Assembly: GCA_965209085.1 (NCBI GenBank)
Contig: OZ242376.1
Coordinates: forward strand, 928,001-992,000
Length of the DNA: 64,000 bases
From: Nitrosopumilaceae archaeon
GTDB taxonomy: Archaea; Thermoproteota; Nitrososphaeria; Nitrososphaerales; Nitrosopumilaceae
Direction: 5' to 3'
Shown one piece after another: positions 1-64,000 of this stretch (positions are counted from its first letter, which is position 1; every line of letters starts with the position of its first letter). Below the pieces are notes generated by a model. That model was given only the letters and a program-made list of their open reading frames with translations, was not told where the DNA came from and did not search any database. Position numbers and translations under genes: made by a program.

Positions 1-137
1 CATCCGTGCATGTGCAAGGTGGTCATAATATAGGCAATTTCGGATGTAAATTCATCATCATTGCTAAATTTTTTGGCATATTTTGATGCGCATCTAAAAA
101 ATTCATTCGCTGTTTGTCTGCATACTTGATTGTCCAT
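1..137 (-). CDS. Hypothetical protein, 5' part only (runs off window start)
   Basis: ATG at 137 on the minus strand opens MDNQVCRQTANEFFRCASK... to the window edge; divergent from the gene at 189. Confidence 0.5.
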   Translation of the reverse strand, partial: MDNQVCRQTANEFFRCASKYAKKFSNDDEFTSEIAYIMTTLHMHG

Positions 138-188
138 GCCTATATTTTCACGCACAGCTTATAATGTCTAACGCGGGAAAACAATCCC

Positions 189-1169
189 GTGAGGATATCA
201 TATAGTCTAGGTTCAGTTTTAAGCATTAATGATGTAATTGAATGTGCAAAATACATAGGCAGTATGGACTCTCAGCCAGATACAATATGGATTCCTGAAA
301 CGTGGGGAATGGAAAATTTTTCAATGACTGCAGCAGTCTCACAAATGGCGCCCGGACCGCGGATAGGATCCTCGATAATCAACGTATACTCACGATCCCC
401 AGCGCTCGTAGCCATGGGTGCTGCAACAGTGGATACTCTCTCCAAAGGGAGATTTGTTCTAGGTCTTGGGGCAAGTAGCAGGCCGATAATTGAAGATCTT
501 CACGGTACAAAATATGCATCGCATATTGAACGCATAAGAGAATACGTGGATATTGTAAAAATGGCATTCTCTGGCAGGCAAATAGATTATGATGGAAAAT
601 TCTTCAAACTGCAAGGTTTTAAAATACTTGTAAAACCGCCACAACCTAGCATACCCATATACCTTGCGGCAGTAAATAAAAAAATGATAGACCTGTGCTG
701 GGATATTGCCGATGGTGTAATTTTTTACCTGCGTCCCACATTTGAGATAAAAAACGTTGTTTCACGCATGCAATCAAAGAAAAAAATAGACGTATCATGC
801 CAAATAATTACCGCCGTATCTGATGATGTAGAAATGGCAGCACAACGGGCAAAATCAACACTGGCATTTTACGTGGCAGTTGGAGCCGTGTATAGAAATT
901 TTCTTGCAGATAACGGGTTTGCAGAAGAGGTTGGCGCAATATGCGAGCAGTATAGTAAAACCGGACTAAAAGATCTGCACAAAACGGTTCCTGAAAAAAT
1001 GCTCCAGTCGTTGACCATTTTTGGATCAGCTGATGAATGCTTTGAAAAGATCAAAGTGTTCTACAATGCCGGCGTGGATTTGCCAATAGTGCAGTTTAAT
1101 CCCGTAGGAGACATTGTAGAATCATTCAAGCTTGCATACTCGGCATTTATTGGCGGAGATAAAAGCTGA
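189..1169 (+). CDS. LLM-class flavin/F420-dependent oxidoreductase
   Basis: IWIPETWG, GSSIINVYSRSPAL, GRFVLGLG and PIYLAA motifs of the luciferase-like/Mer family. Confidence 0.85.
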   Translation: MRISYSLGSVLSINDVIECAKYIGSMDSQPDTIWIPETWGMENFSMTAAVSQMAPGPRIGSSIINVYSRSPALVAMGAATVDTLSKGRFVLGLGASSRPIIEDLHGTKYASHIERIREYVDIVKMAFSGRQIDYDGKFFKLQGFKILVKPPQPSIPIYLAAVNKKMIDLCWDIADGVIFYLRPTFEIKNVVSRMQSKKKIDVSCQIITAVSDDVEMAAQRAKSTLAFYVAVGAVYRNFLADNGFAEEVGAICEQYSKTGLKDLHKTVPEKMLQSLTIFGSADECFEKIKVFYNAGVDLPIVQFNPVGDIVESFKLAYSAFIGGDKS

Positions 1170-2281
1170 ATTCTGTCGCATGCGCAGCATATGGCGGAAC
1201 GCGTTTTTCATTAAAAGGCGATGTAAAATCACACATGTTAAAAGCTGCAAAAAATCTTTTTTGTTCAATTCCGACTTTAAATTTGGGGGATGTCAACGGC
1301 GTCATAACGTCCACAAATGAGAATTCAAAGTATCTTGCAGCAGAGATTTCTGAGCTGCTTGGATTATGCCCCAACCATGCATACTCTGTTGAAAATCTCT
1401 GCAGTTCCGGATCCAATGCCATATTTTCTGCATTTTCAAGTATCAGGGCAGGTCTTGCAGACATAATATTGGTTATCGGTGCAGACAGGCATGATGGCCC
1501 TGGCAGGGTTTTGAGCACAGATGTTTCAAGGGGCAGATTCTCCAAACCCGTATACTGGGCATCACTTTTTGCAGCATCATACAGGCGCAAATATGGGGCA
1601 AGCAGGGAACAAATAGCGTCAGTTTCTGCAAAAAATCACCTGTACGCAAAAGATAATCCATTGGCACTGCATTCTGCAGAATACTCCATAACAGATGTTC
1701 TTGAATCAAAAAAAATAACCTCCGATCTGCGAATGTACGAATGCTCTAGAACGTGTACCGGATCTTCTGCCGTACTGCTAGCATCTGAATCTGCGATAAA
1801 ACGCATCGGGTGTAAAAACCCGGCATGGATAACTGGCATTGGTGGCGAATCAAATTCGGCAAGCGTATCGCACATATCTGATTTTTCATTTTTAAATTCC
1901 TCATTTAATGCTGCACAAAAAGCCATGAGCATGGCAGGCATATTGCCAAATAATGTGGACGTTGCTGAAATACACGATGCATTTGCCATCTGCGAACCCA
2001 TGGCACTTGAAGCGCTCAAAATCGCCGGCAGGGGATGCGGTGCAAAATTCTCGCAGGAATTGTATGAAACAGGCAACAAAATGATAAATCCCAGAGGCGG
2101 CCTTATTGGATCAGGGCACCCGCTTGGGGCAACTGGCGTTGCACAAATGGCCGAAATTGCATCCCAAATTACCGGATTTGCCGGTTCAAGACAGGTACCG
2201 GGGGCAAAAATAGGAATTGTACACAACATGTCAGCTGCTGCTACCTCGTCTACTGTTTTGGTGATGAATCGTGATCTTTGA
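1166..2281 (+). CDS. Archaeal thiolase family protein (acetyl-CoA C-acetyltransferase-like)
   Basis: ENLCSSG catalytic Cys, AEIHDAF, NPRGGLIGSGHPLGATG; the frame stays open upstream of the ATG at 1235 to a CTG at 1166 that overlaps the previous stop. Confidence 0.85.
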   Translation: MNSVACAAYGGTRFSLKGDVKSHMLKAAKNLFCSIPTLNLGDVNGVITSTNENSKYLAAEISELLGLCPNHAYSVENLCSSGSNAIFSAFSSIRAGLADIILVIGADRHDGPGRVLSTDVSRGRFSKPVYWASLFAASYRRKYGASREQIASVSAKNHLYAKDNPLALHSAEYSITDVLESKKITSDLRMYECSRTCTGSSAVLLASESAIKRIGCKNPAWITGIGGESNSASVSHISDFSFLNSSFNAAQKAMSMAGILPNNVDVAEIHDAFAICEPMALEALKIAGRGCGAKFSQELYETGNKMINPRGGLIGSGHPLGATGVAQMAEIASQITGFAGSRQVPGAKIGIVHNMSAAATSSTVLVMNRDL

Positions 2282-2591
2282 GGATTCAATATCCAAAGGT
2301 GTGTTTGCAATACCATGGTGTTTTACATGCAACAAAGCTTTGTGGCCTCCAAGAGAATCATGTCCTAAATGTCACAAGGATGCAATTTTAAAACCGTCTT
2401 TGGGATGTGGACATATAATGGAATACTCTATGGATGATGGAGGGTATTTTTGTATTGCAGAGTTTGAAACATCTGTTCGTGTGATATGCCGCATTCTTGG
2501 AAATGGCGTACCTGAATGCGGCAAAAACGTGGTTTTAGAAAAATGCGGCCGCGATTCTGATGGTTGTTTTTTTAACGTCCGTCTAGAGTAG
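2271..2591 (+). CDS. DUF35-type Zn-ribbon/OB-fold thiolase partner
   Basis: CxxC...PPRESCPKC zinc ribbon; overlaps the thiolase stop. Confidence 0.75.
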   Translation: MIFEDSISKGVFAIPWCFTCNKALWPPRESCPKCHKDAILKPSLGCGHIMEYSMDDGGYFCIAEFETSVRVICRILGNGVPECGKNVVLEKCGRDSDGCFFNVRLE

Positions 2592-2644
2592 GTTATCTCA
2601 AAATAACCACTAGAATAAATACAAAAATTACAACAAAGCTCATC

Positions 2645-3187
2645 ATGACCAATACCCCCCCAGATACTGGGAAACCCCGCACAAAGGAGGCAAACCATCA
2701 TGCTGCAAAAACCCGCAGACAGCGCGGATATCACTGGGAGGATACTATTGTAAAGCGGTTTAACGCATCAGATGAATGGTCTGCCCTAAGACTTGGATCG
2801 CCAAGTACAAGCCTGCCGGATGTCATGGCGATGAGCACCAAATATGATGCAATATACACAATAGAGGCAAAATCCGGAACTGTTGGGTCTTTGCCTGTTC
2901 CAGCAGATCAGATAGAACGATGTAAAAAAATCACCGATATTTTTGACAAATATGCAAACCGTAAAATTATTTTGGCGTTTAAATTTCTTTCAAAAAAACG
3001 CATAGGGTATAGCAAATACGAATGGCGCCCCATGCGGGAATATTACAAAATATGGGAAAATGATAAAACCCCGCAAGAATGCATATGTACATACGATGGT
3101 CGCACCTACCTTCGCAAAAACGGAAAACAGGTGGATATTACATTAAAAGATTGCAAAATGCCGTTTGAAACGCGTATCGTACTGTAA
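2645..3187 (+). CDS. Holliday-junction-resolvase-like PD-(D/E)XK nuclease
   Basis: RGYHWE...LPDV...IEAKS motif of the Hjc family. Confidence 0.7.
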   Translation: MTNTPPDTGKPRTKEANHHAAKTRRQRGYHWEDTIVKRFNASDEWSALRLGSPSTSLPDVMAMSTKYDAIYTIEAKSGTVGSLPVPADQIERCKKITDIFDKYANRKIILAFKFLSKKRIGYSKYEWRPMREYYKIWENDKTPQECICTYDGRTYLRKNGKQVDITLKDCKMPFETRIVL

Positions 3188-3289
3188 TGCATGCGGTGGT
3201 GCGTGTATTCAAATTTTATACTGTATGGTTTGCACGCATCAAACCGTACAAAGGGAATCATTTTTAAGTACAAGGCGCGTATAACACAT

Positions 3290-3712
3290 ATGGACAGAGA
3301 TGACATTGTACGTTCGCTATTAGAGTCAAAAGAAACGGATTCTGAAAACAGGCAAAGATCCGACCAATTTGCTGACGAACATTTGATTACAAGCCGGGAT
3401 TATAACGGTAATAAAGAATTAAAGATCAAAATAGTAGAAATATCCGACGAGTTGTCACCATCGGCATGGAAACTAGGAAAACGGGCAAAGATTGACAAAA
3501 TACTCGTCACGATAAAACACGTAGAGGAGAAAAAGACAGAAAAGGCCGAATTTGACATAAAGGCCATTGAAAAAGAGATTGTAGAAAAACGCCACTATTC
3601 GTCAACAAACCGCTGGGTTCCAGTATCGGATATTAAAAACGGATACATAGTAGCGACGCGTCACACTAGCTTGATTAGTGATGCAATGGCTTTGGACTAT
3701 ATTGTATTTTGA
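3290..3712 (+). CDS. Hypothetical protein
   Basis: Clean ORF; start moved to ATG 3290, ~25 nt after TTTAAGTA. Confidence 0.6.
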   Translation: MDRDDIVRSLLESKETDSENRQRSDQFADEHLITSRDYNGNKELKIKIVEISDELSPSAWKLGKRAKIDKILVTIKHVEEKKTEKAEFDIKAIEKEIVEKRHYSSTNRWVPVSDIKNGYIVATRHTSLISDAMALDYIVF

Positions 3713-3804
3713 TCTCCGACATGCGGGGCATCAAACGGATCTCATTTGGGCAAATTTTACAACATAAAGGTTTTTAACTCAAAAATCAAATAGTATATCT
3801 GAAA

Positions 3805-4122
3805 ATGATCTCAAAGGACATAAAAGTCAACGGAACAATGTTCAGACTTACGCTCACTGATCAGGTAATCAGCTACGTAAATAATCTGAAAAGTTTGTAT
3901 GAAAAAGCATACGAGGATCCAGAAATGTTCGAGCAGATTAGCTCTGAGATATCCTCTACAATAAACGAAATTTCAACAGCCGTGGAGCCAGAAGCGTCCG
4001 ATAGCGACCTTGATGGTCTCATACAGGAGATTATACGGATTACAGATAGCAAGGCAGCTGAGCTACAAAATGAGGCATCAAAACACGCATCCAAATATAA
4101 AAGATCAAGGGCAAAAAAATAA
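3805..4122 (+). CDS. Hypothetical protein
   Basis: 105-aa ORF with a TATA-like element upstream. Confidence 0.65.
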   Translation: MISKDIKVNGTMFRLTLTDQVISYVNNLKSLYEKAYEDPEMFEQISSEISSTINEISTAVEPEASDSDLDGLIQEIIRITDSKAAELQNEASKHASKYKRSRAKK

Positions 4123-4180
4123 CAATAGGGCAGACAATATATGACAGCGTTGCGTATAACTAAAAGGTCGATGAGATGAT

Positions 4181-4294
4181 ATGGCAGGGTGTGAGTGTGG
4201 AATATGCGGGCATTTTTCAGACGATGAATGTCTTAAAAAAGAATGCAAATGTTGCATGAATTTTCATACCAGATCGGGTCCAAAAACGGACTAG
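4181..4294 (+). CDS. Small Cys/His-rich putative metal-binding protein (37 aa; not in ORF track)
   Basis: MAGCECGICGHFSDDECLKKECKCCMNFHTRSGPKTD*; TATAAC ~25 nt upstream. Confidence 0.65.
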   Translation: MAGCECGICGHFSDDECLKKECKCCMNFHTRSGPKTD

Positions 4295-4382
4295 GCGTAA
4301 CAGCTGCACCTCTTTGCAACATGGCGATGACAGCCGACTAGACGGTGATCATGGCAGCCGCATAAAACACATCGGCGTTTTC

Positions 4383-4763
4383 TCATATATGATCCAACTC
4401 TTCCAGTGTTGTACGCATTTGCTCGGCCAATTTGGATTCTTCAAACGCCTCCAAGATCTTAATACGGATGTTTTTGAGTCGGTTTGGATCGTTGCTGTAC
4501 AGCCCATACAACAAATCTATTTCCCGAGTAAAATCATACTCTGAAAATTTTTTGCATTTTCTTGCCAAATTTTCAAGCGTCATGGTTGGATGTTTTGATG
4601 CATCTATCCTGCCCGCAAGTGCAGCTGCCAGATTTACAGAACGGTGCCATTCACGCCTTATGGTGTCAAGATCACCGGGTTTGTCGGATAACGATATGAG
4701 CGTTTTGTGGGATTGAATTAAATCCTGTATTATGCTTAAAGCATACTCTGAGACTGTAATCAC
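4383..4763 (-). CDS. Hypothetical protein
   Basis: 126-aa helical ORF filling the gap before thrC. Confidence 0.6.
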   Translation of the reverse strand: MITVSEYALSIIQDLIQSHKTLISLSDKPGDLDTIRREWHRSVNLAAALAGRIDASKHPTMTLENLARKCKKFSEYDFTREIDLLYGLYSNDPNRLKNIRIKILEAFEESKLAEQMRTTLEELDHI

Positions 4764-4848
4764 GTATTGTTTTTTACCTGCATTACTATAAAGTTAGCCT
4801 GCCGTACGGATATTCTGTATGCTTTAATACCATAAAAAAACCGTATGT

Positions 4849-6180
4849 ATGTTGCATGGCACGTATCTTAGATGCATAGGAAATGGCTGCGGATTAGAGT
4901 ATCCAATAGGGGGAAAACGCGTCGAGTGTGACAAAGGGCATCTGCTGGATGTGGTATACTCGGATGCACCCGCAGTAAAATTAAAGCAGGTATTTCAGTC
5001 TAGAAGAAATTCCAATGGCAATATCTTTGATGAGAGCGGCGTATGGAGATACAGAGAAATGTTTAATTTTTGCCAAATCGATACTGAAAATTACGATGAA
5101 TGCTCCAAAACCATCGTTTCACTTGACGGCTCAGAAGGTAGGCAGTCAAAACCGTACAACATGGCAAGAGTGGCAAAGTATACTGGAGTATCGCCTAGCG
5201 GACTGTGGCTGCAGCCTGAAGGGTACAACCCAAGCGGGTCTTTCAAAGACAACGGCATGTCCACTGCCGTTACCCATGCAAAGATGGTGGGGGCAAAAAA
5301 AATAATATGCGCATCAACTGGAAATACATCCGCATCAGCTGGCATGTTTGCAGCAAACGAGGGGATGGAATGCGACGTATACATACCGGCAGGCCAGGTA
5401 GCTCCTGGAAAGCTAAGCCAGGCGTATCAGTTTGGAGCCCAGATAATCGAGGTTGATGGAAATTTTGATGATGCGCTGCGGCAGTCACTGCACAGTGCAT
5501 CGAAGGGATCAGGATATACTGTAAATTCTATCAATCCGTTCCGCATCGAAGGGCAGAAAACCATCGTATACAGGGCTCTTGAACATCTTAACTGGGAGTC
5601 TCCGGACTGGATTGTGTATCCGGGCGGCGCACTTGGAAACACGTCAAGCTGCGGCAAGGCTCTAATGGAACTGTACGAATGGGGATGGATTAAGAAAATT
5701 CCGCGCATTGCAGTAATTAACGCCGAGGGTGCAAGGACACTTGACGTTTTATACAACAGGGATGATGAGCCGCTGCGGTGGAATGATGGCAGGCCCGATG
5801 AGGATGCAATTGCAGAATATTACGCCAAACTGGATAAAACCGGCTCGAAGCCGAATACAAAAGCTACTGCAATACAAATTGGCAGGCCTGCAAACATCCT
5901 AAAGGCATTGCGCGCTTTAGAGTATACAGACGGGGTGGTAACAACAGTAACGGATTCTGAAATGCTTGATGGTATGTCAGTTGTCGGTCTTAACGGATTT
6001 GACTGTGAAATGGCATCGGGTGCAACGCCGGCAGGAATACGAAAACTGCTTAATGAGGATGTGATTAAAAAAGACGATCGTGTTATAGGAATACTGACAG
6101 GGCGGCAAAAAGATCCGTCCATGCCTGTAGAATATCACAACAACTCTGCAAATGAATTTGCGCACCCTCCACGCATTTAG
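4849..6180 (+). CDS. thrC: Threonine synthase
   Basis: NPSGSFKD PLP lysine, CASTGNTSASA, NSINPFRIEGQKT. Confidence 0.92.
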   Translation: MLHGTYLRCIGNGCGLEYPIGGKRVECDKGHLLDVVYSDAPAVKLKQVFQSRRNSNGNIFDESGVWRYREMFNFCQIDTENYDECSKTIVSLDGSEGRQSKPYNMARVAKYTGVSPSGLWLQPEGYNPSGSFKDNGMSTAVTHAKMVGAKKIICASTGNTSASAGMFAANEGMECDVYIPAGQVAPGKLSQAYQFGAQIIEVDGNFDDALRQSLHSASKGSGYTVNSINPFRIEGQKTIVYRALEHLNWESPDWIVYPGGALGNTSSCGKALMELYEWGWIKKIPRIAVINAEGARTLDVLYNRDDEPLRWNDGRPDEDAIAEYYAKLDKTGSKPNTKATAIQIGRPANILKALRALEYTDGVVTTVTDSEMLDGMSVVGLNGFDCEMASGATPAGIRKLLNEDVIKKDDRVIGILTGRQKDPSMPVEYHNNSANEFAHPPRI

Positions 6181-6294
6181 ATTAAAAATTCAACACAGAT
6201 ACGTTTTGGGATAAAACCACAAAAACCTTAAAAGACACACAAGCGAATGCATACTTGAGCGAATAACGGTGGATTATAATCCAAAAAACAGCAA

Positions 6295-7581
6295 TTGGAC
6301 AAATACACGGGTTTTGCGGTGGATTACTTGGTAGATATTTGGGTAGAAATTCTGCTACTTGGAGTACTAGTTGTTCTTTCCGGGTTTTTTAGCGGCCTTG
6401 AAGTGGCCCTTGTCGGAACATCAAAATCAAAAGTCATGCAGATGTTCAACAAGAATGTAAAAGGCTCAAAGGCTCTGCATAAATTAAAATCCAATCCAGG
6501 ATGGATGATGTCTAGCGTCAATTTGGGCAACAACATGGTAAATGTGGCATCATCTGCAATTGCAACAAGCATATCGTTGAGATATTTTGACAACAACGGT
6601 CTAGCTGTTGCCATAGGAATCATGACGTTTATCATACTAGTTTTTGGCGAGATTACTCCAAAAACATACTGTAATGCAAATGCCACAAAAATAGCACTCA
6701 GATTTGCCCCGGTACTGCTTGTATTCGGATATGTGTTTTATCCCATTGTAAAGATGTTTGAATGGATAACGCGTGCAATGGTGCGCCTTACCGGAAGCAG
6801 TTACGTGCCGCCTCCAATTACAGAAGATGAGATAAAAGACGTAGTCGACTTGGGTCTTGCAGAAAAAGCCATAGAGGAGGATGAGAGGCGGATGGTTCAC
6901 GGAGCTTTGGAGTTTGACGATATCCAGATACGCACTGTAATGACTCCAAGAACAAAGGTGTTTATGCTAAATGCAAAAATGCTGCTTTTTGAAGCGTTGC
7001 ATGACATAAACCTGAGCGGTCATTCCCGCATACCCATATTTGAAAAAAATCACGACGATATTGTGGGTTTTGTGCATGTCCGGGACATGCTCAAAGAAAT
7101 TGAAAATGGTGAAAAAATGGTCACGCTTTCACAAATAGCGCGTGATCCTGTTTTTGCATCCCAGGAGAAAACAGTGGCTGCGCTTTTAAAAGAAATGAAG
7201 GGCCGCAAAGTGCACATGGCAATAGTGATTGACGAGCACGGCGGCGTGGAAGGCCTTGTGACATTGGAGGATCTCTTAGAGGAGATTGTCGGAGAGATAG
7301 AGGATGAGAGTGACAAAACCCCGCAGGTGCAGTATACTCGGCTAGATGAGGATACAATTGTTGCAAACGGTGACATTGAATTAGACGTAATAAATGAGAT
7401 ATTTGGCACATCGATTGCAAAGGGAGCTGATTATGCCTCATTAAACGGACTGTTGCATGAAAAATTAAAAGACATACCGCAGGAAGGTGACAAAATACAA
7501 GAGGGACCGCTTAGAATGGTTGTTGAAAAAGTCCGCGATAATGTTTCAGAACGCGTTAAAATTGAGAAAAAATCTAAGTGA
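6295..7581 (+). CDS. CNNM/DUF21-CBS-CorC membrane protein (hemolysin/TlyC family)
   Basis: SGFFSGLEVA, FGEITPK, VMTPR, GHSRIP, DEHGGVEGLVTLEDLLEEIVGEI. Confidence 0.88.
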   Translation: MDKYTGFAVDYLVDIWVEILLLGVLVVLSGFFSGLEVALVGTSKSKVMQMFNKNVKGSKALHKLKSNPGWMMSSVNLGNNMVNVASSAIATSISLRYFDNNGLAVAIGIMTFIILVFGEITPKTYCNANATKIALRFAPVLLVFGYVFYPIVKMFEWITRAMVRLTGSSYVPPPITEDEIKDVVDLGLAEKAIEEDERRMVHGALEFDDIQIRTVMTPRTKVFMLNAKMLLFEALHDINLSGHSRIPIFEKNHDDIVGFVHVRDMLKEIENGEKMVTLSQIARDPVFASQEKTVAALLKEMKGRKVHMAIVIDEHGGVEGLVTLEDLLEEIVGEIEDESDKTPQVQYTRLDEDTIVANGDIELDVINEIFGTSIAKGADYASLNGLLHEKLKDIPQEGDKIQEGPLRMVVEKVRDNVSERVKIEKKSK

Positions 7582-8620
7582 AATGTTTTTCAAGTTGGGA
7601 TTTTTTCTCAGCCATGTGGAAAAGCGATTCCGTGTGCGATAATGCCTCCTCGTAACTGCGCTCATACAGCATGGCCTGTGCGAGCATGTGGTTTTCCGGA
7701 ATGACGATTCCTGTCTGATCGTCCGAGTACATCATTTGCAAAGTATCCCCTATGGCAATGGTCATGTTTGCATGTATATGCACCATGTTTGTATCCGTAA
7801 AGGAATATCCAAGTGAATCGGCGTATTTTCTCACATCCTGCGTCCCTTTGGCATTTTGTAATACTGCCACGCCAAGCTCTGCTGTGAAAATTTCATGCAC
7901 AGCCTCTGGATTTGGCGCCATATTTGAGAAACGCACGTCTAGTATGTGAAGGTGCATCTGTCTAGTCGGTACTTTGATGGCCCGAAGGAAAAGCGGCGTC
8001 TCTTTTCCCATGTATGCTTTGACATCGTTGGCATGATGGGGTTTTTGGGTCATCTCTATTGTATCAGGTATGATTTTCTCCGTCTGTTCAATGTCGGCCC
8101 ATCTGCGTACCAGCGTCACATCAAACCGGACAAGTTGCCCGCCGTATTTTTCCCGCAGCGGCTGCAGTATTTTACCCATACCGGTTACATTACAGCTGCC
8201 CTGCATGGCATGTTTTCTGCCAATAGCTAGCTTGTGATTTGAGCGCGAATTGTAAAGAAAATCAGATACTGCGTTATCGCCAAACGTGCTCTCGCCCCCC
8301 TGGTATATTGCAGGTATGTTGCGCGGCTCGTAAATATTTTTTTTATTCGCATATCCTGTGCCTCCGGGAGATGCATCAATTACCAAATCGCACGTATCCA
8401 GTGCCGACTCTACGCTTCCGGATATATCCGCATTCTCAAAGTTTCCAAGTTTTGCCTCTGGGACATATACGTTGTAACCTTTGGATTTTGCATCAAGTAC
8501 TCCCTGATCATTTGAATATTTTCCCACGCCGATTAGATCGATTTGTGAGTCCTCGGAGATAAATGCGGTAATACGTTTTCCAATAGAGCCGTATCCGTTG
8601 ACAAACACTCTTTTTGCCAT
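7574..8620 (-). CDS. gap: Type II (archaeal) glyceraldehyde-3-phosphate dehydrogenase
   Basis: VNGYGSIGKR, SCNVTG, IVIPEN. Confidence 0.88.
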   Translation of the reverse strand: MAKRVFVNGYGSIGKRITAFISEDSQIDLIGVGKYSNDQGVLDAKSKGYNVYVPEAKLGNFENADISGSVESALDTCDLVIDASPGGTGYANKKNIYEPRNIPAIYQGGESTFGDNAVSDFLYNSRSNHKLAIGRKHAMQGSCNVTGMGKILQPLREKYGGQLVRFDVTLVRRWADIEQTEKIIPDTIEMTQKPHHANDVKAYMGKETPLFLRAIKVPTRQMHLHILDVRFSNMAPNPEAVHEIFTAELGVAVLQNAKGTQDVRKYADSLGYSFTDTNMVHIHANMTIAIGDTLQMMYSDDQTGIVIPENHMLAQAMLYERSYEEALSHTESLFHMAEKKSQLEKHFT

Positions 8621-8701
8621 GTGTGTGTTTTCATTCTTCCGCTTAATTAGACTAACGTGCTAAAATAAACGGCTAAATTACGCATATTAGTATTCAATCA
8701 T

Positions 8702-9376
8702 GTGATAATACACGGCTTATCCATGACAATAGGGGCGGCAGTGGCAGTGGCAGTAATGCTTGCAGCGTTTGCCGTATTCTCGGGGGTTGAAAAACCGCTA
8801 AATTTGGTTGATGTGCCACCGGTTCAAATTACAGCCGTATCACTCACAGAGAACGGATCCCCGCCGCTTGGAGATAAAGACGCGCCCATTACCATTGTGG
8901 AATTTGGGGATTATCAGTGTTTTTTTTGCAATAAATTTTACCACGATACGGAAAAAAGATTAATTGCCGATTTTATCGATACGGGAAAAGTTTCATGGAT
9001 ATTCAAAGATTTTACAATAATCGGACCGGACTCTGTAGGTGCGGCCATTGGGGCAAGGTGTGCTACAGACCAGGGCATGTTTTGGGAGTATCATGACGTA
9101 TTGTATGAAAATTGGGATGGTGAAAACAACGGTTGGGCGTCAGCAAAACATCTTGAAGAGTTTGCCGCGCAGATTGGATTAAACCAGAAAGAATGGCGTG
9201 AATGCATCCAATCAGAAAAACATATCCGGGCACTGCAGGCAAGCAACGAGAATGCAAAAGCTCTTGGGATTTCCGGAACTCCAGCTTTTTTCATCATAGG
9301 TCCTGATGGAATAACTGCGTTAAGCGGGGCGCAGCCATATGAGGTGTTTGCCAACGCATTAAACGAGCAAATGTGA
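8702..9376 (+). CDS. DsbA-family thioredoxin-fold oxidoreductase
   Basis: N-terminal TM helix, EFGDYQCFFC, GTPAF, GAQP. Confidence 0.88.
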   Translation: MIIHGLSMTIGAAVAVAVMLAAFAVFSGVEKPLNLVDVPPVQITAVSLTENGSPPLGDKDAPITIVEFGDYQCFFCNKFYHDTEKRLIADFIDTGKVSWIFKDFTIIGPDSVGAAIGARCATDQGMFWEYHDVLYENWDGENNGWASAKHLEEFAAQIGLNQKEWRECIQSEKHIRALQASNENAKALGISGTPAFFIIGPDGITALSGAQPYEVFANALNEQM

Positions 9377-9507
9377 CAAATGTGCGGTAAACTAGTACAT
9401 TATGCGGTTTTTTTGAATTTACATGCGTGCGTACGGGCATATTTTGATCGCATTATGCTTAAATACTCTAGTGATCTTTATAAACAAATTTTTTGATTCA
9501 CGGGTAC

Positions 9508-10902
9508 ATGATTGCGGGGATTGACGATATTGCAGTATATATACCAAAATTGTATTTTGATGCAAATGATTATGCAACATTGCGCGGCGTTGATGCCACA
9601 AAACTGCAAAAAGGACTTGGCGTATACAAGATGGCCATTGTCGACAGCAATCAGGATCCTGCATGCCTTGCTGCAAACGCATGTTTGAAAATAATGCAGC
9701 AAAACCGACTCGCGCCTGAAGATATTGGGAGATTGTACATTTCCACTGAATCAGCATTTGATGAATCAAAAGCCATGAACTCGTATGTTATAGGCATGCT
9801 GGAGCAGATATACGGACAGGGAACATTTGAGCACTGCGGCGGTATTGAAACAAAATTTGCATGCGTTAGCGGATCTTACGCCCTGTATGATAATACAAAC
9901 TGGATACGTGCCGGAGAATCAGATGACAAATATGCCATAGTTGTGGTCTCAGATATTGCCAAATACGATCTTGGATCTTCCGGCGAGATGACACAGGGTG
10001 CAGGCGCTGTGGCAATGCTGTTAAACCACAAACCGCGCCTTTTGGCATTTGATCCAAAAGTTACCGCCACTTCGATAAAAGACGAGTATGACTTTTACCG
10101 TCCGTTTGGCAAAGAGACGCCCATTGTACACGGTCAGTATTCAACCATGCTCTATCTCATACAGGTGAAAAAAGCGCTAGAGGCATACAAGAAAAAAGTG
10201 GAGCAGACAGGTATAATTGAAGTGGGTAAAGATGAATCAATTTTGGATTATATTGATTATCTAAACATGCACCTTCCCTATTCAAACATGGGCAAAAAAG
10301 CTCTAGCATACCTCATACGCCACGAATGGCGCACGCTTCCAAGATGGAAGTCAATACTAGATGAGATAGGAATGATAGAGCCAATACCAAAGGATCCGCG
10401 CGGAACAATCGAATCCGTTCTAGGGGATCAGGAATTTATGGAAAAAGATCACGAATTTCAAAAACGCTTTACCAAAATACCTGAATACGTCAAACTCTAC
10501 GAATCAAAAATGGCAAGCTCGCTTATAGCATCATCCATGATTGGCAATTTGTATACTGCATCATTATACCTTGGATTTAGAAGCACGTTGGAGTTTGAAT
10601 ACAAAAAAGGTGTAAAGCTTGAATCAAAAAGATTTGGATTTGGCTCGTACGGTTCTGGCAGTTCTGCAATGGTATTTTCTGGAGTCGTTCAGCCCGAATA
10701 TGAAAAAATTGTCTCACGCATGAATCTTGATGATGACATGGGATCGCGCACGCGGCTCACCTTGGAGCAGTACGAAAACGTGCACAAAAACAAACTTGGC
10801 ATATCGGAACCCATACTCGTACCAAAAAAAGAATTCGTTCTCACACAGGTAAAAACGAATCCTGAATCCCGCGGCGAACGCAGATACGCATACAAAGAAT
10901 AA
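9508..10902 (+). CDS. Hydroxymethylglutaryl-CoA synthase
   Basis: GIDDIAVYIP, ETKFACVSG, TQGAGAVA, GNLYTASLY, SYGSG. Confidence 0.9.
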   Translation: MIAGIDDIAVYIPKLYFDANDYATLRGVDATKLQKGLGVYKMAIVDSNQDPACLAANACLKIMQQNRLAPEDIGRLYISTESAFDESKAMNSYVIGMLEQIYGQGTFEHCGGIETKFACVSGSYALYDNTNWIRAGESDDKYAIVVVSDIAKYDLGSSGEMTQGAGAVAMLLNHKPRLLAFDPKVTATSIKDEYDFYRPFGKETPIVHGQYSTMLYLIQVKKALEAYKKKVEQTGIIEVGKDESILDYIDYLNMHLPYSNMGKKALAYLIRHEWRTLPRWKSILDEIGMIEPIPKDPRGTIESVLGDQEFMEKDHEFQKRFTKIPEYVKLYESKMASSLIASSMIGNLYTASLYLGFRSTLEFEYKKGVKLESKRFGFGSYGSGSSAMVFSGVVQPEYEKIVSRMNLDDDMGSRTRLTLEQYENVHKNKLGISEPILVPKKEFVLTQVKTNPESRGERRYAYKE

Positions 10903-10912
10903 CCGGCACATC

Positions 10913-11608
10913 TTAGAGATTAATGCCCAGTGCGTCAAGATTCAGCACGTCTGCAATTGCATCAAATGCTAAATTCCCCGCTGTTAAATCCATTTTTGGC
11001 ACAATGCCAAGTATCCGAATACCGGTGATGGCCCCAATATCTTCTGCCAAATGCTGCGGGTCATAACCGTCATCATCAATGCAGTTTATTACAAATCCTG
11101 CCACCGGTATGAGTGCATTTTTGCACGCCATATGTGCAAGTATTGCATGATTTAACGCGCCAATCCTGTTGCGTGAAACGATTACAGTTGGCAAATTCAT
11201 CTCTTTTACAAGGTCCGATACGAAATAATCCTCCCGAATTGGGGTCATTATTCCGCCAATGCCCTCAACTAGCATGGCATCGTGTGATTTGCAAAGTTTA
11301 CGGTATGAATCAAGAACATCTTTTATGTCAAATTCAAGATCCTCCCTGCAGGATGCAGTGTATGGCGATGCTGGCATTTGTGAGAAAACCGGATTTAATT
11401 CAGAGTCAGACTCTGTACATTTTGCCAACCGTGCAAGAATCTCAGTGTCATGCGAGTTGTATTTCTCTGATGCAGGAGAATCTGATGCGGCAAACGGTTT
11501 CATTACGCCTATATTGACGCCGGATTTTTTTGCAGCCCGTGCAATGCACGCGCCAATTACGGTTTTCCCCACGTCCGTATCGGTTCCGGTTACAAATACT
11601 GATTGCAT
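10913..11608 (-). CDS. bioD: Dethiobiotin synthase
   Basis: FVTGTDTDVGKT, KPFA, VEGIGG, GALNH. Confidence 0.92.
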   Translation of the reverse strand: MQSVFVTGTDTDVGKTVIGACIARAAKKSGVNIGVMKPFAASDSPASEKYNSHDTEILARLAKCTESDSELNPVFSQMPASPYTASCREDLEFDIKDVLDSYRKLCKSHDAMLVEGIGGIMTPIREDYFVSDLVKEMNLPTVIVSRNRIGALNHAILAHMACKNALIPVAGFVINCIDDDGYDPQHLAEDIGAITGIRILGIVPKMDLTAGNLAFDAIADVLNLDALGINL

Positions 11609-11651
11609 TGTTAGTTGTCCTCATGCGGCTTTTTATTAATCGTACTGACAG

Positions 11652-12071
11652 TTACTGTGTAAAATGGGCAAGTTTTTCAGATACTGCAGTTATGGCGTCA
11701 AGCTCTTCGCGTGTTGCCAAATCCCCGATTAATTTTTCATAGTATGCGGATTCGGAGCTCATTGCTTTTTTAATTCCGGTACAATACGAGTCAACCGCTT
11801 TTTTTATCAGAGGCACCCCGTCTGCTAATTCATCAACATGTTTGCCAGGATTATGCAGGAAATCTGGTATAAACCCAAGCAGTGCCTCAACTGCGGGGAA
11901 GGTTTTTGCCGCCTCTTGCTGTAAAATCTGTACAAACATTGCCGCATTTTCAATCTCGGGTGATTTTGATACAGTGCGCAATCTCATCTTATAGTGCTCC
12001 AACGCCCTCATTATCGGGGCATATCCTCCCCCGTCGCGCACATACAGTGCAACATCTGCAGAACTTTTCAC
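11652..12071 (-). CDS. Hypothetical protein
   Basis: 139-aa ORF co-oriented with bioD. Confidence 0.6.
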   Translation of the reverse strand: MKSSADVALYVRDGGGYAPIMRALEHYKMRLRTVSKSPEIENAAMFVQILQQEAAKTFPAVEALLGFIPDFLHNPGKHVDELADGVPLIKKAVDSYCTGIKKAMSSESAYYEKLIGDLATREELDAITAVSEKLAHFTQ

Positions 12072-12149
12072 ACCATTTAGCGTGCGGTTTTCTTAATATG
12101 TCTAATCAACGGCTGCGGAAAATAATGCGCATGCGGCAAATGTACGTGT

Positions 12150-12195
12150 AAAATTAAAATGAAAAATAAAATAAAATTAAAAATAATAAAATTGA
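12150..12195 (-). terminator. Long oligo-T tract (A-rich on + strand), probable archaeal terminator
   Basis: ~45 nt of almost pure A/T immediately after the stop at 12197. Confidence 0.45.
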
Positions 12196-12196
12196 A

Positions 12197-12283
12197 TCAT
12201 TCTTGTTGTTTCTTTTTTTTCTCCTTTTCTGCGCGTAATTTTGCCAATTCCAATTCCAAATTGGTATGTTTGAATTTTTTCAT
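12197..12283 (-). CDS. Small basic protein (28 aa)
   Basis: MKKFKHTNLELELAKLRAEKEKKKKQQE*; TTTATA upstream and T-tract downstream. Confidence 0.5.
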   Translation of the reverse strand: MKKFKHTNLELELAKLRAEKEKKKKQQE

Positions 12284-12351
12284 ATTACTTGCTTTACATA
12301 CCCCTTGGAAGTATAAAAACCACGCTTGGTTTGTAAAGATCGCACCATTCT

Positions 12352-12987
12352 TTACGTTTTCGTGCCGGTCAGAAACAGCGTGCCTGCGGTACGGCGCCAT
12401 TCCTTATCATCACTTTGAGCGCAGACACGTTCAGTTTTAATTGTAAAACCTGCATCATAAAGTGTCCGTTCCCACTGGCGTATGGAGAGCAAATGCATAG
12501 GAATTTGCATGGATTTTTTCCAGTGCAGTGTACCTGAGTTTTCAGCATAATAGTCCGTACCGCAAAAAAACATTCCGCCAGGTTTCAAAGCCCGCCAAAT
12601 GGCCCGCACTGCATCACATACTGATTTGGCATAATACAGCGATTCCATTGAAAATACATAATCAAACATGTCGCCCTCATATGATTCAATTCCAGTATGC
12701 AAGTATGCCTCCTTGGCTGATGCGGATTTTGATTCTGCAATTTTTATCATGCCGGCACTGACATCAATTCCCAGCGCACTTGCACATTTTGGGTTTTCTG
12801 CCATGGTCCGTACAACCCATCCATTACCGCATCCCACATCAAGAAATGAGAACGCATCTTTAAAATCAACAGAGTTTAAAAATTTGAATACCGTTTTGGA
12901 ATGTCCCTGCTCCATGAGCAAATCCCTCCCATTCAGGGCCCACTTGTCAAAAAATTCCCCAGTATTGGGAAATTGCGGCGTATCCAT
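12352..12987 (-). CDS. Class I SAM-dependent methyltransferase
   Basis: FLDVGCGNG, LKPGG. Confidence 0.85.
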   Translation of the reverse strand: MDTPQFPNTGEFFDKWALNGRDLLMEQGHSKTVFKFLNSVDFKDAFSFLDVGCGNGWVVRTMAENPKCASALGIDVSAGMIKIAESKSASAKEAYLHTGIESYEGDMFDYVFSMESLYYAKSVCDAVRAIWRALKPGGMFFCGTDYYAENSGTLHWKKSMQIPMHLLSIRQWERTLYDAGFTIKTERVCAQSDDKEWRRTAGTLFLTGTKT

Positions 12988-13086
12988 ATTGTGTTTTTCA
13001 CACCGCAGTGTTTTATCCTTATGTATGCCCCATACAATGTACGATTATGTTTTAAATTTATTATGTACATGATGGAGCATCATTTC

Positions 13087-14406
13087 ATGGCAAAGAGCAG
13101 CCGCGTATGGCATCCAAACACGCAAATGTCCGAATGGGACAAATTTGATAAAATTACAAACGCCAAGGGAATGTATCTTTATGATTCACGCGGCAGAAAA
13201 TACATAGATGCTGTTGCATCCATGTGGTGCAACGTATGGGGCCATTCAAAACCAGAACTGGTGTCAGCCATCAAAGCACAGTCATCAAAACTGCAGCACT
13301 CTGCACTGTTTAATCTCACAAACGAGCCAGTAGAACTGCTAGCTGACAAACTGGTAAATCAGTCGCCGAACATGGCGCATGTTTTCTTTTCAGACAACGG
13401 TTCAACTTCGATGGAAATTGCAGCAAAAATGGCCATACAGTACTGCTCAAACATGGGCGAATCTAGGACAAAGATAGCATCGTTAAAGGGCGGATACCAC
13501 GGGGACACGTTTGGATCAATGTCGCTTGGATACATGCCGGGTTTTTTTGCCCCCTACAAGGGAAAATTATTTGGTGTTACGCAGCTGCCGGCTCCGGACA
13601 CTTATCGGACGGCAGGTCTTGGCGTCGAGGGAAATTTGCACGCATGTCTTGATAAGATAGAGCGCTCAATATCTGCAAATTCAGATTCCATGGCAGCATT
13701 GGTCATGGAAAGCGGGGCGCAAATGGCCGCAGGTGCTCGCATATATCCGCCAAAATTCCAGCAGGATGTTTCAAAAATATGTTCACGGTACAACGTATTG
13801 CTTGTACTAGACGAGGTTGCCACAGGTTTTGGAAGGCTTGGGCATATGGCCGAATACAAACATCAGAAAAGCAGTCCGGATATAGTATCATACGGTAAAA
13901 TGATGACCGGCGGGTATTTGACAATGGGTGCCACATTGGCATCCAAAAAGATCTATAACAGTTTTCTTGGAAAATATGGGGATCAAAAACACCTGTTTCA
14001 CGGACACACATTTACCGGAAATCCACTAGCTGCAGCAGTTGCATGCAAGAATATTCAATTATACAAAAAGGAACGTTTGCTTGACAAAGTAAAGATCACA
14101 TCTGAGAGGCTGAAATCGCATGCGGATTTATTTTATAAAATAAAAGAGGTTGGAGATGTACGGGTTGCGGGACTTTTGATGGGTATTGAGATGGTTTCAG
14201 ACAGGCGTGCAAAAACCCCGTTGCGTACAAGGGGAGTATCGATTAACAAAATCGTCTTTGATGAGGGCAAAAAAAATGGGATATACCTTCGCACACTAGG
14301 CAACGTGGTAATGCTTGTTCCCCCCCTTGCAATTTCAAAAAATACACTTGATACACTTGTGCAGAAAACAGAGAAAACCATACGTGCAATCGTAAAAAAA
14401 TTATAG
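13087..14406 (+). CDS. bioA: Adenosylmethionine-8-amino-7-oxononanoate aminotransferase
   Basis: WHPNTQM, SMWCNVWGH, YHGDT, DEVATGFGR, K-MTGGY, HGHTFTGNP; near bioD; start set at ATG 13087. Confidence 0.92.
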   Translation: MAKSSRVWHPNTQMSEWDKFDKITNAKGMYLYDSRGRKYIDAVASMWCNVWGHSKPELVSAIKAQSSKLQHSALFNLTNEPVELLADKLVNQSPNMAHVFFSDNGSTSMEIAAKMAIQYCSNMGESRTKIASLKGGYHGDTFGSMSLGYMPGFFAPYKGKLFGVTQLPAPDTYRTAGLGVEGNLHACLDKIERSISANSDSMAALVMESGAQMAAGARIYPPKFQQDVSKICSRYNVLLVLDEVATGFGRLGHMAEYKHQKSSPDIVSYGKMMTGGYLTMGATLASKKIYNSFLGKYGDQKHLFHGHTFTGNPLAAAVACKNIQLYKKERLLDKVKITSERLKSHADLFYKIKEVGDVRVAGLLMGIEMVSDRRAKTPLRTRGVSINKIVFDEGKKNGIYLRTLGNVVMLVPPLAISKNTLDTLVQKTEKTIRAIVKKL

Positions 14407-14474
14407 CCTGGTGCATCCCATATGAGAAAGATAATGCAGGTTTTAGAATTTGATTTTTAAAATACGCAATATAT

Positions 14475-15632
14475 CTAGCCGAATGTAAACGTGAATATTT
14501 CAAAACCGGCACTATCTGTGCTGATTTCAAGCAGGTGTACTCCGGCATTAGACGAGTCTACAATGTTGTACAATCTTGCATCATCTACTATAACCATACC
14601 GTCAATCACGTCGTATCCGGCATGCTCTGATGATATTGCATCACCATCCAACTTTATGTTCAAATTTGCAGAGTTTGAGGCCACAATGTTTACTTCTCTG
14701 GCATAATAGTGCAGATATACACTACCGCTCTCTGATACAAGTTTCATTCCGTCCATGCCGTTGTACCATTCGCCGTCCATTTGAAAACTATTCAAACCAA
14801 TACTTTCAGAGGCCATATACGATACTATGTTTTCAGGATTATATCCTTCAGAGTTTGCAATATAGTTTCTGCTAGGCAGTGCAAGTTTATACCCGAAATA
14901 AATTTCAGGCGTAGTTTGTCCCGTATGCTTAAAAGCTGTTATATTCACAGTATCATCTGCATGCGCAGCCTGCATACCAAACGCGGATGATCTCTCTGCA
15001 AGAAGTTTCTGTATCATGCGCTCACTCTCCGCGTATCCGCCTTCACCGATATGATCATACCGTATGTACCCTTCATGATCTGCAATGTATTTTCGCGGCC
15101 AATATCTGTTTTCAAAAGCAGACCACGTTTCCATATCATTATCCAATACGACAGGATACACAATGCCGTATTTTGCAACTGCACGTTTTACATTTTCAAC
15201 GTCTTTTTCGAATTCAAATTCCGGAGAGTGTATTCCTATTATCAATAGCCCCTGATCAGAGTATTTTTCATCCCATGCAGTAATGTAAGGTAGGGTACGT
15301 ATGCAGTTTACGCATGAATATGTCCAAATATCGTACAGTACAACCTTGTCTTTTATTGCATCCTGCAGCTCATCGGGTGATGTGTTTATGTAATCTGCAA
15401 TACCCACAAGTTCCGGGGCGGTTTTAAATCCAGATTTGTCAATTCTGGCAGGTTGTGGAATTGTCCCATCATCCTGAGGCATTGCCGAATCTGGTGCATT
15501 AGATGTTGGAGGTGCACTCACGGCAGTATCTGCTGCCATATCCAGCGTGTCAAGTCCGATACTGACAGCAGCTATGCCTATTACCACCGCTATGGCAAGT
15601 ATGATTGCAGTTTTTGCCCCAGATACGCTCAT
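14475..15632 (-). CDS. Membrane-anchored thiol-disulfide oxidoreductase (DipZ-like)
   Basis: WTYSCVNC, GIHSPEF, NRYWP, FTFTFG C-terminus. Confidence 0.85.
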   Translation of the reverse strand: MSVSGAKTAIILAIAVVIGIAAVSIGLDTLDMAADTAVSAPPTSNAPDSAMPQDDGTIPQPARIDKSGFKTAPELVGIADYINTSPDELQDAIKDKVVLYDIWTYSCVNCIRTLPYITAWDEKYSDQGLLIIGIHSPEFEFEKDVENVKRAVAKYGIVYPVVLDNDMETWSAFENRYWPRKYIADHEGYIRYDHIGEGGYAESERMIQKLLAERSSAFGMQAAHADDTVNITAFKHTGQTTPEIYFGYKLALPSRNYIANSEGYNPENIVSYMASESIGLNSFQMDGEWYNGMDGMKLVSESGSVYLHYYAREVNIVASNSANLNIKLDGDAISSEHAGYDVIDGMVIVDDARLYNIVDSSNAGVHLLEISTDSAGFEIFTFTFG

Positions 15633-16354
15633 CCAAGTAACACCAATTCATTTAGAAAGCCAAAGTTTGCAATTGTTGCAAGCTGGTTTGTAAACACTAG
15701 TATGCCAAGCATGATGATAAATCCTCCAAGTATAATATTGTAATATTTCAAATGTTTTGAGAGTTTTTGTACCACGCCGGTGGCACGTGATATGAACACA
15801 CCCATTAGTATGAACGGAATTCCAAGTCCTGCAGAATACGCCAAAAGCAGATGAAACGCAGTTGATGGTGTGGTGGCAGCAAGCGTAAGTATCGTACCAA
15901 GAACGGGTCCCACACACGGAGTCCATCCTGCCGCAAATGCCAGACCGAACAGAAACGATGTCGGATAGCTGGCTTTGGACATTTTTGGAATGAATTTTTT
16001 CTCCATGTTTAATTTTGCAATTTTTATTGACAAGATCATGTATGCGCCAAAAGCCATTATTATTAATCCGCCCACATGATTTAGTGTTTCTATCAAATCC
16101 CCGGCAACATCAAAGAGCACCGTGTTTATTACAACACCAAGAATTGAAAATACAACCGAAAAGCCTGTGACGAAAAATACAGTATTGAGTATTACAGAAG
16201 AGCGGCTTATCTGCACGGTTGCTTTATCACTCAATCCTGATATCGTGGTTCCAGAAATGTATGCAAGAAATGCAGGTATTACCGGCAGAATACAGGGGGC
16301 CACAAATGAGGCAAGACCTGCTACAACTGCCACCGCTAAACCCACTTCTGCCAT
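15629..16354 (-). CDS. ccdA: CcdA/DsbD-family transmembrane electron transporter
   Basis: SFVAPCILPVIP and GWTPCVGP. Confidence 0.88.
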   Translation of the reverse strand: MAEVGLAVAVVAGLASFVAPCILPVIPAFLAYISGTTISGLSDKATVQISRSSVILNTVFFVTGFSVVFSILGVVINTVLFDVAGDLIETLNHVGGLIIMAFGAYMILSIKIAKLNMEKKFIPKMSKASYPTSFLFGLAFAAGWTPCVGPVLGTILTLAATTPSTAFHLLLAYSAGLGIPFILMGVFISRATGVVQKLSKHLKYYNIILGGFIIMLGILVFTNQLATIANFGFLNELVLLG

Positions 16355-16554
16355 GATACGTAAATTCCAATCATCTGTTAAAAATATATGGGATAAATCT
16401 TTGTTTAAAATACAGTTTATGTTAAAATTAACGAGTATTTTACCAAAATATATGAAAATTTCAAATGAATTCTAAAAAATACGTACTATATGGCAGAAAT
16501 ACCAGCATATGCTGGAAAATAAGATGCTTAAATCCAAATTTTGTCAGTTATGGT

Positions 16555-17199
16555 ATGACTAGGTGGAAATTGCCCCAAAGTCCAAACATAGCTCAGAGGG
16601 TGGCAGGAATTGTAAAACCACAAAGTCCTCTAAAAAACCGCCTAGATGTAGCACAGTCAAAGCTTCAAGGACAGATATTCAGACTTGATAGAGTGCATGA
16701 GGATTTTAAGAAAAAAGAAACTGCATTATTTAACAAAGTGGTCGAATCCCAAAAAAGAAACGACAGGGCATACGCACAAGCCTATGCCACAGAGCTGCAT
16801 CATTTGAGAAAAACCAGCAATATGGTCGGAGGGGCAAAGCTTGCAATGGAGCAGATACAAATGCGTCTTGGAACAATGTCAGATTTGGGCGATATTGTCG
16901 TAACCCTTAGTCCGTGTATGGCAATGATCAAAAACATAAACGCCTCAATCGGATCAGTAATGCCGCAAATGGGCACATCCATGCAGGATTTGGCCGGAAC
17001 GTTAAACGACATACTTGGCGAGGCATCAATTACCGGTGCCGGTGTGATGCAGGATCAAACAATCGGATCAGAAGCTGCTGCAATACTAAACGAAGCGCAG
17101 GCAACTTTGGAGGGAAATATCAAGACTAGCCTGCCAAATCCCCCGCTGCATGCTGAATTGAAAAAAGATATTCTTCAAAAAAGAGAGGCATACATTTAA
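16555..17199 (+). CDS. ESCRT-III/Snf7-like cell-division protein (CdvB paralogue)
   Basis: Helical pattern AYATEL...KLAMEQIQMRLGT..DLGDIVVTLSP...EAAAILNEA; start at ATG 16555. Confidence 0.8.
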   Translation: MTRWKLPQSPNIAQRVAGIVKPQSPLKNRLDVAQSKLQGQIFRLDRVHEDFKKKETALFNKVVESQKRNDRAYAQAYATELHHLRKTSNMVGGAKLAMEQIQMRLGTMSDLGDIVVTLSPCMAMIKNINASIGSVMPQMGTSMQDLAGTLNDILGEASITGAGVMQDQTIGSEAAAILNEAQATLEGNIKTSLPNPPLHAELKKDILQKREAYI

Positions 17200-17221
17200 T
17201 TTTTAGGCAATCCTATCTTTA

Positions 17222-17695
17222 ATGATGAGGATTCTGCACGGTAGCCCAGGTTTTGGCGGGATGTTGAGTGAGGCGCAGACAATTGATTTTCTTTCAAGCT
17301 CAAAGCGCACCCTCGTACTTGGAACCGTGGATGTAACAGGTCATGTAAACATGCATCCGGTATGGTACGTTTATGAGAACGGACGCATGTATGTTGAAAC
17401 AGGCAAGGAATCATTAAAGGTAAGAAACGTGCGTGCAAATCCTGGCGCATATTACTGCATAGATGATGATGATCCGGTAAAACCGTACAAAGGTGTAAGA
17501 GGCAAGGCCAAAGTGCGCATCATTGAGGATCTTAAAACCATCCATCCTATGACCGTCAGCATAGTCACAAAATATACGGGCGGAGTGGACAATAAAATTG
17601 CGAAAAGAATTCTAGGCGGAATTGATGACAACGGTTCTGTACTCTTGGAGCTTGAACCCTCATATTATTCCACATGGGATCATTCGATAGAATAA
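17222..17695 (+). CDS. Pyridoxamine 5'-phosphate oxidase-like (split beta-barrel) protein
   Basis: LGTV...HPVWY...KVRNVRANP...YKGVRG...SxWD; true start may be 17261. Confidence 0.8.
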   Translation: MMRILHGSPGFGGMLSEAQTIDFLSSSKRTLVLGTVDVTGHVNMHPVWYVYENGRMYVETGKESLKVRNVRANPGAYYCIDDDDPVKPYKGVRGKAKVRIIEDLKTIHPMTVSIVTKYTGGVDNKIAKRILGGIDDNGSVLLELEPSYYSTWDHSIE

Positions 17696-17698
17696 ATT

Positions 17699-18040
17699 TT
17701 ACGAGATTGTTCTAAGGCGGTTTTTAATTCTCATTATGGTAGGATAGCTGTATCCGCGCCGTCGATAGTTTGCAATCATCAGTTTCCAGTTTTTTAGCCT
17801 CCATACGGCCTGCTCTGATGTTACAGAATGGGTTTCTTTTTTGACGATGCTTTTACGTCCCGGCCGAAGTGTTCCAGAATCCTTTGCATTCCAACGGTTT
17901 TTTGCAAATTTTAATCCTGCAAGAATTTCCTCCACGGGCATTGTTTCAAAATATTCTTTCAATCTTGCAGCTTGGTTTGCGGTCAGTTTTCCCCCAACGC
18001 GCATCGTTATCTCTGTTTCATCCATGCATATCAGATGCAT
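17699..18040 (-). CDS. Basic hypothetical protein
   Basis: 113-aa ORF. Confidence 0.6.
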   Translation of the reverse strand: MHLICMDETEITMRVGGKLTANQAARLKEYFETMPVEEILAGLKFAKNRWNAKDSGTLRPGRKSIVKKETHSVTSEQAVWRLKNWKLMIANYRRRGYSYPTIMRIKNRLRTIS

Positions 18041-18078
18041 TCATGTATCTTAAAACAGACCGGTAAATGATTAAGAAT

Positions 18079-18201
18079 CTAACAGTCAATTAATGCCACA
18101 AGCGAGTTTTTGCATGCAGTATTGTACACTCCGAATCCAAATATCAAAATGGCAAATGCAATCAATGGCAATACGACAAAAATTTTTGTGTATATGCCCA
18201 T
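18079..18201 (-). CDS. Small single-pass membrane protein (40 aa; not in ORF track)
   Basis: MGIYTKIFVVLPLIAFAILIFGFGVYNTACKNSLVALIDC*; TTATAT ~25 nt upstream. Confidence 0.55.
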   Translation of the reverse strand: MGIYTKIFVVLPLIAFAILIFGFGVYNTACKNSLVALIDC

Positions 18202-18234
18202 ACAATACGTACATGTGTAACCCATATAACGTAT

Positions 18235-18651
18235 TCAATCCACGAGTATGCTCAGTGTTCCAGTACACGATGGGTTTTGTAACGCACAAACCATGCTGCG
18301 CGGCAGCGAATCTGATGCCAAATCGCTCCCAATTGCAAGAGTTCTAGGACATATGAAACCGCTTTTTCTTATCACAATATCGGAGGCATGGCTCAGTATG
18401 AGATCAGAGCTTCCCTTGGCATTTATCATCAAAGTATCCCCGCCGGCGCGTATTCTGATGCATACGTTTGAATCAGATCTGCGCAAGGCTGCCTTTATCT
18501 GCTCAGGCAGTCCAAGACAGCCGCATTGTGCGCCCACACCCACTATGCAGTCTCCTGAAGGGGTAAGATCATCATCACATGTGATCTCTATCGTATTACG
18601 GTGCAGTGAGCGGATGTTTTCATGTCCGTGAAAATTAACGGTAAATTCCAA
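18235..18651 (-). CDS. DUF371 family protein
   Basis: GHENIRSLHRNTIEIT, LTPSGDCIVGV, IVIRKSGFICPRTL. Confidence 0.85.
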   Translation of the reverse strand: MEFTVNFHGHENIRSLHRNTIEITCDDDLTPSGDCIVGVGAQCGCLGLPEQIKAALRRSDSNVCIRIRAGGDTLMINAKGSSDLILSHASDIVIRKSGFICPRTLAIGSDLASDSLPRSMVCALQNPSCTGTLSILVD

Positions 18652-18694
18652 CCATACATGATTTAGCTAGGCTTAAATTATACGTTTCAAAAGT

Positions 18695-19441
18695 TTGGAT
18701 GATTTGCTTCCAGCACAACAAGGTTACGATAGAGCCATTACAGTCTTTTCTCCAGACGGCAGACTGTACCAGGTTGAATACGCCATAGAGACGGTACGGC
18801 GTGGGACAATCGCGGTGGGAATCAAATCAAAACAGGGCATAATTATTGCAGTAGAGGAGAAATTTAAAAAATTACAGATAACCGATAATGCCCAGAAAAT
18901 ATTCCAAATTGACGATCATATCGGCATAGCTGCTGCAGGGTATATTCCTGATGCGCGCAGCCAGGTGGACAATGCCAGATTTTTCTCTCAAAGTAACAGG
19001 CTCATTTATGATGAGGCAGTCCAAGTTGAAACAGTTGCCAGACATTTGGCAGACCAATGCCAGCAGTTTACCCAGTATGCCGGAGTTCGCCCGTTTGGAG
19101 TTTCTTTAATCATAGGCGGAATAGATGCAGACGGGAATTCAAAACTATACCTGACGGATCCTAGTGGGACGTATATTGAATACGATGCCATAGCCATCGG
19201 GTCTGATTCAAACCAGGTTACAAAATTTCTGGAAGATAATTACAATAACAATATTACATCAGATGATGCAGCAATCATGGCAGTGGCTGCAATATACATA
19301 TCAAGTGAGGACAAACAGGAATCATCGCATATTCGTATGGCACAAATAAATACAGATAGTGGAAAATTTGAAATTATTCCAGAATCCAAAGTTGCAGAAT
19401 TTGCAAAATCTGCCAGGGAAAAATTCAAACCGCAAAGTTAG
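18695..19441 (+). CDS. psmA: Proteasome subunit alpha
   Basis: YDRAITVFSPDGRLYQVEYA, RPFGVSL. Confidence 0.95.
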   Translation: MDDLLPAQQGYDRAITVFSPDGRLYQVEYAIETVRRGTIAVGIKSKQGIIIAVEEKFKKLQITDNAQKIFQIDDHIGIAAAGYIPDARSQVDNARFFSQSNRLIYDEAVQVETVARHLADQCQQFTQYAGVRPFGVSLIIGGIDADGNSKLYLTDPSGTYIEYDAIAIGSDSNQVTKFLEDNYNNNITSDDAAIMAVAAIYISSEDKQESSHIRMAQINTDSGKFEIIPESKVAEFAKSAREKFKPQS

Positions 19442-19448
19442 GCATATA

Positions 19449-20243
19449 ATGACTGCAATAGCAATACCGGATTCATGTCTTGTTGACGAACGTACCCAGG
19501 TTGACAAATCGCGCAAGTTATCCCAGTTTGCAAGAACGTGCGCAGTGTTTGGAGTAAATACAATATACGTGTACGAGGATGGCGGCTCAAATTCGGATTT
19601 GGATCTATTGGTTGTGATTTTACGCTACATGGAGACGCCTCCATTTTTACGAAGAAGGCTGTTTCCAAAAGTTTCCGAATTAAAATATGCTGGAATTTTA
19701 GCGCCATTAAACATACCCAGTCATTCCAGTCCGCCCAATCCAAAAAAAATATCCGCCGGTAACATCCGTTCTGGCATTGTCGTATCGCAAAGGGGGAAAA
19801 AATACCTGGACATTGGAACGCCAGAGCCCTTCCCATACAGGGGAAAAACCGAATCAGGCAGGCGTACGGCGATAAAATTCAAAGCCGGATATCCGGAATT
19901 TGTTTACGAAGAGGTGGAAGAGACTGATTATTCCGGATATAAAACGCGTGAGCGCGGCTCGCTTGCAAATATTATCAAATCATGGGAGGGTCCTGTCATA
20001 CTCACCTCAAGGAAGGGGCGCGCCATCACGTCAGGGGATGTTAAATCCTTTGTGGCATCCAAAGGAAAGACGCTTCTTGCGTTTGGAAGCACCGAGAGGG
20101 GCGTTGGTGAAATTCTTGGAGGCCATGTAAAAACAATGCAAAATGCAAAAACTTTGAATTTCTTCCCCGGACAAAAAACACAAACCGTGCGTCTTGAAGA
20201 GGCGATGTTTGGATGCCTTGCTGTGCTGCATTCGGGGGCATAA
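19449..20243 (+). CDS. SPOUT-family RNA methyltransferase (DUF171/MTH1-like)
   Basis: AIPDS, YMETPPFLRR, GILAPL, PGQKTQTVRLEEA; start at ATG 19449. Confidence 0.82.
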   Translation: MTAIAIPDSCLVDERTQVDKSRKLSQFARTCAVFGVNTIYVYEDGGSNSDLDLLVVILRYMETPPFLRRRLFPKVSELKYAGILAPLNIPSHSSPPNPKKISAGNIRSGIVVSQRGKKYLDIGTPEPFPYRGKTESGRRTAIKFKAGYPEFVYEEVEETDYSGYKTRERGSLANIIKSWEGPVILTSRKGRAITSGDVKSFVASKGKTLLAFGSTERGVGEILGGHVKTMQNAKTLNFFPGQKTQTVRLEEAMFGCLAVLHSGA

Positions 20244-20251
20244 GATAACCC

Positions 20252-20359
20252 ATGGAGGGGAGACCATTTTTGCTGCTAGCGATAGGACTTGGAGCGTTTG
20301 GCGTTTGTGCCGGAGCCATCACCATATACTGGATGATTGAAAATATTTTACAACCCTAG
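20252..20359 (+). CDS. Small membrane protein (35 aa; not in ORF track)
   Basis: MEGRPFLLLAIGLGAFGVCAGAITIYWMIENILQP*, 8 nt after the methyltransferase stop. Confidence 0.6.
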   Translation: MEGRPFLLLAIGLGAFGVCAGAITIYWMIENILQP

Positions 20360-20570
20360 ATATTCGTCTTTGTTAGAGCGGAACTTTTTGCTTTCATCAT
20401 AACCGGGGTTAACATTTGATGCGATCTGGCAAGATTTCATTAAAACGGCTCTGAGCAAAAGCTTTTTTGGTCGTTTACGTTTATGATCTAAAAGATTTAC
20501 GGTATGTTTTTGATTTTAATCATGACTAGCGATTTAATTTTAGAAACTCTAAAATAGAAATATCAGAGTT

Positions 20571-21272
20571 TTGAAATTGATGATTCATAAGACAAGTTAT
20601 CAATCAATTCTGATAAATGATTTACTTGGACGATCACTAAATAATGTTGAAGCGAAATTTGCACCAAAGATGATTTTCTGCAAAGGTTCTATGGAAATCC
20701 CCATACCATGTCCAAGAGTCTCCATTATTGGTTCTAGAAAGGCATCAGATAGAGGACTTTTAGAAGCTAGAGAAATTTCAAAGATTTTGGTTGAAAATAA
20801 AACAACAATAGTAAGTGGACTTGCAAAAGGCATTGATACGGCAGGACATAAAACTGCTATAGAATATGGCGGTAGAACTATTGCAGTAATCGGAACTCCA
20901 TTAAACAAAGTATACCCAAAAGAAAATTCCAAGTTACAGGAAGAAATTATGAAAAATCATCTAGGTATTTCACAATATCCAGTTGGTCATTCAACTGTAC
21001 CTAAAGATTTTGTATTACGAAATCTAACTATGGCACTAATCTCAGATGCTACTGTTATTGTAGAAGCAGGAGAATCAAGCGGTTCATTGCATCAAGGCTG
21101 GGAAACGCTAAGAATAGGCAAACCGTTGTTTATTTGTAAAGATATGGTTGATGATGATAAATTAAAATGGCCAAAAGAAATGATACGGTATGGAGCTATG
21201 AGGCTTGATAATTCAACAGATATTTTAAAAAATTTACCAACAAATATTAAAATGCCAGAATTGTTTCAATAA
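20571..21272 (+). CDS. dprA: DprA/Smf-family (SLOG) protein
   Basis: VSIIGSRKAS, VSGLAKGIDT..H, TIAVIGT, YPKEN, F..RN..MA, VEAGESSGS. Confidence 0.88.
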   Translation: MKLMIHKTSYQSILINDLLGRSLNNVEAKFAPKMIFCKGSMEIPIPCPRVSIIGSRKASDRGLLEAREISKILVENKTTIVSGLAKGIDTAGHKTAIEYGGRTIAVIGTPLNKVYPKENSKLQEEIMKNHLGISQYPVGHSTVPKDFVLRNLTMALISDATVIVEAGESSGSLHQGWETLRIGKPLFICKDMVDDDKLKWPKEMIRYGAMRLDNSTDILKNLPTNIKMPELFQ

Positions 21273-21281
21273 GGACTTGAA

Positions 21282-21416
21282 ATGAAGATATCCGAAATAA
21301 AATTTGGTTCATTATCAACTTTTACGCCAAAAACAGTAATTTCAACTGTGATTCATTTTATCCTAAATTTGCCTCAAATTCACGATAAATCCGAACAGAT
21401 CAATATGCCTCAATAG
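21282..21416 (+). pseudogene. Probable truncated 5' remnant of the DprA partner gene
   Basis: Starts 9 nt after dprA (MKISEIKFGSLSTFTPK...) and ends after 44 codons. Confidence 0.35.
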
Positions 21417-21440
21417 GATCACAATTGAGAGTGTTCACCC

Positions 21441-22140
21441 GGCTCTGTCCATGAATAAAATCAAAAACATACCATAAAGCTTTTAGATCATGAACGTAAA
21501 TGACCGAAAAAGCTTTGGATCAGTAGATCAGAGCCAATGTAATGAAATCAACAAAGCACAAACGACGAGGAAATCTTGCCAGATCACACCAAATGTTAAC
21601 CTCGATTATAATGAAAGCAAAAAATCAAGTGGTAAAGCCATGGAAACCAAGTCCGTTAGGACAAACCGGCTTTGACCACCTATCTTTCACGTAACATATG
21701 CACATTCGTAGAAAAGATCGGACAAATTCCTGTAATAATGCCAAGAAAAGGTGTTCGCGTACGTGGATTTGACGCAATGGGCAAAGATGGCATCATGATA
21801 ATCCTGATGAATTTCTATCCATATACTGCAAACGCAGCAACGTAGAGGCCACGTTTTCATCCATGAAGAGAAGGTTTTCATCCACTCCGAGTGCCCGCAA
21901 ATTTGCAACACAGAAAATTGAATTGGGCTTCTTTGTCGTGCCATAATATTCACATTCTAGATGCCGCAGTCTAGATTCTGACACTTTGTGTCAGATATGA
22001 TCCTAGCGTATGCTATACTCTAAAACCCAATATTTGCAATACTGGCAAGATGAGCAGGGCTTGATAATGATGGACATGTTGTATAATTTTGAATGAATTT
22101 AATCGGATTTTTATAAAAAATGCTCATTCATGGACAGAGC
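21441..22140 (+). mobile_element. Internally deleted IS5/IS903-group element (non-autonomous)
   Basis: Both IRs present; ~21690-22140 closely matches ~36990-37458; transposase fragmented. Confidence 0.8.
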
Positions 22141-22186
22141 TCAATACACGATCACGCTTATATACAAAATACACATATTATATAAT

Positions 22187-25039
22187 ATGAATAATACTGT
22201 TCCAGCATTAACATTTTTTTTCACACTTTTATTAATCCCTGCAATTCCACCAAATTTTGCAGATACAAATGTAGACGAAGCACACAACATTGCGACACAG
22301 AAAATGATCCAGCGGCATATTAACCTGCAATTTGGAGCGAGTAATTCGCCTCCTGTAAACGCAACAGCCAACACACCATCGTACATACCAATAATATTTT
22401 CAGCCGTGGACAATGATACACTAGTGGTAGGCATAGATGCACGCGTACTATCTGAAAACATAACGTACACAGAACAGCAGATTGCAGATTATATTGGCAT
22501 CAACGCTTCAATTGATATCAAATACATGAGCATCTCTTCGGATTCTTTAAGGATTAATTCCAATGAAAATTTACATCTTGAATTCCTAGCCGATATTTGT
22601 CATCCAATCATAGCCCTTGATTTTGAAGACAAATGTGTGAAATTTTTTACAGAATTGACAGCTGGAAACGTACTGACCAAAAACAACCCCCTGTCGGGTC
22701 AAAACTCCCCTAGCATGAACAACCCATGCGATGATTCGCTTTCTAGTCTTGCTTGTTATTTTTATAACCAGTATATTGCAAAATGCATACCAACTTATAC
22801 CAGATCTAGATGTGCATCTTATGCTGCGTTCATTACAAACGGTGGATATACCCTCCCAACAAGCTCGACAATATCTGACACCGTACCTCCAGTTATTACC
22901 ATACCTGACGATATTGTAAAGGTTGTATCTGGCACTAGTGCATATGTGGATTATCAAGTAAGCGCAACTGATAATGTTGATGAGACAGTTTCTGTCACAT
23001 GCAACCCGTCTAATAATGTATTTCCACTTGGAACTACTAGGGTAACATGCAGTAGCATGGATACCTCACAAAATACCGCAAGAGAGTCTTTTACGGTAAC
23101 TGTTACACAAAACACGCTCCAGTCTTCTGATACGGTTGTGTTTTCAGATGATTTTGAAAACGGACTTTCCAAATGGGTCGTATCTGGTGAGCTAAGGTGG
23201 AGAACTGGTCAATTAGACGAGAATGTTGCAATTTCAGGACACACAATTTCAAACAACGTTGCAGAAGCTGATGACTGTGATCGAGAATGCATATTGGAAA
23301 TGAGAAACGGTGTTGATTTATCCGATGTTACTTCTGCAACCCTTGAATTTTACAGATTTGTGGACAATAGCTTGGACCGGGGAGAATATCTCAAAGTAGA
23401 GGCATATGATGGCACATCGTGGAATCAACTGGCAATATACGGAGATGATTATGATACTAACGATGATGCATGGCATTTTGAAACCTTGGATATCTCAGAT
23501 TATACAAACTCTGATTTTAAAGTAAGATTCATCGTACTTGCAAGTAGCAGATCCGAAGACGTGGGAGTGGATGAAATTGCCATACGTATTAGGACATCCG
23601 TAACAGATCTGCCAACCATATTCTCGGATGATTTTGAAAACGGATTGTCTAAATGGACAAAAACAGGTGACTACAACTGGAACGATGAAACATTAGATGA
23701 TGGTGTAATAATCGATGGTTTTGATATCTCAAATCTTGTCGCACAGGCAGATAACTGCGACAATGTGTGCTTTTTGACAATGGCACAATCTGTTGATTTT
23801 TCTTCGGCATCTTCAAAATCACTCATATTTGACAGATTTGTTGATTCATCTTTGGATAGAAATGAATATTTACGCGTTGATGCATATGATGGCATATCGT
23901 GGACATATTTGGAAACATATGGTGATAATAACAACAAAAATGACAAAGAATGGCATAATGAAATCATAGATTTATCCGCATACACAAATGATGATTTTAA
24001 GATAAGATTTGTCGCCCAGACTAGTAAAAGTAGCGAAGAGGTGGCAGTAGACAACATACAGTTAAAGACAGGTGATTCGATTTCCACAATACAATTATCA
24101 AACATCACAGTTTATGCCGCGGAGCATGAAAGTAAACGCGTATCTTACAATCTGAACGCGCAAGGTGCTGCATCCGATGTCACTGTAATAAGATGCGACC
24201 CGCCTAGCGGATCGATATTCTCATCAACAACATCGGTCGAATGTATCGTGGACAGCATATACGGACCGTTCAAATACTTGTTTACGGTTTTTTTCAAACC
24301 TCCAGTTGAAATCTATGGAGGAACACCACATGTATTTTATCCGTCTCCTACTGCTAATGGATCTGCGGGTACAATAACAACAGGAGTTACAACCACTAAT
24401 GGCCATCATGGTGTTGTAGTGGCAGGTCATACCATAAACGCACCACGCAACTTTTACGAACCAACGCACGTAATTCCATTGTCACATAATCTGGATGATT
24501 TATCTAATACAGTGGTATTTTCCACATTGAATGGAATTGGTACTACTATTGGAAATTATGACGCGGCATTTATTCGGACAAGTAATAGTGACACAACTGC
24601 ACCATTAAACCACGTACGAATGTTAAACGGTACTATATTCACTGTAACTCATGGCACTTTATCTGACGTGGAAGTTTTGTCCACGATTAACATATACGGC
24701 CAATATAATAATAGAGATGGGTTACTTATTTTCAAAAACGCAACATTAGATAATACTCGAGGAACATTGACTGAAATGGGAATTGGTAATTATAAATCTA
24801 TAGATGGCGATAGTGGTGGTCCTATTGTTTATCATGGAGATGGTGCCGTACTTGTGGGTTTACATGGTGGTTCTGTTTGTATATTTACGCCCGAAGATGC
24901 CAACACTATAGATGTCAGTAATTCATCATTTTGTAATTCAAATATTATTATCACATCTCAAAATGGCGATTACCACAATGTATATTATAAATACTTCAGC
25001 GCATGGGAAAACGTAAAAAATGGTCTCAACGTACGATAA
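22187..25039 (+). CDS. Secreted multidomain S1/chymotrypsin-like serine protease (signal peptide, HYR domain, two tandem beta-sandwich repeats, C-terminal protease domain)
   Basis: DTVPPVITIP/SATDNVD/FPLGTT HYR motif; two FSDDFENGLSKW repeats; catalytic motifs VVAGH, YDAAF, GDSGGP. Confidence 0.75.
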   Translation: MNNTVPALTFFFTLLLIPAIPPNFADTNVDEAHNIATQKMIQRHINLQFGASNSPPVNATANTPSYIPIIFSAVDNDTLVVGIDARVLSENITYTEQQIADYIGINASIDIKYMSISSDSLRINSNENLHLEFLADICHPIIALDFEDKCVKFFTELTAGNVLTKNNPLSGQNSPSMNNPCDDSLSSLACYFYNQYIAKCIPTYTRSRCASYAAFITNGGYTLPTSSTISDTVPPVITIPDDIVKVVSGTSAYVDYQVSATDNVDETVSVTCNPSNNVFPLGTTRVTCSSMDTSQNTARESFTVTVTQNTLQSSDTVVFSDDFENGLSKWVVSGELRWRTGQLDENVAISGHTISNNVAEADDCDRECILEMRNGVDLSDVTSATLEFYRFVDNSLDRGEYLKVEAYDGTSWNQLAIYGDDYDTNDDAWHFETLDISDYTNSDFKVRFIVLASSRSEDVGVDEIAIRIRTSVTDLPTIFSDDFENGLSKWTKTGDYNWNDETLDDGVIIDGFDISNLVAQADNCDNVCFLTMAQSVDFSSASSKSLIFDRFVDSSLDRNEYLRVDAYDGISWTYLETYGDNNNKNDKEWHNEIIDLSAYTNDDFKIRFVAQTSKSSEEVAVDNIQLKTGDSISTIQLSNITVYAAEHESKRVSYNLNAQGAASDVTVIRCDPPSGSIFSSTTSVECIVDSIYGPFKYLFTVFFKPPVEIYGGTPHVFYPSPTANGSAGTITTGVTTTNGHHGVVVAGHTINAPRNFYEPTHVIPLSHNLDDLSNTVVFSTLNGIGTTIGNYDAAFIRTSNSDTTAPLNHVRMLNGTIFTVTHGTLSDVEVLSTINIYGQYNNRDGLLIFKNATLDNTRGTLTEMGIGNYKSIDGDSGGPIVYHGDGAVLVGLHGGSVCIFTPEDANTIDVSNSSFCNSNIIITSQNGDYHNVYYKYFSAWENVKNGLNVR

Positions 25040-26336
25040 ACTCTCAATTATCATAGTAGGGATTATCATATCGGCCGCATTTGGTTTTGTATTTCTAATA
25101 TCAGAATACGATTTAAAATTACAGCTTGAAGATAATACAGAACAATCTGTTTCTGAAACAAACAATATAGAACAATATATCTCCAAAGCAAACAATACAG
25201 AACAATCTGTTTCCAAAGCAAACAATATACTTGCCATAAATTTGTACAAAATGCTCGAATCCGACGGTAATAAAAATATCTTTTTTTCACCCACAAGCAT
25301 ATTTGTAGGCATGATGATGGCATACGAGGGTACAAGAAACAATACTGCATTGCAGATGGAAGACGCACTTGACATATCTTCTGATGATAATTCACGCAGA
25401 AATGAAATAAAAGATCTAGTGGAGAGCCTTACAAACCCAAACTCAGATTATGATTTGGACATAAAAAACTCCCTGTGGGTTAGAGATAGTTTTCCAATAC
25501 TCCCCGAATATACCGATACGATGGCTGTCCATTACAACAATACCGTTGGTTCATTTAATGTACAAAGTTCTGATAAAATTAACAAATGGATGAATGATTC
25601 AACAAGGGGAAAGATACCTAAAATAGTAAACTATACGACACTATCGGATCCTGATTTGAATTTCATGATTGTCAACACGATTTTTTTTGATGGATCCTGG
25701 ATGAATGAATTCAAAGTAATAGATTCATATCAAAGTCAACACTCTTACATTGATTTTTGGATAAACAACGTTGAATTTGTAAGAACTAACTCGATGGTGC
25801 GTTCCGGTGAGTTTCAATACAGGCAAATCGACAATGTACAAATACTAAAACTCCCGTACAAGTCTGATCCGCAACGTCTGTCTATGGTAATAGTTCTTCC
25901 CGAAGAGAGGTACGGTATTGCTAAACTTGAAGAAAGACTTACAGCAGAGATATTTGCTGCGTGGGTAGATAGCACAGAGCTACAGAACAGCATTCAAGTG
26001 GTCATACCACCATTCAAATTAGATACAGAATATTCTGGATCGTTAATATCATCATTAAAAAAACTTGGAATAACTGATGCATTTGATAAAAAAAATTCCA
26101 ACATGTTGAATATGTCACCTGCACCTGAATTAAGCATCGACGATATGATTCACAGAGCATTTTTAAACGTGCATGAAAAAGGAACCGTTCCAGCGGATCC
26201 ACTTGTTGTGATGTTTGATGTTTTGAGATTAGCCACAAACACATTCAAAGTGGATCATCCGTTTATATTTGCAATATGGGATGATCAGACTAAAACCATT
26301 TTATTTATGGGTCGAATCTCAGATCCTACCGCATAA
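25020..26336 (+). CDS. Serpin, membrane-anchored/secreted (copy 1)
   Basis: NIFFSPTSI, INKWM...TRGKI, IVNTIFF.GSW, LPYK, SMVIVLP, F.VDHPFIFAI, ILFMGRI.DP. Confidence 0.92.
   Translation: MVSTYDKLSIIIVGIIISAAFGFVFLISEYDLKLQLEDNTEQSVSETNNIEQYISKANNTEQSVSKANNILAINLYKMLESDGNKNIFFSPTSIFVGMMMAYEGTRNNTALQMEDALDISSDDNSRRNEIKDLVESLTNPNSDYDLDIKNSLWVRDSFPILPEYTDTMAVHYNNTVGSFNVQSSDKINKWMNDSTRGKIPKIVNYTTLSDPDLNFMIVNTIFFDGSWMNEFKVIDSYQSQHSYIDFWINNVEFVRTNSMVRSGEFQYRQIDNVQILKLPYKSDPQRLSMVIVLPEERYGIAKLEERLTAEIFAAWVDSTELQNSIQVVIPPFKLDTEYSGSLISSLKKLGITDAFDKKNSNMLNMSPAPELSIDDMIHRAFLNVHEKGTVPADPLVVMFDVLRLATNTFKVDHPFIFAIWDDQTKTILFMGRISDPTA
25132..25228 (+). repeat. Degenerate 30-bp tandem repeat in serpin N-terminal linker
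   Basis: NTEQSVSETN / NIEQYISKAN / NTEQSVSKAN; also present in copy 2. Confidence 0.7.
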
Positions 26337-26512
26337 TGTCCGTTTAATGGACTGAAAACATGCAAGTCCGATGCACTTGAAGTGTTGGCAGATCCATGAG
26401 TTCGTGGTCCGTGAGACCTTTAGAGTAAGTGAGAGTATCTGTGCTATTGTGTTCCTGAGTTTTGAGCCCTGATAGGTGAGTGCAGCTTTTCAGCCGACAA
26501 AGGAAAAAGGAG

Positions 26513-27553
26513 GTGAAAAACATTGGAATTGACATTGGAAAAAAGACATGCGTAGTGTGTATTGTAGATGATTTTGGTAAAATACTAGAGGAGACAAAAT
26601 ACAACAATACCAGAAAAGATGCCAAAAAATTTGCCATGCGTGTCAAAAAAAAGTACAAAGCGTGCAGAGCAGTATGCGAATCCACCGCCAACATGTGGAT
26701 AAAGACATCGAAGAATTTGAAGTTCAGAAAATATCTATAAAACTAGCAAATCCGTTTAAAACAAAGGCTATAGCACAGGCAAAAATAAAGACCGACAAGC
26801 TTGATGCAAGTCTTGGCACAACTGTGCAGAACGGATTTTGTGGCCGAATGCTATGTGGTATCTATAAGAAATCCTGCGAAAATCGGGATCTTCTCAGGCA
26901 TAGAATACGACTAGTGGAAGATCAGACAAAAGTAAAAGCAAGAGTAATCAGCATACTGGACAAATACGACTTAACCAATACAGAAAAGCACGTTTGGCGT
27001 ACATGGTATTGCATGGCTCAAAAAACAACAATACGATAACGGCAAAGGCAAGGCGATAATATTATCATGCATAAGACAGATTGAGCATATAGATTCAGAG
27101 ATTGGTATGACAGAAGAACTCATCAGAGCAGAAGCAAAACATGACCAGTACGCCAAAACAATGAGTATGATCGGATTTGATTATTTTGGAGCCATGCTGC
27201 TTGCAACGGAAATTGATCGCATTGACAGATTTGATACGCCAAAACAACTTGTCTCATGGTCTGGTATGTGTCCTACAGTACACCAGTCTGGAGATTCGTT
27301 ATATCATGGCAAGATGAAAAAAGATTCAAACCGTAAAGTGAACTGGATGTTGACGCAGGCTGCAAACTCTACGATAAGAGCGGATGGGAGGATGAAAAAA
27401 TACTATCAACGCATACACAAAAAACATCCACACTCGGTGGCAGTAACACACGTTGCAAACAAAATGATAACGATAATCTGGCACATGCTGACAAACGATA
27501 AACCATACGATGTAAAACCAAAACTCTACGCTCAAAAGATCAACTGTGCATAA
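26513..27553 (+). pseudogene. IS110-family transposase, frameshifted, with ~170 nt 5' non-coding end
   Basis: IGIDIGKK, CESTA, KTDKLDA, GMCPTVHQSG spread over several frames. Confidence 0.85.
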
Positions 27554-27574
27554 GGATTAGGCTGATTGGCAACG

Positions 27575-27940
27575 AGGAATCAACCATTGTGTCCGGATTG
27601 CTTACATAGGTGTTTTTCTGAAAGATGGCATTCTCTGCCAAGATGTTTATGTTGTATATGGAGGTTAGTCCATCCTCCATTACCCTGTATGAGTCATTGG
27701 CATATTGTTGTCTCTTTTACACCAAATTCCTCGCCAATCTCCTCCATTGTTTTGCCCTGTTTTCTTTTAATCCATGAGAGAAGACGCTGTTTTTGCAACT
27801 GGAATCTTTTCTTTTGCATGACAATTTCCAAGATATGCGTTGAGTTGTTTGCTTAGATTGTCCATATTGTGATGGATGTTGTACCGATCAAAAAGTTTTA
27901 CTGTTTATGCAATATGAAAAGACTTTTGCTCATGACTATA
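27575..27940 (-). pseudogene. IS630-family 5' remnant (HTH region)
   Basis: Minus strand QRLLSWIKRKQGKTMEEIGEEFGVKETTICQ*L...GRECHLS; TATAGT-type end near 27940. Confidence 0.5.
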
Positions 27941-27999
27941 GGGTCTGCCAACACTTCAAGTGCATCGGACTTGCATGTTTTCAGTCCATTAAACGGACA

Positions 28000-29328
28000 T
28001 TATGCGGTAGGATCTGAGATTCGACCCATAAATAAAATGGTTTCAGTCTGATCATCCCATATTGCAAATATAAACGGATGATCCGCTTTGAATATGATTG
28101 AGGAGAATCTCAAAACATCCTCCATCGCAGCAGGTGGATCCGCTGGAACGGTTCCTTTTTCATGCACGTTTAAAAATGCTCTGTGAATCATATCGTCGAT
28201 GCTTAATTCAGGTGCAGGTGACATATTCAACATGTTGGAATTTTTTTTATCAAATGCATCAGTTATTCCAAGTTTTTTTAATGATGATATTAACGATCCA
28301 GAATATTCTGTATCTAATTTGAATGTTGGTATGATCACTTGAATGCTGTTCTGTAGCTCTGTGCTATCTATCCACGCAACAAATATCTCTGCTGTAAGTC
28401 TTTCTTCAAGTTTAGCAATACCGTACCTCTCTTCGGGAAGAACTATTACCATAGACAGACGTTGCGGATCAGACTTGTACGGGAGTTTTAGTATTTGTAC
28501 ATTGTCGATTTGTCTGTATTGTACATTCTCAAATTGTCTGTATTGTGCACCACCGGCACGCACCATCACGTTAGTTTTTACAGATTCAACATTGTTTATC
28601 CAAAAATCAACGTAGCCTATTCTATCTTCTGCTATGAATTCATCCATCCAGGATCCATAAAAAAAAATCGTGTTGACAATCATGAAATTCAAATCAGGAT
28701 CCGATAGTGTCGTATAGTTTACTATTTTAGGTATCTTTCCCCTTGTTGAATCATTCATCCATTTGTTAATTTTATCAGAACTTTGTGCATTAAATGAACC
28801 AACGGTATTGTTGTAATGGACAGCCATCGTATCGGTGTATTCGGGGAGTATTGGAAAACTATCTCTAACCCACAGGGAGTTTTTTATGTCCAAATCATAA
28901 TCTGAGTTTGGGTTTGTAAGGCTCTCCACTAGATCTATTATTTCATTTCTGCGTGAATTATCATCAGAAGATATGTCAAGTGCGTCTTCCATCTGCAATG
29001 CAGTATTGTTTCTTGTACCCTCGTATGCCATCATCATGCCTACAAATATGCTTGTGGGTGAAAAAAAGATATTTTTATTACCGTCGGATTCGAGCATTTT
29101 GTACAAATTTATGGCAAGTATATTGTTTGCTTTGGAAACAGATTGTTCTGTATTGTTTGCTTTGGAGATATATTGTTCTATATTGTTTGTTTCAGAAACA
29201 GATTGTTCTGTATTATCTTCAAGCTGTAATTTTAAATCGTATTCTGATATTAGAAATACAAAACCAAATGCGGCCGATATGATAATCCCTACTATGATAA
29301 TTGAGAGTTTATCGTATGTTGAGACCAT
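28000..29328 (-). CDS. Serpin (copy 2, variant reactive-centre loop)
   Basis: Near-identical to 25020-26336 except two variable blocks. Confidence 0.92.
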   Translation of the reverse strand: MVSTYDKLSIIIVGIIISAAFGFVFLISEYDLKLQLEDNTEQSVSETNNIEQYISKANNTEQSVSKANNILAINLYKMLESDGNKNIFFSPTSIFVGMMMAYEGTRNNTALQMEDALDISSDDNSRRNEIIDLVESLTNPNSDYDLDIKNSLWVRDSFPILPEYTDTMAVHYNNTVGSFNAQSSDKINKWMNDSTRGKIPKIVNYTTLSDPDLNFMIVNTIFFYGSWMDEFIAEDRIGYVDFWINNVESVKTNVMVRAGGAQYRQFENVQYRQIDNVQILKLPYKSDPQRLSMVIVLPEERYGIAKLEERLTAEIFVAWIDSTELQNSIQVIIPTFKLDTEYSGSLISSLKKLGITDAFDKKNSNMLNMSPAPELSIDDMIHRAFLNVHEKGTVPADPPAAMEDVLRFSSIIFKADHPFIFAIWDDQTETILFMGRISDPTA

Positions 29329-29954
29329 TTTTTACGTTTTCCCATGCGCTGAAGTATTTATAATATTTATTGTTGTATTCGCCATTTTGGGATACAGTTA
29401 TACTTGAATTACAAAATGATGAATTACTGACATCTATAGTGTTGGTATCTTCGGGTGTAAATATACAAACAGAACCAACATGTACACCCACAAGTACGGC
29501 GCCATCCCCATGATAAACAATAGGAGCCCCATTATCGCCAATTCTAGATTTATAATTGTCAATTCCCATTTCAGTGTATGTTCCTTGAATACTATCTATT
29601 GTTACGTTTTTGAAAACAAGACTCCCATCATCATTATTATATTGACCGTATATGTTAATCGTGGACAAAACTTCCATGTCAGATAAAGTGCCATGAGTTA
29701 CAGTGAATATAGTACCGTTTAACATTCGTACGTGGTTTAATGGTGCAGTTGTGTCACTATTACTTGTCCGAATAAATGCCGCGTCATAATTTCCAATAGT
29801 ACCAATTCCATTCAATGTGGAAAATACCACTGTATTAGATAAATCATCCAGATTATGTGACAATGGAATTACGTGCGTTGGTTCGTAAAAGTTGCGTGGT
29901 GCGTATATGCTATGACCTGCCACTACAACACCATGATGGCCATTAGTGGTTGTA
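29309..29954 (-). pseudogene. 5'-truncated copy of the S1 protease domain, catalytic Ser replaced (GDNGAP)
   Basis: Aligns with the C-terminal ~215 aa of 22187-25039; the ORF-track start lies inside IS3 sequence. Confidence 0.8.
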
Positions 29955-31194
29955 TGGTGCGGATCCCTGTACAATGAGAACGTTTTTTGCATTAAAAATG
30001 ATAGGATCGGAGGGCTTATTTTATCATTGCCCTCCGTGCGAGACCAAATTCTGATGGCACCACACATCCTATTGCAGTGTACCTGGTTCTGATTATAGTC
30101 CTCAAAGGCGTATGATATTGCATTCTCTGCGTCCTAGAACGGCTCAAAGTCGCGCGGCCAGACATACTCTTTCTTGAGATTCTTGTGGAAGGATTCCACA
30201 TGAGCATTTTGCTCTGACGTGTGATAGTGGATGAATTCCTGCCTCACACCGTATACTTTTACAGCCTTGTCAAATTGCGCTAAAATATACTGGGAACCGT
30301 TGTCGGTTCTTAAAACAAGCTTTGAGCAGTCTGGTTTCTTGGATGCCAAAGCTTCAGTTAATGCTGCAATTGCACCGTCGGTAATAGCTCTTGACTCAAA
30401 CGCATATCCGACCCATTCGCGGGTAAATGCAAAGGATGTTGAATAGGTAACACCATCTGTCCTGACCGCACCAAATGTACGTCATGTCAGCTTTCCAGAG
30501 CTGATCCGGTCCTACAGGTTTTAGGCGCTTCCTTGAGCGAATAATCTCTTTTTTGGGTTTTGCAGACACACTCCGGCCCAGATAATGGTATATTTTCTTC
30601 ACTTTTTTGCAGTTTACTGGCCTGCCCGTAATACGGGACATGGTGGCAGCCATTCTTCGTGTTCCATATGTGGGTCTGCTCTGAGCAACCTGATGCACCA
30701 TCTTTGAGATTTCCTTGTCGATTTGAATAATGCGTGGTTTTTTCGGAGCGTACAGCATATTGTTTGATATTCCGGTATAACGTATGGATTTGCGTGTACT
30801 GAGGCCTTGTTTTTGCATGAGGGTCAATGCTTTCATTTTGTGCTCTCCTCTAACGTTTTTTTTAAAGCATCATTGGCTATGGTTAGATCTCCAATGATTC
30901 TCTTCAACTTGTCCATCTCATGATCGTGCTTTTTACTCTCATTACGATTATACGGTTTTTTTATGCCTGCCTTGCCACATTCAAAGAATATGTCCCTCCA
31001 CCGGGTAAAGGATGCCGGATTTATGTTATGTTTGCGACACAGTTCTGCAGGAGTGATGTGCGTGTTTATTGACTCCATGACGATACGCACCTTTTCGTCT
31101 GGAGCATGATGTGGTCTTTTCATTGATGGATACCTCCAAGACTGGGTAAAATTTGTTTCACTTTGGGTGTTCTCATTTTATGGGGTCCACTCCA
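29955..31194 (-). mobile_element. IS3-family element (orfA 30833-31123 intact, orfB frameshifted)
   Basis: TG...CA imperfect IRs (TGGTGCGGATCCCTGTACAATGAGAAC / GTTCTCATTTTATGGGGTCCACTCCA); YGTRR, W.ADMTY, TDNGSQY, NAHVESFH motifs; no target duplication. Confidence 0.88.
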
Positions 31195-31471
31195 ATGCTT
31201 GATATCATATTTTGTATGCTAAAGGATAGGAGTGAATTTGAAATACATTATAGTTAAAGCAACAAACCGCGGGTTAGACTTTGGGGATGTTACCCCGGCT
31301 GCATAACTGCGGTAAGCTTTAACATGTGGATAAATATGGTTGTGGGATTAAATCCTGAATGGATAGATGTCTTTTCATCTTTTGGTTGGAACCAGACACA
31401 TAGTGAAAGCCATACCGCATGACACAAAAAAGCAAGAAACCTTTAAAAAGTATTCACATGGATAAACTCTA
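31195..31471 (+). mobile_element. IS110/IS1111 3' remnant: last codons plus complete non-coding right end
   Basis: Closely matches ~36263-36538. Confidence 0.85.
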
Positions 31472-32122
31472 TTATTCAAAGAGTTTATTCTTGCTAATCG
31501 TACTATCTTCGCCTATTAATCTATCGCCATTTACTTTGTACATGCCATACTCGCTAGACAAAGGCCACCATGCATCTGGAAAAATACGATGAGCTCTATC
31601 CACCATGATAAATACTTGATCTCCCTCATCATATAGTATCCTTGTAGAAGGAAATCTGTTTACAATCTCAATTGTATCGTGTTCATATTCTTCTGTACCT
31701 CCTAGTATTTCATCAACATTGAGAAAATATTTAGTGTATGATGATTCACATCTAGATGTACAATTTTCTTCCGTGACTGTTCCTTTTTCCATCGAAGTTA
31801 TTGTGCCGATCATTACGAGTTGTGCTATATCTTTTATTTCATACGGATCTGTTGTAGTAAATGAACCAAAAGATTTCATAGGTTTGGAATTAATTTCAGA
31901 TGCATCAGTCAAATTCAATGCGTGTGGATTGTCACTTGAGGTTTCTGATTTTTTAGTATTTTTCAAATCATCATTGTTCGTATGTATTTCCGAATTACTC
32001 GTATTCATGTTGTTGGCGGATATTAGTACATCATTACCAATTATGGTATCAGAACTGATAACAAAAACAACAGCTAGACCTGCAAACAATACGGTTAATG
32101 ATAATACAAGTTTTATATTCAT
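31472..32122 (-). CDS. Secreted/anchored protein with TIMP/NTR-like OB-fold sequence pattern
   Basis: Signal/TM segment; AQLVMIGTITS...YTKYFLNVDEILGG...TIEIV...EGDQVFIMV pattern (fold is inference). Confidence 0.55.
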   Translation of the reverse strand: MNIKLVLSLTVLFAGLAVVFVISSDTIIGNDVLISANNMNTSNSEIHTNNDDLKNTKKSETSSDNPHALNLTDASEINSKPMKSFGSFTTTDPYEIKDIAQLVMIGTITSMEKGTVTEENCTSRCESSYTKYFLNVDEILGGTEEYEHDTIEIVNRFPSTRILYDEGDQVFIMVDRAHRIFPDAWWPLSSEYGMYKVNGDRLIGEDSTISKNKLFE

Positions 32123-32269
32123 TAGTACAACCTCATTGCGATCTTACGATCATCTTCATCGATATACGTGTTATCATCATTCGGTCTAATTTTTCCAAAC
32201 ATTACAGAGTCAGGGTTTAAGTTGTGATGCATGCCTGCAATATGACCAATTTCATGCGTCATGACAGTA
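32122..32269 (-). pseudogene. Metzincin (matrixin-like) metalloprotease, C-terminal fragment (not in ORF track)
   Basis: TVMTHEIGHIAGMHHNLNPDSVMFG...RLY*: HExxHxxGxxH plus Met-turn; stop overlaps the next ATG (TAATG). Confidence 0.8.
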
Positions 32270-33667
32270 GACCTCATGCATAATTAACTAAAAAATCAAT
32301 TTTGGCAAATCGAAAGATCTATGATCTAGTATCATGTGAGCATAGCATGTGCAAATCAGACAAACGCATGATCTCTAAACTGGAAAAGACGATCTTAAAG
32401 ATGGAAAAGACGATCCTAAAGATGGAAAAGAATAGCTCCAGGCAGGAATCAGAAATTCAACACTACAAAAAGATGGCACAGAGTAGCAATGATGACAAAA
32501 GACAACATGTCGATAAATATTTGAACAAGGGAATTGGGAATGATGTTCATCTATATGAAATGACAGGAATGAACCGTGAAGAATTTGAATGGATTCTAGA
32601 ACGGTTCAAAAAAACCGTAGAAAATTCATCAGAGATTCCCCGCTTTTCAGAATATGTGGACGATCCTGGAAACACCTGTATCCTTACCGTAAAGCAAGTT
32701 TTGTTTATCGTATTGTGCCGCAAACGCAATAATCTCAAACAGGGAGCACTTGCGTTCATTGCAGACGTTGATCAGAGCACCATTAGCAGATATCTGACAT
32801 TTTCTGATGAACTATTGATGGATATTCTTCCAACGGCTAAGAATATTGGTGCTGCAATACGGACAATACGTACAAGCGAGTTGTTTAAAAAATTCGTACC
32901 CGGCAGAGGCGGCGGCGAGCTATATCTTGATGCCACGTTTGTACAGGTTCAAAGACCGCAGGAGAATCAAGAAACAGTATACTATTCTGGAAAGCGCAAA
33001 AGGCACGTCTACAGCATACAGATAACCTCCAACAAAGATGGAGTGGTAAATGACATTGGCGGTCCAGAAGAGGGCTCAGTACATGACATGGAGGTACTGC
33101 GGCGTAATCCGCCAAATTTTGGCAAATGGACCGATGGCATGAAAAACTCTGATACAAAAAAAGAGCGCCAAATTACACTCTACACCGACAAGGGATACTT
33201 GTCCGTGGAAAAAGACTATCCTGGAATTATCTCAAAGCAGCCATACAAAAAACCAAAGGGTAGGGGATTGACAGAGACAGAACGCGAATATAGCAAGAGG
33301 ATCAGTCGTAAGCGCATAAAAGTAGAGCATGCCATAAACCGGCTCAAATGGTTTCGCAGAATGAGTGCCGTATATGATGACACAATGGATGCATTTTATA
33401 CAGAAATCCAAGTGGTTACAGGACTGACCAATCTGCACATCATGTTAAAGGATCGCAAGTATATCGAACCGTTGGAAAAAATTTGCCCTCAAATCAAGTA
33501 GCACATCTTTGTGCACACGGTTACGCATAATATTCTGCTTTTTGTCATGCATATGATATTTTGATTTATTTTGTTGTCTGCTTGAAGGTTTTAGGCCATG
33601 TGTACTTTGATCATGACAGTGTCATAGTAGGAACCGTATGTCTTTGCAGTTGATTATGCATGAACTC
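32270..33667 (+). mobile_element. IS5-family (ISL2/IS702-like, DDE_Tnp_4) element copy A, intact transposase 32302-33501
   Basis: IRs GACCTCATGCATAATTAAC / GTTGATTATGCATGAACTC with flanking TA; LDAT, YSGKRKRH, GSVHD, DKGY, RIKVEHAINRLK. Confidence 0.88.
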
Positions 33668-33849
33668 TAGTATCATAATGATGTACATTCAAATTACCTC
33701 TACTCACATCCCCAAAAACAAACATATTGTTTATTTCCATATACGTTCCGCCAACTGTAAACTGCCGCTGTACAGTATTAACAGAAGATACAACCCGTGC
33801 CAAGGTATTATCATTTAACATTGGAGACATTTTAACATTAATATTATTA
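33668..33849 (-). pseudogene. Middle fragment of the same metzincin gene, trapped between two IS copies
   Basis: Removing copy A plus one TA joins ...NVHHYDT to TVMTHEIGH in frame. Confidence 0.7.
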
Positions 33850-35190
33850 GAGTTCATGCATAATCAACTGTAAAGACATACGGTTCCTACTATGACACTG
33901 TCATGATCAAAGTACACATGGCCTAAAACCTTCAAGCAGACAACAAAATAAATCAAAATGTCATATGCATGACAAAAAACAGAATATTATGCGTGACCGT
34001 ATGCGCAAAGATGTGCTACTTGATTTGAGGGCAGACTTTTTCCAACGGTTCGATATACTTGCGATCCTTTAACATGATGTGCAGATTGGTCAGTCCTGTA
34101 ACCACTTGGATTTCTGTATAAAATGCATCCATTGTGTCATCATATACGGCACTCATTCTGCGAAACCATTTGAGCCGGTTTATGGCATGCTCTACTTTTA
34201 TGCGCTTACGACTGATCCTCTTGCTATATTCGCGTTCTGTCTCTGTCAATCCCCTACCCTTTGGTTTTTTGTATGGCTGCTTTGAGATAATTCCAGGATA
34301 GTCTTTTTCCACGGACAAGTATCCCTTGTCGGTGTAGAGTGTAATTTGGCGCTCTTTTTTTGTATCAGAGTTTTTCATGCCATCGGTCCATTTGCCAAAA
34401 TTTGGCGGATTACGCCGCAGTACCTCCATGTCATGTACTGAGCCCTCTTCTGGACCGCCAATGTCATTTACCACTCCATCTTTGTTGGAGGTTATCTGTA
34501 TGCTGTAGACGTGCCTTTTGCGCTTTCCAGAATAGTATACTGTTTCTTGATTCTCCTGCGGTCTTTGAACCTGTACAAACGTGGCATCAAGATATAGCTC
34601 GCCGCCGCCTCTGCCGGGTACGAATTTTTTAAACAACTCGCTTGTACGTATTGTCCGTATTGCAACACCAATATTCTTAGCCGTTGGAAGAATATCCATC
34701 AATAGTTCATCAGAAAAGGTCAGATATCTGCTAATGGTGCTCTGATCAACGTCTGCAATGAACGCAAGTACTCCCTGTTTGAGATTATTGCGTTTGCGGC
34801 ACAATACGATAAACAAAACTTGCTTTACGGTAAGGATACAGGTGTTTCCAGGATCGTCGACATATTCTGAAAAGCGAGGGGTTTCTGGCGAGTCTTCAAC
34901 GGCATTTATGAACTGTTTCTGAATCCATTCAAATTCTTCACGATCCATTCCAGTCATCCCGTATAGATAATTGTCATCATCAACCATATGGTTCAAGTAT
35001 TCATAAGCAGATTGTTTTTCGGTCTTATCCCCATCTATCATTTTTTTGTAGCGTTGGTTTTCTGCTTCAAGTTTGGAGATTCTTTTTTCCAACTTGGAGA
35101 TTATACGTTTGTCTGTAGCACACATGCTGTGTGATTGTAATACTTGATCATAGATCTTTCGATTTGCCAAAATTGATTTTTTGGTTAATA
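33850..35190 (-). mobile_element. IS5-family (ISL2-like) element copy B, transposase 34016-35170; left IR truncated
   Basis: Inverted near-identical copy of 32270-33667 over its 3' ~1 kb. Confidence 0.88.
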
Positions 35191-35194
35191 TGCA

Positions 35195-36538
35195 TAACCA
35201 TATGTGAAGGGAGATTCTAAGACCACAGATGGTTGTAAGAATGTCAAACGATCCGTATCACCGAAACGTAAATCATCTAAAAAAGATCCAAATGCAAACA
35301 AACAGATTACCACATATTCTGGGAAGAATATGTTTGTTGGAATGGACGTTCACAAGAAATTTCTTCAAGTTGCAATGATGGATAAAAAAGCCAAAGTGAT
35401 TTTTAATGAGAGGATTGAAAATGAAAACAAGTCCATCAGATGATTCTTCAGATCAAGCGTACCTGAAAATGCAAAAATCGTAATGGAATCTTCGTCCGTA
35501 TGGTACGGATTATATCGATACATGACAGATAAAATGGGTTATAATGTCGTATTGTCAAATCCATGGGCGACAAAAATCATCGCCGCATCCAAGAAAAAGA
35601 CCGACAAGAGGGATGCTGTAACACTTGCAGACCTATTACGGTGCGGATACATATCCCTCTGTCATGTCTCAAACAAGGACATAGTGGAACAACGGCAACT
35701 TGTACGATATCGCGACAGTCTTGTCAAGACAAGGACAACTCTAAAAAACAAAATACATGGAATTTTGTTACAGGGAGGGATAAAGATCTTTGGAGCAACA
35801 TTTACGCTTACATACAATAGAAAACTGCGTTCTCTAAAGGATTACCGTATAAACGGATATTTGGATTCTATTGGATTCGTTAATACAAAAATTGCGGATT
35901 CAAACATAAAGGTACACAACGCATCCTGTTCAAACAAGGATGCAATGTTACTCAAGACAATACCTGGCATAGGTGATTTTATTTCATTGATACTGGCAGC
36001 AGAGATTGATGGAGTTGAGAGGTTTTCTGAACCAAAACAACTCAAATCATATGCGAGTCTTGCCCCATCGGTTCGCAATTCAGCAGATGTGGTCCATCAT
36101 GGACATATAACAAAAAGAGGCAGCAGGATGATGCGGTGGGCACTGGTGGAAGCTGTTACCACCCATGTCCGATTTGCATCAGAGAGTAACATTTCTGAAT
36201 TTTACCGGCGTCTTGCAATAAAGAGAGGATCGTCCAAGGCCAAAGTTGCAGCAGCGGCCAAGATGCTGGATATCATATTTCGTATGCTAAAGGATAGGAG
36301 TGAATTTGAAATACATCATCGTTAAAGCAACAAACCGCGAGTTAGAGTTTGGGGATGTTACCCCGTTGCATAACTGCGGTAAGCTTTAACATGTGGACGA
36401 AGATGGTTGTGGGATTAAATCCCGAATGGATAGATGTCTTTTTACCTTTTGACTGGAAACAAACACATAGCGAAAGCCATACCGCATGACACAAAAAAGC
36501 AAGAAACCTTTAAAAAGTATTCACATGGATAAACTCTA
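35195..36538 (+). mobile_element. IS110/IS1111-type element; transposase 35204-36325 with one in-frame TGA (35441-35443)
   Basis: VGMDVHKK, VMESS, KTDKRDA, IPGIG, LAPSVRNSA, G.ITKRGS; short sub-terminal IR (ATGTGAA/TTCACAT); ~210 nt 3' non-coding end. Confidence 0.88.
36326..36520 (+). ncRNA. Candidate bridge/seek RNA of the IS1111-type element
   Basis: Nested stems ACCGC..GGGG-CCCC..GCGGT and GGGATTAAATCCC; retained in the second copy at ~31258-31450. Confidence 0.45.
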
Positions 36539-37459
36539 ATGCAACAACTGTCATACGATGAACTCGTAGATTATCTTGAAGATTCACCACGTTTACTACC
36601 AATACTGGGCTTGAAAAGAGTCCCGTCAAGGTCAACGTTGCAAGTAGCATCTACTAGAATTGATAAGCATTTCATCACATGGATGATAAATTCTGCAGGC
36701 AGACCTGGAATGAAAGGTACGTGGTACGGGGATTCTACAGGAATTGCAATAAACGGGCATAACACATGGCTTTATGCAATAAACGGGCATAACACATGGC
36801 TTTATGCAAAAAATGGATCAAGGTCAAGACTGGATTATCGCAAATTGCATATTGTAACTGCTGAAAACGGCATAATCATATCATAGGATATTACCCATGC
36901 ACGACGCCATGATGCGCCAATATTTGAGCAAATATGTGACACACTGCCGCACGGTTCCGGTCATGTGATGCTTGATGCAGCATATCTTTCATGCAACATG
37001 TGCACGCTCATAGAAAAGATTGGACGAATTCCTGTAATAATGTCAAGAAAAGGTGTTCGTGTACGTGGATTTGACGCAATGGGAAAGATGCTTCGATGGC
37101 ATCGTGATAATCCTGATGAATTTCTATCCATATACCACAAACGCAGCAACGTAGAGGCCACGTTTTCATCCATGAAGAAAAGGTTTTCATCCACTCCGAG
37201 TACCCGCAAATTTGCAACACAGAAAATTGAATTGGGCTTCTTTGTCTTGTGCCATAATATTCACATTCTAGCTGCCGCAGTCTAGATTCTGACACTTTGT
37301 GTCAGATATGATCCTAGCGTATGCTATACTCTAAAACCCAATATTTGCAATACTGACAAGATGAGCAGGGCTTGATGATGATGAATTGGTGAACATGTTA
37401 TATAATTTTGAATGAATTTGATCGGATTTTATAAAAAATGCTCATTCATGGACAGAGCC
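36539..37459 (+). mobile_element. IS5/IS903-group element, 5'-truncated; transposase pseudogene 36539-37285
   Basis: GDSTG, YRKLH, HDAP, DAAY, YHKRSNVEATFSSMK; in-frame TAG 36884-36886; right IR intact. Confidence 0.85.
36745..36809 (+). repeat. 30-bp tandem duplication inside the transposase
   Basis: TGCAATAAACGGGCATAACACATGGCTTTA x2 (AINGHNTWLY x2). Confidence 0.9.
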
Positions 37460-37468
37460 TGTTCACCC

Positions 37469-37482
37469 CCAAGGGTTATAAC
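37469..37482 (+). promoter_or_regulatory. Probable TATA box of the ribosomal protein operon
   Basis: TTATAA at 37476-37481, ~35 nt before the rpl3 ATG. Confidence 0.5.
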
Positions 37483-37515
37483 GGGGTTAACAACGTTGGA
37501 AAAACTGTAAGAGAA

Positions 37516-38508
37516 ATGGGTCATAGAAGACATAGTCAACCACGTAGAGGCAGCCTTGCATATCTTCCTAGAGGACGTGCCAAGAGCATGGAGGCACGCA
37601 TTAGGGCATGGCCAAGTCCTGTATCAGAGGAGCCTCACATGTTGGCACATGTTGGATTCAAGGCAGGCTGCATACAGGTTGTTAGCATAGATGATAGGGA
37701 AAAAACACCAAACCATGGAAAACAGCTTGTAAGTTTGGGTACGGTTTTGGTAACGCCGCCTGTTACCATAGTCGGATTAAGGGGATACTCAAAGGATGCA
37801 AACGGTTTGCATGCCACTTTTGACGTTTACGCAAAAGATATGCCAAAAGACATTGCAAAACACATTTCTTTAAAAAATAACGGAGATGCTGCAGAATCTG
37901 CAAAAAAGAGACTCGGCAACATACACAGCATATTTGCCATTGTTGCAATATCTCCCAGCGATGCAGGATTGGAGCAGAAAAAACCGTACATATTTGAGAC
38001 TCCCATTAACGGAGGCGATATTGCAAAACAGTTTGACTATGTGCGTGAAATGCTCGGAAGACATATTCGGATAAGCGACGTATTTGAAACAGGTCAGGAA
38101 GTTGACACGGCTGCAATTACAAAAGGCAAAGGATGGCAAAGTGTCATAACCAGATACGGGGCAAAAAGAAAACAGCATAAATCAAGAAAAACTGTAAGAG
38201 AAATAGGAAGTTTGGGACCCATATCGCCCCAGTATGTAATGTATACTGTACCTAGGGCAGGCCAGATGGGATTTCATCAAAGAATAGAATACAACAAACG
38301 CATACTAGCAATGGACAGCTCAGAAGGCAGTAAATCGAAAATAAATCCGGCAGGAGGATACAAACACTTTGGATTTGTAAAGGGCGATTATGTAATACTA
38401 AAAGGATCCGTTCCTGGCACATACAGACGTATGATAAAAATGCGCACTCAGATACGCAGCGCTCCGCCCAAAGTATTAAAACCGAACATATTGGAGATTG
38501 TGGTATGA
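37516..38508 (+). CDS. rpl3: 50S ribosomal protein L3
   Basis: PRRGSLAYLPRGRA, TKGKGWQ, VPRAGQMGFHQR; start at ATG 37516. Confidence 0.96.
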   Translation: MGHRRHSQPRRGSLAYLPRGRAKSMEARIRAWPSPVSEEPHMLAHVGFKAGCIQVVSIDDREKTPNHGKQLVSLGTVLVTPPVTIVGLRGYSKDANGLHATFDVYAKDMPKDIAKHISLKNNGDAAESAKKRLGNIHSIFAIVAISPSDAGLEQKKPYIFETPINGGDIAKQFDYVREMLGRHIRISDVFETGQEVDTAAITKGKGWQSVITRYGAKRKQHKSRKTVREIGSLGPISPQYVMYTVPRAGQMGFHQRIEYNKRILAMDSSEGSKSKINPAGGYKHFGFVKGDYVILKGSVPGTYRRMIKMRTQIRSAPPKVLKPNILEIVV

Positions 38509-39317
38509 CCGACGTATATTCCATCACAGGGGAAAAGATCAAAACCGTACAGCTGCCTTTTGTCTTTAACACGCCTTTCCGTCACGATCTCATACACCGA
38601 ATATACGTAATACAAAATACGCATTCATTTCAACCAAAAGGAACGCATCCGACAGCGGGTATGGACGTTTCTGCAGATTCGTTGGATCCTCCAACAGGTC
38701 ACGGTCAGTCAAGGGTTGCAAGAATAAGAGCCGGCGGTGCCGGAGGCCGAGGCGGACAGGGAGGCGAGGTTGCATCCACCAGGGGTGGAAGACAGGCACA
38801 CCCCCCAAATGTGGAAAGAGTAATCCATAAAAAATCAAACAAAAAAGAACGCATGGTGGCACTGTGCTCTGCAATTGCCGCAACCGGCTCAAAGGAGAGA
38901 ATAACGCGCCGCAATCATTTCATCGGAAAATTTTCACAATTTCCAATCATAGTTGAGGATAAAATGGAGTCAATCTCCAAAACAAGCGAGGTTGTCGCAT
39001 TAATGAAATCCCTTGGAATATCCGAAGATGCAGATCGTCTCCAATACCGCAAAGTCAGAACCGGCAAGGCAGCTCTTCGCGGCAGGACAAAGAGAACAGG
39101 AGCTAGCATTTTACTTGTTGCAAAAGATTCAACAAATCTTGTACTCGCATCAGGCAGTATGCGCGGCATAGAGGCAAGGGATGCCTCAAATCTTAGTGTG
39201 CTTGATTTGGCCCCTGGCGGTGAGCCGGCAAGATTAGCGGTATATTCTGAATCAGCAATTGTTGAGCTTGGCAAGATACGCTCAGTACACTTGGAGGTAA
39301 TGGCGAGGGTACAATGA
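38505..39317 (+). CDS. rpl4: 50S ribosomal protein L4
   Basis: GGRQAHPP, LDLAPGG. Confidence 0.95.
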   Translation: MTDVYSITGEKIKTVQLPFVFNTPFRHDLIHRIYVIQNTHSFQPKGTHPTAGMDVSADSLDPPTGHGQSRVARIRAGGAGGRGGQGGEVASTRGGRQAHPPNVERVIHKKSNKKERMVALCSAIAATGSKERITRRNHFIGKFSQFPIIVEDKMESISKTSEVVALMKSLGISEDADRLQYRKVRTGKAALRGRTKRTGASILLVAKDSTNLVLASGSMRGIEARDASNLSVLDLAPGGEPARLAVYSESAIVELGKIRSVHLEVMARVQ

Positions 39318-39580
39318 ACATAGAGGAGGCAACAAAAATAGTGGAAATGCCATACAATACTGAAAAAACGTTTGCAATGGTTGAAAGCGAGGGTAAAATA
39401 TGCTTCATAGTGGAAAGATCGGCCCCAAAACCGTCCATTATTGACGCAGTAGAGGTCTTGTACGGGATTCGTCCAGTTAGTGTCAATACGGCACGTACGA
39501 TATACGGCAAAAAAGCGTTTGTAAAATTTGCCACCACCGAAAAGGCAAGGGATTTGGCAACAAAAATAGGAATGCTATAA
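39314..39580 (+). CDS. rpl23: 50S ribosomal protein L23
   Basis: TEK...GKKAFVKF...ATKIGML. Confidence 0.93.
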   Translation: MNIEEATKIVEMPYNTEKTFAMVESEGKICFIVERSAPKPSIIDAVEVLYGIRPVSVNTARTIYGKKAFVKFATTEKARDLATKIGML

Positions 39581-39622
39581 TATGTCTAAAAAACATTCCA
39601 AAACAACAGAGGATAATGAATA

Positions 39623-40018
39623 ATGGTTAAAAAATTCGACTTTAGAGGCATGCAGCTAGAAGAGCTCCAGTCGATGCCAAACGAGGACATGTTTAACATT
39701 TTAAACTCCCGCCAGCGCCGTTCACTAAAACGTGGCATTACCGATGGCAAACGCAAGCTCATAAAAGAGATCAAAGCTCTCAAAGCTGGCGATCTTAAAA
39801 ATCCAATAAAAACGCATTTACGGGATCTTATCATTTTACCCCACATGGTAGGAGTGGATGTCAGCGTGTTTTCTGGCAAAGAATTCAAACCGGTCAGCAT
39901 TACTACTCAGATGATAGGTCATTATGTCGGAGAGTATGTAATTACAAACAAAAAAGTGTCTCATGGGGCACCGGGAGTAGGCGCTTCAAGATCTAGCCTA
40001 TATGTGCCATTAAAGTGA
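39623..40018 (+). CDS. rps19: 30S ribosomal protein S19
   Basis: KTHLRD, MIGHYVGEY, HGAPGVGA. Confidence 0.95.
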   Translation: MVKKFDFRGMQLEELQSMPNEDMFNILNSRQRRSLKRGITDGKRKLIKEIKALKAGDLKNPIKTHLRDLIILPHMVGVDVSVFSGKEFKPVSITTQMIGHYVGEYVITNKKVSHGAPGVGASRSSLYVPLK

Positions 40019-40023
40019 TTATT

Positions 40024-40482
40024 ATGCCAAACTATGATTACGCTTTTCAAAATTACGACCCGGTACGTCATGTACGCGCATCAATGCGTGAAAAACAAAT
40101 TTCCCACAAACATGCGCGTGAAATTGCAAAAAGCATAATGGGTCTGAGTATTGAAAAAGCAAAAGACTATCTAAACGACGTTATCGTCAAAAAACGCGCC
40201 ATACCTTTCCGCAGATATAAAACACAGGTCGGGCACAGATCGGATCCTGGAATGATGGCCGGAAGATATCCGGAAAAATCAGCGGGGGAATTTATAAAAC
40301 TGTTGGATAATTTAGAGGCAAATGCCGAATACAAAGGACTTGATCCGGACAGACTTCGTATAATAAATGCCACAGTACACAAAGGTATGATAATAAAGAG
40401 ATTTACTCCAAGGGCAATGGGAAGAACGTCTGCAAAAAACAACGTGTTGACACATGTAGAACTTGTGGCAGTGGAGCGATAA
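40024..40482 (+). CDS. rpl22: 50S ribosomal protein L22
   Basis: GRYPEKSA, NAEYKGLD, PRAMGR. Confidence 0.95.
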   Translation: MPNYDYAFQNYDPVRHVRASMREKQISHKHAREIAKSIMGLSIEKAKDYLNDVIVKKRAIPFRRYKTQVGHRSDPGMMAGRYPEKSAGEFIKLLDNLEANAEYKGLDPDRLRIINATVHKGMIIKRFTPRAMGRTSAKNNVLTHVELVAVER

Positions 40483-40485
40483 AAA

Positions 40486-41223
40486 ATGTCCGCAATGAAA
40501 AACATCATGAAAAACAGATATCAGACAATGCTGTTGCGCGATTACCTGCGTGGTGCCATAAAAAACGCAGGATTCTCCCATGCGGATATTTCAAAGACGC
40601 CTACGGGTACCAAAGTTGCACTGCATGTCACACGGCCGGGCATCGTCATAGGAAGAAAGGGCACTGGAATTCGCGAACTGACTGAAAAAGTGGCAAACGA
40701 CTTTAATTTTAAAAATCCCCAGATTACTGTAGTGGAGATTACAAAACCGGATCAATCTCCAAGCGTCATGTGCAACCGTATGGCATCACATTTGGAACGC
40801 GGTACGGCTTTTCGCAGGGCAACAATGTGGACCATGCAGCAGATAATGGACAGCGGGGCTATGGGTGTGCAAATAACCATATCCGGCAAGCTTAGGGGCG
40901 ATAGATCTGCATTTGAAAAACACACCGCAGGCATACTTCCAAGGGCGGGCCATCATGCAACAGTTATCGTAGATGAGGATATTGCACATGTAAAGACACC
41001 CATGGGTCTTATCGGCATACGCATTAGAATCGCCAAAAAAGAAAAACTTATTCCAGAATTTGAGATGAAAAAAACCAAAAAGAAAGATGTAGAGGTACAA
41101 AAACCAAAGACGGATGTAAAAGAGATTACAGACCCGTCCCAAAAACTGGATGTAAAATCCAGCATTACTAAAGAGCAACAGGTGGCAAAGGATGCGGCAC
41201 TAATCAATGGAGCAGATGCATAA
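40486..41223 (+). CDS. rps3: 30S ribosomal protein S3
   Basis: [17 protein letters not shown]. Confidence 0.95.
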
Positions 41224-41225
41224 AT

Positions 41226-41429
41226 ATGGCAAAACTGCGTGCAAAGGCGATCAAAGCCATGAATTCTGAAGATATAAAATCAATGATACAAGATTTAAGG
41301 GCGGATTTAACAAAGATGAGAATGAGTTCTAAAAACGGCACACTGCGCAAAGATAGCGGCAAGATACGTCCTTTGCGCCGCAATATTGCCCGCCTGTTCA
41401 CAAAACTAACAGAGGTAGAAGCGCAATGA
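41226..41429 (+). CDS. rpl29: 50S ribosomal protein L29
   Basis: IRPLRRNIARLFT; operon position. Confidence 0.9.
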   Translation: MAKLRAKAIKAMNSEDIKSMIQDLRADLTKMRMSSKNGTLRKDSGKIRPLRRNIARLFTKLTEVEAQ

Positions 41430-41686
41430 TTACGCCAGAAAACCTGTATGCACACGAGCTGACAGGACTGCATGTCAGCGTATGCAAATCATGCAATCCG
41501 CAAATGCTCAATGTTTCAGGTACAATTGTACGCGAAAGCAAAAACATGTTTCACATTGCAACGCATTTGGGACAAAAAATGTATCCTAAAAGAGGTTCTG
41601 CATGGGAATTCGAATTGGGAGAATCAAAATGCATTCTAGACGGCGCACAAATTGCGTACAGGACGCATGAGAGGAGTGCAAAATGA
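41426..41686 (+). CDS. rnp1: Ribonuclease P protein component 1 (Rpp29/POP4)
   Basis: HELTGLHV, GTIVRESKN; operon position. Confidence 0.85.
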   Translation: MITPENLYAHELTGLHVSVCKSCNPQMLNVSGTIVRESKNMFHIATHLGQKMYPKRGSAWEFELGESKCILDGAQIAYRTHERSAK

Positions 41687-42012
41687 CAAGAAACATAGGC
41701 ATTAAAGTTACAGCGCCAAACTTGGAGATAAAAAAAGGCGACATAAAAAATCCATTCAACGGAACACTCTCAATACGCGGCAAAATATTCGAGGGTGTTG
41801 TTGTCAGTGCGAATGCAAAAAACACGGTCGTAATTGAAAAAGATTCTCCGGTTAGATTTTCAAAATTCAAAAGATATGCCAGGGGTAAAAGCAGCATTCA
41901 TGCCCACGTTCCATCCAACATTGAGATTAATGAGGGCGATAAAGTAATGGCCGCAGAATGTAGACCGATTGCAAAATCAGTCTCATTTGTCATAATAGAG
42001 GTGCTCAAATAA
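41683..42012 (+). CDS. rps17: 30S ribosomal protein S17
   Basis: PFNGTLSIRG, ECRPIAK. Confidence 0.93.
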   Translation: MTRNIGIKVTAPNLEIKKGDIKNPFNGTLSIRGKIFEGVVVSANAKNTVVIEKDSPVRFSKFKRYARGKSSIHAHVPSNIEINEGDKVMAAECRPIAKSVSFVIIEVLK

Positions 42013-42446
42013 TGTCACAGGGTAGAAGCCGCGGCAAAGCCAAAGGTGTGGAGGAATTTAGGCCATATGTTACACGCGCCCTGCCAGTTGGTGCCCAGAT
42101 AACGTGCGCCGACAACAGCGGTGCAAAGATACTTGAAATTATTATGGTTCATAAAATAAAAACCCGTGTTTCACGTCTTCCTGCAGCAGCAGTCGGGGAT
42201 TTTGTAAACGTCGTGGTAAAAAAAGGGCCAGCAGAGCTGCGCAAACAGGTACATGGTGCCGTTATAGTCAGACAAAAATATGCCGTCAGGAGGCTAAACG
42301 GTGTAAGAGTAGCATTTGAGGATAATGCAGCAGTGCTTGTCACCCCGGAAGGCGAGTTAAAGGGTACTGACATTAAAGGACCAGTTGCAGCAGAGGCTTC
42401 AGAAAAATGGCCAAGAGTTGCAAATCTGGCATCAACGGTGGTATGA
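42012..42446 (+). CDS. rpl14: 50S ribosomal protein L14
   Basis: [15 protein letters not shown]. Confidence 0.96.
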
Positions 42447-42447
42447 T

Positions 42448-43005
42448 ATGAAGCCTACAAAGATGAGAAATATGCAGATATACAGAGCCTCGTTGGAATT
42501 CCGTAGTCGCCAGCTTGCAAGTCCGCTCTCAAAAGATTTGCGCAAAAAATACGGCAAACGCAGTGCCCGTGTAATCGAAGGAGATACCATACTGATTGTC
42601 CGCGGAGAATACAAAGAGATATCCGGCAAGGTGATAAAATCAAATGCGGCAGACGGCACCATAGCCATAGAAGATGTTAAAAAAGAAAAAGGCAAAGGGG
42701 ACAAGATAGATGTCATGGTGCACGCATCAAACGTGGTAATTACAGCTCTTGATACAACCGACAAATGGAGACGGGCCCGTTTGGAAGGCAAAAAATCCAA
42801 AGTTAAAAATTCAACAACGGATACGGTTGCAAATGTCAAACCCACAGCTAGTACAAAACCGGCAGAGAGTACAAAACCGACGGAGGGTGCACAATCATCA
42901 GCTAGTACAAAACCGGCAGAGAGTACAAAACCGGCAGAGAGTACAAAACCGGCAGAGAGTACAAAACCGGCAGAGAGTACAAAACCGACGGAGGGTGCAC
43001 AATAA
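42448..43005 (+). CDS. rpl24: 50S ribosomal protein L24 with repetitive C-terminal tail
   Basis: [26 protein letters not shown]; start at ATG 42448. Confidence 0.92.
42846..43002 (+). repeat. 18-bp tandem repeat (STKPAE) in the rpl24 tail
   Basis: AGTACAAAACCGGCAGAG units in two blocks, each ending in STKPTEGAQ. Confidence 0.9.
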
Positions 43006-43724
43006 TGGTCAGCATTGCAGGCAGTAAAAAACTAAAACGTCAAATGGCTCCGCAGTTTTGGGGAATAACACGCAAGAGTAAACGGTTTGTGGTTACGGTA
43101 AAATCAGGCGCACATCCAAAAGAATTTTCAGTCCCACTGGCAGTTTTCCTGCGCGATACGCTACAAATTGTAAAAACTCTTCGTGAAGCCAAAGCCAGCA
43201 TTTACGGAAACAAGCTAAAAGTTGACGGAATTGTCCGCAAATCACTCCACCACGGACTTGGCCTCATGGACGTAATAGAACTAGACGGAATAAAAGAAAT
43301 TTACAGAATGGTTCCACGCGATGGGGCGATTTTGAAACCGGTCGTAATAGATGATTCTGAAAAAACAAAAAAAATATGCCGCATTACCAGCAAAACCACA
43401 CTAAACGGAGGCAAGATGCAGATTGGACTGCACGATGGAAGGAGTATCATATCTGATGTAAAAGCATCCGTGGGTGATTCATGTATTTTGGAGGTTCCAA
43501 GTCAGAACATTGTGGAAATCATAAAAATGGAGCCTGGAACTGTTGCAATAGTAACGCGCGGGGTAAACGCCGGACAGCTTGGCACCATAAAGGCCGTAAA
43601 AGAAGGCACATTTATGCTTCCAAAGATGATCTCTTTGGAGTTAAAAGGAAGACAGGTGAAGATACCCACGGGAATAATAATACCCGTTGGTAGCGGAAAG
43701 CCGGCACTGGGGATTGGTAAGTAG
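43005..43724 (+). CDS. rps4e: 30S ribosomal protein S4e
   Basis: LKRQMAP.FW, LRD.L, GLMDVI, HDGRSI. Confidence 0.94.
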   Translation: MVSIAGSKKLKRQMAPQFWGITRKSKRFVVTVKSGAHPKEFSVPLAVFLRDTLQIVKTLREAKASIYGNKLKVDGIVRKSLHHGLGLMDVIELDGIKEIYRMVPRDGAILKPVVIDDSEKTKKICRITSKTTLNGGKMQIGLHDGRSIISDVKASVGDSCILEVPSQNIVEIIKMEPGTVAIVTRGVNAGQLGTIKAVKEGTFMLPKMISLELKGRQVKIPTGIIIPVGSGKPALGIGK

Positions 43725-43726
43725 AC

Positions 43727-44251
43727 ATGTCAGAGCAAACCACAGAAAATATCATGAAAAAGATTACCCTCTCAAAGGTGGTTCTAAACATGGGAGTTGG
43801 TAAATCCGGCGATGCAATAGTAACTTGCAAAAAAGCGCTCGATTACATATCTGGTAAAAAATCATGTGCTAGAAACGCAAAAGAAAGCCAGAGGGACTTT
43901 GGTGTCCGCAAAGGCGAACCAATAGGCGTTGCAGTTACAATACGCGGCAAGGATGCAATGTTGCTCTTAAAACGGCTCTTGGATGCAAAAGGTAATACAC
44001 TGCGCGGCAAATCTTTTGATAATTTTGGCAACGTCTCTTTTGGGATTAAAGAGCACATAGACATACCGAATGTAAAATACGATCCACACATCGGCATACT
44101 TGGTCTTGACGTGGCAGTATCGCTCAATAGACCCGGATTCAGCATACGCACGCGTAGCCGTCACAAGGCAAAATTGGGGAAAAATCACAAAATTACAGCA
44201 TTGCAGGCACAAGGCTTCATATCAAAGGAATTTGGGACGGACATGGTATAA
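43727..44251 (+). CDS. rpl5: 50S ribosomal protein L5
   Basis: [19 protein letters not shown]. Confidence 0.95.
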
Positions 44252-44252
44252 A

Positions 44253-44432
44253 ATGGCCAAAGACAGAAGCTACGAGAGTACGGGAAGAAAAAAGCACAAC
44301 TTTGGCCGCGGTTCCAAATGGTGTAAAAGATGCGGGGATTATACTGCGGTAATTCAAAAATATGACTTAATGCTGTGTAGGCGATGCTTTAGGGAAGTCG
44401 CAATCGATCTGGGGTTTAAGAAAAACAGGTGA
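44253..44432 (+). CDS. rps14: 30S ribosomal protein S14 (Zn-binding)
   Basis: CKRCG...LCRRCFRE; start at ATG 44253. Confidence 0.93.
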
Positions 44433-44437
44433 TATGA

Positions 44438-44830
44438 ATGCCGGCAACTAATATTATAGCAAATTTGTTTGTCACCTTGTACAATACAGGTGCGCGCAGA
44501 AAACGCCAGTGTACGATATATCCAACCTCCAATCTTGGAGTCGAGGTTTTAAAGACGCTGCAAAAAGACGGATATATTCAAAGCTACGAGTACGTTGATG
44601 ACAAAAGAGGCGGCAAATTCAAAATCGAACTTGGTGCAAAAATTACAAAATGCGGATCCATATCGCCGCGCTTTAGGGTCTCAAAGGACGAGTATACTTT
44701 TTGGGAGAGGCAGTATCTTCCAGCATACAACAGGGGAATGCTGCTTGTCACTACAAACCAGGGCGTAATGTCCCATCATACAGCGGCAGAAAAAGGAATA
44801 GGGGGGTTTTTGATAGGGTATGTCTTCTAA
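44438..44830 (+). CDS. rps8: 30S ribosomal protein S8
   Basis: CGSISPRF, TTNQGVMSH. Confidence 0.95.
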   Translation: MPATNIIANLFVTLYNTGARRKRQCTIYPTSNLGVEVLKTLQKDGYIQSYEYVDDKRGGKFKIELGAKITKCGSISPRFRVSKDEYTFWERQYLPAYNRGMLLVTTNQGVMSHHTAAEKGIGGFLIGYVF

Positions 44831-45380
44831 TCAACAATCCCAAAAAACTTCACAGGAAATTGCCATACCTGACGGAGTCAGTGTAAGCATCAAAGGCAGA
44901 ATGATGCACGTGCAAGGTCCGCTTGGAGAGACGTTTAAAAATTTCAGAAAAATACCAGTGGATATAGAAATTGGTGAAAAAACCGTCACCATAAAATCAC
45001 GCGGTACGCGCAAACATGATTACTCCATAATGAATACGGCCCGCTCGCTTGTCCGCGTCCTCTTTGAGGGAATTGTTACAGGGTATACGATAAAAATGAA
45101 AATTGTATACGCCCATTTTCCAGTTACAGTATCTGTGAAAAACAACATTGTGCAGATTGAAAATTTCCAAGGAGAACGCTCGGCCCGTTTGGCCGACATT
45201 GTGGGTAAAACCAAAGTCGTTCCAAAGGGTGAGGTTGTTACAATTACAGGGGCCGTCTTAACGGATGTAACGCAGACTGCTGCAAACATTGCACAAAATA
45301 CAAAGGTAAAAAACAAAGATCACCGCGTATTTTTGGACGGCATATACATTGAAGAGCAAAAATCAGGCATTGAGAAATAA
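44820..45380 (+). CDS. rpl6: 50S ribosomal protein L6
   Basis: YAHFP, NFQGER, RVFLDGIYI. Confidence 0.95.
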   Translation: MSSNQQSQKTSQEIAIPDGVSVSIKGRMMHVQGPLGETFKNFRKIPVDIEIGEKTVTIKSRGTRKHDYSIMNTARSLVRVLFEGIVTGYTIKMKIVYAHFPVTVSVKNNIVQIENFQGERSARLADIVGKTKVVPKGEVVTITGAVLTDVTQTAANIAQNTKVKNKDHRVFLDGIYIEEQKSGIEK

Positions 45381-45391
45381 CCTGCCAGGAT

Positions 45392-45694
45392 ATGTTATCC
45401 GTGACTCTAGATTCTGAATATAAAAAACGGACAGATGAGCTAGTATCGCAGTCATTAGAGCTGTACAAAAAAGCCGGAGCATCCCCTCGCATATCTGATG
45501 TATGGCATGCCAAAAGGCAGGGTGATTTTTTATGCGGATTTTTTGTCGGAGAAATGGTGGGCTCGGCACTCAGTGCGTTCCAGTCTTTTCACAAACGCGA
45601 ACCGACAGGACCTGAGCATGCTGAAATTGTTGACATTGTAGAGGCGTATGCAGAGCAAATCAGGGATTTTTTTGCAAAGTTTAACCCGCAATGA
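45392..45694 (+). CDS. Hypothetical protein
   Basis: 100-aa ORF directly after rpl6. Confidence 0.65.
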   Translation: MLSVTLDSEYKKRTDELVSQSLELYKKAGASPRISDVWHAKRQGDFLCGFFVGEMVGSALSAFQSFHKREPTGPEHAEIVDIVEAYAEQIRDFFAKFNPQ

Positions 45695-45765
45695 GCAAGG
45701 TTTTACAGCCTCGTAAAATCCCTAGTCTGCAAAAAGAATTAAACCGCATGAATACAGGGATAGTC

Positions 45766-46719
45766 ATGGAATCAAAGCAGGCGTTTTTGGAGGCGTTGGC
45801 AGAAAGGATACTAGTGTTTGATGGCGCAATGGGGACTGAAATTCAAAAACTCTCTCCTGAACCGGAGGATTTTCCCGACAAAAAGGACGGCTTTAATGAC
45901 GGACTTGTTTTAACACATCCTGAATGGATTGTAAAAATTCATGAAAAATACATCAGGGCCGGAGCTGACTGCATAGAAACAAACACGTTTGGATCAAACA
46001 AGATAAAGCTAGACGAATACGGTTTTGGCCAGAGAACAGTTGAGATTAACGAAAAGGCAGTCTCGCTTGCATTACAAGCTGCAGAAAACACGAAAAAACT
46101 CTGCTACATCATAGGTACAATGGGTCCAAGCGGATATCTTCCAAGCTCACACGATCCGGATCTTGGGCAGATACCCCTCTTGGAGATACGCGAGGCGTAC
46201 GAGTTGCAGGCAGTTGGACTTGTATCCGGCGGGGCTGATGCCATATTGATAGAGACAAGTCAGGACATATTGGAGGTAAAGCTTGCAGTGCAGGGGGCAC
46301 ATGTTGCAATGCAAAAAACCAGCACAAAGATTCCCATAATTGCAAACGTCACGTTGGATCAGTACGGTAAGATGCTTCTTGGTACAAAGATAGATGCTGC
46401 ATACACCACAGTGTCCCCAATGGGCATAGACGTGTTTGGTCTAAACTGTTCCACAGGTCCTGAAGAGATGGAAGAGAGTATAAGATGGCTCAACGAGGAA
46501 GCATTGCATCCAATCATCATAGTTCCAAATGCAGGAATGCCGGTAAACGAGGGCGGCGTTGCAAAATACGGCATGGGTCCCAAAGATATGTCCGCATCCC
46601 TTGGCAGATTCCTTGTCAAATATCCTGCCATACGCATCATAGGCGGATGTTGCGGTACCACACCAGAGCATACAAAGGCGTTTCGGGAGACAGTCGATGC
46701 TGTCCCAAAGGCGCGCTAG
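45766..46719 (+). CDS. metH: B12-dependent methionine synthase, homocysteine-binding module (split MetH)
   Basis: DGAMGT, ETNTFG, GLNCSTGP, PNAGMP, GGCCGTTPEH. Confidence 0.9.
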   Translation: MESKQAFLEALAERILVFDGAMGTEIQKLSPEPEDFPDKKDGFNDGLVLTHPEWIVKIHEKYIRAGADCIETNTFGSNKIKLDEYGFGQRTVEINEKAVSLALQAAENTKKLCYIIGTMGPSGYLPSSHDPDLGQIPLLEIREAYELQAVGLVSGGADAILIETSQDILEVKLAVQGAHVAMQKTSTKIPIIANVTLDQYGKMLLGTKIDAAYTTVSPMGIDVFGLNCSTGPEEMEESIRWLNEEALHPIIIVPNAGMPVNEGGVAKYGMGPKDMSASLGRFLVKYPAIRIIGGCCGTTPEHTKAFRETVDAVPKAR

Positions 46720-46762
46720 TTTGACCCGCGAAGTATTTACAAAGCGCAAAATATACACCAGT

Positions 46763-49228
46763 ATGAATGAGCAAAGAATCAGCTCCGCGCTTAGCTCAAT
46801 AAAGATACGGCAGGTTCCGGCTCCGCTGATAATAGGCGAAAGGCTCAACACGCAGGGTTCAAGAATCGCAAAAAGGCTCGTAATGGAAAACGACTACGAG
46901 GGTTTGCTGAGTCTTGCCAGAGAACAGGTGGATAATGGAGCCCACTGTCTTGACGTATGTGTTGCCACCACAGAGAGGGATGATGAAAAAGAATTCATGT
47001 GCAATCTTGTAAAACATCTCTGCCTTACAGTTGATGCCCCTCTGGTAATAGATTCCACGGATCCGGAAGTGATAGAGGCATCACTTGAGCAGATTCCAGC
47101 CTTGCCCATAATAAATTCAATAAATCTTGAAGGGGACGGTTCCCGCTTTAGGCAGATTGCCCCACTTATGGCAAAATACGGCGCCCCTGCCATCGCAATG
47201 TGCATAGGACCGGATGGCATGGCAAAAACCCCAAAAGAGAAACTGCAGGTTGCGCAAATGATGGTAAAGGAAGGTGAAAAATACGGACTTGGGAAACAAC
47301 AGTTTGTCTTTGATGTTTTAACATTTACCCTGGCAACTGGCGAGGAAGAATTTCGCAGTGCTGGGAAAAACACATTGGATGGAATACGCATGGTGCACGA
47401 GAATATGCCCGAATCATATACTGTCTTGGGGTTAAGTAACATCAGTTTTGGACTAGAAAAGCAGGCAAGAATTGTGATAAATTCAGTATTTTTGCACCAT
47501 GCTGTAAAAGCGGGACTTGATTGCGCAATAGTAAATGCAAAAGAGATTATTCCATACGGGGAGATTGAATCTGCCGAGATACGTCTAACAGAAGATCTGA
47601 TATTTGATAAATCCGAGGACGCACTTGCGAATCTCATATCTTATTTTGATGGGGTAAAACCTGCAACAATGGGGAAAAAACAGGACAGGATGGACGAGTC
47701 GTGGAGCTGGGGTAAAAAATGCAATTACCGCATCATGCACCGGTTAAAGGATGGGATAGAAAAGGATGTGGTTTTTTCAATATCTGAAAAACTGCCAAAA
47801 GGTGTGCTCATATCAGATGCCAACGAGGTTGAAAAACACAAAGCTGCCTTGGGCACGTTAAATGAGGATCTTCTTCCTGCCATGAAAGAGGTCGGCGATA
47901 AATTTGGAGCAGGCGAGCTTATACTGCCGTTTGTGCTAAAATCCGCCGAATGTATGAAAGCTGCAGTCAGGGAGCTTGAAAAATATCTCATGCAAAAAGA
48001 AGGCACCTCAAAGGGGATTTTTGTGTTAGGTACAGTGCAGGGCGATGTGCACGATATTGGGAAAAATCTGGTAAAGACAATATTTGAAAACAACGGATAT
48101 ACCGTACATGATCTTGGAAAACAGGTTCCGCTTCAGAAATTTCTTGAAAAAATAAAAGAGACGAATCCAGACGCTATAGGATTATCTGCACTATTGGTTG
48201 CAACATCCAAACAAATGGGTTTGTTTGTAGAGCATGCAAGAAAAGCCGGAATGAATCTGCCGGTTTTGTGCGGAGGGGCAGCTGTTAACAGCAGCTTTGT
48301 AAACAGAATTGCCAAAAAAGATTCAGTGTACAACCCCGGGGTCTTTTACTGCAATACCATGTTTGAGGGGCTAAAGATAATGGACAAACTTGTATCAGAT
48401 GAGCGCGAAGAGTTTGTGCTCAAATGGCGGGGAAAAATGGACAAATGGACCGAGAATGTACAGGTAAAGACCCCCTCGGTGCAGCGCAGCGATATCAAAC
48501 CAGTAAATCCGCCAAAAATTCCCAAAACTGGCAGGGCTACAAATCTTGACAAAAACGACATACCTTTGGATAAGGTCTGGGAGATGATGGATGAAAAATC
48601 CCTCTTCAAACTTTCATGGGGCATAAGGGGAAATGCTGCAAAAAAAACCGATATTGATACAGATGAGCTCTTGTTACAGTGGAAAGAAAGGGTGAAAAGG
48701 GACAATCTTTTCGAGCCACACATAGTGTACGGATATTACAAATGCAAAGGTATGGGGACAAAGCTGGAGGTTAAAAAATGGGACGGTGGAACGGTGACTT
48801 TTGATTTTCCGCGCTCCGGGCATGAGAGACGTTTGTGCATACCAGATTATTTTGGAAATGATGATACAGTTGCATTCCAGGCAGTTACTGTGGGAAAAAA
48901 AGTGGCAGATCTTGTTGAAAAATGGAACAAAGAAGACCAGTATACTGACGCATATTACCTGCACGGTCTTGCGGTGGAGACAGCTGAGGCTCTAGCAGAA
49001 TGGACGCACAATAAAATACGAGCCGAGCTTGGAATCGGAGATTCGGGTCTGCGATACAGCTGGGGATTTCCAAGCTGCCCAGATGTAGGTCAACACAGGC
49101 ATGTATGGGATCTGCTGCAACCTGCAAAAGAGATAATGGAGATAACAAAAGAGGGTCAGATTATACCAGAGCAGTCAACTGCGGCTATTGTGGTGCACCA
49201 TCCAAAAGCTGCATATTTTACAATCTAG
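46763..49228 (+). CDS. metH: B12-dependent methionine synthase, pterin/cobalamin/activation modules
   Basis: IGERLN, INSINLE, GDVHDIGKNLV, RYSWGFPSCPD. Confidence 0.92.
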   Translation: MNEQRISSALSSIKIRQVPAPLIIGERLNTQGSRIAKRLVMENDYEGLLSLAREQVDNGAHCLDVCVATTERDDEKEFMCNLVKHLCLTVDAPLVIDSTDPEVIEASLEQIPALPIINSINLEGDGSRFRQIAPLMAKYGAPAIAMCIGPDGMAKTPKEKLQVAQMMVKEGEKYGLGKQQFVFDVLTFTLATGEEEFRSAGKNTLDGIRMVHENMPESYTVLGLSNISFGLEKQARIVINSVFLHHAVKAGLDCAIVNAKEIIPYGEIESAEIRLTEDLIFDKSEDALANLISYFDGVKPATMGKKQDRMDESWSWGKKCNYRIMHRLKDGIEKDVVFSISEKLPKGVLISDANEVEKHKAALGTLNEDLLPAMKEVGDKFGAGELILPFVLKSAECMKAAVRELEKYLMQKEGTSKGIFVLGTVQGDVHDIGKNLVKTIFENNGYTVHDLGKQVPLQKFLEKIKETNPDAIGLSALLVATSKQMGLFVEHARKAGMNLPVLCGGAAVNSSFVNRIAKKDSVYNPGVFYCNTMFEGLKIMDKLVSDEREEFVLKWRGKMDKWTENVQVKTPSVQRSDIKPVNPPKIPKTGRATNLDKNDIPLDKVWEMMDEKSLFKLSWGIRGNAAKKTDIDTDELLLQWKERVKRDNLFEPHIVYGYYKCKGMGTKLEVKKWDGGTVTFDFPRSGHERRLCIPDYFGNDDTVAFQAVTVGKKVADLVEKWNKEDQYTDAYYLHGLAVETAEALAEWTHNKIRAELGIGDSGLRYSWGFPSCPDVGQHRHVWDLLQPAKEIMEITKEGQIIPEQSTAAIVVHHPKAAYFTI

Positions 49229-49950
49229 AGTGCATCCATCATATCCGATGCTGCCTGCATATCACTTGGGGACGTCAACAAGACATCGCCGGCAGTATCG
49301 TGTACTGATTTGATAAATTCAAAAGCATTTTGTGAATATGATGACCAGTCAAGATTGAGAAATTTTGCAGACGCGGCATTTTTTTCCGATGGAATCAGTA
49401 TGCACGGGATGGTGCGAAATCCCAATGGTGCAAATTTTTTACAAATGCCGGAGACATCATCCATGCTGCGTATTACCTGTGTGAAAAATCCAGCAGGGCA
49501 AGAGTCTATTTTTTTTTGAATTTTTGCATAATTTGGCCTGCTTGGAACAGACAGGTATGTCCTGATTGCAGCGCTTGTAGTTTTGGCAACCGCACTTGGA
49601 ATCAGTCCAGAATCCCCCCCCTTGCCCGGATCCCCTTTCACTACAAGAATTCCGTCAATTTTTCCATCACATGTTTTTAAGACAAATTGCGAGACTGCCG
49701 CCTCTGTTTTGTCTATAACGCGCATGCTCACTATGATCTCAAGATTTGGGTGCGATTTTTTGATTATGCCCGCCATGTCAATTGGATCAAGTCGCGGTTT
49801 TCCAAGTACTGAATCAGTTACTAGCACGCCTCCGCACATTTGCAGTATTGAGTCAAATTTCTTTGCCAAGTTGTGCATCCTCTCAAATGCGTCCGAATCT
49901 GACTCACTTTCGATCACTTTGGGGGGGTTTATTTCAAAAAAGATTCCCAT
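49225..49950 (-). CDS. Methylenetetrahydrofolate reductase-like protein
   Basis: EINPPK, VTDS, KGDP, GFFTQ; next to metH. Confidence 0.7.
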   Translation of the reverse strand: MGIFFEINPPKVIESESDSDAFERMHNLAKKFDSILQMCGGVLVTDSVLGKPRLDPIDMAGIIKKSHPNLEIIVSMRVIDKTEAAVSQFVLKTCDGKIDGILVVKGDPGKGGDSGLIPSAVAKTTSAAIRTYLSVPSRPNYAKIQKKIDSCPAGFFTQVIRSMDDVSGICKKFAPLGFRTIPCILIPSEKNAASAKFLNLDWSSYSQNAFEFIKSVHDTAGDVLLTSPSDMQAASDMMDAL

Positions 49951-50017
49951 ACTTTCAATTGACGCACTCTGTGGTTAAAACCTTGACGAAACGCCAATAT
50001 CATCTGCATATGCAGGT

Positions 50018-50569
50018 ATGGTATTGGAGATATCAGATATGCGCAGAATCCTCTCAAATGTGCCATATGGGATAAAAATGAGCGGAGGTGTGCCCGCTTC
50101 AGTTTTGGTTGCAATATGCGGTCCAGATATGCGCGTTCTTTTGACAAAAAAATCCGCAAATCTTAGAATTCATGCAGGACAAATATCATTTCCCGGTGGT
50201 AAACCAGAAAAAGGCGATGCGGATTTGGCAGATACTGCCATCCGTGAAACGCACGAAGAGCTGGGATTAAATGTGAAACGCGAGCAGGTGCTAGCAAATC
50301 TTGATGATGTCAGAACCCTTGGGACAGGATATGTGATTACACCGTATGTGTGTATATTGGAAAAACAATACGATGATTTGGTTATAAATGACGAAGTGGA
50401 ACGGACGTACAGTCCGAAACTTTATGATTTACTTGAAACGCGGACGGCAGATACTATTCATGGCATACATGATGCAGTAGAGTTTGACATTAATGGCGAG
50501 GTTCTCTGGGGGGCATCAGCTAGAATACTGGAGCAGATACGCTTGGTGATAGAATCTGATTTTAAATAA
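50018..50569 (+). CDS. Nudix hydrolase (CoA pyrophosphatase-like)
   Basis: HAGQISFPGG...AIRETHEELG, LWGASA. Confidence 0.88.
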   Translation: MVLEISDMRRILSNVPYGIKMSGGVPASVLVAICGPDMRVLLTKKSANLRIHAGQISFPGGKPEKGDADLADTAIRETHEELGLNVKREQVLANLDDVRTLGTGYVITPYVCILEKQYDDLVINDEVERTYSPKLYDLLETRTADTIHGIHDAVEFDINGEVLWGASARILEQIRLVIESDFK

Positions 50570-50710
50570 TATACTTTCTAGAATGCCAATCCGCCGTGCC
50601 GTGCTGACAGTTTTGGATCAATTGGATATAGTATTTTTGATGTACATTTGCAAGAATAAAGCCGCAGATTACAGTTGGTTTAAAAGTAGGTTGAAAATCT
50701 TCGTGTAAAT

Positions 50711-50869
50711 ATGGGAGCACGTAAAACATCCGCAAGAAAAATTCGTATAATAAAGAAAACCAAACAGACATCATCCGTGCCGGCATGGGTAATTGCACGC
50801 ACGCGCAGATCAGTCAGAACAAATCCAAAACGTAGAGACTGGCGGCATGCACATGCGAGGTTTGGTTAG
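50711..50869 (+). CDS. rpl39e: 50S ribosomal protein L39e (not in ORF track)
   Basis: MGARKTSARKIR...VPAWVIART...NPKRRDWR; precedes L31e. Confidence 0.9.
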   Translation: MGARKTSARKIRIIKKTKQTSSVPAWVIARTRRSVRTNPKRRDWRHAHARFG

Positions 50870-50870
50870 A

Positions 50871-51560
50871 TTGTCTGCAGAAACTGACCGTGTATACACC
50901 ATAAATTTGGGCAAAGTTCTACTCTCTCCGGACAACCGCAGGGCAAAACGTGCCATAAACATGATGCGCGAGTTTGCGCGCCACCACATGGGAGTATCCG
51001 AAGTAAAAATAGACATGGATGTTTCACAGTCCATATGGAGCAAAGGAATACGCCACCCTCCAAGAAAAATCAGGGTTCGCTTGCATAAAACCGACGAAGG
51101 CCATATCTTAATTTCAAAATATGAAGGAGAACAAACCGCATCCACGGAAATAAAAGATATACCTGTAAAGGATAAACCAAAAGATGTAAAGTCAAAACTT
51201 GTGGATGTAAAATCAAAACTTGTGAATGTAAAGTCAAAACCTGCGGATGTAAAAGATACACCTGCAAAGGATAAACCAACGGATGTAAAAGATACACCTG
51301 CAAAGGATAAACCAACGGATGTAAAAGATACACCTGCAAAGGATAAACCAACGGATGTAAAAGATACACCTGCAAAGGATAAACCAACGGATGTAAAAGA
51401 TACACCTGCAAAGGATAAACCAACGGATGTAAAAGATACACCTGCAAAGGATAAACCAACGGATGTAAAAGATACACCTGCAAAGGATAAACCAACGGAT
51501 GTAAAAGATGCACCTGTAAAGGATAAACCAAAAGATGCAGATAAAAAATCTACAAACTAG
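50871..51560 (+). CDS. rpl31e: 50S ribosomal protein L31e with long repetitive tail
   Basis: RVYTINL, RAKRA, IWSKGIRHPPRKIRV; TTG start at 50871. Confidence 0.9.
   Translation: MSAETDRVYTINLGKVLLSPDNRRAKRAINMMREFARHHMGVSEVKIDMDVSQSIWSKGIRHPPRKIRVRLHKTDEGHILISKYEGEQTASTEIKDIPVKDKPKDVKSKLVDVKSKLVNVKSKPADVKDTPAKDKPTDVKDTPAKDKPTDVKDTPAKDKPTDVKDTPAKDKPTDVKDTPAKDKPTDVKDTPAKDKPTDVKDTPAKDKPTDVKDAPVKDKPKDADKKSTN
51246..51533 (+). repeat. 36-bp tandem repeat, 7 perfect + 1 degenerate copies (DVKDTPAKDKPT)
   Basis: GATGTAAAAGATACACCTGCAAAGGATAAACCAACG, contiguous. Confidence 0.95.
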
Positions 51561-51593
51561 TAAAAAATCAAAATTTTTCTTATAATGAAACTA

Positions 51594-52526
51594 TTATTCC
51601 AATTGTCTTAAATCAAGATCAATGTTCAAACCAAGTTCTGGTTCATTCCAGTCCATGGTCAAATCCGCAGGTATCTGACTTAGCGGATCGTATGAATCAA
51701 AACGTGTCGCTCCAATTACCGCAGATGCCATGACAAGCTGTGTTTTCCCTTCGGTATGTTTTGCCATAATTTGCGAGCTGCCGCATACATCGTGCAAAAG
51801 CTTTGATGCTGCATCAATCATTCCTACAGGAATGCTGTTTCCGGAAAGATGTAATACAGAATGACCGGTATTTTCAGATGCTGTATTGTAAAGCATTTTT
51901 AAAGAATCGCGCAGTGCCATTTCCACGCTTTGACCATCCCTCGCAGATGATACGATGTTTGTTCCAGCAGGCATGCTGCAATCCTTGAGTGAGTTTAAAA
52001 CGTACACTGCAGCATTGTATGCAATCTCGTTGCATTCTTGTATGCTAAGATCAGGATTGCTCTCGTGCATTGCTTCATTGTCTATAATTGATGTAAATCC
52101 AGACCCTTCGCGCACCCGTTTTAGCGCCACACCGGATTCAAATATCCGCTCTTTTTCATATGCAAAAGGCATTGTTACCACCGAGGCAGTAGACATGTTT
52201 TTGCACGCATTTAACACCATTGGTGCCAGGGCTGCGCCTTCTTTTTCACCCAAAGCTGCTAAAACTATTGCAGAATCGTATTCTCGTGCCTGCAAAGAGA
52301 CATTCTTTACAGCATTAAGAGCATTTGCCCTCACAAGGCGCATTGACGGATTTAAGACCTCACCGTCAGATACGTGTACATAATCAAAAGATGACTGTCT
52401 AGAGCCCATTTTTACACAGTTCCAGCCAGTTGTTGCAGAGGCTTTTGTGGCCATTTTTGAGCCAGTCTCACCTATGCCGATTAAGAGTATTCTACCCTTT
52501 AGATCGCTTCTCAACATGTGATACAC
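51594..52526 (-). CDS. Divergent FtsZ/tubulin-like protein (thaumarchaeal type)
   Basis: LIGIGETG, TMPFAYE..R, IIDNE; the canonical GGGTGTG loop is replaced by ALGEKEG. Confidence 0.7.
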   Translation of the reverse strand: MYHMLRSDLKGRILLIGIGETGSKMATKASATTGWNCVKMGSRQSSFDYVHVSDGEVLNPSMRLVRANALNAVKNVSLQAREYDSAIVLAALGEKEGAALAPMVLNACKNMSTASVVTMPFAYEKERIFESGVALKRVREGSGFTSIIDNEAMHESNPDLSIQECNEIAYNAAVYVLNSLKDCSMPAGTNIVSSARDGQSVEMALRDSLKMLYNTASENTGHSVLHLSGNSIPVGMIDAASKLLHDVCGSSQIMAKHTEGKTQLVMASAVIGATRFDSYDPLSQIPADLTMDWNEPELGLNIDLDLRQLE

Positions 52527-52586
52527 TACAGTATCAGATAAAAAACCTTCTTACATAATTTTTCTCCAATATGCGATCTAAAATAT

Positions 52587-53852
52587 TTAACCCTCAATTT
52601 GGCCCAAAAGATTGTTTGTCGTAGACCCAGTTATCCGGACATTGCATGAGAGACCCACATGTGCCCCTTTTGGAACGTATATGGGTTTGTAGGCGTAATT
52701 TCTGCCGCGTATACCGTTTTCAGTATTCTCAGAAAAGAGCACCTTTCCTGACCATCCGATCCATTTTTTGTTGGATTCGGACGCAATATCAGATACCACC
52801 TGGGTAATCTTTCGGCTTCTGCGTTTTACAGTCTCGGGGTTAATTTTGTCCATCTTGGCAGCATCGGTTCCAGGACGCGCACTGTATTTGGATATATTTA
52901 CAATGTCAGGACGGGTTTTTTCTAAAAGTGACACTGTCTCCTCAAAGTCATCATCACTCTCAGTTGGAAATCCCACAATGATGTCAGTGGATATGGTAAA
53001 CTTTGAAAAACGTTTTCGTATTTTTTCTGCCACATCCTCAAAGGTTCCAACCGTGTGTCCGCGCTTCATTGCGGCAAGAACAGGGTTGCTACCGCTTTGA
53101 ACCGGCACATGGATAAACTTGTACACGTTTGAATTCTCATACGAGTTTAGCAGATCATTGCGGATTCTTGGCATGTACATCGGATTCATCATCCCTATTC
53201 GTATCATAAAGTCCCCGCGTATTGCAGATACAGCATCCACCAGTTCCGGAAGATTGGATCCTATATCAAAACCGTAACATCCGTTGTCAGTTGAGCTAAG
53301 CCATATTTCAGAGCAGCCAGAGTGCACCTCTTCTTTTACCTGTCTTACAACATCCCCGACCCTATAGCTTGTTATATCACCTTTTGCAAGCTTTGTCTGA
53401 CAGAATGTGCATTCGCTCATGCATCCGCTTGCAATTTCCACTATCCCCACTGCAGGATTTAATCGAACTTTTGGAAGTCCGATTTTTCTTGTATCATCGC
53501 CCAAACTGACACGTTTTTTTCCATGCAGGGCGCCCTCGAGCAGTTGCAGCGTTCCGCCAATTGATGAGGGTCCCATCATTGAGGCTTTTGGTGCAAGTTT
53601 TGAGACAGTTTCAGGTTCTGCCTTTGCAAGGCATCCGGCAATCACAAGCGGTTTTGTTCCAAGTTTTTTTATCCTGTATGCCATCCTTCCCGCAGTCGAA
53701 TCTTTTACAGAACACGTTACCAGTATACTAGCGTCAGCATCGTGTTCGGATTCGGCCAAAACATGTCCGCCGTTTGCCACAATACCGGCTATCATCTCAG
53801 AGTCTGCAAAACTAGCAGAACATCCGTATGCCTCTATCCAGATTTTGGCCAT
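52587..53852 (-). CDS. tRNA t6A methylthiotransferase (MtaB/CDKAL1-like radical SAM)
   Basis: YGCSAS, TCSVK, GCMSECTFC, PVQSGS, TDIIVGFPTE, TRAM domain. Confidence 0.88.
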   Translation of the reverse strand: MAKIWIEAYGCSASFADSEMIAGIVANGGHVLAESEHDADASILVTCSVKDSTAGRMAYRIKKLGTKPLVIAGCLAKAEPETVSKLAPKASMMGPSSIGGTLQLLEGALHGKKRVSLGDDTRKIGLPKVRLNPAVGIVEIASGCMSECTFCQTKLAKGDITSYRVGDVVRQVKEEVHSGCSEIWLSSTDNGCYGFDIGSNLPELVDAVSAIRGDFMIRIGMMNPMYMPRIRNDLLNSYENSNVYKFIHVPVQSGSNPVLAAMKRGHTVGTFEDVAEKIRKRFSKFTISTDIIVGFPTESDDDFEETVSLLEKTRPDIVNISKYSARPGTDAAKMDKINPETVKRRSRKITQVVSDIASESNKKWIGWSGKVLFSENTENGIRGRNYAYKPIYVPKGAHVGLSCNVRITGSTTNNLLGQIEG

Positions 53853-53855
53853 AGC

Positions 53856-55217
53856 TTATCCCAAAAAGGCGTCTATTTGCGCCTTTGTCAAAAGTTTCCT
53901 AGCCAAAGCAATATCCCGGATGGATTTTCCAGTTTTTACTGATTCTTTGAATATCTCAGATGAGATCTTGTATCCGATGCTTGGAGTCAAAAGGGTCACT
54001 ATAACAGGACTGTTTTCAACATTCTCGCGCAGTTTTTTCGGGTTGGCATCAAGACCATCCACAAGATTTGTAGCAAAAATCGGAATAAAATTCCCCATCA
54101 TATCAGATGACTCTAGGATGCATTTTAGCATGCCAGGCAACATGACGTTTAGCTCAAACTGTCCGCCCTGAGCGCCAAGTGAGACTGACGTGTCGTTTCC
54201 TATGACATTGTTGCACACCATGTTCATGCATTCTGCAAGCGAGGGGTTTACCTTGCCGGGCATTATCGAGGAGCCAGCGTGCACTACTGGGATTCTTATT
54301 TCAGAGAGACCGGCTACCGGTCCTGATGCCATAAGGCGTATGTCATTTGCCACCTTTGCAATCTCTATTGCCATGTTTTTTAGTGCAGATGATACTGATA
54401 CCACTGCAAATCTGCTTTGCAGTCCATGATGCATGTTAGGTTCGGGTTTGATTGGGAGTTTTGAAATTTTTGCCAGCTCGTTTATCACAATTTTTCTGTA
54501 TCCTTTTGGCGTGTTGGCTCCGGATCCCACCGCCGTTCCTCCAAGTGCCACAGTATAAAGTCCAACAGATGCCATCTTTAGCGCCTCGTTTGATTTTGAA
54601 ACTGCCACAGCATATGCTGCAAATTCATCCCCAAGTGTTACAGGAAGCGCATCCATCAGATGTGTTCGGCCTATTTTTTTGTATGATGCGAATTTTTTGG
54701 CTTTTTTGGAAAGTGATTTTTTCAGCGTTTCTGCTGCAAAAATTACCGCATTTATGTTCGGCAAAAGACTCAGGTGCATCGCAGTTGGATACGTGTCGTT
54801 GCTTGACTGTGACATGTTGACATGATCATTTGGATGAATGTATGAATACTGGCCTTTTTTTCTACCCGATATGACAAGTGCGATGTTTGCGATTACCTCG
54901 TTTGTATTCATGTTAAACGCAGTTCCGGCTCCGGAGTTTATCATGTCCACTGCAAACCATTCCCTAAACTCGCCGCCAAGTATTCTATCGCATGCGCGGA
55001 TGATGACACGGCTTCGTTTACCATCCAATGCGCCAGTTTTTGCATTGGCAAGAGAGGCTGATCGTTTTATCATGACAAATGCATCTATTAGGTTTTGATG
55101 CGGCAGATGGCCTGTAACATGGTACTGCATTATAGCTCTGGCAGTGAACGGGCCATAGTATGCATTGTATGGTACCTTTATTTTTCCAAGCGAATCCTCG
55201 TCTGTGCGGTATTTCAC
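53856..55217 (-). CDS. fumC: Class II fumarate hydratase / aspartase superfamily lyase
   Basis: HPNDHVNMSQSSNDT, GRTHLMDA, GSSIMPGKVNP. Confidence 0.85.
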   Translation of the reverse strand: MKYRTDEDSLGKIKVPYNAYYGPFTARAIMQYHVTGHLPHQNLIDAFVMIKRSASLANAKTGALDGKRSRVIIRACDRILGGEFREWFAVDMINSGAGTAFNMNTNEVIANIALVISGRKKGQYSYIHPNDHVNMSQSSNDTYPTAMHLSLLPNINAVIFAAETLKKSLSKKAKKFASYKKIGRTHLMDALPVTLGDEFAAYAVAVSKSNEALKMASVGLYTVALGGTAVGSGANTPKGYRKIVINELAKISKLPIKPEPNMHHGLQSRFAVVSVSSALKNMAIEIAKVANDIRLMASGPVAGLSEIRIPVVHAGSSIMPGKVNPSLAECMNMVCNNVIGNDTSVSLGAQGGQFELNVMLPGMLKCILESSDMMGNFIPIFATNLVDGLDANPKKLRENVENSPVIVTLLTPSIGYKISSEIFKESVKTGKSIRDIALARKLLTKAQIDAFLG

Positions 55218-55450
55218 GTATAATGAACAGTGCTAGGTGTTAATTTCCTTTTCTTTTAAAAAATAACTGGTCATACAGGAGAGTATAATCAGGGTTTGAT
55301 TTGAATGAAATATCGTCCAAATCGGCAAAAAATAGCATGAATTTGGCACCTAGTCTTATTTTGTGCCCAAATCTTAATTTTTCGTGTAAATTACAGATAC
55401 AATACAAAATCGCACAAAAAATATCTTAATTTATATAAGTATATCTAGTC

Positions 55451-56827
55451 ATGGACTCAATGAATAAGAAACACAGTATGATTCTAACCATTACCGCAGT
55501 TGCGGTTCTTGGTGCGACATTACTTGGAGGCACATATACGCAGTCACAACTAGGCACACAATCACTTGACATATCAAAAATGGATGCTGACGTTTTAAGA
55601 CAGATTCAAGAAATGGGCGGACTAGAACTTGTAATGCCAAAAGCATTTTCTGAAACAGATTGTGGCGCTTTGGAGAGTACAGGACGCAAAGTCGTAAGGT
55701 TTGACCTTACCGGTGAGAGTGTTAAACTGCCCATCATGGGACATACCGCTGACAAACCAAAAGAATACCATGGAATGGCATTCAACCAACAAGTACCAGG
55801 TCCAACACTACGTGTCCAACAGGGCGATATAGTAATGATGACCCTCACCATACCCGCAGATGAAGTTACAGGACACGGAAACGACATGCATGCATCACAA
55901 ACCAGTGCACAGTACTTTGATTCCATAAACCCCGGCGAGACTGCAGAGTATTGCTATATTGCACAGTCTGCAGGTGTTTTCAAATACCACTGCTCTGGCG
56001 TACGCTTGATTGGCATGGATCAGCACGTTCTCTCGGGAATGTATGGAATTGCCATAGTAGACCCAGTAGACGGTTACAAAAAACTCATGGTTGAAAAAAC
56101 CACGCCCACAGGCGAGATTGACAGAATATTTTACGAAAGTGATGCATTGGAGTTTCAGCTGCAATACAACCAGCTCTATCTGACAGAAGATGGCACATAT
56201 GATCAGGTAGCCATGTTTAAACACGAGAACACTGGCACAGTGGTAAACGGATTCCAGTTTGGATATGTTCCAAACTCTGGTCACAACGAGTTAATCAAAG
56301 GCAATGCAAATTCAAACATCTTTGTAGTCCAGCCATGGAATGCAGAAGAGCTTAAACAATACCAGTCACAGCTGCTCTTCGTTGAGACAGGCAAACACAT
56401 AAGATTTTTCATTGAAAACCAAGGCAACGAGCCAGTATACTGGCACGTGGTAGGTGAGATCATAGACAGAGTAACACAGGGTAACAGAGTCCAATCAGCT
56501 GCTACGGAAACGTGGTTGTTGGGAGGTTCACAAAACATGATAGCTGACATCGTCTTTGACGAACCAGGCGTTTATGTGGCCGTAAACCATGACTATGCTG
56601 CAATATATAGTGGAGCTGCAACGGTAATTATCGCAGGCGATCCGTTCGGATTGAACGAAAAGCTAGAGCAAAATCCACCGGTTGCATCCTATGCATATTT
56701 GCTCGGTAACCCCAGTGATGCTATCCCACCAATGGGAGAAGAAAGCGTCGAACATCCAATGATAAACTTGCACGGTTTGTACACGGATGAACGCGCAGCA
56801 CAAATCAAAGCAGAATTAGGAATTTAG
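55451..56827 (+). CDS. nirK: Copper-containing nitrite reductase (thaumarchaeal NirK)
   Basis: Signal/TM segment, PGPTLRV, HGNDMH, KYHC...HVLSGMYG, WHVVGE, VNHD. Confidence 0.9.
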   Translation: MDSMNKKHSMILTITAVAVLGATLLGGTYTQSQLGTQSLDISKMDADVLRQIQEMGGLELVMPKAFSETDCGALESTGRKVVRFDLTGESVKLPIMGHTADKPKEYHGMAFNQQVPGPTLRVQQGDIVMMTLTIPADEVTGHGNDMHASQTSAQYFDSINPGETAEYCYIAQSAGVFKYHCSGVRLIGMDQHVLSGMYGIAIVDPVDGYKKLMVEKTTPTGEIDRIFYESDALEFQLQYNQLYLTEDGTYDQVAMFKHENTGTVVNGFQFGYVPNSGHNELIKGNANSNIFVVQPWNAEELKQYQSQLLFVETGKHIRFFIENQGNEPVYWHVVGEIIDRVTQGNRVQSAATETWLLGGSQNMIADIVFDEPGVYVAVNHDYAAIYSGAATVIIAGDPFGLNEKLEQNPPVASYAYLLGNPSDAIPPMGEESVEHPMINLHGLYTDERAAQIKAELGI

Positions 56828-56889
56828 ATTTTCATTTGTTTTTTTTACACGCCTGATAAGGTTATATGCCGCACGATTTTTTGTGCAGT

Positions 56890-57825
56890 GTGACTGATCT
56901 GCAGGGACGAGTACTAGTATGCGATACAACAGATCAGATACTGCAAAAAATACTCAAAGATAACGGTCTGTCAGTATCATATATGCCAGAAATTACTCCC
57001 GATGATTTAGCTGAGAAGATTAAAGATTATGAGATCATCATAGTCCGAAGTCGTACAAAACTTACGGCAGATTTGATCAAAAATGCAGCATCATGCAAAA
57101 TCATAGCCCGCGTAGGGGTTGGCCTTGACAATATTGATTTGAATGCTGCAAAAGAGGCCAATATTCGCGTGATAAATGCAATCGAGGGTGCCACCACAGC
57201 TGTTGCAGAACTGGTTCTTGCAATGATGTTCTCACTTGCCAGGAAAATTCCCAGAGCCGACAGTGGGATGCGCAAGGGCGAGTGGTTAAAGGGTGAGATA
57301 AAGGGAACAGAGCTTAAAGGCAAATACCTCGGCATTGTAGGTCTTGGAAACATTGGAAAACGGCTTGCACGGCTTGCGCGCGCACTAAATATGAACATTA
57401 TAGGATATGATCCGGCTGCAATAGACGGGGAATTTGCAAAAGAGGTGGGACTGTTCAAAGCGGATCTTGAGACGCTGCTAAAAAGCTCAGACTATGTCTC
57501 ACTGCACGTGCCCCTGTTGGAATCGACAAAACACATGATAAATGCAGAAAAACTTTCCCTGATGAAACCGACTGCGGCCATAATCAACACTTCACGCGGC
57601 GGTGTAATCGACGAGGATGCGCTGTATGAGGCGTTGGTTGCAGGACGGCTTGGCGGTGCGGCACTAGACGTATTTGAAACAGAGCCAGCTACTGGAAACA
57701 AACTCACAAAAATCGAGAATGTCGTACTAACGCCCCACATCGGGGCAATGACTGCAGAGGCACAGTCATTGGCAGCTAACATTATCGGTGAAAAAATAGT
57801 GCAGATACTTCGCGGCATTGTATAA
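56890..57825 (+). CDS. D-3-phosphoglycerate dehydrogenase-like 2-hydroxyacid dehydrogenase
   Basis: RVGVGLDNID, GLGNIG, NTSRGG, DVFETEP, TPHIGA. Confidence 0.85.
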   Translation: MTDLQGRVLVCDTTDQILQKILKDNGLSVSYMPEITPDDLAEKIKDYEIIIVRSRTKLTADLIKNAASCKIIARVGVGLDNIDLNAAKEANIRVINAIEGATTAVAELVLAMMFSLARKIPRADSGMRKGEWLKGEIKGTELKGKYLGIVGLGNIGKRLARLARALNMNIIGYDPAAIDGEFAKEVGLFKADLETLLKSSDYVSLHVPLLESTKHMINAEKLSLMKPTAAIINTSRGGVIDEDALYEALVAGRLGGAALDVFETEPATGNKLTKIENVVLTPHIGAMTAEAQSLAANIIGEKIVQILRGIV

Positions 57826-57888
57826 ATTCAAGATACCGCATTATTCGTAACAGATCGGCTTTTATGTGGGTTTTAGTTTCTCATACAT

Positions 57889-58632
57889 ATGCGGATTTTA
57901 TTCGGATATGTTGCAATACTGTTTGTACTAGCTCCAATGATTGTTTATGCCACTGAGCCCTCAATGACCATGCCTGTAGATTCGGCTATGGGTTCATTTG
58001 CAGAATATGATATTAGTGATATAATCTTAGAGTCATATTTTGATGAAGATTTTCAATCAGTGGTTTTTAAGTTAAGTTCTAGTTCTGAATCTGAAATACT
58101 CTCAGTACATCTTGACACAAATTTATTCGGATATCCTGCAGACTTGGATGGATATTATGTGCTAGCTGATGCTGAACCGATAAACGTCCCACATGAGATT
58201 TTAGATTCAAATTATGAAAATCGCATACATTTAATGATCAATGTTGAATCCGGAGTTACTAGTGTTGAAATATTTGGCAAAATATCCAATGATGCCAAAC
58301 CTGCAGAAGAAGAAATGGAGGATACAGAAAAGATGGAAGAGTTAGAAAAGATGGAGGATACAGAAAAGATGGAAGAGTTAGAAATTAAATGCGATGCCGG
58401 GATGATAATGGTAAACGGCCAGTGCATGCTAGATGAGAAACCAGTATGCGGTGCAAACACTGTGTTTGATGGCGAGAAATGTATTCTAGAAAGCCAAAAG
58501 GACATCAATGGTGACAAGTCCAATGTATTAAATTTCAAAGATCTGATATACGGAACTGTCGGCGGTGTGATAATTGCCCTAGCAGTCGCATTTGTATTTC
58601 TGGCAATGTCAAAAGCTTTTAGAAAAAATTAA
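57889..58632 (+). CDS. Secreted, C-terminally anchored acidic protein with Cys-rich mini-repeats
   Basis: Signal peptide, CDAGM..VNGQC and CGANT..DGEKC, C-terminal TM helix plus basic tail; 36-bp duplication at ~58312-58384. Confidence 0.7.
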   Translation: MRILFGYVAILFVLAPMIVYATEPSMTMPVDSAMGSFAEYDISDIILESYFDEDFQSVVFKLSSSSESEILSVHLDTNLFGYPADLDGYYVLADAEPINVPHEILDSNYENRIHLMINVESGVTSVEIFGKISNDAKPAEEEMEDTEKMEELEKMEDTEKMEELEIKCDAGMIMVNGQCMLDEKPVCGANTVFDGEKCILESQKDINGDKSNVLNFKDLIYGTVGGVIIALAVAFVFLAMSKAFRKN

Positions 58633-58638
58633 GCGCAG

Positions 58639-59259
58639 TTATTTCAATACGATAATTTCAGGCAAAAGGTAATCTATAATGTTGACATATGTTGAATCAT
58701 CAATATGTCCGTCAGTCCAAAATTTTGTGGCCAAATTTTTAAACCAGTCAGGAATCACCGCGCTTTGAATATCTGTTGGAATCGGAGAATCCAAAATTTT
58801 TGCATCGTATAAAAGATACAGATATTTCCCATAGTCTGTATCCTGTATTATCGTGCTAGCCCACAATATAGATATATTCCTAAACCACGACGGGAGTAAA
58901 ACATCATCTGAATCCAGTATTGTAAAGACATCATCAGCTGATAACTCACCGTACTGGATTTGCAGCGTCCAAAGACCCGGCTGGTAAAATGAATTAATCG
59001 GATCCGGCGACGTATACGTAGAGGTCGTATTGTATACTGGAATTTCTAGTGAAGTCACGTTTTGTAAATCATGCGAGAATGTAAGTATTGCGGATTCGTA
59101 TGAAAGGTCTGGAACTTTGAGCACGAATACAATATTATCTCCAAGAGAATATTCATCCATCTCCACATCTACGGCAATTTCAGACTGGGCGTAAACGGCA
59201 GCCGTGTGGAAAAAAGCTGCAAAGATCGCCACCATGGCATACTGGAATACGCGCATAAC
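58639..59259 (-). CDS. Secreted surface protein with thaumarchaeal IP.W-type C-terminal repeats
   Basis: Signal peptide; LPSWFRN..W and IPDWFKN...WTDGHIDD; start at the M of MRVFQY. Confidence 0.65.
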   Translation of the reverse strand, partial: VMRVFQYAMVAIFAAFFHTAAVYAQSEIAVDVEMDEYSLGDNIVFVLKVPDLSYESAILTFSHDLQNVTSLEIPVYNTTSTYTSPDPINSFYQPGLWTLQIQYGELSADDVFTILDSDDVLLPSWFRNISILWASTIIQDTDYGKYLYLLYDAKILDSPIPTDIQSAVIPDWFKNLATKFWTDGHIDDSTYVNIIDYLLPEIIVLK

Positions 59260-59473
59260 ATGATCCGCTATCAACTCTAATATGGATATGTCGGATTTTG
59301 GTTCTGTGCAACTATCAAGACTTGGATATAATATGACCGCAGCATCTTTTAATATCTCACACATGCATTCTTGAATAATATGGCAGCATATCCTGCAGGT
59401 TGAATTTGATCTGACCTGTGCGTTATTTTATCCCTAAACGAATACATAACAAGTCACACATACAACATATACG

Positions 59474-60298
59474 ATGCTCAGCAGTGTATATCTTGACGCG
59501 GTTCGCAGAAAGGATGAGACCATGTCAGTATTGAAAAATTCATCATACGGGGATATTGTAAAAAGAGCCAAAGATGGTTGGAGTGAATATCTGCCAAGCA
59601 TGGCAGATTCGAACATTATAGGCATAGATGCAAGTTATAACAGTATAAAATATCAGGGGCTTGATCTGTGGGTCGTAACTGCAGTGGCCGTTGGGGCAGA
59701 TAATTCGGTAATATGCGAGCTGCATGATAACGGACTGGGTCTTGTAAAAAACAACCTGTCTCCAATGGCAAACCGTATGGAAATAAAGGCGTGTGAGGGT
59801 TCTCTTGGCAGCGCTGATTTGATTCTCATGGACGGGACAATACACTCAAAGGTATCAGACGAGTCTGCAATTCCAAAGATTTTTTTGGAGAATGCCAATA
59901 TTGTATTTGTATCAAAAAGCTCCGATACGCGCAATGAATTTGAAAAATTCAACTCTGTGGCGGGGGATATTTTTTACTATGGGCATGCTAGCAGAAAGGC
60001 AGGGTATAGCCGCATCCAAACAGATCAAAGATACGGTTTAGATTGCGAGGTTGTGTCTTTTTTTCTAAGGCTCTCAGAATCGCAACCGCTTTTAAAAATA
60101 GAATTATGCCGCAAAGGATTTACCGAGGATGACGTGAAAAAACTGGCAGACTGTATGTATAAAAACAGCGTCATGGGATATCCGTATTCCCTGCGGCTTG
60201 CACATGAGAGCTGCAAAATAAGTGCAGCAGACATGCAAAGATTTGCCAGACTGCACGGACTTGGAAATGAGACAGGCTCTCGGGAGGTTTTGAATTGA
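59474..60298 (+). CDS. nurA: DNA double-strand-break repair nuclease NurA
   Basis: GIDAS, LMDGT, SKSS, GYPYSLRLAH; operon context. Confidence 0.88.
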   Translation: MLSSVYLDAVRRKDETMSVLKNSSYGDIVKRAKDGWSEYLPSMADSNIIGIDASYNSIKYQGLDLWVVTAVAVGADNSVICELHDNGLGLVKNNLSPMANRMEIKACEGSLGSADLILMDGTIHSKVSDESAIPKIFLENANIVFVSKSSDTRNEFEKFNSVAGDIFYYGHASRKAGYSRIQTDQRYGLDCEVVSFFLRLSESQPLLKIELCRKGFTEDDVKKLADCMYKNSVMGYPYSLRLAHESCKISAADMQRFARLHGLGNETGSREVLN

Positions 60299-61824
60299 AC
60301 ATTGGATATGTTGCAGGAGAGTCCACCCCGTCTTCTGTTGAGGCAATCACCTCATCTGCCCTCTCGGTTGGAAAATACGTAGTGGTGGGATTTGGAGCAA
60401 ATGGCATACTCGGACTAGTCGAGCATTCCAAAGTGTCAAGCTCGGCAATGGATATTGCAAAAGATTATCGTTCAGCACACGAGGCAACACAGGTATCCAG
60501 CATAGACTTGCGCGATAAAAAATACGTATCCAAAATAATGCTGCTTGGTGCACTAGAGACTCTGCAAAAAGAAAATCCGCGTCTGCCTGATGTCCCGCCA
60601 GAACCTGGCACGCCCATATACGAGGCGCACAGTAAGGATCTCAAGGACATATTTAGCCCAGAGGGAGAAAAATGGGCAAAAGTTGGAACGCTGCTCCGCG
60701 ATCCTATGACTGTCTCAAAAATTAATGTAAACAAAATAGTTTCAAGACACCTTGGAATACTGGCCATGACTGGAATGGGCAAAAGCAACCTTGTATCGCT
60801 TCTTGCCAAAAGAATCGGCCAGATGAACGGAACAGTCGTGATATTTGATTATCATGACGATTACGTCTCCTTGAAGCTCAAAAACGTGAGCGCCATGGAG
60901 GCTAAAATAAATCCAAGGCTGCTTGATCCGGACTCTCTTGCCGAAGTGCTTGAAATCCGCGAGAATGCAAGCGTACAGCAGCGCATACTGCGCATGGCGT
61001 TTACCTCCCAGGTCAGAAAAAGCGGGGACTTTTGGGGTGCGTTGGATGGACAGGTGGATCTTGTATCAAACACGGATGAAAAAAACCGCAGAGAATACAT
61101 GCATTCGGGCAGGCGCGTTAGAGATAAAATAGAAGATGCCCGTCGCAATTATTCAGACGTATTGGATCCGGGTGTGATTGATCCTGTAAGTTTAATCCGC
61201 GAGGGGCGCATAAACGTGATCAGCATATCAAGTCTTACTGAAAAACAGGCAAACGTCGCAGTATCGCACTATCTGCAGGAGATTCTAGCTGACAGGAAAA
61301 AATCAACGCGCATGTCTCAGCCAACCTCAAAGGGTTCACGTTCCTTGAGGTTTTCAATGCCGGTCATGGCAGTATTAGAAGAGGCGCACGTCTTTATTCC
61401 AAAGGGCGAGGATACGCGGGCAAAATACTGGGCATCGCGCATAGCAAGGGAGGGCAGAAAATTCGGCATAGGACTTGCCATAGTATCGCAAAGACCCAGA
61501 AGCATAGATCCTGCAATTCTTGGACAAATGGGTTCGCTTGCAGTTATGCGTCTAGTACAGCAAGATGATCAAAGCCAGGTGGCATCAGCTGCTGAATCAA
61601 TAAGCGAGGGACTGGTAAAACAGCTTGGATCCCTAAACGTTGGGGACGCACTCCTCGTAGGCCAGTGGGTCCGGCTCCCATCAGCTGTCCACATTGATGC
61701 AGTACCTGAAAAAATTGCAGGAGATGATCATGACGCAGTCTCACAATGGAATGCTGAAAAAGAATATGCAAAAACTGCCAGCGTATCCACACAAAAGCTC
61801 ATACGGCGGGATCTGATGGATTGA
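60295..61824 (+). CDS. herA: DNA repair ATPase/helicase HerA
   Basis: RHLGILAMTGMGKS, LEEAH, AREGRKFG, SQRP. Confidence 0.92.
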   Translation: MNIGYVAGESTPSSVEAITSSALSVGKYVVVGFGANGILGLVEHSKVSSSAMDIAKDYRSAHEATQVSSIDLRDKKYVSKIMLLGALETLQKENPRLPDVPPEPGTPIYEAHSKDLKDIFSPEGEKWAKVGTLLRDPMTVSKINVNKIVSRHLGILAMTGMGKSNLVSLLAKRIGQMNGTVVIFDYHDDYVSLKLKNVSAMEAKINPRLLDPDSLAEVLEIRENASVQQRILRMAFTSQVRKSGDFWGALDGQVDLVSNTDEKNRREYMHSGRRVRDKIEDARRNYSDVLDPGVIDPVSLIREGRINVISISSLTEKQANVAVSHYLQEILADRKKSTRMSQPTSKGSRSLRFSMPVMAVLEEAHVFIPKGEDTRAKYWASRIAREGRKFGIGLAIVSQRPRSIDPAILGQMGSLAVMRLVQQDDQSQVASAAESISEGLVKQLGSLNVGDALLVGQWVRLPSAVHIDAVPEKIAGDDHDAVSQWNAEKEYAKTASVSTQKLIRRDLMD

Positions 61825-62954
61825 AATTTGCCCACATATCGGATTTACATCTAGGATTCTCCCAGTTTGGAACAGGAGAGCGGGCAGAGGATATTTACAA
61901 GGCGTTCTCTGAGGCAATTAAAATTTCCATGAATGAAAAAGTTGATTTTGTCGTATTTGCCGGCGACATATTTCACACTCCCACGCCTGATGGCACTGCA
62001 ATAATGAACATGGCGCACGCGCTAAAAAAACTTCAAAATATGCAGATTCCGGCATACTTTATCCTAGGCGATCATGACATAAGCCACGCAATGCTGCATC
62101 CTGTGCCGTTTGTATACGACAAACTAGGATATGCTGTACATGTCGGATTAAAGCCAGCATACTACAAAGGAGTAATGATAGCCGGCGTTGATAAAATGCG
62201 CAAAGGAGAGGTTGAGGAGCGTAAAGATTATCTTGCAGAGCTTGACAAGATTGCCGCGCTTCACAAGGGTCCGCGCATACTGTTGGCCCATCAGGGAATC
62301 ATCGAGGTGGACAAATTTGCATCAGAAATTTCAGCATCAGATCTTCCAAGAAATTTTGACTATTATGCAATGGGTCACATACATGAGAATTCTGAATGGA
62401 ATTTTGATTTTCTTGGCGGACCGCTTGCGTATCCGGGGTCCATAGAGGTTGTCGGCAGCGAGGGGGTAAAAGATGCAAAAAAAGGGTTTTACATTGTAGA
62501 GATGGTTTCAGGCAAGGCATCTTTAAAATGGACGCAGCTTGAAACACGGCAGCAGATTGTAATACATACTGATGCTGAATCCCTGGAGGATGAAATGGAC
62601 AAACTAGTAGATGAGATAGATCAGAGCGGTAAAAAACCCATAGTTGATTTGCGCCTGAGCGGGGTTGCAAATCCTGAAATTGTAAGAGCACAGCTTGCCC
62701 GGCTAGAGGGGAGGGTGTTTCACACATCATGGAGGGAGCAGCAGGATGATTCAAGTCCTGATATGCTGCTCTTGCGGCCCTCTGATACAGAATCAGAAAT
62801 GCTGCGTTTGGCATCAGAGTCTTTAGGTTCTGTAAATCTTGCCAGATTTGCAGTCATTGAACTCTTGAAGCCTTTGGCGTGCGCAAATATGGAAGAGGTT
62901 GGACGCATAATTTTAAACGAGTATGAAAATTACAAAAAGAGGCACCCATTATGA
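61821..62954 (+). CDS. mre11: Mre11 nuclease
   Basis: HISDLHLG, AGDIF, GDHD, MGHIH, YPGS. Confidence 0.9.
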   Translation: MKFAHISDLHLGFSQFGTGERAEDIYKAFSEAIKISMNEKVDFVVFAGDIFHTPTPDGTAIMNMAHALKKLQNMQIPAYFILGDHDISHAMLHPVPFVYDKLGYAVHVGLKPAYYKGVMIAGVDKMRKGEVEERKDYLAELDKIAALHKGPRILLAHQGIIEVDKFASEISASDLPRNFDYYAMGHIHENSEWNFDFLGGPLAYPGSIEVVGSEGVKDAKKGFYIVEMVSGKASLKWTQLETRQQIVIHTDAESLEDEMDKLVDEIDQSGKKPIVDLRLSGVANPEIVRAQLARLEGRVFHTSWREQQDDSSPDMLLLRPSDTESEMLRLASESLGSVNLARFAVIELLKPLACANMEEVGRIILNEYENYKKRHPL

Positions 62955-64000
62955 TAGAGTCAATTAAGATTATGGATTTTCTATCACACAAGAATACTGA
63001 AATATGTCTTGGAAATAGTACGTCAGTATTTGTAGGAAATAACGGATCTGGCAAATCAAGCGTGGTGGATGCAATTACGTTTGCGCTTTTTGGAAAACAT
63101 ACAAGAAAAAACAACAGGGGGCTGGTGCGCCGCGGTGCAAGTTCAGCATTTGTGCAGGTGATCTTTACAGTAGAGGGTACAAGGTATATGGCCAGCAGAA
63201 AGATAGGCGCAAAAGGCGAGGCGAATGCTACACTGCAGATGCACGATGGTGTACAATGGCAGGTGCTCATAACAGGAGAGCGCAGGCAGTTTGGCGAATC
63301 CATGACAAGCAGAGTTGAGGAGATACTTGGGATGGATTATGAAAAACTCCTCATTGCCGGAATCGTACAGCAGGGTGATTTGGCATTAATAATAGATGAG
63401 AGTCCAAAGAAATTCAAAGAGACGCTCAACGGGATAATAGGCATTGACAAATTGGATACAGCAGCTGCATCCATGGGGGATGCTGTAAAAAAATTCCGCA
63501 CCAATGTGCGCGAAAAACTTGGATTTGATGATTTCTCAATACCAAAGATTGAATCAGAGTTGACAGAGCATGGCAGGGAAACTGTACGTCTTGAGCCCCG
63601 TGTTATGGCGCACAACGAAAGCATGCTGCAGGCAAAAGATGAGGCATCAGAGTTGAAATTAAAACTTGAAAAAGGCAGGGAAAAATTAGATGCGGCAGTG
63701 CAGCTTCGTGCGCACCAGGGGGAGCTTGTAAGGTATGCAAAAGATTTGGCAGAAAAGATGCGCAAAGAGGTAAAATCTGACAGAGAAAAGATAGCCCAGT
63801 GTAAAAAATATCTTCTCATACGGGATTCTGTTCATAGTACAAAATCAGATCTTGAGCGTATAATGCAGCAGGAGATAATGGGCAGAAAATCTGTACAGGA
63901 CCAAAGATCCTCGCTTGCAGGGTTGGAGGAGAAAATGAATCTTGCCAGCTCTATGCATTTAATTGACGGCAAATGCCCCGTGTGCGATTCTGCAGTTTTA
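62951..64000 (+). CDS. rad50: Rad50 SMC-like ATPase, 5' part (runs off window)
   Basis: MIESIKIMDFLSH...GNNGSGKSSVVDAI, Q-loop QQG, coiled coil, zinc hook CPVC near the window end. Confidence 0.9.
   Translation, partial: MIESIKIMDFLSHKNTEICLGNSTSVFVGNNGSGKSSVVDAITFALFGKHTRKNNRGLVRRGASSAFVQVIFTVEGTRYMASRKIGAKGEANATLQMHDGVQWQVLITGERRQFGESMTSRVEEILGMDYEKLLIAGIVQQGDLALIIDESPKKFKETLNGIIGIDKLDTAAASMGDAVKKFRTNVREKLGFDDFSIPKIESELTEHGRETVRLEPRVMAHNESMLQAKDEASELKLKLEKGREKLDAAVQLRAHQGELVRYAKDLAEKMRKEVKSDREKIAQCKKYLLIRDSVHSTKSDLERIMQQEIMGRKSVQDQRSSLAGLEEKMNLASSMHLIDGKCPVCDSAVL

Follow-up and report, generated by a model that had tools for sequence, protein, structure and literature searches.

Genes for small beta-barrel inhibitors lie beside protease genes in the serralysin-Inh/AprI (MEROPS I38) and staphopain-staphostatin operons, where the inhibitor protects the producer's own compartment; the archaeal pairs described here have different folds and belong to different compartments. 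In the KLIKK system of Tannerella forsythia, karilysin, a matrixin, is inhibited by potempin A (PotA), an adjacent small surface-anchored beta-barrel (OB-fold) protein (PMC9890683). In sponge-associated ammonia-oxidising archaea, serpins adjoin secreted proteases and have been proposed to control the archaeon's own proteases and/or to inhibit those of the host, and the serpin expansions of sponge thaumarchaea that were mentioned in an earlier, sequence-only reading of the present DNA are indeed published (PMC6790972, PMC7848895).

The window (the whole 64,000-nucleotide stretch of a Nitrosopumilaceae genome analysed here) contains a strain-specific, IS-saturated insert. We think it probable that this insert carries members of two conserved modules, in each of which a secreted protease is followed by a membrane-anchored partner, and that IS elements have acted here as agents of duplication and decay and not as a vehicle built for spreading the pairs. 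The host would be an ammonia-oxidiser-type archaeon, with the insert (20350-37469) upstream of a ribosomal-protein operon. Module 1 would consist of a large secreted protein, whose C-terminal domain is alpha-lytic-protease-like (S1E-like), and an overlapping serpin, and module 2 of a karilysin-like matrixin, a stop/start overlap and a protein built of anchor, linker and NTR/TIMP-fold domain. This genome retains one whole copy of module 1, the protease of its inverted duplicate having presumably been lost to IS3 and the matrixin of module 2 to two IS5-like insertions, with the partner ORFs open in every copy. By analogy with potempins and KLIKK peptidases, the anchored partner may bind its cognate protease on the surface of the producing cell, either to protect that cell or to control the latency of the protease. 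The sequence-only reading recognised no named system; close analogues nevertheless exist in the KLIKK peptidases and potempins (PMC9890683), in Listeria Mtz-Tim (PMC8235301) and in the serpins that sponge ammonia-oxidisers encode by secreted proteases (PMC6790972).

Module 1 is represented in the window by the following features:

22187..25039 (+), intact secreted multi-domain protease with a signal peptide, a HYR domain, two MAM-like domains (Pfam HYR, MAM) and a C-terminal S1E-like catalytic domain at 24230-25036
25020..26336 (+), serpin copy 1, 438 aa, with an N-terminal hydrophobic anchor, a 20-nt overlap with the protease and the hinge EKGTVPADP (PF00079 positions 2-370 of 370, E 4.7e-89)
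28000..29328 (-), serpin copy 2, 442 aa, an inverted duplicate (PF00079, E 1.5e-87; inverted arms 97-98% identical)
29309..29954 (-), protease remnant covering the final 216 catalytic-domain residues, with GDNGAP (tblastn 86.6% identity over residues 754-969)

The intact protease occupies an ORF of 969 aa (22130-25039, +) whose first ATG (22130) comes from a partial repeat copy (21501..22141) and whose probable start is at 22187; its C-terminal H/D/S domain carries GDSGGP. Its proposed S1 identity is borne out by a chymotrypsin fold: the best Foldseek matches of the catalytic-domain model (pLDDT 73.9) are NAPase, TFPA, SGPA and alpha-lytic protease, with E 1.7e-10 to 1e-8 and TMt 0.72-0.81 against S1E proteases. 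Of the triad H58/D102/S186, the His and Asp are invariant in 10 of 10 aligned sequences and the Ser is present in nine, the sole exception being the window's own protease remnant, where it is replaced by Asn. Homology of the remnant begins at residue 754 of 969, IS3 cutting it at 29954/29955, and its ORF (29309-30067, -) continues into IS3 sequence; its dN/dS against the intact copy is about 1.0. The remnant also overlaps serpin copy 2 by 20 nt, so the overlapping S1 protease-serpin pair reported as occurring twice does show its overlap in both copies, but only one pair is intact. Since the serpin overlaps the last 20 nt of the protease gene, the two would be co-transcribed and are probably translationally coupled.

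The two serpin copies share 93% amino-acid identity and an identical hinge, and differ in the distal reactive-centre loop (RCL) and by two in-frame indels; their dN/dS of 1.73 derives from 6.25 synonymous changes only. Inhibitory serpins have [AGS]4 at P12-P9 (PMC2770083), whereas the window's hinge has P, A, D and P at these positions. Six of 80 serpin homologues have Pro at P12, all six within the window's own clade, which has four further members on one relative's contig; the paired serpins of relatives, unlike the window's, keep the inhibitory consensus, as do three more serpins in this genome, which are unpaired and have canonical hinges. Because the hinge departs from that consensus, classical suicide inhibition by the window's serpins appears doubtful from their sequences; their present role may be that of substrates or decoys, or the genes may be decaying. 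The RCL is hypervariable across an otherwise near-identical clade of six cluster sequences. The protease-antiprotease system that had been envisaged is not supported in these respects: two of the window's three proteases are dead and its serpins fail the inhibitory hinge consensus.

Module 2 is represented by a whole partner and the remains of a matrixin:

31472..32122 (-), p216, 216 aa, with an N-terminal hydrophobic anchor, a low-complexity linker of about 60 aa and, at its C-terminal end (residues about 86-216), an OB-fold domain predicted to be NTR/TIMP-like
32122..32267 (-), matrixin C-terminal fragment (VMTHEIGHIAGMHH...Met-turn...RLY, then stop), about 48 codons (its stop-to-stop frame of 53 codons matches PF00413 positions 110-158 of 159 with E 2.4e-9)
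33670..33849 (-), matrixin middle fragment (...GGTYMEINNMFVFGDVSRGNLNVHHYDT), about 59 codons, parted from the C-terminal fragment by IS-A

The C-terminal fragment has the metzincin motif HEIGHIAGMHH, the Met-turn and the stop/start TAATG shared with p216, and the middle fragment is 87% identical in amino acids and 96% in nucleotides to the C-terminus of a HYR + P-domain protein of 580 aa, itself truncated (genome 843695-845437). The described pair of metzincin and secreted partner is therefore right as to its TAATG overlap and the whole p216, but the metzincin amounts to two matrixin fragments, split by IS-A and with the upstream part replaced by IS-B.

No Pfam family, TIMP and NTR included, matches p216. 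The model of its domain (pLDDT 91) finds agrin NtA (Z 10.6), N-TIMP-3 (Z 9.4) and PCOLCE NTR (Z 9.2) by VIA-align and NtA (E 3.3e-4) and TIMP-2 (E 7.6e-3) by Foldseek, NTR/TIMP family rows leading both independent fold searches, and its predicted fold is of the TIMP/NTR type, as the sequence-only reading had supposed, though it is without the TIMP N-terminal Cys. Because the domain starts without a Cys and neither of the two Cys of p216 is conserved, the TIMP mechanism cannot apply as such. A conserved S-[YF]-T-T-D-P at the domain start aligns with the TIMP inhibitory N-terminal ridge (model residue 7 with N-TIMP-3 residue 1). Purifying selection on p216 is weak, given a dN/dS of 0.72 between its two copies.

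Alternatively, the partner might be a substrate or a tether: the protease would cut the linker and free an active NTR-fold or serpin-fold fragment, or the partner would hold the protease at the cell surface. The layout of p216 (membrane anchor, linker, TIMP-like domain) is that of Listeria Tim, with a linker of about 60-85 aa, and Mtz is described as doing just this to Tim (PMC8235301), while by the hinge rule (PMC2770083) Pro at P12 would be expected to make a serpin a substrate. We nevertheless consider this explanation unlikely, as there is no known cleavage site and the motif aligned with the TIMP ridge suits an inhibitor equally well.

The two-module reading that we prefer draws on the recurrence of both pairings in other genomes of the family, which argues that the adjacency is beyond chance. 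An S1E-like protease followed by a serpin on the same strand was found in G007 (29-nt overlap), G028 (two loci), G372 and G290, which with the window's own genome makes 5 genomes in 4 genera. The profile search gave 28 non-own protease loci; a serpin lies downstream in a minority of them, 3, with two more loci beyond those, and G176 and G014 have the protease with no serpin adjoining. The protease-linked serpins do not form one clade, their tree (many of its rows being of unknown genomic context) needing at least four changes. The p216 profile matches 47 of 401 family genomes, and a same-strand matrixin ORF lies upstream in 16 of 29 p216-related loci, ending between 44 nt inside and 17 nt before the partner start; all 12 full-length matrixins among these match PF00413. 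Of the 13 loci without an upstream matrixin, two are cut by contig ends and six have the domain within longer proteins. The co-phylogeny of protease and partner, suggested as a check, was examined for matrixins and their partners, whose identity matrices correlate at r = 0.89, a value as high as this arising in 0 of 5000 permutations.

The insert and its remaining features are as follows:

20350..37469 (.), strain-specific insert of 17.1 kb with an RNA-methyltransferase-like gene on one side and the ribosomal protein L3 operon on the other, from comparison with the same-genus genome G019
20571..21272 (+), DprA-like gene of the insert, flanked by ends of a multi-copy repeat in inverted orientation (PF02481, E 2.9e-49; inverted repeats I8, I11)
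21501..22141 (+), partial copy of a multi-copy repeat of about 0.9 kb (direct repeats D2, D3, D5, D8, D10 and genome-wide BLAST)
26345..27900 (+), IS110-family pseudogene, multi-copy in the genome, with frame-broken ORFs 26480-26740, 26662-27039 and 27107-27553 (PF01548 and PF02371 spread over the three)
29955..31195 (-), IS3-family remnant, multi-copy, with ORFs 30396-30836 and 30833-31123 (HTH_Tnp_1, HTH_21, partial rve domain), truncating protease copy 2
31195..31471 (+), 3'-end fragment of an IS110 copy, multi-copy (direct repeats D1, D4 with 36263-36538)
32268..33669 (+), IS5-like IS-A, 1402 bp, inside the matrixin, with a DDE_Tnp_4 transposase at 32302-33501 (Pfam; terminal inverted repeats)
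33850..35197 (-), IS5-like IS-B, a second, inverted copy with a transposase at 34016-35170, replacing the upstream part of the matrixin (inverted repeat I1, 1175 nt, 95%; Pfam)
35189..36540 (+), IS110-family copy, multi-copy, with ORF 35483-36325 (PF02371, PF01548)
36538..37458 (+), complete copy of the multi-copy repeat, directly adjoining the L3 gene (repeat search and genome-wide BLAST)

In G019 the homologues of window positions 18046-20349 and 37470-38824 are only 145 bp apart, against 17,120 bp in the window, and a search of that genome for the serpin, the protease and p216 gave no match to any. The right arm of the repeat beside the DprA-like gene is multi-copy in the genome, and G019 carries two copies elsewhere. 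Within its 17 kb the insert holds seven copies of IS elements or repeats; IS-A has more than 20 genome copies with identical ends by genome-wide BLAST, and a contig from run X2 has the empty site, with 32267 joined to 33672 without IS-A. The stretches 26345-31124 and 31122-32182 are 98.5% and 96.9% identical, respectively, to genome 723384-729310 (locus 2), an IS-bounded block of 5.9 kb comprising the IS110 pseudogene, serpin, protease remnant, IS3, p216 and matrixin stub; locus 2 has the same truncated Ser-to-Asn protease and a still shorter stub of 19 codons.

The sequence-only reading took this for a possible effector/immunity-like protease-antiprotease system, carried on a mobile island, spread by transposition and directed at host or competitors. 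The absence of the insert from G019 and the duplication of the block at 97-98% identity agree with mobility, and Listeria mtz-tim pairs are likewise linked to mobile elements (PMC8235301). The version duplicated is, however, the broken one, IS copies are located inside protease genes, no integrase, target-site duplication around the whole block or intact composite transposon was identified, and relatives have their pairs in ordinary chromosomal contexts, some without an adjoining IS. The DNA is strain-specific and in part duplicated elsewhere, but there is no sign of the pairs moving as a unit; IS activity in the insert mostly wrecks them by interruption and truncation, and we regard such an island as quite improbable. 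We give similarly little credence to the idea that the whole insert is non-functional accessory DNA decaying under IS expansion, with open partner ORFs that have just not yet been hit. The IS load, the degenerate serpin hinge and the dN/dS values of protease remnant, serpins and p216 would fit decay, but the 969-aa protease ORF is open across 2.9 kb with its triad intact, three 1.3-kb serpin ORFs and two p216 ORFs are open with indels in frame, and the hinge-variant clade persists in a relative.

One of the three protease genes in the window is intact, but all three partner ORFs are. That the partners outlive the proteases here would be explained if they target foreign proteases, of host or competitors, adjacency then reflecting co-regulation of secreted interaction factors. 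Not only are two of three S1E-like genes broken, but so is every copy found of the linked-matrixin paralogue (the window's, that of locus 2 and that of the 580-aa protein). The in-frame indels between serpin copies, the hypervariable RCL and the unpaired canonical-hinge serpins also speak for foreign targets; sponge thaumarchaeal serpins have been proposed to act against host serine proteases (PMC6790972, PMC7848895), and PotA also inhibits host MMP-12 (PMC9890683). Yet the linked serpins are those with the non-inhibitory hinge, stop/start overlaps are kept across genera, which favours a stoichiometric link to the upstream protease, and purifying selection is not clear for p216 or the serpins. 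We see foreign targeting as a genuine but lesser possibility.

Two modules of protease and anchored partner, our preferred reading, can be set against animal TIMPs and NTR modules (N-TIMP-3 3cki_B, TIMP-1, TIMP-2, agrin NtA, PCOLCE NTR), which p216 resembles in predicted fold (VIA-align Z 9.0-10.6 over 105-111 residues; Foldseek E 3.3e-4 to 1e-2) and in that its putative target would be a matrixin; it differs in lacking Cys1, conserved disulfides and a Pfam TIMP/NTR match, and in being tethered via its N-terminus, the end that TIMPs need free. The sponge ammonia-oxidisers likewise have transposase-rich genomes, but the adjacency published for them concerns S08A subtilisin-like proteases, whereas the window's is S1E-like with HYR and MAM-like domains; the trypsin-like proteases of C. 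symbiosum are mentioned in these accounts just as liv operon neighbours (PMC6790972, PMC7848895). Mtz-Tim of Listeria monocytogenes, also linked to mobile DNA, is a secreted metzincin followed by a membrane-anchored protein of predicted TIMP fold, with a linker of about 50 aa ahead of the TIMP-like domain, and Tim and p216 are alike in layout; it is bacterial, is under a cI/cro switch, and in the published description Tim is cleaved and released by Mtz, its inhibition of Mtz not being demonstrated there (PMC8235301). PotA is absent among the matches listed in the Foldseek and VIA-align searches with the p216 model; it is a lipoprotein of 98-132 aa, whereas in p216 a hydrophobic N-terminus serves as the anchor and a long linker leads to an NTR-type domain bearing additional helices, and potempin genes lie upstream of their peptidase, the archaeal partner downstream (PMC9890683). 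Among solved structures, karilysin stands closest in sequence to the small archaeal matrixins (whole-domain match, E 2.8e-8), and the KLIKK system, in which peptidases of several unrelated classes are each encoded beside a partner of their own, parallels the sequence-only reading's idea of pairs from two unrelated families (PMC9890683).

Two protease-partner modules recur in ammonia-oxidising archaea, in both of which a secreted peptidase gene is followed by the gene of a membrane-anchored partner: a putative S1E-like serine protease followed by a serpin, and a matrixin followed by a partner of the type of p216, a 216-aa ORF of the window. For the first module, the protease profile matches 26 of 401 genomes in 7 of 27 genera, and a serpin lies directly downstream at 3 of the 28 protease loci outside the window's own genome among the matches listed (G028, G007 and G372, all related archaea), with a second such locus in G028 and one in G290. 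The adjacency that the sequence-only reading expected of S1-type proteases and serpins thus recurs in five genomes and four genera, the window's own genome (G000) counted. The order is protease then serpin in every case, with an overlap of 29 nt in G007 and 20 nt in the window; at most protease loci the serpin is missing, and G176 and G014, for instance, have the protease without an adjacent serpin. Since both families are rare, repeated adjacency in the same order is far beyond chance: for the 6 protease loci and 5 serpins among about 2000 genes in G028, a rough estimate of the expected number of same-strand adjacent pairs is well below 0.01. We note that in G007 (L027, G007:C1:1202000-1214000, positions 5894-8415) the protease upstream of the serpin is split within its first MAM-like domain, through a frameshift or sequencing error, into overlapping ORFs of 250 and 592 aa. 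Nearby, the opposite strand carries a serpin fragment of 175 aa whose hinge is degenerate.

For the second module, the p216 profile matches 47 of 401 genomes of the archaeal family in 12 of 27 genera (a tally that takes in G000 and the unpublished G257, which enters the analysis in this count alone) and, in a sample of 301 genomes from across the phylum, 12. A same-strand upstream ORF with HExxH...[HD], whose end falls between 44 nt past and 17 nt short of the partner's start, was present at 16 of the 29 p216-family loci outside the window's genome among the matches listed, so that the expected matrixin-partner pairing recurs as well; of the 13 loci without an upstream matrixin, two are truncated at contig ends, and at six others the domain forms part of a longer protein. 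Each of the 12 full-length upstream ORFs matches the Pfam Matrixin family, and the best solved relative of the archaeal matrixins is karilysin (E 2.8e-8, whole domain). Pairwise identities of matrixins and partners are correlated (r = 0.89, a value as high in 0 of 5000 permutations), which answers the earlier suggestion of a shared phylogeny for this module and shows co-inheritance, saying nothing of binding. In both modules, peptidase and partner are accordingly conserved as adjacent genes in the same orientation. Some relatives carry several p216-family genes (six matches in G369:C1), and in G352:C1:2097327-2117929 a matrixin-partner pair and an S1E-like protease are 3.6 kb apart, suggesting that secreted protease modules form clusters in some relatives.

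The serine protease domain is classified by its modelled fold and its catalytic residues. Pfam gives no match for the window's protease domain alone, PF00089 is matched weakly by 3 of 10 relatives of the domain (best E 0.0034), and a PDB profile search has a weak best match in 2pfe (E 0.011). The AlphaFold model (pLDDT 73.9) has the chymotrypsin double beta-barrel fold, and its top Foldseek matches are of the alpha-lytic-protease/streptogrisin type (E 1.7e-10 to 1e-8, TMt 0.72-0.81), with 2oua, 2pfe, 2sga and 2alp at E 1.7e-10 to 5.6e-9 and TMt 0.72-0.80. The intact copy has the triad His, Asp and Ser in order, with S186 in GDSGGP, and across ten aligned homologous domains His (H58) and Asp (D102) are invariant and Ser is present in nine, the exception being a remnant in the window. 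By fold and triad the domain is therefore predicted to be an S1E-like serine protease.

No Pfam family exists for p216, and none of 27 family members matches TIMP (PF00965) or NTR (PF01759) at E <= 0.1. As a single query it finds close relatives only (4 proteins), with one real match in 200 genomes, and when 1.84 billion cluster representatives are searched exhaustively with its profile, 30 match at E <= 1e-3. The model covering residues 80-216 (pLDDT 91) aligns by VIA-align with agrin NtA (Z 10.6), N-TIMP-3 (Z 9.4), PCOLCE NTR (Z 9.2), meteorin NTR (Z 9.0) and C3 C345C (Z 8.8), while the top five Foldseek matches are NtA and TIMP-2 (E 3.3e-4 and 7.6e-3 respectively); NTR/TIMP modules thus lead two independent structure searches, with generic OB folds ranking below. 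Named language-model neighbours, which we treat as leads only, are TIMP, NtA and NTR clusters (scores 0.82-0.87). We conclude that the C-terminal domain is predicted to have OB-fold NTR architecture. Cys1 of TIMP aligns near G86-S87 of p216, where the domain starts after the anchor and linker, and at this position a segment S-[YF]-T-T-D-P, free of cysteine, is conserved in the family. The free zinc-chelating N-terminal Cys1 and the conserved disulfides of TIMP are absent from p216, whose only cysteines, C120 and C124, are both missing from the homologue in G133. The suggestion of a TIMP/NTR-type partner therefore stands for the predicted fold (pLDDT 91, Z up to 10.6), but not for Cys1 or for a match to PF00965 or PF01759.

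The window itself represents a natural experiment, in which IS expansion took the proteases and every partner ORF is still open. The G000 genome is a single contig of 1.69 Mb, and archaeal genes (proteasome alpha, Snf7, the L3-L4-S19-L22-S3 ribosomal operon and HerA/NurA/Mre11) surround an insert with the following features:

20350-37469: the insert, made up of insertion sequences and a few cargo genes
22130-25039, plus strand: protease ORF, 969 aa
25020-26336, plus strand: serpin copy 1
26345-27900: IS110 pseudogene
28000-29328, minus strand: serpin copy 2, in an inverted duplicate with a protease remnant
31472-32122, minus strand: p216, with a hydrophobic anchor, a linker and the putative NTR-like domain
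32268-33669, plus strand: IS-A, an IS5-like element
33850-35197, minus strand: IS-B, a second, inverted IS5-like copy

In G019, a genome of the same genus, homologues of 18046-20349 and 37470-38824 are separated by just 145 bp, an empty site which makes the 17.1 kb strain-specific, and the protease, the serpin and p216 have no match in that genome (96% complete). Genome-wide BLAST places a second copy of 26345-31124 (98.5% identity) and 31122-32182 (96.9% identity) at genome positions 723384-729310. This second locus has the same serpin (copy 3), the same truncated protease with Ser replaced by Asn and fused to IS3 sequence, p216 at 94% amino-acid identity, and the last 19 codons only of the matrixin; as it bears the same breaks, the block was copied when already broken. 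The sequence-only reading had seen here a mobile island of proteases and antiproteases. The absence from G019 and the presence of the block 26345-32182 twice agree with mobility; the ends seen at the insert are those of single IS only, and no integrase was found. The IS110 and IS3 copies adjoining the cargo are themselves broken, and the proposal is weaker than it first appeared because the island is mostly wreckage. The 460-bp direct repeats (21681-22140 and 36983-37458) were considered as attachment sites of an integrative element and rejected, since these flanking sequences belong to a repeat with more than 12 genomic copies.

For a genome of this size the IS burden is very high: BLAST finds several dozen matches for the element represented by IS-A, and about 10-20 for each of the IS110, IS3 and 0.9-kb repeat families. 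This is consistent with the transposase enrichment described in PMC7848895 for some sponge-associated thaumarchaea. Also within the insert is a DprA-like gene (20571-21272, PF02481) flanked by inverted arms of 54-74 nt (20385-21623); the right arm belongs to a repeat with more than 12 genome copies and G019 has two copies of the gene at other places (84-85% identity), so that it looks mobile or repeat-associated.

One protease-serpin pair in the insert is intact. The 969-aa protease has an HYR domain, MAM-like domains and a C-terminal domain of about 250 aa, and its ORF overlaps the serpin by 20 nt; serpin copy 1 combines a hydrophobic stretch at its N-terminus with a complete serpin domain, and both window copies match PF00079 over positions 2-370 of 370 (E 4.7e-89 and 1.5e-87), indicating a full-length serpin fold. 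In both copies, three tandem 30-nt units in the N-terminal linker (25134-25229 and 29119-29214) encode NNTEQSVS-like decapeptides. The first ATG of the protease ORF sits in the final bases of a multi-copy repeat, and the start at 22187 (MNNTVPALTFFFTLLL...), chosen in the sequence-only reading, yields an N-terminus that by eye resembles a signal peptide. The protease ORF and that of ribosomal protein L3 each take their first ATG from an identical 32-nt end (22109-22140 and 37427-37458) of a multi-copy repeat of about 0.9 kb, so the automatic start calls of both are probably too far upstream; on the L3 side, homology with G019 begins at 37470.

The second pair is a different matter. The inverted duplicate spans the 3' part of the operon, its arms being 92-99% identical, and homology of the protease remnant begins at residue 754 of 969, an IS3 having cut the gene at 29954/29955. 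The remnant copies read GDNGAP as compared to GDSGGP in the intact protease, and lack the catalytic Ser. Of the protease-serpin pair reported as present twice, the first is intact but the second protease is an IS3-cut remnant.

The proposed pairing of a metzincin with a secreted partner fared similarly, with its motif and its stop/start overlap confirmed but its matrixin broken by two IS. Following an IS3 and an IS110 end fragment, the ATG of p216 and the stop codon of a 53-codon frame have one A in common. This frame matches positions 110-158 of 159 of PF00413 (Matrixin, E 2.4e-9) and reads HEIGHIAGMHH...SVMF; zinc site (HExxHxxGxxH), Met-turn and family-model match are all present. IS-A, a 1402-bp element delimited by BLAST and its terminal inverted repeats, separates this frame from the preceding part of the catalytic domain (33670-33849, minus strand, ...HHYDT), and upstream of 33849 the matrixin is replaced by IS-B, leaving no complete matrixin catalytic domain in one open frame. 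Among sequencing-run contigs aligned to 31100-33860, one joint was informative: a 213-nt contig from public run X2 joins 32267 to 33672 without the IS5-like element (one extra letter at the joint, 94% identity); since it unites both matrixin fragments, a related population or paralogue still keeps an uninterrupted site. Searching the G000 genome found no intact copy of this matrixin. A truncated paralogue (genome 843695-845437, L071:696-2435), itself cut by another IS, encodes a 580-aa secreted protein with a signal peptide, about 20 NTAPAN repeats, 2 HYR domains, a P-domain of the proprotein-convertase type and a matrixin's N-terminal half, and so shows the original architecture of the window's broken gene. 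As its matrixin module is broken, the window is a poor exemplar of it.

The linked serpins have diverged in another way. Inhibitory serpins have a P17-P9 hinge of E[EKR]G[TS]x[AGS]4, in which P12-P9 must be small residues (PMC2770083). All three protease-linked serpins of G000 read EKGTVPADP, with Pro at P12, Asp at P10 and Pro at P9, and none has this hinge consensus. The paired serpins of G007 (GTEAAAV) and G028 (GAEAAA) conform, save for a tolerated Val at P9, as do three unlinked members of the six serpin genes of G000, with canonical GTEAAA or GTKAAA hinges. A frameshift origin of the odd hinge was ruled out, the nucleotide alignment showing substitutions with no frame change. Since the hinge falls outside the inhibitory consensus, canonical suicide inhibition by the EKGTVPADP serpins is unlikely. 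Of 80 homologues, six have Pro at P12, and all six belong to the window's clade: two are the clusters of the window, and four are proteins encoded on a single 339.5-kb contig of a relative. The clade has a long stem branch (0.74) in the serpin tree; the flanks of the six are nearly identical and the loop is hypervariable, with P1-P1' predicted as Leu-Arg from register with the s1C anchor, aligned by eye. One serpin clade has thus given up the hinge of inhibitory serpins, and its loop is diversifying. Between copies 1 and 2 there are 40.75 non-synonymous and 6.25 synonymous changes (dN/dS 1.73), clustered in two patches, the loop among them, a divergence that diversifying selection, gene conversion and relaxed constraint fit alike. 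The serpins known to be protease-linked do not form one clade in the tree.

What might such modules do? We propose that the anchored partner would bind the protease from the same transcript at the cell surface. TIMP-fold domains inhibit matrixins, and for the matrixin module the proposal is drawn by analogy from this and from the inhibition of karilysin by PotA. PotA is an OB-fold lipoprotein encoded adjacent to karilysin (PMC9890683); its absence among the matches listed in both structure searches with p216 has no bearing on fold difference. Against the proposal counts the Listeria partner Tim, which PMC8235301 describes as a substrate of its metzincin. That every partner ORF here outlives its protease favours a second, protease-independent use of the partners, with chance a possibility given so few genes. 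Adjacent partner genes shield the producer from its own secreted proteases in several bacteria, and can disarm host proteases too.

We tentatively raise a broader scenario, which we regard as rather improbable: that the p216 family is an archaeal, sequence-orphan NTR/TIMP-fold lineage of membrane-tethered dedicated inhibitors of karilysin-like matrixins, and that in this host-associated lineage p216 and the hinge-altered serpins with hypervariable reactive loops (RCL) were kept and diversified after protease loss. If true, the pairing of matrixins with TIMP folds is older than animals or evolved in parallel, and the retained partners were re-aimed at foreign proteases or turned into decoys. 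With a partner of TIMP-type predicted fold and no detectable sequence relation to TIMPs, the matrixin module bears on whether TIMP-like inhibition exists outside animals, and the window on how the set of secreted proteolytic tools changes in symbiont genomes.

Serralysin-Inh and the staphostatins are protease genes with adjacent cognate partners, as is Mtz-Tim, and the potempins likewise adjoin the peptidase genes of their cognates, in a gene order opposite to that of the window's modules. A search of the open-access literature yielded no description of an archaeal matrixin with a TIMP-like partner. Serpins beside secreted proteases have been published for sponge-associated ammonia oxidisers, where the neighbours are S08A subtilases in the part of PMC6790972 consulted, whereas the window's serpin neighbour is an S1E-like, HYR/MAM-bearing protease. 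What seems new, then, is the HYR/MAM-decorated, putatively S1E-like protease as a serpin's upstream partner, the hinge-altered serpin clade, and the archaeal module of a karilysin-like matrixin with a partner of predicted NTR fold.
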